The notes: generated from the sequence alone by a model not told the origin. 28,226 nt of DNA from Candidatus Woesearchaeota archaeon (GCA_964591395.1 CAZQAV010000001.1:1-28226), one strand, 5' to 3'. Shown: positions 1 to 28,226, numbered from the stretch's first letter. Numbers and translations: made by a program.

Positions 1-57
1 ATTGTATTTATTGCAGGTATTGCAGGAGCAATTGCATTAGTAATTAAAGGAAAATAA
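1..57 (+). CDS. 3' end of an upstream gene, probably a membrane protein (partial)
   Basis: Frame 1 reads IVFIAGIAGAIALVIKGK* with TAA at 55-57. The hydrophobic C-terminus resembles the last TM segment of the next ORF. Confidence 0.55.
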   Translation: MVFIAGIAGAIALVIKGK

Positions 58-107
58 AAAAGAGATAAAAAATGAAATTAAAAGAAGGAGATCCGGGGTT
101 TTAATAA

Positions 108-728
108 ATGTTAAATGAAATATTATCATTAGCAAGCTATGGGTATTTTGATGGTTCTGGTCTGGGCCAAATGTTAGCTCAGTGGCAACAAGCAGGAGTA
201 TTTAGTTATATGATTCCATTTTTACTTATATTTGCATTGGTTTTTGGCATTTTATCAAAAATGAATCTTTTTGGAAGTAAAAAAGACCTTGCTGGAACAG
301 GGACAGAGAATAGATCTATTAATGCTATAATTGCTTTAGCTGTTGCATTTATGTCTCTTCAATTTGATTTTGTGTCTGTTTTCTTTTCAGAAGTATTTCC
401 TAGGATGGGGGTTGCATTAGGTATTATACTTGTGATTTTAGTTGTAGGAGGATTATTTATTGACCCTAAAAATAAAGGTTTTATGATTGGATTAATGGTT
501 ATTGCAATGTTAATTGCAGGTGGTGTTATAATTTATGCTGTTCAAGCATTAGGATGGGGAACTAATTTCTTTTATGGTTCATGGTGGATGATGAATAATT
601 CATGGGTAGTGCCCACAATTATTTTAATAATATTCATAGTCGTAATTGTAATTGGTGCAAAGCCGAAGTCAACAGAGAATGCTGTTGGAAATTTAGTAGC
701 TCAAGCTCTTGGTGTAGAGGGGAAGTAA
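108..728 (+). CDS. Hypothetical multi-pass membrane protein
   Basis: 206 aa with about 5 hydrophobic segments and no recognisable catalytic motif. Confidence 0.85.
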   Translation: MLNEILSLASYGYFDGSGLGQMLAQWQQAGVFSYMIPFLLIFALVFGILSKMNLFGSKKDLAGTGTENRSINAIIALAVAFMSLQFDFVSVFFSEVFPRMGVALGIILVILVVGGLFIDPKNKGFMIGLMVIAMLIAGGVIIYAVQALGWGTNFFYGSWWMMNNSWVVPTIILIIFIVVIVIGAKPKSTENAVGNLVAQALGVEGK

Positions 729-758
729 TTTTATTTTTTTAGAAATCTTTGATTTAAT

Positions 759-1538
759 TTATCTACTTAATTTTCTTTTAACAACTTTTTTCTTGGGTGC
801 TAGTTTTGGTTTAGAAACAGGTTTATGTTTTGCATGTTTTTGAGCTAATGAAGGAGACATTTTTCCAAAACTATCTTGCATCATAGACATTTCTTTTTTT
901 ATACCTTGAAGAGTATTTCCATATGAGCCTACTTTTTGAAGAATTGCCATTTGTAATTTATCTATAACTTGTTCAACTCTTTTTATTCTTTCATCTATTT
1001 GTTTTAATTTAACTTCTGATAATGCTTTTGTTTCAGTGATTTTTCTAATTTCTTTTTTCATTTCTTTTGACTTTTCTGAGAACACTTGTTCAGCAACTTC
1101 GATTAAAGTATCTGTACTGCCTACAGCCCCACCTGTATCATATCCCCCATATTCTTCTGAATATTCTCCTTGGTCATAAGGTTGGTCTTGGTAATATTCT
1201 TCTTGACCTGGTGGAGAATCATATTGAGCCTGCTGAGCTGGAACTTGTGCTGGTTGTTGATATTCTTGTTCAGCAGGTGCTTGTTGAGTAGGAGCTTGGG
1301 AATATTGTCCTGCTTCCTGTGCTTTTGGGGCTTGTGAAAATTCTTTTCCGCTTGTCATTGGTTGTAATTCGTTTTTTGTTGAGTCTTCTGTTTTTGAAAC
1401 AGCTTGTTTAATTTGTGATTGGCTTAATGCATTGTTTATTGCAACAGGGGAAATTCCTTGTTCTTGTAATTTAGAGGTTATATCTGGATCTTGTAAACCT
1501 TGGCCCTTCATCTGATTTACTTGATCTAAAACACCCAC
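759..1538 (-). CDS. Hypothetical cytoplasmic protein with Q/P/Y-rich linker, coiled-coil region and Lys-rich tail
   Basis: 259 aa, GTG start with GAGG-like SD upstream. Low-complexity middle, heptad-like C-terminal half. Confidence 0.8.
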   Translation of the reverse strand: MGVLDQVNQMKGQGLQDPDITSKLQEQGISPVAINNALSQSQIKQAVSKTEDSTKNELQPMTSGKEFSQAPKAQEAGQYSQAPTQQAPAEQEYQQPAQVPAQQAQYDSPPGQEEYYQDQPYDQGEYSEEYGGYDTGGAVGSTDTLIEVAEQVFSEKSKEMKKEIRKITETKALSEVKLKQIDERIKRVEQVIDKLQMAILQKVGSYGNTLQGIKKEMSMMQDSFGKMSPSLAQKHAKHKPVSKPKLAPKKKVVKRKLSR

Positions 1539-1567
1539 TTTTATTTCCTCTTTTATATTATATGTTT

Positions 1568-1918
1568 TTATTTGTTTTTTAACTTTTCTAAATCTTGTTT
1601 AGTAACTAAATTTAAAGGTTGAAACATTTTTGCCTGTTTTGTTAATATATCAAGGTCTTCTTTTCTTGCAAATTTTGAAAACTCACTAGATGCTGTTTCT
1701 AAAAATGAAATTAATCTATCTACATTTTGTTTTATTATTTCTATTTCTTTTTTTATTTCTAACACAGCCTCGTTGTTTTTTTCTCTAACATCTATAAGAT
1801 TTTGTCCAATGAGTAAAAGTCTGTCTTTTAAGATTCTTTGTTTTTCTTCAAGATCTCTTACTTGCATACTTCCATTATCTTGGCCATAGTCTTGGTAGTC
1901 TCCTTGTGGTTCATCCAT
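1568..1918 (-). CDS. Hypothetical coiled-coil protein
   Basis: 116 aa, heptad-like L/I pattern. TATA-like ATTTAAA ends 21 nt upstream of the ATG on the minus strand. Confidence 0.8.
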   Translation of the reverse strand: MDEPQGDYQDYGQDNGSMQVRDLEEKQRILKDRLLLIGQNLIDVREKNNEAVLEIKKEIEIIKQNVDRLISFLETASSEFSKFARKEDLDILTKQAKMFQPLNLVTKQDLEKLKNK

Positions 1919-2003
1919 GAAAAATAAAAGTTAGAAAGCTTTAAATTTGTTTGGTTTAATTTAGTATACAAAATATTTTAAAGTATTTTTCCTTTTTTTG
2001 TTC

Positions 2004-4292
2004 ATGAAATTTAAAGAGGGATCTCCATTATACACTCATGAAGTGCAAAGAGAGGGGGGGGAAGATGTATTATATATTAATTACCTTGGTGCATCTTATG
2101 TTCCCAGCCTAGCTGATTCTCCAGAAGTAATGGAAAGAACAGTTGATGCTTTAATTGAAAATCCAAATGTTTCAAGGATAGTATATGTGCAACAAAAAAA
2201 TTATAATTATGATTTTAAAGAAACTGTAAAAATGTTGGAAATAGCTCAATTATATGTTTATTTTGTTAAACAGGAAAAAGCATTATCCCAAGAAAAACTT
2301 ATTACAACAGATCAAAGTCTTTTTACACAAAGATATAATGAAATTTTTTCATTTTTGTTGTCTTTAAAGCAAGACCCTATTGCAGCATATAGCGAGCTTA
2401 AAAAATTAATTATAGAAGGAAAAATTAAACTTGAGAAAGTTTCTGAGAGTATTGGAACAGATCAAAAAAATTATAATTTATTTTTAGAAAAATTAATGAA
2501 ACTATTAGAAGAAACTAAATTAATTCATTCTGCAAGAAGATATATGGAAGGATATCAAAGAGGAAATAGGGAATTATATCATAGAATTTTCAAACCAGAT
2601 ATTATACCTAATTTCACATTTACACGTCTTGTTTCTGATTTGCCTGAAGAAGCTGAAATAATTAATCAATATAAAATTTCAAATGGAGAATATGATGAAT
2701 CTTATATAACAATATTAAGGGAGAAAGATGAACCAAAATATACTTACCATGTTGTTCCTCCAGAGCATACTTTAAAAGAAGATCATAATATGCTTTTGAA
2801 TTTAGCAAGAGGTGTTTTAATTGAGCACCAACCTAAGGCTGAAGAATTTACAGATACTGAAAGAACAAGACATGTTTTCTTTAATATTTCAAAAGATCTT
2901 TTACAGGATTTAGCAAAGACAAAAGGAGTTCCATTGAGCTATTCTGATTTGAATAAATTAGCAACAATATTAGTGAGACATACTATTGGTTTTGGATTGA
3001 TAGAAGTTTTGTTGCAAGATCCACATTTGCAAGATATATCTTTAAATGCACCTATACCAAGAACACCTGTTTTTGCAAGACATCAAGATTATGATGAATG
3101 TATAACAAATATATTACCAAGTCAAGAAGATGTTGATTCATGGGCAGCTAAATTTAGAATGATTTCGGGTAGACCTTTAGATGAATCTAATCCTATTTTA
3201 GATACTCAGTTAGAGATAGGGAGATTGAGAGCAAGAATAGCTATTATACAAAGCCCTTTATCTCCTGATGGATTAGCATATTCAATAAGAAGACATAGAG
3301 AAGATCCATGGACATTACCTTTGTTTGTTCAAAATGGAATGATTAGTCCTTTAGGTGCAGGTTTGCTTAGTTTTTTAATAGATGGTTCAAGAACAATATT
3401 AGTTGCAGGGACGAGAAGTAGTGGTAAAACATCTCTTCTTGGAAGTTTATTATTAGAGATAATCCCTAAATTTAGAATTATAACTGTTGAAGATTCATTA
3501 GAACTTCCTGTTGAGTCATTAAGAAAATTAGGTTATGATCTTGTTAGAATGAAAGTTAGAGCTGCTTTATTAAAAACAACAGCTGAAGTTTCTGCTGAAG
3601 ATGGGATAAGAACAAGTTTAAGATTAGGAGATAGTTGTTTAATTGTTGGTGAAGTTAGAAGTGCAGAGGCAAAAGCACTTTATGAGGCTATGAGGGTTGG
3701 GGCATTAGCAAATGTTGTAGCAGGGACAATACATGGTGCTTCTCCTTATGGTGTTTTTGATAGGGTTGTAAATGATTTAGGTGTTCCCACAACAAGTTTC
3801 AAAGCAACAGATATTATTGTAGTATGTAATCCAATTAAAACACCTGATGGTTTACATTCATGGAGAAGAGTTGTGAGAATTTCTGAGATAAGAAAACATT
3901 GGGTTAAAGATCCTCTTCTTGAAAAAGGGTTTGTTGATTTAATGAAATATAATGTTGAAAAAGATGAATTAGAAGCTACAGAGGATTTGATAAATGGAGA
4001 TAGTGAAATAATTAAAGGGATTGCTTCAAATATAAAAGGTTGGGCAGGTAATTGGGATGCTGTATATGATAATATATTATTAAGAGCTAAATTAAAAGAA
4101 GAAATAATCCATGTTGCTGAACAAGAAAAAGATCCAGATATATTAGAAGCTAAATTTAATACTTTATCAAATCATGCTTTCCATAGAATTTCAGATGAAG
4201 TTATACAAGAACATGGTTTACCTTTAAGTGAGCATGTTTTTCCTCTTTGGAAAAAATGGTTAACAGAAGAAATCAGGAAGAGGAAGATTTGA
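2004..4292 (+). CDS. Type II/IV secretion / type IV pilus assembly ATPase (VirB11/TadA/FlaI family)
   Basis: Walker A GTRSSGKTS, TVEDSLEL Asp box, Walker B LIVGEVR, His-box GTIHG. ATG 2004 is preferred over TTG 1998 because of TATA spacing. Confidence 0.93.
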   Translation: MKFKEGSPLYTHEVQREGGEDVLYINYLGASYVPSLADSPEVMERTVDALIENPNVSRIVYVQQKNYNYDFKETVKMLEIAQLYVYFVKQEKALSQEKLITTDQSLFTQRYNEIFSFLLSLKQDPIAAYSELKKLIIEGKIKLEKVSESIGTDQKNYNLFLEKLMKLLEETKLIHSARRYMEGYQRGNRELYHRIFKPDIIPNFTFTRLVSDLPEEAEIINQYKISNGEYDESYITILREKDEPKYTYHVVPPEHTLKEDHNMLLNLARGVLIEHQPKAEEFTDTERTRHVFFNISKDLLQDLAKTKGVPLSYSDLNKLATILVRHTIGFGLIEVLLQDPHLQDISLNAPIPRTPVFARHQDYDECITNILPSQEDVDSWAAKFRMISGRPLDESNPILDTQLEIGRLRARIAIIQSPLSPDGLAYSIRRHREDPWTLPLFVQNGMISPLGAGLLSFLIDGSRTILVAGTRSSGKTSLLGSLLLEIIPKFRIITVEDSLELPVESLRKLGYDLVRMKVRAALLKTTAEVSAEDGIRTSLRLGDSCLIVGEVRSAEAKALYEAMRVGALANVVAGTIHGASPYGVFDRVVNDLGVPTTSFKATDIIVVCNPIKTPDGLHSWRRVVRISEIRKHWVKDPLLEKGFVDLMKYNVEKDELEATEDLINGDSEIIKGIASNIKGWAGNWDAVYDNILLRAKLKEEIIHVAEQEKDPDILEAKFNTLSNHAFHRISDEVIQEHGLPLSEHVFPLWKKWLTEEIRKRKI

Positions 4293-4311
4293 AATTAATT
4301 TGAAAAAACAT

Positions 4312-4325
4312 AAATATTTTTAAAT
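4312..4325 (+). promoter_or_regulatory. Archaeal BRE/TATA-like promoter of the S8 protease gene
   Basis: AAATATTTTTAAAT; TTTTTAAA ends 21 nt before ATG 4346, and the same motif and spacing occur at 12371 and 14564. Confidence 0.65.
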
Positions 4326-4345
4326 GAATTTAACATTTGATTTTT

Positions 4346-7300
4346 ATGAAGAAAGGGGTTGCTATCGCATTTGTTTGTTTGAGTATATTTCTATTAATAT
4401 CTATGCCTTTGGTTTCTGCAGGTTGGTTTGATGATTTTTGGGCAAAGATAACTGGACAAGCTGTTGCCCATACTTGTAATGATCAAGGAAATAATTTAAT
4501 GATTAAAGAAAGATGTATAAATCCCTTATCTGAAGGGGGAATCACCTTGTGGGATAGATGTTCTGGAACAAATGTTCAACAAGCAAGTTGTGTTGCTGGA
4601 GATCTAGAAGATGTTTGTGAATATGCTATTGCTCAATCATGCCCTACAAATTATGAATGTTTTGATGGTGCTTGTGTTGAAGTGATTGCTGTTTGTGGTG
4701 ATGGGATTATTGAAGTTGATGAAGAATGTGATGGAATAAATTTAGGAGAATATACTTCTGATTGTGAAACTTACCCAGGTTATACTGGGGGAACATTAAG
4801 ATGTAGTACAGATTGTTTATTTGATACTCTTAAATGCCGAGGATATAATCCCCCCATAAGTATTTGTTTGGATACAGATGAAATTAATAATCTTAATATA
4901 CAAGGAGAATGTATAAGTAATTCAGGTAATCTAAATGATAGATGTTTTGGAACAAATGTTCAACAAGTAGGTTGTGTTTCTGGAGAAATGGGGGAGATGT
5001 GTGCATATTTAAGCACCCAATCATGTTCTATGGGCTATGCTTGTTTAGAAGGGATTTGTGTGGAACAAGGCGGTGGTGGGGAGGGAACTGGCGTTGTTAA
5101 TGCTTTTATTTCACTTGCAACATTAAAGGATGTTTATTTTATTGGAAGTCAAATAAATTTAACAGATCCTCCAGATAATAATGTTAGGGGTTTTGAACCT
5201 GGCGAAAAATTAATTTATGAAAATTCTATCACAGAACCAGAAAATAAGGGATATATTATTCAATTTGAAGATAAATCAATTTTAGAAAAAAAATTAGAGT
5301 TAGAAGAAAAAGCCCTTAAAAATGAAGATTCTTTTTTAATTAAGATTCCTGTTATAAGAAATTTGATACTTACTTCTAAAAAAGTTTCAGAGAAAATTGA
5401 AGATCATTCAGATAAATTAAGAAAAAATAAAGAAAAAATTAAAATAAAAATTTCAGATGAAATTTCGGCACATAGAAAAAAATCTTATGTTATTGAAGAA
5501 GAAAAAGAATTTGAAACTGTTTTTAATGGTATTGTTTTAGATATTCCCGAAATAGAAGCAGAAAAAATTAAAAAATTAAAGGGAGTAAAATCTGTTCATC
5601 CAAATAAAAGAGTTGAAGCAACACTTATGAATTCTGTTCCTTTAATAAATGCAACATCTGTTTGGAATGTGCAAGATGATTTTGGAAGGCCTTTAACAGG
5701 GCAAGATATAACCATTGCAATAATGGATACTGGTTTAGATTATTTTCATCCTGATTTGGGTGGTTGTTTTGGGATGGGTTGTAAAGTTATGGGGGGTTAT
5801 GATTTTGTTAATAATGATGAAGACCCAATGGATGATCATGGACATGGGACACATTGTGCTGCAACAGCTGCAGGAAATGGCGTTTTAAAAGGAGTTGCAC
5901 CAAATGCTAGTTTAATTGCATACAAGGTTTTAGATAGTGGTGGGTCTGGTTATTCAAGTACCATTATAAGTGCTATTGAACATTCAATAGACCCTAATCA
6001 AGATGGAAATATTTCAGATAGTTATGATATAATTAGTTTAAGTTTAGGGGGGTGGGGAAATCCAGATGATCCACTTTCTGTTTCAATAGATAATGTTGTT
6101 GATCAAGGTATTGTTGCTGTTATTGCTGCTGGAAATTCTGGTCCAAGTGAAAATACTATTGGAAGTCCAGGAACATCTAGAAAAGCAATAACTGTTGGAG
6201 CTAGTAATAATGAAAATGTGGCATATTTTAGTTCAAGAGGTCCTGTTATTTGGGAAGATCAAGAAAATATTGAGAGATTTTTGATTAAACCAGATGTAGT
6301 TGCCCCAGGAGTTAATATTTGTGCTGCCCAATATAATGGTGCATGGTCAGATAGGCAGTGTTTAGATAATAATCATGTAGCTATTTCAGGGACTTCAATG
6401 GCAACACCACATATTGCCGGAGTTGTAGCTTTAGTAAAGCAAGCCCATCCTAATTGGACTTCTGAAGAAATAAAAATGGCTTTAAGGGGAAGTACTATTG
6501 ATCTTGGGTATAATATTTTTGAGCAAGGATATGGTAGAATAGATGCATTTGATGTTGTTGATTTTAATGGCATTCCTTCTATTGCAAAATTAGAAGGGGG
6601 GGGAATTATTGAAGAAGAGCAAATAGATATAATAGGTACTGCTAAAGGAGTGGATTTTGATAGATATACCCTCTATTATGGGCTTGGAGAAAATCCAGAT
6701 GTATGGACAGAAATTATCACTTCTTATAGCCCTGCAGAAAATAATGTTTTGTATTCTAATTTTGATTCATCTTTATTACATGAAGGAAATAACTTTTTTC
6801 TTTTATCTGTTTGGAATACTAATGGGGAAATAATTGAAGACAGAAGTATTGCTATAATTAATAATATTATAATGCAAAGCCCACAATCTCAAGATATTTA
6901 TAGGTTAGGGTCTGATTTAGAAGTAGTGGGAACAATAAAAGGAAACTTTGATAATTTTTCAGTTAAATATAGAAGTGGTGGTTATGAAGATGAAGACCCA
7001 TGGTTAGATGCAGGAGTTTATCTTACTAATGGGGGACAAGGAGAAGTTATAGAAGATATTATTGCTATTTTAGATACAGGTAATAATATGTATTCAGGAA
7101 TTTATTCTATTGGAATAGAAGTTGCATTTAGCGATGGAATGCAAACATTTGAATATGTAGAAAACATTTATTTTGATGAAACTTTAAAACAAGGGTGGCC
7201 CCAACATATTGATTTTGAAATCTTTGAGGAAATATCTCTAGAGACCACCGCAAAGAGTTATAGTATAATTCCTAATTCTAATATTGGAAATGAGGGCCAA

Positions 7301-9100
7301 AGTATGGCAAGAACAGTTAGTGGTGAAAAAGCTATTGAATCACTTTTTTCAAATTTAGAACATAGGACTTATTGGGCAGGACAATTAGAACCTGTTGTAG
7401 CTGATATTAATAATGATGGATATAAAGAAATAATAATTTACAAAGGAGGAGATCCACCACAGATAATTGTTTATGATTATGATGGAAACGTTTTATGGTC
7501 TGAAGATGTTGGAACTACAGAGGCTTCTGGAGGTAATGTCCATATACCTTTAGTAGGAGATTTAAATAATGATAGTTATTTGGAAATTATTGCTTCGAAT
7601 TTTAAAAATCCATGGATGGCAGATGATTTTGATAATTCAACACTTTATGCGTTTGATTATGAGGGAAATCAACTTTGGTTTAAAGATATACCAAAGGATT
7701 ATCATCCAACAATGGTTCTTGCTGATTTGGATTTAGATGGGTTTAATGAAATTATTGTTAAAGGGAATGATGCCAAAATAGATAAGATGACTATTATTAG
7801 TAATGAAGGAGAAATAATTAATGAATGGTTAATTCCAAATAAAAGGTGGGGAGCATCTATTGAGGGTTCTCCTGCAGTTGGAAATTTTGATGATGATGAT
7901 GATTTAGAGATTGTTTCTGCAAGCCCTGCAGAAGGAGCAGGAGGTATATGGGGGGGAGGAGAATTTCTTGGTTGGAATAATACTGGGGTAATTTATATAT
8001 ATAATATGGATGGCTCTATAGTTGATGGTTGGCCGGTTTATACAGAAGGAGTTATTTTTTCATCCCCAGCAATAGGAGATATTGATAATAATGGGGAAAA
8101 TGACATTGTAGTAGGATTAATGTATGCTTCTGATATTTTTCCGGATTTAAATTATGGGGGAATATATGCTTTTGATAAAAATGGAAATATTTTGCCTGGT
8201 TGGCCTGTTGAACTAGGGTGGGAATTTTGGTCTAGTCCGTCTTTAGGAGATATTGATAATGATGGCGATTTAGAAATAGTTATTAGTAAATTAGGTTTTG
8301 GAACTTATTTATTTCACCATGATGGAAGTTTAGTAAATGGATGGCCACAAAGTACAACATGGAATGATTATTATTCTTCTATAATGGGGGATATTGATAA
8401 TGATGGAAGTATTGATATTCTTACTACTGCAGGAAATGGTTTTTATCCTAGTGTTTTTTATCATGGCGGTGTTTATGCATGGAATTCTTATGGATCTTTA
8501 ATAACAGGTTTTCCAAAGCGTACAGAATTAGATGCTCAAGCTCCAGCTGTTATTGATGATATTGATCAAGATGGCAAACTAGAATTAATTGCAAGTTCTG
8601 ATTTTGATTGGGATGGGTATAATAGTAAACATAGGGGAAGTTTATATGTTTGGGAATTAGATGGAAATTACAATGAAAATTTATTACCTTGGCCGACATT
8701 TCACCGTGATGTTGAACGTAGAGGAGCATATACATTACCTCAAGATGGTTCTTTACCCTTAATAAGACCCCAATCAAAAATTGTGAATAATATGGGACAT
8801 AATTTAACAGGGAATTTGCAGATGATATTACAAAGAGATATTGGAGAAGGGATTTGGGAAAGTGAGATAATTGTTAATAAAGAGGTTACAATACCTGGAA
8901 ATAGTCTTATTAAATTAGATTATGAATGGAATCCACAAAATGTTTATATATATCAAGTAGGAGATTACAAAGTTTATGCTGCTTTGTTTGATTTGGAGGG
9001 AAATATTTACCAAACACCACAGGGTCTTTTAGAAACAAGTTGGGAATTTAGGGTTGGTGGTGTAGCTGATAAAAAAGAAGATCCCTTATCTACAGATTAA
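4346..9100 (+). CDS. Secreted subtilisin-like (S8) serine protease with N-terminal Cys-rich modules and C-terminal FG-GAP/VCBS repeats
   Basis: Signal peptide ending VSA. Catalytic triad motifs IAIMDTG, HGHGTHCAATAAG and SGTSMATPHIAG; oxyanion AAGNSG; I9-like propeptide (FETVFNGIVL...VHPN). Eight (G/A/D)-D-x-D/N-x-D-G-x-x-E/D-I type repeats with GWP motifs. Confidence 0.93.
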   Translation: MKKGVAIAFVCLSIFLLISMPLVSAGWFDDFWAKITGQAVAHTCNDQGNNLMIKERCINPLSEGGITLWDRCSGTNVQQASCVAGDLEDVCEYAIAQSCPTNYECFDGACVEVIAVCGDGIIEVDEECDGINLGEYTSDCETYPGYTGGTLRCSTDCLFDTLKCRGYNPPISICLDTDEINNLNIQGECISNSGNLNDRCFGTNVQQVGCVSGEMGEMCAYLSTQSCSMGYACLEGICVEQGGGGEGTGVVNAFISLATLKDVYFIGSQINLTDPPDNNVRGFEPGEKLIYENSITEPENKGYIIQFEDKSILEKKLELEEKALKNEDSFLIKIPVIRNLILTSKKVSEKIEDHSDKLRKNKEKIKIKISDEISAHRKKSYVIEEEKEFETVFNGIVLDIPEIEAEKIKKLKGVKSVHPNKRVEATLMNSVPLINATSVWNVQDDFGRPLTGQDITIAIMDTGLDYFHPDLGGCFGMGCKVMGGYDFVNNDEDPMDDHGHGTHCAATAAGNGVLKGVAPNASLIAYKVLDSGGSGYSSTIISAIEHSIDPNQDGNISDSYDIISLSLGGWGNPDDPLSVSIDNVVDQGIVAVIAAGNSGPSENTIGSPGTSRKAITVGASNNENVAYFSSRGPVIWEDQENIERFLIKPDVVAPGVNICAAQYNGAWSDRQCLDNNHVAISGTSMATPHIAGVVALVKQAHPNWTSEEIKMALRGSTIDLGYNIFEQGYGRIDAFDVVDFNGIPSIAKLEGGGIIEEEQIDIIGTAKGVDFDRYTLYYGLGENPDVWTEIITSYSPAENNVLYSNFDSSLLHEGNNFFLLSVWNTNGEIIEDRSIAIINNIIMQSPQSQDIYRLGSDLEVVGTIKGNFDNFSVKYRSGGYEDEDPWLDAGVYLTNGGQGEVIEDIIAILDTGNNMYSGIYSIGIEVAFSDGMQTFEYVENIYFDETLKQGWPQHIDFEIFEEISLETTAKSYSIIPNSNIGNEGQSMARTVSGEKAIESLFSNLEHRTYWAGQLEPVVADINNDGYKEIIIYKGGDPPQIIVYDYDGNVLWSEDVGTTEASGGNVHIPLVGDLNNDSYLEIIASNFKNPWMADDFDNSTLYAFDYEGNQLWFKDIPKDYHPTMVLADLDLDGFNEIIVKGNDAKIDKMTIISNEGEIINEWLIPNKRWGASIEGSPAVGNFDDDDDLEIVSASPAEGAGGIWGGGEFLGWNNTGVIYIYNMDGSIVDGWPVYTEGVIFSSPAIGDIDNNGENDIVVGLMYASDIFPDLNYGGIYAFDKNGNILPGWPVELGWEFWSSPSLGDIDNDGDLEIVISKLGFGTYLFHHDGSLVNGWPQSTTWNDYYSSIMGDIDNDGSIDILTTAGNGFYPSVFYHGGVYAWNSYGSLITGFPKRTELDAQAPAVIDDIDQDGKLELIASSDFDWDGYNSKHRGSLYVWELDGNYNENLLPWPTFHRDVERRGAYTLPQDGSLPLIRPQSKIVNNMGHNLTGNLQMILQRDIGEGIWESEIIVNKEVTIPGNSLIKLDYEWNPQNVYIYQVGDYKVYAALFDLEGNIYQTPQGLLETSWEFRVGGVADKKEDPLSTD

Positions 9101-9178
9101 AATTCTTTTCATTAGATTTAAAAAAACATTTTTCCCAAATATTTATTAACCTTCCACGCAAAAAGCTTTATAAAGGAT

Positions 9179-9196
9179 TGTAACATAAATGTTACA
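9179..9196. promoter_or_regulatory. Perfect inverted repeat, putative autoregulatory operator of the MNT-HEPN pair
   Basis: TGTAACAT-AA-ATGTTACA lies between the TATA box TTTATAAA (9167-9174) and the start of a wHTH-containing gene. Confidence 0.65.
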
Positions 9197-9197
9197 T

Positions 9198-9734
9198 ATG
9201 AAACAAAATAGTTACAAGTTGGAAATAGTTGGAGAACTTATTAACAAAAAGGTTCATTTAAGAGCATTATCTAGAAAATTGGAAGTTAATCCAATGACTC
9301 TTTCTAGGAAGATAAAAGAATTAGTGAAGGAAAATGTTTTAGATTTTAAAGAAGAAGGGAAGAATAAAGTTTATTTTTTGAAAAAAACATCTGAAGCTAA
9401 AGCAAATGTTTTCATGGCTGAGCAGTATAAATTAACTCAGCTTTTGAAAAGATATCCTACATTGAGGAGTATTTTTGAAGATGTCCAAAAAAATAAGAAA
9501 ATTAATTTAGCAATTCTCTTTGGTTCTTATGCTAAAGGCATTGCCAAAAAAAATAGCGATATTGATATTTATATAGAAAGTACTAATATAAAATTAAAGA
9601 AAGAAATAGAAGATTTAAATATGAAATTAAATGTCAAAATAGGAAAATATAATAAAAATAATCTTCTTATAAAAGAGATTAAAAAAAATCATGTTATAAT
9701 AAAAGGGGTGGAGAAATTTTATGAAAATTTCTAA
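9198..9734 (+). CDS. wHTH + minimal nucleotidyltransferase (MNT) domain protein, putative antitoxin
   Basis: N-terminal HTH (HLRALSRKLEVNPMTLSRKIKEL) and MNT motif LFGSYAKG...SDIDI. An alternative in-frame ATG is at 9189; 9198 fits TATA spacing better. Confidence 0.88.
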   Translation: MKQNSYKLEIVGELINKKVHLRALSRKLEVNPMTLSRKIKELVKENVLDFKEEGKNKVYFLKKTSEAKANVFMAEQYKLTQLLKRYPTLRSIFEDVQKNKKINLAILFGSYAKGIAKKNSDIDIYIESTNIKLKKEIEDLNMKLNVKIGKYNKNNLLIKEIKKNHVIIKGVEKFYENF

Positions 9735-10191
9735 CTTTTTAAGGAAAATAAAAAAACAAAAACAATTAGAAATAGTTAAACCTAGCGAAGAAATCATGCA
9801 ATCTTATTTAGAAAATTCAAAAAGTTATATTTCTTCTGCAAAAATGTTATTTAAAGTTGGAAAATTAAAAGAACCTACACAATTAGTTTATTTTAGTATT
9901 TATTACTCTCTTTTAGGCCTTTTGTTTAAAATAGGAATTAAAAGTGAGAATCATTTAGCGTCTGCAATTTTGTTAAAAGAAATTTTTGATATAGATAATT
10001 CTTTTATTTTAGATTTTAGGAAAAGAAGAATAGAAACTTATTATCCTGATTTTGAGATAGAAAAAAAAGCTCTTAAAAAATTAATCCAAGACGCAGAGGA
10101 ATTTAATGAAGTTTTATTTGATTTTATTTCAAAGATTACAAAAGAAAATATTAAAATTTATCAAAATAAATTAAAAGATGTTTTAACCTAA
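9721..10191 (+). CDS. HEPN domain protein (COG1895-like), partner of the MNT protein
   Basis: Overlaps the MNT gene by 14 nt. Pattern YLENS..Y...A, YFSIYYSLLGLL..GIKSENH, RIETYY. Confidence 0.75.
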   Translation: MKISNFLRKIKKQKQLEIVKPSEEIMQSYLENSKSYISSAKMLFKVGKLKEPTQLVYFSIYYSLLGLLFKIGIKSENHLASAILLKEIFDIDNSFILDFRKRRIETYYPDFEIEKKALKKLIQDAEEFNEVLFDFISKITKENIKIYQNKLKDVLT

Positions 10192-10192
10192 A

Positions 10193-12355
10193 ATGCCACC
10201 TTATGAAAAACCTACTGTAGATGAAATATTAAGAAAGCATTCTGGTAAAATTGAAAAGCAAATGGCAGAAAGTGATGTTGGAGATTCTAATTATAGTAGT
10301 GAATATACAAAGTTTAGAGGGGAAATGTCTTCTAAATTATCTAGATATGAAAAATGGTGCCATAGTTTAGGTAATGTGATTAAATTAAAAGTTGCTGAAA
10401 AAGATGAAATAAAGATTAAAAGAAGTTTAGAGATAGCACATTTAGAAGTTGAGCCATGGCAATCTTTAACATTAAGTGTTATGGCTTTTGTAAGTGTATT
10501 TTTATTAGGATTGATAATATCTTTTGCAGTTGTTTTGATTAAAGGAAGTTTTAATGCTTTTCCGTTTTTATTTTTCTTTTTGATTATGATGTTGTCTTTA
10601 TTTTTGTTTTATTTTGTAAATGGTATTCCTGAACGTCTTGCAAATACATGGAGATTAAAAGCATCTTCACAAATGGTTCCAGCAATACTTTATGTTGTAG
10701 TATATATGAGGCATACTCCTAATTTAGAGAAAGCAATTGCTTTTGCATCTGAACATTTACAATATCCTCTTTCACTTGATCTTAAAAAAGTATTTTATAA
10801 TGTTGAAGTTGGCAAATTTTCTTCTATAAAAGATAGTTTAGATAATTATTTAGATGGTTGGAGAGATTATTCAACAGAATTTATTGAAGCGTTTCATTTA
10901 ATTGAAAATAGTTTATTTGAACCTGATAATGCAAGAAGGATAGTAACATTAGAGAAATCATTACAAGTTATATTGGAAGGAGTTTATGATAAAATGTTAA
11001 AGTTTACACATAATGTTAAAAGTCCGTTGACAAATGTTTACATGCTTGGGGTTGTACTACCTACACTTGGTCTTGCTCTTTTACCTTTAGCTTCTGCAAT
11101 GGTTGGAGGGATATTGCAATGGTATCATGTATTTATATTATTTAATATGGTTATTCCTTTTTTTGTATTTTATTTAACAGACAAAGTTTTATTATTAAGA
11201 CCAGGGGGATATGGTGAATCTGGTTTATTAGAAAGAAATCCTCTTTATGAAAAATATAAAGCTAAAGGGCATTTTTCAAAAGCATTTGCTATATGCCTTC
11301 CCTTTTTTATATTGGGTATAATGCCCCTTCTTTTTGGTTTTACACCTTTACCAGATATGTTAGGAATATCTTCTGATTTTAGTTTTGCAGAATTAGGCAT
11401 ATCTTTTTTTGGAGATGAAATGTTTTTTGGTTTTCAAGAAACAGCTTCAGGAGTTGCAGGGCCTTTTGGTGTAGGTGCTTTGATTTTAGGAATGTTTTTC
11501 CCTCTTGGATTAGCATTGTTTTTTTCAATGGCATATAAAAGTAAAACAAAGGAATTGATAAAAGAAAGAACTAAAACAAAACAACTTGAAAAAGAATTTA
11601 ATAATTCTTTATTTCAATTAGGTAATAGATTAGGTAATGGTGTTCCCCCTGAACTTGCTTTTGGAAGAGTAGCTGATTCATCTAAAGGTTTGATGACAGA
11701 AGATTTCTTTAGAAGAGTTAATTATAATATAAGGCAAATGGGTATGGGTGTTGAAAAAGCTGATTTTGATAAATCAAGGGGAGCTATTAATTATTATCCT
11801 TCTGATTTAATTTCTACAAGTATGAGAATAATGATAGAGTCTTCAAAGAAAGGTTTGAGAATAGCTGCTGTAAGTTTAATGAGTATATCTGAATATGTTA
11901 AAAATATTCAAAAAATAACAAATAGATTAAAAGATATGTTGGCGGAAATAGCGTCAGATATGAAAAGTAATATGACTTTCTTAGCTCCTTTATTATCTGG
12001 TATTGTTGTTGGTTTAGCTGCTATGATAACTTCTATATTAAGTAAATTAGATTTAGGGGCAGAAGCTGGTAATGAAGCTTTAATTGGGGGTCTAGGAAAT
12101 ATAACTCAATTATTTGAAATGGTGAATATGATTCCACCTTATTTTTTACAGATTGCAATTGGAATATATTTAATACAGATTATTTTTATATTAACAGGAA
12201 CATTAGTAACAATTGATTCAGGTGAAGATAAATTAGAAAAAATACATAAGACTGGAAAGAATTTAACAAAAGGAATTTTATTATATTTTATAACAGCTTT
12301 ATTAGCCATAACAGTATTATTTGTATTGTCTACAATTGTATTAAGTGGTTTGTGA
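10193..12355 (+). CDS. Pilus assembly membrane platform protein (TadB/TadC/FlaJ, T2SS-F family, probably two fused F domains)
   Basis: 720 aa with many TM segments. Motifs MRHTPNLEKAI and LGNRLGNGVPPELAF. Lies in the locus with the ATPase, pilins and prepilin peptidase. Confidence 0.85.
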   Translation: MPPYEKPTVDEILRKHSGKIEKQMAESDVGDSNYSSEYTKFRGEMSSKLSRYEKWCHSLGNVIKLKVAEKDEIKIKRSLEIAHLEVEPWQSLTLSVMAFVSVFLLGLIISFAVVLIKGSFNAFPFLFFFLIMMLSLFLFYFVNGIPERLANTWRLKASSQMVPAILYVVVYMRHTPNLEKAIAFASEHLQYPLSLDLKKVFYNVEVGKFSSIKDSLDNYLDGWRDYSTEFIEAFHLIENSLFEPDNARRIVTLEKSLQVILEGVYDKMLKFTHNVKSPLTNVYMLGVVLPTLGLALLPLASAMVGGILQWYHVFILFNMVIPFFVFYLTDKVLLLRPGGYGESGLLERNPLYEKYKAKGHFSKAFAICLPFFILGIMPLLFGFTPLPDMLGISSDFSFAELGISFFGDEMFFGFQETASGVAGPFGVGALILGMFFPLGLALFFSMAYKSKTKELIKERTKTKQLEKEFNNSLFQLGNRLGNGVPPELAFGRVADSSKGLMTEDFFRRVNYNIRQMGMGVEKADFDKSRGAINYYPSDLISTSMRIMIESSKKGLRIAAVSLMSISEYVKNIQKITNRLKDMLAEIASDMKSNMTFLAPLLSGIVVGLAAMITSILSKLDLGAEAGNEALIGGLGNITQLFEMVNMIPPYFLQIAIGIYLIQIIFILTGTLVTIDSGEDKLEKIHKTGKNLTKGILLYFITALLAITVLFVLSTIVLSGL

Positions 12356-12385
12356 GGTTTTTGAAAACATAAATATTTTTAAAGG
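12331..12385 (+). repeat. Direct repeat copy 1: last codons of the platform gene plus downstream promoter
   Basis: TACAATTGTATTAAGTGGTTTGTGAGGTTTTTGAAAACATAAATATTTTTAAAGG; 52 of 55 positions match 14525-14578. Confidence 0.9.
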
Positions 12386-12404
12386 AATTTATCTTTTGGT
12401 TTTT

Positions 12405-14099
12405 ATGAAAAGAGGAATCAGTGTTTTGTTTATTTGTGTTAGTTTAATATTATTAATTTCGATGCCTTTTGTTTCTGCAGGTTGGTTTGGAGATTTCTGG
12501 GGAAAGATTACCGGACAAGTTGTTGCTGATACATGTAATGATCAAGGAAATAATTTAATGGTTAAAGAAAGGTGTATAAATCCCTTATCTGGAGGAGGAA
12601 ATACATTATGGGATAGATGTTCTGGAGAAAATGTTCAACAAGTAGAATGTGTTGCAGGAGATGTAGAGGAGGTATGTGGTTATGTAACAGCCCAATCATG
12701 TGGTACAGGATATGAATGTTCTGATGGTGCTTGTGTTGAAATTTCTGCTGTTTGTGGTGATGGTCTTGTAAGTAGTAGTGAAGAATGTGATGATGGAAAT
12801 ATTGTAAATGGAGATGGTTGTTCAAGTACTTGTATAATTGAAGAATGTTCAAATACTTGTGATACTTTAGGATATGAATGTGGAACACATAATATTTGTG
12901 GATATCCTATGGATTGTGGTTCTTGCAATAATGGTTTTTCTTGTAATATAAGTGTTTGTGAGGAGAGAGCGTGTAATGATAGTGATGGGGGTTTTGATTA
13001 TTATAATGAAGGAATTTGTACAGATTCGACTGGAAATTTTTCAGATATTTATTCTGGAACAGCATTAGTAGAATATTATTGTTTAAATAACGGTTGTATT
13101 GCCTCAGCTCCTTTTGTTTGTGAACAAGGCCAAGGAAATGTTTGCTTGGAAGAAGAAATTGGGGGAGAAGATTTAGGGATTTACAATGGATGCTCTGAAT
13201 TAAATGGGCAGGTTCTTGATAATTTTGTGGGAGTAGGAGTAAGAATTACAAGTGAAAGAATAATATATTATTGTGATCCAATTAGTTTAGAATTTGAAAT
13301 TACAAAATCTGATGAATTTTCTTGCAGTGAAAATTATGAATGTTTATCCAATGATTGTAATTCTGGAATTTGTGTAGATATTTCAGAAGAATTAGAAAAT
13401 CAAGCAAGTTTTTTGAAAAAAATTTGGTGTGGTATTTTACATCCAATTGATGCTTCAAATAGAAATGATGACGGAGAAGATCAATCAAATAATCAGTGGT
13501 GGGCATGTGTTATTGGGGAGGATGGAGAATGTTCAAATACTTGTGATACTTTAGGATATGAATGTGGGACACAAAATATTTGTGGAGATTCTGTTTCTTG
13601 CGGAACATGTGGGCTTGGAGAAGATTGTATTGGGGGCTTTTGTGAATTCCCTCATCTTTGGATAAGTTCAGGTGCTGAATTAAAATCTTGTGATTTTTCT
13701 GGAAACTGCACAGATCATGGGGGCCAAGGAACTTCTGGTTGGTCAAAAGCTATTTATAATAACAAACTTTGGATTGGGGGACGTAATGGGGGATTAAGAT
13801 CATGTGACCCTTCTGGAAACTGCACAGATCATGGTATAAAAGCAGGAAATATAATAAATTCAATGGCTGTTTATAATAACAAACTTTGGATGGGAGATGG
13901 TGCTGGCCGTTTAAGATCATGTGACTCTTCAGGAAATTGCGTGGGAGAAGGGAATCATGGAGAAAATATTATGTCTATGATTATTTATAATAATAAACTC
14001 TGGTTGGGTCAATCTACTTTTGGTAGTCTTGGGCATGGCCGTTTAAAATCTTGTGACCCTTCTGGAAACTGCACAGACCATGAGGATCAAGGACGCTGA
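12405..14099 (+). CDS. Secreted Cys-rich surface protein (DUF4215-like repeat, Cys modules, first beta-propeller-like repeats), ended early by an in-frame TGA
   Basis: Signal peptide MKRG...VSA-GWF; CGDG...EECDDGN..NGDGCSSTC. ATG 12405 lies 21 nt after TTTTTAAA; the track start at 12345 lies inside the platform gene. Confidence 0.85.
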   Translation: MKRGISVLFICVSLILLISMPFVSAGWFGDFWGKITGQVVADTCNDQGNNLMVKERCINPLSGGGNTLWDRCSGENVQQVECVAGDVEEVCGYVTAQSCGTGYECSDGACVEISAVCGDGLVSSSEECDDGNIVNGDGCSSTCIIEECSNTCDTLGYECGTHNICGYPMDCGSCNNGFSCNISVCEERACNDSDGGFDYYNEGICTDSTGNFSDIYSGTALVEYYCLNNGCIASAPFVCEQGQGNVCLEEEIGGEDLGIYNGCSELNGQVLDNFVGVGVRITSERIIYYCDPISLEFEITKSDEFSCSENYECLSNDCNSGICVDISEELENQASFLKKIWCGILHPIDASNRNDDGEDQSNNQWWACVIGEDGECSNTCDTLGYECGTQNICGDSVSCGTCGLGEDCIGGFCEFPHLWISSGAELKSCDFSGNCTDHGGQGTSGWSKAIYNNKLWIGGRNGGLRSCDPSGNCTDHGIKAGNIINSMAVYNNKLWMGDGAGRLRSCDSSGNCVGEGNHGENIMSMIIYNNKLWLGQSTFGSLGHGRLKSCDPSGNCTDHEDQGR

Positions 14100-14321
14100 A
14101 TTAGGTCTATGGCTGTTTATAAAAATAAACTTAGGATAGGTCAACAAGAAGGAAGCTTACAATCTTGTGATTTTTCTGGAAACTGCATAGACTATGGAGA
14201 TAAGGGAGATGATATTATTTCAATGGCGGTTTACGATGATAAACTTTGGATTGGCCAAGATAATGGTCGTTTAAAATCTTGTGACCCTTCTGGAAACTGC
14301 ACAGACCATGAGGATCAAGGA
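14040..14321 (+). repeat. Identical 54-bp intragenic direct repeat (14040-14093 and 14268-14321)
   Basis: Both copies encode RLKSCDPSGNCTDHEDQG; spacing 228 bp. Confidence 0.9.
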
Positions 14322-14492
14322 AGCAGCATTAGGTCAATGGCTTTTTATAATAATAAACTCTGGTTGGGTCAAGGAGATAGTATTGGAGGGAATGATGGGG
14401 TATTACAATCTTGTGATCAATTAGGAAATTGTGTCTCTCATCAATATTATAATAAGATTATTTTTTCTATGACTGTTTTCCCTGAAGAATAA
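14100..14492 (+). pseudogene. In-frame C-terminal continuation of the 12405 gene (propeller repeats 5-7) after a nonsense codon
   Basis: Same frame as 12405. GGA CGC TGA ATT AGG TCT ATG parallels GGA AGC AGC ATT AGG TCA ATG in a later repeat. No promoter or RBS precedes ATG 14109. Confidence 0.8.
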
Positions 14493-14524
14493 AATTATTT
14501 CTCCAAACATTTATTAATTTTATT

Positions 14525-14578
14525 TACAATTGTATTAAGTGGCTTGTGAGGTTTTTGAAACATAAATCTTTTTAAAGG
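14525..14578 (+). repeat. Direct repeat copy 2: relic of the platform gene 3' end plus promoter
   Basis: TACAATTGTATTAAGTGGCTTGTGAGGTTTTTGAAACATAAATCTTTTTAAAGG, 2194 bp after copy 1. Confidence 0.9.
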
Positions 14579-14597
14579 GGTTTTTCTTAAGGTGTTT

Positions 14598-16457
14598 ATG
14601 AAAAAAGGTGTTGCTGTTGCGTTTGTTTGTTTGAGTATATTTTTATTAATGTCTATGTCTTTTGTTTCTGCAGGTTGGTTTGATAATTTTTGGGGAAGGA
14701 TTACTGGAAATCCGGTGGATACCTGTTTTGATACAGATAATGGTATTAATTATGGTCTTCAGGGAAGTTGTACTGGTCCTGGAACTCCGGGAACAGATTA
14801 TTGTATTGGTGCTTCAACTTTTAGAGAATATTATTGTGGGGGTGCAAGCGCAACTTCATGTGTTGCTGCAACATTTTCTTGTGATTCAGGACAATCATGT
14901 AATAATGGTGCTTGTATAACTGCTGGATGTGGTAATAATGTTTTAGAAGCTGGAGAAGGATGTGATGATGGAAATACTGTTTCAGGAGATGGATGTAATG
15001 CAGCATGTATGACTGAATCTTTTTTAGAGTGTACAGGAAATATCCCTTCTAATTATTGCGATCAATTTTATAATTCTCCTTGGGGATGTAATGGTAATGC
15101 GCCTGCTATATGCGCAAATAGAAATTGTAATGATGATGGGCAAGGAACCACATGTAGTGACTGTGATTTAACTGTAAATTCTTGTGCTAGTTTAACAACT
15201 GTAGCAAATTGTAATGCTATTCCAACATGTATGACTAGTTATGAATATTGTGGGGATGGGATAAGAACAGCTGGTGAAGATTGTGATGATGATAATAATA
15301 TAGATGGGGATGGATGTTCAATGGCTTGTGAAGTTGAAGCTGGTTATACTTGTGCAGGTATGCTTTCAGTATGTACCCCAATACCAGATATAGAATGTGG
15401 TAATAATATTTTAGAAGCTGGTGAAGATTGTGATGATGGAAATACTGTTTCAGGAGATGGATGTTCTGCAACATGTGGTTTAGAATCTGGAACATGTGCG
15501 GGAACTAGTGCTATGGGGGCTATATGTACTTTTCCATTTGTGGTTAATGATCAAACAGAATGTACAACAATAAATTCAGAATATTGTTCTTGGACAGGAT
15601 CTGCATGTGCTGCAAAACCATGTTCAAATTGGAATGGGGATATCACTGGTTGTGGAAATAGTGGATGTACTTGGGATCCTGCTGCAGCTCAGACAGTATG
15701 TGGAAATGGGATTATAGAAGGAACAGAAGAATGTGATGGTGCAAATACAAATTCTCAAACATGTAGTTCACAAGGATTAGGTTCTGGAAATCTAGCATGT
15801 AATTCAGATTGTACATTTAGTGCCCATAAATGTTCAAATACTCAAAGTAGTGGTGTTTGTGGAAATGAAGTTGTAGAAGGTAGAGAAGAATGTGATGGTC
15901 CTAGTTTAAATTCTCAAACATGTAGTTCACAAGGTTTTGATTCTGGACAATTAGGTTGTAATTCCTTATGTAGGTTTGATACTTCAAATTGTGGAACAGA
16001 TATTCCAAATTTATGTACTGATGAAGGAGATGAATTAACTATTAAAGAACGTTGTGTTGATTCTACAGAAACTCAATGGGATCACTGTTATGGGGAAGAG
16101 GTTGTAGAATATGAATGTAGTTCTGGAGATTCATGTGTGATATCTAATGCTGGACAAGCACGAGCATGTTCAAATGGTCAAACATGTCAGGACGGAGCAT
16201 GTATAGGAGACCCCTATGTGCCCCCTACAGGAGATTGTGAAGATAATGAATGCTTTTTAGATAATTTATGTTATCCGATAGGATACAGAGTAGGAGGGGA
16301 TTACTGTGAGATTACAGGACTATTTGTAAGTCAGTCAGCTCAAGGGGTTTGTAATAATCATTTTGAATGTTCAAGCAATCTTTGTGTTGATGGTGCTTGT
16401 ATTGAACCAGGATTTTTCCAAAGATTAATTCAGTGGTTTAGAGGTTTGTTTAGTTAA
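14598..16457 (+). CDS. Secreted Cys-rich surface protein with DUF4215 (Myxococcus Cys-rich)-like repeats
   Basis: Signal peptide ending VSA-GWF. Three CG(N/D)...CDD(G/D)N...GDGC units and two CGN..EG.EECDG..NSQTC units. C-terminal amphipathic PGFFQRLIQWFRGLFS. Confidence 0.88.
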   Translation: MKKGVAVAFVCLSIFLLMSMSFVSAGWFDNFWGRITGNPVDTCFDTDNGINYGLQGSCTGPGTPGTDYCIGASTFREYYCGGASATSCVAATFSCDSGQSCNNGACITAGCGNNVLEAGEGCDDGNTVSGDGCNAACMTESFLECTGNIPSNYCDQFYNSPWGCNGNAPAICANRNCNDDGQGTTCSDCDLTVNSCASLTTVANCNAIPTCMTSYEYCGDGIRTAGEDCDDDNNIDGDGCSMACEVEAGYTCAGMLSVCTPIPDIECGNNILEAGEDCDDGNTVSGDGCSATCGLESGTCAGTSAMGAICTFPFVVNDQTECTTINSEYCSWTGSACAAKPCSNWNGDITGCGNSGCTWDPAAAQTVCGNGIIEGTEECDGANTNSQTCSSQGLGSGNLACNSDCTFSAHKCSNTQSSGVCGNEVVEGREECDGPSLNSQTCSSQGFDSGQLGCNSLCRFDTSNCGTDIPNLCTDEGDELTIKERCVDSTETQWDHCYGEEVVEYECSSGDSCVISNAGQARACSNGQTCQDGACIGDPYVPPTGDCEDNECFLDNLCYPIGYRVGGDYCEITGLFVSQSAQGVCNNHFECSSNLCVDGACIEPGFFQRLIQWFRGLFS

Positions 16458-16502
16458 TTTTATTTTAGTTAGATTTATTAATACTCTTGCATTTTTTTTC
16501 TC

Positions 16503-16670
16503 ATGAATAGCCTAAAGGCCATAAATAAAAAAGGGATTATTAACGATTATCTTCCATGGTTGTTGATAGCAATAGCTGTTCTTGCTATTATTGTGATATC
16601 AATAATTTCTATGAAAGAAAGTGGAATTTCATTTATAGACCAAATTAAAAACTTATTGAGAATGAGATAA
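16503..16670 (+). CDS. 55-aa mini-pilin with class III signal peptide (not in ORF track)
   Basis: MNSLKAINKKG/IINDYLPWLLIAIAVLAIIVISIISMKESGISFIDQIKNLLRMR*. TTTATTAA ends 21 nt upstream; its stop overlaps the next ATG (TAATG). Confidence 0.8.
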   Translation: MNSLKAINKKGIINDYLPWLLIAIAVLAIIVISIISMKESGISFIDQIKNLLRMR

Positions 16671-16831
16671 TGGAATTAACAATATCAAATCTTGTTAAAA
16701 TGATCTTAGGATTATTTGCTGTGGTGTTTATTATATTTGGTTTTTATATGGTTTTGAAAGGTTCTATAGGTGATTTGTTTAGAGGTTTTACATCTGGAAC
16801 ACCTTTAGAATTAATTTTATCATTAATATGA
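16670..16831 (+). CDS. 53-aa hydrophobic pilin-like protein without a basic leader (not in ORF track)
   Basis: MELTISNLVKMILGLFAVVFIIFGFYMVLKGSIGDLFRGFTSGTPLELILSLI*. TAATG overlap upstream and ATGA overlap downstream. Confidence 0.75.
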   Translation: MELTISNLVKMILGLFAVVFIIFGFYMVLKGSIGDLFRGFTSGTPLELILSLI

Positions 16832-17295
16832 AAAACAAAAAAGGATTTTTATTAGCAGAAGAAACATTAAAGATAATTGTATCTGTGATTGCTATAACTT
16901 TTCTTATATATTTTCTTACCTCTTTATATAATATAAACCAAGATAATAGAGATTTAGAATTAGCACAAACTTCTCTTGAACATTTAATAGAAGAGGTAAA
17001 AGCAGAATCTTCTTCTGTAGATATATATAATCCTAAAGGATGGAGTATCTTATCTTGGGTAGAAGGAAATAATCCAAGATCTTGTTCCAATTTTGATTGG
17101 GAAAAATGTATATGTATGTGTGAAAACCCGTGGATAAAAGGAGAAAATAGATTTTTAAAAAAATGTGATGATGTAGGTTATTGTTTGGAAGCTGAAAATA
17201 TATCTATTTCAGATTATATTAATATAAATGAAGTTCCACTTAAATTAAATATTGTTTATGATGAAGAAGGAAAAGCAGATATAACACGAGGATAA
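16828..17295 (+). CDS. Pilin-like protein, class III signal peptide
   Basis: MKNKKG/FLLAEETLKIIVSVIAITFLIYFL; Cys-containing C-terminal domain. Confidence 0.85.
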   Translation: MKNKKGFLLAEETLKIIVSVIAITFLIYFLTSLYNINQDNRDLELAQTSLEHLIEEVKAESSSVDIYNPKGWSILSWVEGNNPRSCSNFDWEKCICMCENPWIKGENRFLKKCDDVGYCLEAENISISDYININEVPLKLNIVYDEEGKADITRG

Positions 17296-17297
17296 AA

Positions 17298-17402
17298 ATG
17301 AATTTAAATATGATGATAAAATATATAATCTGGGCTTTCTTTCTCGCTTTAGCTTTAACAGGTTTGTATTTTTTACTTAGAAATCTGGGGATAACAATAT
17401 GA
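17298..17402 (+). CDS. 34-aa single-TM microprotein (not in ORF track)
   Basis: MNLNMMIKYIIWAFFLALALTGLYFLLRNLGITI*. Fills the gap exactly, with an ATGA overlap with the next gene. Confidence 0.7.
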   Translation: MNLNMMIKYIIWAFFLALALTGLYFLLRNLGITI

Positions 17403-18139
17403 TTAATTTAAAAGTCACAAATAAAAAAGGAGAGATAACAACACAACAAATAGTTATGTTAGTAATATTGGTAATTAGTTTTAGTGTTATATTGTTTTTA
17501 ATGTTTAGATTAAATTTAGGAGAAACTACTAATGATGAAATTTGCCATAATTCTGTTTTACTTCAAAAAAGCACATTAAAAAAAGGACCTTTAGATTGTA
17601 GAACAAATTATATGTGCGTGTCTGCAGAAGAAGATTGTGAAGATTTTAATTATGATAAAAAAGTTGATGTTGGAAATAAAAATGAAGCTATGGGGGTTAT
17701 AGCTGATGAGATGGCTAAATGTTGGTGGATGTTTGGAGAAGGTGAAATAAATTATGTTAATGAATGGAAGGGAACACATTGCGCTATATGTAATATTGCA
17801 AAGTTAAGTACAGATATTGGAGATATATCTTATCAAGAGTTTTATGAATTTTTAGAAAAAAATACAACAGAAATAAGGGGTCCAACTTATTTAGAATATT
17901 TGTATGGGGTTAATAGTTTAGAGAACTTATATGAAGTTGATGAAGGTTCAAAAGAAAAAATTTCAGAGGGAAATATTTTATCTGGAGAAAAATATTCAAT
18001 TATAACAGGTAGAAATAAAGAAGTAGATTTTCTTGGATTATGGGATAGAGAAGATTTTGTTCTTAGATCATATATTGTTAAATCAGATGAAATAAATGAA
18101 AAAACAGAATGTAATGTTTTTGATATTACAAAAGCATAA
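17399..18139 (+). CDS. Pilin-like protein, class III signal peptide
   Basis: NKKG/EITTQQIVMLVILVISFSVILFL; several Cys including CWWMFGEG. Confidence 0.85.
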   Translation: MINLKVTNKKGEITTQQIVMLVILVISFSVILFLMFRLNLGETTNDEICHNSVLLQKSTLKKGPLDCRTNYMCVSAEEDCEDFNYDKKVDVGNKNEAMGVIADEMAKCWWMFGEGEINYVNEWKGTHCAICNIAKLSTDIGDISYQEFYEFLEKNTTEIRGPTYLEYLYGVNSLENLYEVDEGSKEKISEGNILSGEKYSIITGRNKEVDFLGLWDREDFVLRSYIVKSDEINEKTECNVFDITKA

Positions 18140-18147
18140 TAATTAAT

Positions 18148-18555
18148 ATGATATTAAAAAAAATTTCTAAAAAAGGAAATATATTAACAGAAAATATTAT
18201 CTTTATTATTCTTAATTTGGTTTTTCTTACAATTTTAATGTTATTTTTATTTTCTAAGATAGATTCAACAGCCACTCTCGAAGAGAAATATGCTAAACAG
18301 ATAGCTCTTATTATTGATTCAGGTATGCCTGAGATGGTTATTAAATTAGATATGGGTGATGCTTATGGGAAATTAGAAGAAGGTCTTATTTGGAATGAAT
18401 CTGTTAAAATAAATGGAAATAAAGTGTATGTTAAATTAAGTGATCGGGGAGGATATGAATATTCTTTTTTTAATAATATTGAAGTAAATTCTTATCCAGA
18501 TAACCCTGAGAAAGAAGTTTATGTTTTTATTTTAAGTGAGGTGAAAAATGAATAA
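18148..18555 (+). CDS. Pilin-like protein, class III signal peptide
   Basis: SKKG/NILTENIIFIILNLVFLTILMLFL. Confidence 0.85.
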   Translation: MILKKISKKGNILTENIIFIILNLVFLTILMLFLFSKIDSTATLEEKYAKQIALIIDSGMPEMVIKLDMGDAYGKLEEGLIWNESVKINGNKVYVKLSDRGGYEYSFFNNIEVNSYPDNPEKEVYVFILSEVKNE

Positions 18556-19081
18556 CCTATACCCTAAAGGGCACAAGAAGGTGATGAATAAGGCTGGTGA
18601 TGGAAAAATAATATCTATGTATTGGTTTTTGATTTTATTTTTAATAGCTGCTGCTGTTGTTTATATGGCTTCTATGTATTATGGTAATCCATATGATATA
18701 CGAGAATATGAAGCAAAATCATTATCAAATAAAATAGCTGATTGTATTTCTATGGGGGGATATATAGATAAAGCATTTTTGGAAAATGAGATTGATATAT
18801 TGAATAAATGTGGTTTGAATTTTGAAGTTGAAGATATATCTAATTGGACAATGGATAGTGAATATTATGTTGAGGTAGAAATTAATCTTTATGGGGGAGG
18901 AAATTATAAAACTTTTGAGATGGGAAATATTAATTTGAAAGATTTTTGTTCAGACTTGGGGGGAAATTATAATCCTGTTTGTAAGGAAAGAAGTTTTTAT
19001 GTTTTAGGAAAAGAAGATAATAAAAAATATCAAGTAGATATAAAATCTGCAGTAAGAAAAACTGAAAAAAATGTACAATAA
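18548..19081 (+). CDS. Pilin-like protein, atypical class III signal
   Basis: MNKAG/DGKIISMYWFLILFLIAAAVVYM; overlaps both neighbours. Confidence 0.78.
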   Translation: MNNLYPKGHKKVMNKAGDGKIISMYWFLILFLIAAAVVYMASMYYGNPYDIREYEAKSLSNKIADCISMGGYIDKAFLENEIDILNKCGLNFEVEDISNWTMDSEYYVEVEINLYGGGNYKTFEMGNINLKDFCSDLGGNYNPVCKERSFYVLGKEDNKKYQVDIKSAVRKTEKNVQ

Positions 19082-19514
19082 AAAAGCACAGTTAGGAGAA
19101 ACAATGACTTGGGTAGTTGCAACTTTGATAATTATTGTTATTTTGGCTATATCTATATCTATTACTTCTCTTAATTTTAGTTATAAAAAAATAATGGTAA
19201 ATGATATATCTGATTTATATGCTGTTAAATCTGTTTCAGGATATATGTTAACAGAAGAAACATATGGGAAATTAAACACAGGTGTCTTTACAGGAGAAAC
19301 AGGAAATTTTGCAATGGATCTTTTTAGTGAATTATATTTAGAGACATATTTTAACGGAATATGGTTTGGTTTTGCAGATGAAAATAAAAATGATTATTTT
19401 GGAAGAAGATTAGAACCTGCAATAGGTTTTGGAGAGGGAACTGTGGCTGTAGATTATCTTGGTGAAGAATTTAAATTAAATGAAGAAGAATTGGTGATTA
19501 TATTAACAAAATGA
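19071..19514 (+). CDS. Pilin-like protein, class III signal peptide
   Basis: MYNKKA/QLGETMTWVVATLIIIVILAISI. Confidence 0.85.
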   Translation: MYNKKAQLGETMTWVVATLIIIVILAISISITSLNFSYKKIMVNDISDLYAVKSVSGYMLTEETYGKLNTGVFTGETGNFAMDLFSELYLETYFNGIWFGFADENKNDYFGRRLEPAIGFGEGTVAVDYLGEEFKLNEEELVIILTK

Positions 19515-19831
19515 ATAACTTAAAGACCATGAATAAAAAAGCAAATATACCTATAACAATTTTAGTAATAGGTGTTGTGGCTATATGCATATTAACCATG
19601 GGTAGTTTTGCTTTCTCAAAAATTAAATTAGATAAAGATTCAGGGATAGGTTATTTTGAAGATATTCAATCAGATATTGAGAAATTTTATTTTTATATGA
19701 ATATAGGAGATGATGTTTTTGTTGCTGCTGAAAAGATTGGTGCTGAAATTAATGAAGATAATAGTATATTAAAAATTGTTAAAGAAAAGAAACATATAAC
19801 TATAAAATATACACATAAAATAAAAGCTTAA
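19511..19831 (+). CDS. Pilin-like protein, class III signal peptide
   Basis: MNKKA/NIPITILVIGVVAICILTM; ATGA overlap with the previous gene. Confidence 0.82.
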   Translation: MNNLKTMNKKANIPITILVIGVVAICILTMGSFAFSKIKLDKDSGIGYFEDIQSDIEKFYFYMNIGDDVFVAAEKIGAEINEDNSILKIVKEKKHITIKYTHKIKA

Positions 19832-19872
19832 TAACACAAAACATTTTTAAACAAAATAAACTTAAAAATAAC

Positions 19873-20277
19873 ATGATAAACAAAAGAGGTCAAGGGTTAA
19901 GTACAAATGCTATTGTATTAATTATACTTGCAGTTGTTGTTCTTGTTCTTTTGATAGTGGGTTTTACAGCCGGATGGGATCAACTTGCTCCATGGTTATC
20001 AAGTAATAATGTAGATACAATTGTTCAACAATGTGGTGTGGCTTGTTCAACAGCTAAGACATATGATTTTTGTAGTGTTAAGAGAACTGTGAAAGCAGAA
20101 GATGGAGGAGCACAGGATAAAACTTGTAATGAGTTGGTTACAGAATATTCCCAATATGGTGTAGAACCATGTCCTGCTCTTGAAAATGAAGTTGGATGCA
20201 AGGTTGCTGAAACAACTGAACCAGATGCAGGGGATGATACTGAAACAGGGGATGAACCTGAACCTGAAGCACCTTAA
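19873..20277 (+). CDS. Pilin, candidate major subunit
   Basis: MINKRG/QGLSTNAIVLIILAVVVLVLLIVGF; six Cys and an acidic tail. Has its own TTTTTAAA (19844-19851) 21 nt upstream. Confidence 0.85.
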   Translation: MINKRGQGLSTNAIVLIILAVVVLVLLIVGFTAGWDQLAPWLSSNNVDTIVQQCGVACSTAKTYDFCSVKRTVKAEDGGAQDKTCNELVTEYSQYGVEPCPALENEVGCKVAETTEPDAGDDTETGDEPEPEAP

Positions 20278-20325
20278 AATTAATTCTTTACAAATTTATT
20301 TAAATTAAGTTTTTCTTTATTTAGC

Positions 20326-20445
20326 ATGGGATATGATGCAGGTTCTACACAAAAAAGAAATAAACGTAAAGGAAAAAGAAAAGAAAAAAAGAAACACCCC
20401 TATAAAACAGGTGGAAGAGGAAGAACACAAAAATGTACGAAATAA
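20326..20445 (+). CDS. 39-aa highly basic microprotein (not in ORF track)
   Basis: MGYDAGSTQKRNKRKGKRKEKKKHPYKTGGRGRTQKCTK*. TATA-like TTATTTAAA ends 21 nt upstream; overlaps the peptidase start by 13 nt. Confidence 0.7.
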   Translation: MGYDAGSTQKRNKRKGKRKEKKKHPYKTGGRGRTQKCTK

Positions 20446-21266
20446 TTTTTTTATATTGTCTTGCTTTGATTTGGATTATATTTGCAGTTGTTCAAGATAT
20501 TAAATCACGTGAGATAGCTAATTGGTTAAATTATTCATTAATTATATTTGCAATTGGTTTTAGGTTTTTTTATAGTTTGTTTAATGGAGAATTTGAATTT
20601 CTATATCAGGGTTTAATTGGATTGGGAATATTTTTTGTATTAAGTAATATATTTTATTATTCAAAATTTTATGCAGGAGGAGATATGAGATTAATGGTTG
20701 CTCTTGGAGCTATTTTGCCTTTTTCATATAATTTTATTGAGAATTTAAGATATATGGGATTATTTCTTTTGATATTTTTTATTGTAGCTGTTATATATAG
20801 TTTAGGTGCAAGTGTTATATTAAGTATAAAATATAATAAAAAGTTTAAGAGAGAATTTAAGAAATTATGGGAAAAGATGGATAAGATAATAAAAATAATT
20901 ATGGTTGTTGGCCTTATACTTATGATTTTAGGATTGTATCTAAATGTTTTGTTTTATTTTGGAGTATTTACTTTTTTATTACCTTTAATATTTATATTTG
21001 CTAAATCTGTTGATGAAGCATGTATGGTTAAGAAAGTTAAAGTTGGTAAATTAACTGTTGGAGATTGGTTGTATAAGGATGTTAAAGTTGGGGGAAAAGT
21101 GATTAAAGCTAAATGGGATGGATTAATGAAGAAAGATATAACATTACTTAAGAAATATAAGAAAAATGTGTGGGTTAGATATGGTGTGCCTTTTTCACCT
21201 GTTTTTTTAATTAGCTTTATTTTTATGGTATTCTATTTGGTAAAATATATTTTTCAGATTTTTTGA
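20433..21266 (+). CDS. Prepilin/preflagellin peptidase, family A24 (PibD/FlaK-like)
   Basis: Multi-TM with catalytic-type Asp motifs QDIKSREIAN and AGGDMRL, C-terminal VPFSPVFLISF; directly follows the pilin cluster. Confidence 0.9.
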   Translation: MYEIIFLYCLALIWIIFAVVQDIKSREIANWLNYSLIIFAIGFRFFYSLFNGEFEFLYQGLIGLGIFFVLSNIFYYSKFYAGGDMRLMVALGAILPFSYNFIENLRYMGLFLLIFFIVAVIYSLGASVILSIKYNKKFKREFKKLWEKMDKIIKIIMVVGLILMILGLYLNVLFYFGVFTFLLPLIFIFAKSVDEACMVKKVKVGKLTVGDWLYKDVKVGGKVIKAKWDGLMKKDITLLKKYKKNVWVRYGVPFSPVFLISFIFMVFYLVKYIFQIF

Positions 21267-21864
21267 TCTTTTTTGGTTTTGGTTTTTTAACAACTTCTTT
21301 TTTTTGTTTTTCCTCTTTGTAAAGTTGTTTTAAAAGTTTTTCAAGTTCATCTTTACTTGCTTGAGATCTTTGAGATTCTAATGTTTCATCTTTGTAAATA
21401 GGAATTACATTTAATATTTCATGTCCAAATAAATTTGAGGATTTTGTTAATATTTTTTTAGGTTTTAATTTTGATTTTAATGTTTTTTGAATATCTTTTG
21501 CAAGAGTTTGAGTTGTTTTAGGGAAATCTTCTGATGATGAAATATGTTTTTTAGGAATAATGATTGTGTGGCCTTTTGAAACAGGGTTTATTTCTAATAC
21601 AGCTATATTATCTTTATTTTCTTGTATTTTATATGAAGGCATGTCCCCTTTTATAATAGAACAGAATACACATTGTTGGCCTTGTTCTCCAGAGGCTTGT
21701 CCTTGTTGAGCTTGCTGATTTTGTTTTAAGAATTCTTCAATTTCCTCAGCAGACATAGAAGCTATTTTTTCTTTTGCAGCTTGTTTTTGATCGTCTGGTA
21801 GATTTGATTCTATTTGAGAAAAAATTTGTTGTTTGATTTGTTCTACTTGTTCGTTGGAAATCAT
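21223..21864 (-). CDS. HIT-family protein with degenerate histidine triad and N-terminal Q-rich extension
   Basis: CVFCSII...AVLEINPVSKGHTIIIPKKH is HIT-like, but the triad region reads GHEILNVIP. Confidence 0.82.
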   Translation of the reverse strand: MISNEQVEQIKQQIFSQIESNLPDDQKQAAKEKIASMSAEEIEEFLKQNQQAQQGQASGEQGQQCVFCSIIKGDMPSYKIQENKDNIAVLEINPVSKGHTIIIPKKHISSSEDFPKTTQTLAKDIQKTLKSKLKPKKILTKSSNLFGHEILNVIPIYKDETLESQRSQASKDELEKLLKQLYKEEKQKKEVVKKPKPKKIKKSEKYILPNRIP

Positions 21865-21874
21865 TTTTTTAGGT

Positions 21875-21947
21875 TTAACCTATTGCTCTTTCTCCCAATA
21901 GTGTAATGTTATTGGGATATTAATATTTAGCTATTACCCTATTGCTC
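21875..21947. repeat. 14-bp direct repeat (13/14) flanking an 8-bp-stem hairpin
   Basis: TTAACCTATTGCTC (21875-21888) and TTACCCTATTGCTC (21934-21947); TCCCAATA-N9-TATTGGGA at 21893-21917. Confidence 0.75.
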
Positions 21948-22206
21948 GCCGCATATCAATCATTTCAACAGAGTTAACATTTTCAATTTCTTTTAATGAT
22001 TTTTCTAAATCATCTAAATTTTTTTCTTCATCCCACCCAAACATAATTATCAAAGAATTTAATCCAAATGCAACAGGTTCTATTTCTGTTTTTGTTCCTT
22101 TTGCATCTGCATCATTGATTATCTTCTCTGCCTTTTCTTTTATTTCATCTAAATTAACTTCAGGTGAAATAGGCATGATCTTCATTTTAACAACTGCTAA
22201 TCCCAT
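21934..22206 (-). CDS. ef1b: Archaeal translation elongation factor 1-beta
   Basis: 90 aa; KIMP.SPEVNL..I, EPVAFGLNSL, ENVNSVE match the aEF-1beta pattern. Confidence 0.93.
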   Translation of the reverse strand: MGLAVVKMKIMPISPEVNLDEIKEKAEKIINDADAKGTKTEIEPVAFGLNSLIIMFGWDEEKNLDDLEKSLKEIENVNSVEMIDMRRAIG

Positions 22207-22339
22207 GAGATATTTTATAGAATATGATTTATAAGGTTATTGGATTAATATATTCTATATCTTAGTTAATTTTATATATGATTTTTCCCTTTTGCATATA
22301 TTGATTTAATATCAAGATAGAATTAGAAGGAGGTAAAAA

Positions 22340-23461
22340 ATGAAAAAAAATTTAGTTTTTTTAAGTGCTTTGATTTTAGGAGTACTTATGATTTCTGTTG
22401 TATGTGCTGGTTGGTTTGATTTTACAGGGAAAGCTGTGAAAGCAGATACAGAAAATTTAGATGATCCTGGAGAAAAGGTTAGAGATGATTCCCAAATAAT
22501 ACTTTATGAAGGAAAATTAAAAGTAATAACACTTGAAGGTAAGGGATATAATCTTTTAGCGATTTCGGTTGAAAAAACTTCTGCTCTAATAAATGTAGAT
22601 GGTGTTGTTAAAGAACTACAAGTATTAGAAACTGCAGAAATAGGAAATTTAAAAATAGATTTAATATCCACAAGAACACCTTTCTTTGGAAGAAATTATG
22701 CTGTGATTAAAGCTTCTCCTTTAAGTAGTTCTGATGGGGGTGGAGGTGCTGGAGTAATAATTTGTGACTCAAATGTAGATTGTCCTGATAGTGAAATTGG
22801 AGAATTTGTATGTAATGGGGAGGGCAGATATTGTGCTCTTACAAAAGATTATTCTTGTATAAATAAAGAATGTGTTGTTACAAGTGCAGGTGAGATTTGT
22901 AGTATGGGTGATTGTCCTGATGAAGATCAAACTTTTATTTTAGAAGAAGGAAGTGTTGCATTAATAGAGGATACCTCTGTTTCAATTGAATATATTGGTC
23001 CTACAGTAGTTAAGTTATCTATTGGAGGAGAAATTACTAATGCTTTGTTTGAAGGAGAAAGTTATGTTTCACAAGGAGGAATTCTTTGGACAGTTGAGGA
23101 TATAATGTATAATTCTAAAGAGGGTGGAATTTCACAGGTTGAAATATCATATGAATTACCAATAGTAGATGATCGTGATGAAGTAACTTATCAAGGTATT
23201 TTAGATATGTTAGGAAGTTGTTCAATCCATACTTATGAAGAAATTGATTTAGATGGAAATGGTCTTACAACAGGAAATGAAGTATGCCAATCCCGTGGGA
23301 AATCATGTATTCTTGCAGAAATATATTATGATTCCTTAGCAAGTTCTAATTGGACTGTGAATCAGTATACTTTACAAGATTGGAGTTCAACTTTATCACA
23401 GTGTAACACCAACAATGATCACTCTGTTTTAAGAACTGTTTGCTGTTCTGTTCCAATTTAA
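22340..23461 (+). CDS. Secreted/surface protein with Cys-rich and beta-rich modules
   Basis: GGAGGT SD at 22329-22334; signal peptide ending VCA-GWFDFTGKAV; two beta-rich segments; Cys clusters. Confidence 0.82.
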   Translation: MKKNLVFLSALILGVLMISVVCAGWFDFTGKAVKADTENLDDPGEKVRDDSQIILYEGKLKVITLEGKGYNLLAISVEKTSALINVDGVVKELQVLETAEIGNLKIDLISTRTPFFGRNYAVIKASPLSSSDGGGGAGVIICDSNVDCPDSEIGEFVCNGEGRYCALTKDYSCINKECVVTSAGEICSMGDCPDEDQTFILEEGSVALIEDTSVSIEYIGPTVVKLSIGGEITNALFEGESYVSQGGILWTVEDIMYNSKEGGISQVEISYELPIVDDRDEVTYQGILDMLGSCSIHTYEEIDLDGNGLTTGNEVCQSRGKSCILAEIYYDSLASSNWTVNQYTLQDWSSTLSQCNTNNDHSVLRTVCCSVPI

Positions 23462-23546
23462 TTTTTTCTTTTATTCTTTTTCTTATTTTTTTCTTTAATA
23501 GTGAAGACTAAATCATAGCAATCCTTAAAAAGAAAAGAATTTTGAT

Positions 23547-24497
23547 ATGAAAATGATAATGGGTAATTATGAGAGGATTTTGAAGGTGATAAGTAAATCT
23601 TCTGGGTTGACAGAGAGTGAAATTGAGACAAAAGTTGAAGCAAAGAGATCTAAACTTGCTGGGCTTATTAGTAGAGAAGGTGCTGCTCAAGTTATTGCAG
23701 CTGAATTAGGGATTTCTTTTGATAATGAAAAAATAAAAATAGATGAATTATCTCCTGGGATGAAAAAGGTGAATATTGTTGGCAAAGTTCTTGATCTTTC
23801 ACCTGTTAGAACATTTATGAGAAATGGTAAAGAAGGAAAAGTTGCAAATATGCAAATAGCAGATGACACCTCAAATATTAGAATTGTTCTATGGGATATT
23901 AATCATATAAATTTAATTGAAAAAGGAGATATTGTTGCTGATAAAGTTGTTGAAATATCAAATGGAAATATGAGGGATAATGAAGTACACCTAGGAAGTT
24001 TTTCAGATTTAAAGTTAAGTAATGAAGTTCTTGAAGATGTTAAAACAGAAAAAATTATGAAAGAAAAAAATATAGCTGATTTTAGAATTGCAGATAATGC
24101 AAGTGTGCGTGCTTTTATAGTGCAAGCTTTTGAACCAAGATATTTTGATGTATGTCCTGAATGTAAAAGAAAAGCATTGCCCGAGGGAGATGGTTACTCA
24201 TGTAAAGATCATGGTAAAATTGCTCCTGAAAAAAGAGCTTTGATTAATTTAGTTTTAGATGATGGAACAGAAACAATAAGATGTGTTGTTTTTCATGAAA
24301 ATATAGATAAGTTAGGAATAAATGCCATGGATGAAATTGAAAAAGTGATAGAGAAAAAGCAAGAACTTGTTGGTAAAGAGTTAATTTTTTTAGGGAATGT
24401 AAGAAACAATTCTTATTTTAATAATATTGAACTTATTGTTGAAGATGTTAAAGAAATTGATCATGATAAGATTATAGCTTCTCTTGAAAATAATTAA
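23547..24497 (+). CDS. Replication protein A-like OB-fold ssDNA-binding protein with Zn ribbon
   Basis: KVNIVGKV, IADDTSNIRIVLWD, CPECKRK...C..HG, LDDGTETIRCVVF. The true start may be ATG 23559. Confidence 0.85.
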   Translation: MKMIMGNYERILKVISKSSGLTESEIETKVEAKRSKLAGLISREGAAQVIAAELGISFDNEKIKIDELSPGMKKVNIVGKVLDLSPVRTFMRNGKEGKVANMQIADDTSNIRIVLWDINHINLIEKGDIVADKVVEISNGNMRDNEVHLGSFSDLKLSNEVLEDVKTEKIMKEKNIADFRIADNASVRAFIVQAFEPRYFDVCPECKRKALPEGDGYSCKDHGKIAPEKRALINLVLDDGTETIRCVVFHENIDKLGINAMDEIEKVIEKKQELVGKELIFLGNVRNNSYFNNIELIVEDVKEIDHDKIIASLENN

Positions 24498-24541
24498 TAA
24501 AAGATAAAAATCTTTATAAAGATAAAATCATAATCTTATTT

Positions 24542-25582
24542 ATGGAGAAAGAGGGATTATATGTTGGGGTAGCTTTAATATTAGGATTTCTTATGCTTAT
24601 GACCTTTAGTGGGGGTTTTGATGGTTCTATAAGTTTAACAGGTAGGGTTATTGATAATGAAACAGAAACATGTACAGAAGATTGGAGTTGTGATGATTGG
24701 ACTGTATGTGCAGATGATTTACAATCAAGAACATGTACAGATGCAAATACATGTGGAACAGAAGATAATAAACCTGATGAATCTCAAGCTTGTGTTGTTG
24801 AAACCATAGATAATGAAACAGAAACATGTACAGAAGATTGGAGTTGTGATGATTGGACTGTATGTGCAGATGATTTACAATCAAGAACATGTACAGATGC
24901 AAATACATGTGGAACAGAAGATAATAAACCTGATGAATCTCAAGCTTGTGTTGTTGAGGAAGCATGTACAGAAGATTGGAGTTGTGATGATTGGAGTGAT
25001 TGTTCTGGAAGTACTAAAACAAGATCTTGTGATGATTCAAATTCATGTGGAACAGAAGAGGATAAACCTGTTGAAAGTAGAGCTTGTACTGTTGAAGAAC
25101 CAGAAGATACCACCTCAGACACAACAGATACTCCAATTATAATTGATGATTCCCCTCCTCCTTTGCAAGAGCCAGAAGTAATTGCTCCTGTACCTGAACC
25201 TGAAGTAGAAGAGAGTGAACCATATTTAGATGATGCAAATCAACTTACAGGAGGTGTTGTAGGAGATGATAATGAAACTTGTATGGGGTGTGTAATAAAT
25301 GAAACATGTTATAAAGTCAATAAAAGAAAAAATGATCAATATTGTTTAAATGCAACAGTTGTAGAATGGGTTCCACAAAAAGAAATTAATGAAACATGTA
25401 TTAATAATTTTGAATGTTTAAAGAATTCATGTAGAGAAAAAGAATTTGTATGTGAAGAAGAAGAATGTTCTGAAGAAGAGTTAAAACAAATAGAAGAAAT
25501 GGAAGTTGAAAAAATTTGTACTGAGCCAGGTTTTGTTACAAAAATATTTAATTGGCTTAGAAAGTTTTTGAAGATGGAATAA
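24542..25582 (+). CDS. Membrane-anchored/secreted protein with three TSP1-like Cys/Trp repeats
   Basis: N-terminal TM then LTGRV; C.EDWSCDDW..C....(S/T)R.C.D.N.CGT three times; P/E-rich stalk; C-terminal PGFVTKIFNWLRKFL; six N-x-T sequons. Confidence 0.85.
   Translation: MEKEGLYVGVALILGFLMLMTFSGGFDGSISLTGRVIDNETETCTEDWSCDDWTVCADDLQSRTCTDANTCGTEDNKPDESQACVVETIDNETETCTEDWSCDDWTVCADDLQSRTCTDANTCGTEDNKPDESQACVVEEACTEDWSCDDWSDCSGSTKTRSCDDSNSCGTEEDKPVESRACTVEEPEDTTSDTTDTPIIIDDSPPPLQEPEVIAPVPEPEVEESEPYLDDANQLTGGVVGDDNETCMGCVINETCYKVNKRKNDQYCLNATVVEWVPQKEINETCINNFECLKNSCREKEFVCEEEECSEEELKQIEEMEVEKICTEPGFVTKIFNWLRKFLKME
24653..24957 (+). repeat. Perfect tandem repeat, 156-bp period
   Basis: 24653-24801 and 24809-24957 are identical (149 bp); a diverged third copy follows. 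Confidence 0.93.
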
Positions 25583-25671
25583 GATCTTTCTATATTAGAT
25601 TTTAAGTGGTTTTAATTAATATTATGTTTAATCCTATAAATCCTTATAAATAGGAAATGTTTGAATTTTTT

Positions 25672-26649
25672 ATGGCTGTTAAGAAAGAAAAGCAAGAAAA
25701 AAAAGAATATACTTTAACAGATTTACCAGGTATTGGGCCTGCTGTTTCTGCTAAATTAGAATCTGCAGGTATACTTGATTTAATGACTTTAGCTGTTATG
25801 ACTCCTTCTGCATTAGGTGATGCTGCAGGTGTAAGCCCTGCTGTTGCACGAAAAGCTATTCAAGCGTCTAGAGATATGTTGGATTTAGGTTTTGTAGATG
25901 GTTCAGAATATGCTAAAAGAAGGGAAAATGTTCATTATATAACAACAGGAAGTGAGAATTTTAATGAACTTCTGGGGGGAAGAGGAATAGAAAGTAGAGC
26001 TATAACAGAAGCTTTTGGAGCATATGGTTCAGGTAAAACACAAGTAGCATTAACATTAGCTGTTAATACACAATTACCTATTGAAAATGGGGGTGCAAAT
26101 GGAAAATGTGTTTTTATAGATACAGAGGGAACATTTAGACCTGCAAGAATAAAACAAATAGCAGAGCAGTTAGGAGCTAATCCTGAAAAAGTTCTGAAAA
26201 ATATATTTGTAGCAAGAGCTTTTAACTCTGATCATCAGATGTTATTATTAGAAAAAGTTAATGAAATGATTAAAGCAGGTGAACCTATAAAATTACTTGT
26301 TGTTGATTCATTGACAGCACATTTTAGAGCTGAATTTTCAGGGAGAGGGCAATTAGCAGATAGACAACAGAAATTAAATAGATATATGCATGATTTAATG
26401 AAAATGGCTGAGACAAATAATTTAGCTGTTTATGTAACAAATCAGGTTATGGCTAATCCTGCTCAAATGTTTGGAGATCCTACAACAGCTATAGGGGGAC
26501 ATATTGTAGGTCATGCTTCAACATATAGATTATATTTAAGGAGAGGAAAACAAGGTTCAAGAGTTGCTAAGTTAATTGATAGTCCTAATTTGCCAGATAA
26601 TGAAGCTATATATTTTGTAACAGATGCAGGTGTTGTTGATAAAGCTTGA
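25672..26649 (+). CDS. radA: DNA repair and recombination protein RadA
   Basis: N-terminal HhH (LTDLPGIGPA), Walker A GAYGSGKTQ, FIDTEGTFRP, Walker B LLVVDS, GGHIVGH. ATG 25672 lies 21 nt after TTATAAA; an alternative ATG is at 25657. Confidence 0.96.
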   Translation: MAVKKEKQEKKEYTLTDLPGIGPAVSAKLESAGILDLMTLAVMTPSALGDAAGVSPAVARKAIQASRDMLDLGFVDGSEYAKRRENVHYITTGSENFNELLGGRGIESRAITEAFGAYGSGKTQVALTLAVNTQLPIENGGANGKCVFIDTEGTFRPARIKQIAEQLGANPEKVLKNIFVARAFNSDHQMLLLEKVNEMIKAGEPIKLLVVDSLTAHFRAEFSGRGQLADRQQKLNRYMHDLMKMAETNNLAVYVTNQVMANPAQMFGDPTTAIGGHIVGHASTYRLYLRRGKQGSRVAKLIDSPNLPDNEAIYFVTDAGVVDKA

Positions 26650-26669
26650 AATAGGTGATTTCTAATAAG

Positions 26670-27218
26670 ATGATAATAAGAAAGGTTAATGAAGAAGATA
26701 TATCTGAAATAAAGAGAATTATAGATTCTCTTCAAGTTACAAGAAATCAAAGAAATTGGAAGCAAAAAACATCTGGTTTTTTTGAATATACTAAAACAGA
26801 ACAAGAATTGATTGAAGCTATTAATCCTTATTTTATATTGGCTGAAAATTTAAATGGAATAAGGGGATTTAATTTAGCATATGATTCTGATTTTTTTAAG
26901 AAGAAATTTAGAGAAACTAAATATAAAGAATGGAAATATATTTTAAATAATGTTAAAGGTAATTTTGTGTATTATGATTTATTGGGTGTTCTAAATCCAA
27001 GCACATTAAATTCTGGAAGAATTGCAAAATCTTTAATGGAAAATATAATTCAAGAAACAAAAATAAATGGAATTGAAAAAATAGCTGCTTTTATTTGCCA
27101 TGAACCACTTTTAAATATTAGATCAAAGGGTTTTTGTGAAAAGTATGGTTTCAAAAAATTAGGAAAAGTTAATATAGAAAATGAGGTAGTTCTTGGATAT
27201 TATGAATTAAAATTATAA
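26670..27218 (+). CDS. GNAT-like acetyltransferase fold protein
   Basis: Starts MIIRKVNEEDISEI; acetyl-CoA-loop-like SGRIAKSLMENII; ends N..S.GFCEKYGF. The track start GTG 26655 lies within an AGGTGA SD. Confidence 0.7.
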   Translation: MIIRKVNEEDISEIKRIIDSLQVTRNQRNWKQKTSGFFEYTKTEQELIEAINPYFILAENLNGIRGFNLAYDSDFFKKKFRETKYKEWKYILNNVKGNFVYYDLLGVLNPSTLNSGRIAKSLMENIIQETKINGIEKIAAFICHEPLLNIRSKGFCEKYGFKKLGKVNIENEVVLGYYELKL

Positions 27219-27231
27219 TAACCCAACCTGA

Positions 27232-27675
27232 TTAAATTAATTCTTTTTTATCAAACCATAAATCAATTTCTCTTTTAGCACTTTCAACAGAATCAGAAGC
27301 ATGGATCACATTTTCAAAACAATCTGTTTTACTGTGATGTCTTCCATATTTTCCTCTTATTGATTGGAATTCAGCTTCTTCAGGATGTGTTTTACCTGCA
27401 GTATCTCTTACCTTTTGAATTGCATTTTCACCTTCATATACAATAGCAATTACATTTTCATTATCATGCAATTCTCCTGTTATATGCCCAACAAGTTTTG
27501 GAAAAAAAGGTTTATCTTTATGTTCTTCATAATGTTGTTCTGCTAATTCTCTTTGAACATTAACAAGTTTTAAACCAATCATTTTTAGATTTATATTATA
27601 TAGTTCAGAAATAATATTCCCTGCTAAACGTTTTACCATTGCATCTGGCTTGATTAATACCAATGTTCTTTCCAT
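27232..27675 (-). CDS. ndk: Nucleoside diphosphate kinase
   Basis: ERTLVLIKPDA, HYEEHKDKPFF, SIRGKYG, NVIHASDS with the phospho-His. Confidence 0.96.
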   Translation of the reverse strand: MERTLVLIKPDAMVKRLAGNIISELYNINLKMIGLKLVNVQRELAEQHYEEHKDKPFFPKLVGHITGELHDNENVIAIVYEGENAIQKVRDTAGKTHPEEAEFQSIRGKYGRHHSKTDCFENVIHASDSVESAKREIDLWFDKKELI

Positions 27676-27760
27676 TACTTATCTTAGGATGTTTTTAGTT
27701 TATAAATTTGTCTGTGAAGGGGTACTAAATTTTTAAAAAGAGAATTTGATATTATTTAAG

Positions 27761-28226
27761 ATGAAAGTTATAGCTGATCTTCATATACATTCTAAATATG
27801 CACGTGCAACATCTAAAAATTTAAGTTTTGAGAATCTTGAGAAATATGCACGTATAAAAGGATTGGGTTTATTGGGCACAGGAGATTTTCAACATCTTGA
27901 GCATAGAAAAGAAATTGATGCAAAATTGAAAGAAGATGATAAAGGAATATTATGGACAGATACTGGTTTTCCTTTTATATGGCAGACAGAAATAAGTTTT
28001 ATGTATACACAGGGAGAAAAAGGAAGAGCTGTTCATCTTGTTATTTTTGCACCAAATGGAAAAGTTGCAACAAAGATAACAGAATATTTGTCAAGTAAAG
28101 GAAGAATTGATTATGATGGTAGACCTATTTTTGGAATTTCTTGTAAAGATTTTGTGAAAGATATGAAAGCCATCGACGATAAAATTGAAATTATTCCTGC
28201 CCATTGTATGACTTCATGGTTTGGTG
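27761..28226 (+). CDS. Endonuclease Q / PHP-domain family protein (TIGR00375-like), 5' partial in window (not in ORF track)
   Basis: MKVIADLHIHSKYARATSKNL..., KGLGLLGTGDF, QTEIS, RAVHLV, DGRP, IIPAHCMTSWFG; the frame is open to the window end. Confidence 0.88.
   Translation, partial: MKVIADLHIHSKYARATSKNLSFENLEKYARIKGLGLLGTGDFQHLEHRKEIDAKLKEDDKGILWTDTGFPFIWQTEISFMYTQGEKGRAVHLVIFAPNGKVATKITEYLSSKGRIDYDGRPIFGISCKDFVKDMKAIDDKIEIIPAHCMTSWFG

Follow-up and report, generated by a model that had tools for sequence, protein, structure and literature searches.

Families of surface proteins with conserved 5' ends, such as the variable lipoproteins of Mycoplasma and the vlp/vsp proteins of Borrelia with their upstream homology sequence, recombine through shared upstream homology. 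The locus described here was similar to these families in that DNA conservation of the promoter and signal peptide extended over genes whose mature parts were unrelated, and the conserved 5' homology showed evidence of exchange between the members. It differed in that every copy had a promoter, with neither a single expression site nor a silent archive of promoterless copies, and the assemblies and contigs examined showed no switching of surface-protein copies. Segmental (tandem) duplication through unequal crossing-over of dispersed repeats, with later loss of the redundant copy, shares with this locus the direct repeats in the same orientation, the breakpoint in a repeated promoter and the remnant that retains both ends of the lost gene, and it needs no dedicated recombinase; here, the driving repeats would be the heads (promoter plus signal peptide) of surface-protein genes inside an archaeal pilus operon. 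Integrative elements with att sites of the tRNA type and integron cassettes also leave a copy of a gene 3' end on the 3' side of the inserted DNA, and the contents of the junction vary among relatives as they do here. However, the locus lacked an integrase, inverted repeats of the attC type and functions borne by an element; each gene had its own promoter, and the inserted DNA carried the promoter of the target gene itself, which an element would not include. Insertion sequences, MITEs and transposons differ from it as well, since terminal inverted repeats were lacking here and the 55-nt repeat extended as family homology.

Layout of the pilus locus

The window analysed (the whole stretch of DNA, 28,226 nt) belongs to the 446-kb assembly of a member of the Pacearchaeota, a tiny, uncultivated and host-dependent marine archaeon. 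Archaeal type IV pilus (Tad-like) loci (review by Makarova et al. 2016, cited in PMC6142677) contain a co-oriented ATPase gene, platform gene, many pilin-like genes and an A24 prepilin peptidase, with rapidly changing surface proteins alongside, and the same arrangement was found here. Pfam analysis identified both the secretion ATPase (PF00437) and the A24 prepilin peptidase (PF01478) at the pilus locus. In Nanoarchaeota, surface proteins and a FlaJ/TadC homologue showed raised non-synonymous variation (PMC6142677), whereas the change in this locus appeared to be structural (gene gain, relocation and a ghost gene at the operon junctions) rather than one of SNP density.

The tadC-like platform gene was conserved at 51-89% across the order and present in 40 of 41 relatives, and its homologues carry the name TadB at JGI. 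The Atlas feature search placed its product with archaeal GspF/T2SSF clusters (0.96-0.98); no direct sequence match was found in Pfam, NCBIfam or PDB, and exact look-ups with tadC and with a 127-aa distal ORF returned no match. The immediate upstream neighbour of tadC was a nucleotidyltransferase (NTase)/HEPN pair, which was also present in the nearest relative, in the same order, on the contig with P0003. The features are collected in Table 1, in which the secreted proteins are named A, B and C.

Table 1. Genes and sequence elements of the pilus locus, in window coordinates
Feature	Position	Strand	Evidence
Pilus assembly ATPase (T2SSE / FlaI-TadA-like)	1998..4292	+	Pfam PF00437 4.8e-16; NCBIfam FlaI and TadA models
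Head copy C: TATA-like promoter, Sec signal peptide, GWF motif; precedes subtilase gene	4306..4456	+	
Gene C: secreted subtilase with FG-GAP repeats	4346..9100	+	Pfam S8, I9, FG-GAP
tadC-promoter-type motif CCCAAATATTTATTAA, 3' of gene C	9131..9150	+	
Nucleotidyltransferase and HEPN pair, toxin-antitoxin-like	9189..10191	+	Pfam Polbeta/NTP_transf_2, HEPN
tadC/GspF-like platform gene, 720 aa	10193..12355	+	Position, homologue names, feature similarity
Repeat copy 1: last 22 coding nt of tadC and TGA, T5 run, BRE/TATA-like core (predicted gene A promoter)	12331..12385	+	
Head copy A: promoter, signal peptide, GWFGDFWGKITG motif	12365..12515	+	
Gene A: secreted Cys-rich protein	12405..14492	+	DUF4215 unit, about seven 38-aa propeller-like repeats
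Ghost tadC promoter TTCTCCAAACATTTATTAATT...	14495..14521	+	Matches tadC-upstream region of relatives
Ghost tadC 3' end, 25 nt, non-coding	14525..14549	+	24/25 identical to 12331-12355
Repeat copy 2: ghost tail, T5 run, BRE/TATA-like core (predicted gene B promoter)	14525..14578	+	
Head copy B	14558..14708	+	
Gene B: secreted protein, five cysteine-rich acidic repeats, C-terminal amphipathic helix	14598..16457	+	DUF4215 / TIGR02232
Native pilin-operon promoter TTAGATTTATTAAT and micro-ORFs so1 (16503-16670) and so2 (16670-16831)	16472..16831	+	

The repeat of the tadC 3' end

The preliminary description of this region claimed that the 3' end of the tadC-like gene and the promoter behind it reappear at 14525-14578, and the alignment confirmed this repeat as real. 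Residues 12331-12385 (55 nt) and 14525-14578 (54 nt) shared 52 identities, with 2 substitutions and 1 one-base gap, and the two copies were in the same orientation at a spacing of 2194 nt. The first copy contained the last seven codons and the TGA stop of the 720-aa ORF, and the second was in the spacer from the gene A stop (14492) to the gene B start (14598). In 100 dinucleotide shuffles, 0 matches were obtained to a 44-nt segment of the repeat. The tail is native to tadC, as the tadC genes of relatives end with similar residues, and the upstream copy (12331-12355) is therefore the source. The second copy was accordingly supported as what it had been taken for, a non-coding relic of the tadC 3' end that records a duplicative rearrangement.

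An artefact of assembly, which the preliminary description had allowed for, was ruled out because the repeat structure was unchanged in two independent JGI assemblies of the same population, L140 (110 kb) and L141 (4 kb), both of which covered the end of gene A, the repeat and gene B; the two copies also differ at 3 positions. L140 was 99.885% identical to window 10873-26457 and fully identical over 14490-14600, and L141 showed no difference from the window between 14134 and 14620. The tadC-to-A junction was covered by the ENA contig L139 and one Logan contig. Gene A of this assembly contained an in-frame TGA at 14097-14099; in L140, the gene was intact with a 695-aa ORF, and L141, which covered the 3' part of gene A, had the same non-stop letters at that place. 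An alternative genetic code was rejected for this TGA, as tadC itself ends with TGA and the two other assemblies read GGA.

The homology was not limited to the 55 nt. At about 80% identity, it extended past 14578 to 12515 / 14708, through the signal peptide and the GWF..FWG.ITG motif of genes A and B. The search of the genome for further copies of the 55-mer gave a different answer for its two parts: the tadC tail was present at just these two sites in the 446-kb assembly, whereas the part with the promoter and signal peptide (from ~12364) was also found at 4306-4456, before the subtilase gene, and on contig C5, before a gene of 1251 aa (gene D). Because the homology continues into this head shared by the whole family, the 55-mers do not delimit a discrete 2194-bp cassette, contrary to what had been proposed.

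It is extremely improbable that gene A is mobile, as an integron-like cassette, an integrative element or a transposon, and can be excised between 55-mers serving as att sites or target duplication. Integrative elements typically leave a duplicated target-gene 3' end, and one joint, from 12401 to 14595, was found in two runs when Logan assembled contigs from public runs were searched for excision. However, in agreement with the preliminary description, no integrase, transposase or recombinase was found in the scanned ORFs of the 28-kb window. The 2194-nt unit contained gene A alone, with no recombinase of its own and with neither terminal inverted repeats nor attC-like inverted repeats at its ends, and the tail sequence was nowhere else in the genome. 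The 29-nt pattern of tail and promoter had no match in JGI metagenome contigs, a scan that may omit records of this genome or near-identical ones. The joint was not counted as an excision since its left arm was short (38 nt) and began at the boundary of the head homology, and since it had head-D-type letters at 14649 and 14651, without being identical to head D; it was best explained as a paralogous head, either from a strain variant or from a paralogue missing from the assembly. Gene A was covered at no lower depth than its flanks, and neither the predicted excision nor amplification of the unit was seen in the Logan contigs. The loose ends at 12366 and 12515 in runs X3 and X4 matched exactly the flanks of an orthologue of gene A of the type found in a relative (contig L142), and these ends thus came from a co-occurring relative.

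Promoter and tail of a probable ghost tadC between genes A and B

From the stop of gene A to the promoter of gene B, the sequence contained in order a tadC promoter (14495-14521), a putative deletion junction at 14524/14525, the last 25 nt of tadC, a T5 run and a promoter core, the latter two of which normally follow tadC. The promoter 5' of the relic had been missed in the preliminary description. It was recognized by comparing the regions 3' of genes A, B, C and D, among which the A-C pair alone was clearly above shuffles. The region 14495-14521 matched the conserved tadC-upstream region of many relatives, at 21/21 positions in L061 and at 23-24/25 in L064, L107 and L059, and it also matched the sequence between the orthologue of gene A and tadC in L142. 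Rank tests showed that the sequence after gene A was closer to the tadC-upstream regions of relatives than to their pilin-promoter regions (p=1.6e-4), and that the 9131-9150 motif, now split from tadC by the NTase/HEPN pair, was closer to tadC-upstream than to so1-upstream regions (p about 1e-5, indicative only because the loci are related). The motif [CT]CCAAANATTTATTAA had two matches in the 446-kb assembly, one after gene A and one after gene C. AT-rich promoter motifs are short, and convergence is possible in part.

Since the tadC promoter of relatives matched 14495-14521, genes A and B appear to be separated by a ghost tadC, consisting of the promoter and the last 25 nt with the interior gone, and the promoter before the relic argues that a whole copy of tadC was once present or was copied through. 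Taken as a whole, the region is very probably a duplication scar containing this ghost. The relic of the tail has no role in itself. The promoter half of the 55-mer is shared because it is functional DNA, with its promoter activity predicted from position and motif.

We consider it quite improbable that the relic is instead kept by selection as a regulatory site, for example with the palindrome TACAATTGTA as an operator common to the promoters of A and B, in which case the high identity would be uninformative on age. The identity of 24/25 in non-coding DNA and the perfect 10-bp palindrome, which opens the repeat ~45 nt 5' of each TATA core, are consistent with such a site. However, heads C and D have no palindrome, and its 4 sites in the genome, two of which were inside unrelated sequence, are about the number expected from base composition by our own estimate. 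The RNA folds of both repeat copies were unremarkable, the relic region folded no better than shuffles (z +0.75), and the Rfam search of the window returned no family.

All four heads (A, B, C and D) carried the promoter core, and head copies A and B were 79-84% identical to head C. The sequences upstream of A and B were 95% identical as far as the TATA core; identity was ~68% from there to the ATG and 79% across the signal peptide. The drop past the TATA core looks like a crossover point; beyond it, the leader of A resembled those of C and D, not that of B. Genes A and B each keep a TATA-type promoter ~27 nt before the ATG, which suggests leaderless mRNAs. The first ~430 nt of gene C were ~81% identical to gene A (82% for repeat D4, 4370-4669 versus 12429-12728), and the N-domains of A and C shared 70% of their amino acids (~19% nucleotide divergence, dS 0.40). 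The heads clustered as B, C and D, whereas the N-domains clustered A with C and B with D; as heads and bodies are related differently, recombination is implied.

The preliminary description read the repeat as the footprint of a tandem duplication or an integration. In a model of the former kind, one cassette behind tadC was copied in tandem from a left breakpoint located 25 nt within tadC, and A and B are the diverged copies. This model accounts for direct repeats 2194 nt apart and for the head and N-domain architecture common to A and B, but we find it improbable. The nearest paralogue of gene B was gene D (60% aa identity over 538 residues, dS 0.45), far closer than gene A (40-43% aa, dS 0.71), and gene A was nearest to the N-domain of subtilase gene C and to the orthologue upstream of tadC in L142, so A and B do not pair as two products of one duplication. 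Synonymous divergence at the level of A-B or B-D predicts 18-25 changes for a neutral 55-mer, compared with the 3 observed. The model also leaves the tadC promoter before the relic unexplained.

Synteny and the proposed history

The gene order in L142 was ATPase, A-orthologue, tadC promoter motif, tadC and B-like gene, and its A-orthologue (P0127) was full-length, with 51% identity at 100% coverage. This order is likely ancestral. As the preliminary description expected, the site after tadC varied among relatives, which had none, one or two genes of varied kinds there. Among 65 informative relatives, 37 had no insert (so1 start <150 nt from the tadC stop) and 20 had an insert of >450 nt; the ATPase gene was within 200 nt of tadC in 13 of 61. 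The nearest relative (tadC 89%) had one gene after tadC versus two in this genome, and this gene, of 563 aa, was absent from the best matches of A or B. A tail relic comparable to 14525-14549 was present in 0 of the 19 insertion-bearing relatives scanned.

The observations on the repeat, on the promoter of the ghost, on how the genes are related and on synteny allow an order of events and a mechanism to be proposed, and we lean towards unequal recombination between two head promoters followed by loss of the spare tadC. The ancestor would have been arranged as in L142, with ATPase, head-A, tadC promoter, tadC, head-B and pilin operon. Unequal homologous recombination between the head promoter after the ATPase gene and the head promoter after tadC would have produced a tandem duplication of A, the tadC promoter, possibly the NTase-HEPN pair, and tadC. 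A deletion would then have removed the redundant second tadC and spared just its promoter and last 25 nt; one replicative template switch could replace these two steps with the same result. The upstream A-type copy would have gained a different payload and become subtilase gene C. The net effect would be the shift of an A-type surface-protein gene from before to after tadC, where it forms a tandem with the resident B-type gene. An intermediate with two complete tadC copies was not found. There is mild tension between the ~19% nucleotide divergence of the A and C N-domains and the single change in the 25 nt of the ghost tail; a common origin of both in one event would predict ~2.5-5 changes in the tail (P roughly 0.05-0.3).

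The same final structure could also have arisen in one step, without a second tadC at any time, if gene A together with a tadC promoter was inserted after tadC. The fragment would come from the upstream junction, either in this genome or in a related strain, and homology-facilitated illegitimate recombination anchored in the head promoter would duplicate 33-55 nt of the recipient target. This would account for a divergence of only 5% in the 55-mer alongside the large differences of A from B, C and D; between close lineages, the locus shows fast turnover of its cassette content. However, it requires two joins, one homologous and one illegitimate, at positions that result in duplication of recipient DNA, and this genome has no donor copy of A upstream of tadC. 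We regard such an insertion as unlikely, although credible; it is inseparable from duplication plus deletion on sequence alone.

In the favoured history of duplication and loss, a surface-protein gene crossed the platform gene, apparently via recombination between repeated promoters, and the scar permits a base-by-base reconstruction of one rearrangement in an uncultivated, host-dependent archaeon. Both operon junctions vary in content among relatives, and heads and bodies differ in their relationships; together, these observations suggest that ordinary homologous recombination, rather than mobile elements, reshuffles the adhesin-like repertoire next to the pilus machine. A broader and tentative possibility, which we think unlikely, is that the head serves as portable homology with which Pacearchaeota could relocate, copy and exchange genes for host-interaction surface proteins between the two pilus-operon junctions without a recombinase. 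If true, this would be a cassette-shuffling platform tied to the pilus machine, with the ghost tadC as its first caught footprint. The finding is not a new mechanism; as an ordinary recombination scar in a fast-changing surface-protein locus, it provides context for the diversification of host-contact proteins in DPANN archaea.

The 55-nt repeat and the shared head

The two copies of the direct repeat (Table), spaced 2194 nt apart, were identical at 52 aligned positions and differed by two substitutions and a one-base gap, in agreement with the preliminary description (52/55 identical); shuffled sequence never gave a comparable match. An assembly artefact, which that description had considered, was ruled out by spanning contigs. 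Two JGI contigs, L140 (110 kb, 99.885% identity to 10873-26457) and L141 (99.68% to 13845-17897), from separate assemblies of the same population, each spanned the end of gene A, the repeat and gene B with the repeat unchanged; L140 was identical to the window over 14490-14600, and L141 showed no difference over 14134-14620. The tadC-to-A junction was spanned by the ENA contig L139 (99.75%) and one Logan contig. The search for further copies suggested earlier placed the tadC-tail part (the last 25 nt of tadC) at these two sites only in the 446-kb, 61%-complete assembly, and a 29-nt pattern from the repeat had no match in a scan of JGI metagenome contigs that may omit records of this genome or one very close to it. 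No structured RNA was found at the repeat with Rfam or by comparing folds with shuffles. The perfect 10-bp palindrome opening the repeat, TACAATTGTA, had no evident role and occurred at four genome sites, about the base-composition expectation.

Coordinates of the features discussed (window unless stated otherwise)
Feature	Position	Content
Gene C	4346-9100	subtilase
Head of gene C	4306-4456	
tadC	10193-12355	720-aa TadC-like platform gene
Repeat, first copy	12331-12385	last seven codons of tadC, TGA stop, next 30 nt
Repeat, second copy	14525-14578	within the 105-nt spacer from A stop (14492) to B start (14598)
Palindrome	12331-12340, 14525-14534	opens each repeat copy
Gene A	12405-14492	
Head of gene A	12365-12515	
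Candidate tadC remnant	14495-14549	
Gene B	14598-16457	
Head of gene B	14558-14708	
Head of gene D	contig C5, 7581-7716	1251-aa gene, same genome
Weaker head	22340-22420	5' of the gene at 22340
Motif after gene C	9131-9150	tadC-promoter type
Micro-ORFs so1, so2	16503-16831	55 and 53 aa
Tandem repeat (152 nt)	24650-24957	inside gene 24542-25582

The 55-mer is the edge of a longer homology. Identity between A and B was 95% over the 55-mer, fell to about 68% in the 19 nt separating it from the ATG, and was 79% across the first 37 codons. The segment at approximately 12364-12515, the head, combined a Sec-type signal peptide and a GWF..FWG.ITG motif with a TATA-like core, ACATAAATATTTTTAAAGG, whose centre lay about 27 nt 5' of the ATG. 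It was also present 5' of genes C and D and, in a weaker version, at a fourth window gene; the tadC tail was attached to the A and B copies only. The products of A and B were predicted to be secreted; both are rich in Cys and contain DUF4215 / TIGR02232 repeats, and the C-terminal part of A consisted of propeller-like 38-aa repeats. Nucleotide identity of the head stayed at 75-89% even though the mature parts behind it have no relationship to one another (subtilase, propeller, DUF4215 arrays).

Gene A of the window differed from L140 and L141 at 13 positions, clustered at 14078-14133. Gene A was an intact 695-aa ORF in L140; the window contained an in-frame TGA at 14097-99. Because the window tract 14040-14093 was identical to 14268-14321, the TGA was attributed to either strain-level blade-to-blade conversion or local misassembly, and not to the population. 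A Trp-to-Arg change lay in the same divergent tract (14040-14133). In the 152-nt tandem repeat, the first two copies were 99% identical; L140 departed from the window there, a sign that strains may differ in copy number or sequence.

Relationships of the head-bearing genes and the question of excision

The heads of B, C and D shared 86-89% of nucleotides, and the A head was 75-79% identical to them. Among the bodies, B and D were collinear over 538 residues (60% aa, dS 0.45), and the N-domains of A and C were 70% identical in amino acids and about 81% in nucleotides (dS 0.40). A and B shared 43% aa over their first 148 residues (40% aa and 59% nt past the signal peptide; dS 0.71). Head relationships conflicted with body relationships, and heads, bodies and 55-mer gave three different groupings, which shows that family members have recombined. 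The discordance also ruled out that A and B arose by simple tandem duplication of a single gene, since B was nearest to D and A to C. A neutral 55-mer that had diverged as far as the synonymous sites of A-B or B-D would be expected to carry 18-25 changes; three were observed.

The bounded, excisable cassette of the preliminary description was not upheld: the homology ran on into the family head, and the 2194-nt unit had no inverted-repeat ends. Domain searches of the window ORFs agreed with that description in detecting no integrase or transposase. Since these enzymes, inverted-repeat ends, structured RNA and further tail copies were all absent from the sequence searched, an integron cassette, an integrative element and a transposon were rejected. 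Excision was sought in assembler contigs of four marine runs only, where the depth of gene A was not below that of its flanks. One joint, 12401 to 14595, appeared in two runs; its 38-nt left arm started exactly at the head boundary and it had the letters of head D at 14649 and 14651, so it was read as another head-bearing paralogue rather than an empty site. In runs X3 and X4, the loose ends observed at 12366 and 12515 were exact matches to an A-orthologue of the type present in a relative, L142. In its behaviour the repeat matched a scar left by segmental duplication. The conservation of the heads is reminiscent of the shared upstream homology in variable surface-protein families of bacteria; here, however, each copy carried a promoter of its own, and switching was not observed.

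A putative tadC remnant and its proposed origin

The 30 nt from the gene A stop to the relic tail consisted of TTCTCCAAACATTTATTAATT followed by TTTATT. The TTCTCCAAACATTTATTAATT region was the conserved tadC-upstream sequence of relatives (21/21 to L061; 23-24/25 to L064, L107 and L059), and the sequence after A was closer to tadC-upstream than to so1-upstream regions (p=1.6e-4, indicative only because the loci are related). The motif [CT]CCAAANATTTATTAA occurred twice in the assembly, after genes C and A. In L142 (tadC 74%), a full-length A-orthologue, P0127 (51% identity, same ending), lay between the ATPase gene and tadC, the same motif came next, some 25 nt ahead of the start of tadC, and a B-like gene followed tadC. 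On these matches to relatives and L142, 14495-14549 would be the promoter and 3' end of a tadC copy whose interior is missing, and the region is very probably a duplication scar containing this ghost tadC. After gene C, an NTase/HEPN pair lies between the tadC-promoter-type motif and tadC, which suggests that insertion of the pair split tadC from the promoter it originally had.

Starting from the gene order of L142, the head promoters that follow the ATPase gene and tadC would have recombined by unequal crossing-over, duplicating [A, tadC promoter, (NTase-HEPN,) tadC]. A crossover point inside the shared TATA core would explain why the A and B upstream sequences match almost completely as far as the core and diverge beyond it, and why past that point the A leader is similar to the C and D leaders. 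The redundant tadC would then have been lost by deletion, leaving the promoter and last 25 nt, and the upstream A-type copy would later have become gene C via payload replacement. A single template switch could replace crossover and deletion with the same topology. One-step insertion of [A + tadC promoter], duplicating 33-55 nt of the target, would yield the identical end state and is considered improbable. On balance, we lean towards unequal recombination followed by tadC deletion; there is a mild tension in timing, as the A-C N-domains were about 19% diverged in nucleotides versus one change in 25 in the ghost tail.

Variable junctions of the pilus-like locus

The window encodes RadA, RPA and an A24 prepilin peptidase, which identify the organism as archaeal. 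Its type IV pilus-like locus includes this peptidase together with an ATPase (PF00437), the platform gene, two micro-ORFs and a series of pilin-like genes. For the platform protein, Pfam, NCBIfam and PDB gave no direct match; it is putatively TadC/GspF-like, from its conserved position, source names (TadB) and Atlas similarity to GspF/T2SSF clusters. Source records of its homologues were Candidatus Pacearchaeota or Nanoarchaeota, and the runs containing the sequence were marine. The micro-ORFs, which separate gene B from the first pilin gene in the window, were conserved in most relatives, where they directly followed tadC; the first had the pattern M..KKG.I.DYLPWLL, and the second was hydrophobic (50-55 aa).

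In 16 same-family reference genomes, a short spacer containing a TTTATTAA promoter separated tadC from the two micro-ORFs, the pilins came next, and genes A and B were absent. Among 81 metagenomic loci (tadC 65-78% identical), the site after tadC varied, as the preliminary description had anticipated: the tadC-to-so1 gap was at most 150 nt in 37 of 65 informative loci and exceeded 450 nt in 20, where the inserted genes differed in kind and lay in either orientation. The ATPase-to-tadC gap was at most 200 nt in only 13/61 loci and larger in 48, and thus both operon junctions are variable. The genes inserted at the junctions of these loci (L059-L138, L142) were mutually unrelated and often encoded secreted proteins. 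The nearest relative found (tadC 89%) had the order ATPase with intein, NTase, HEPN, tadC, one 563-aa gene and so1, with one gene after tadC versus two in the window; the NTase/HEPN pair was present there and the subtilase was not. Its ATPase (61.9-kb P0003 contig, ENA ERZ24794679) was 1464 aa with intein and LAGLIDADG; that of the window was 764 aa and intein-free. L127, another related locus, had a single head-type gene after tadC. A tail relic comparable to that of the window was found in 0 of 19 insertion-bearing loci scanned.

A less likely possibility is that the heads act as portable homology through which cassettes are regularly shuffled around the pilus operon. In Nanoarchaeota, elevated variation has been reported for surface proteins and for a FlaJ/TadC homologue (PMC6142677), in keeping with the general picture here. 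The tadC-so1 locus is a variable junction in the family, and the repeat is probably the footprint of one surface-protein gene relocation.
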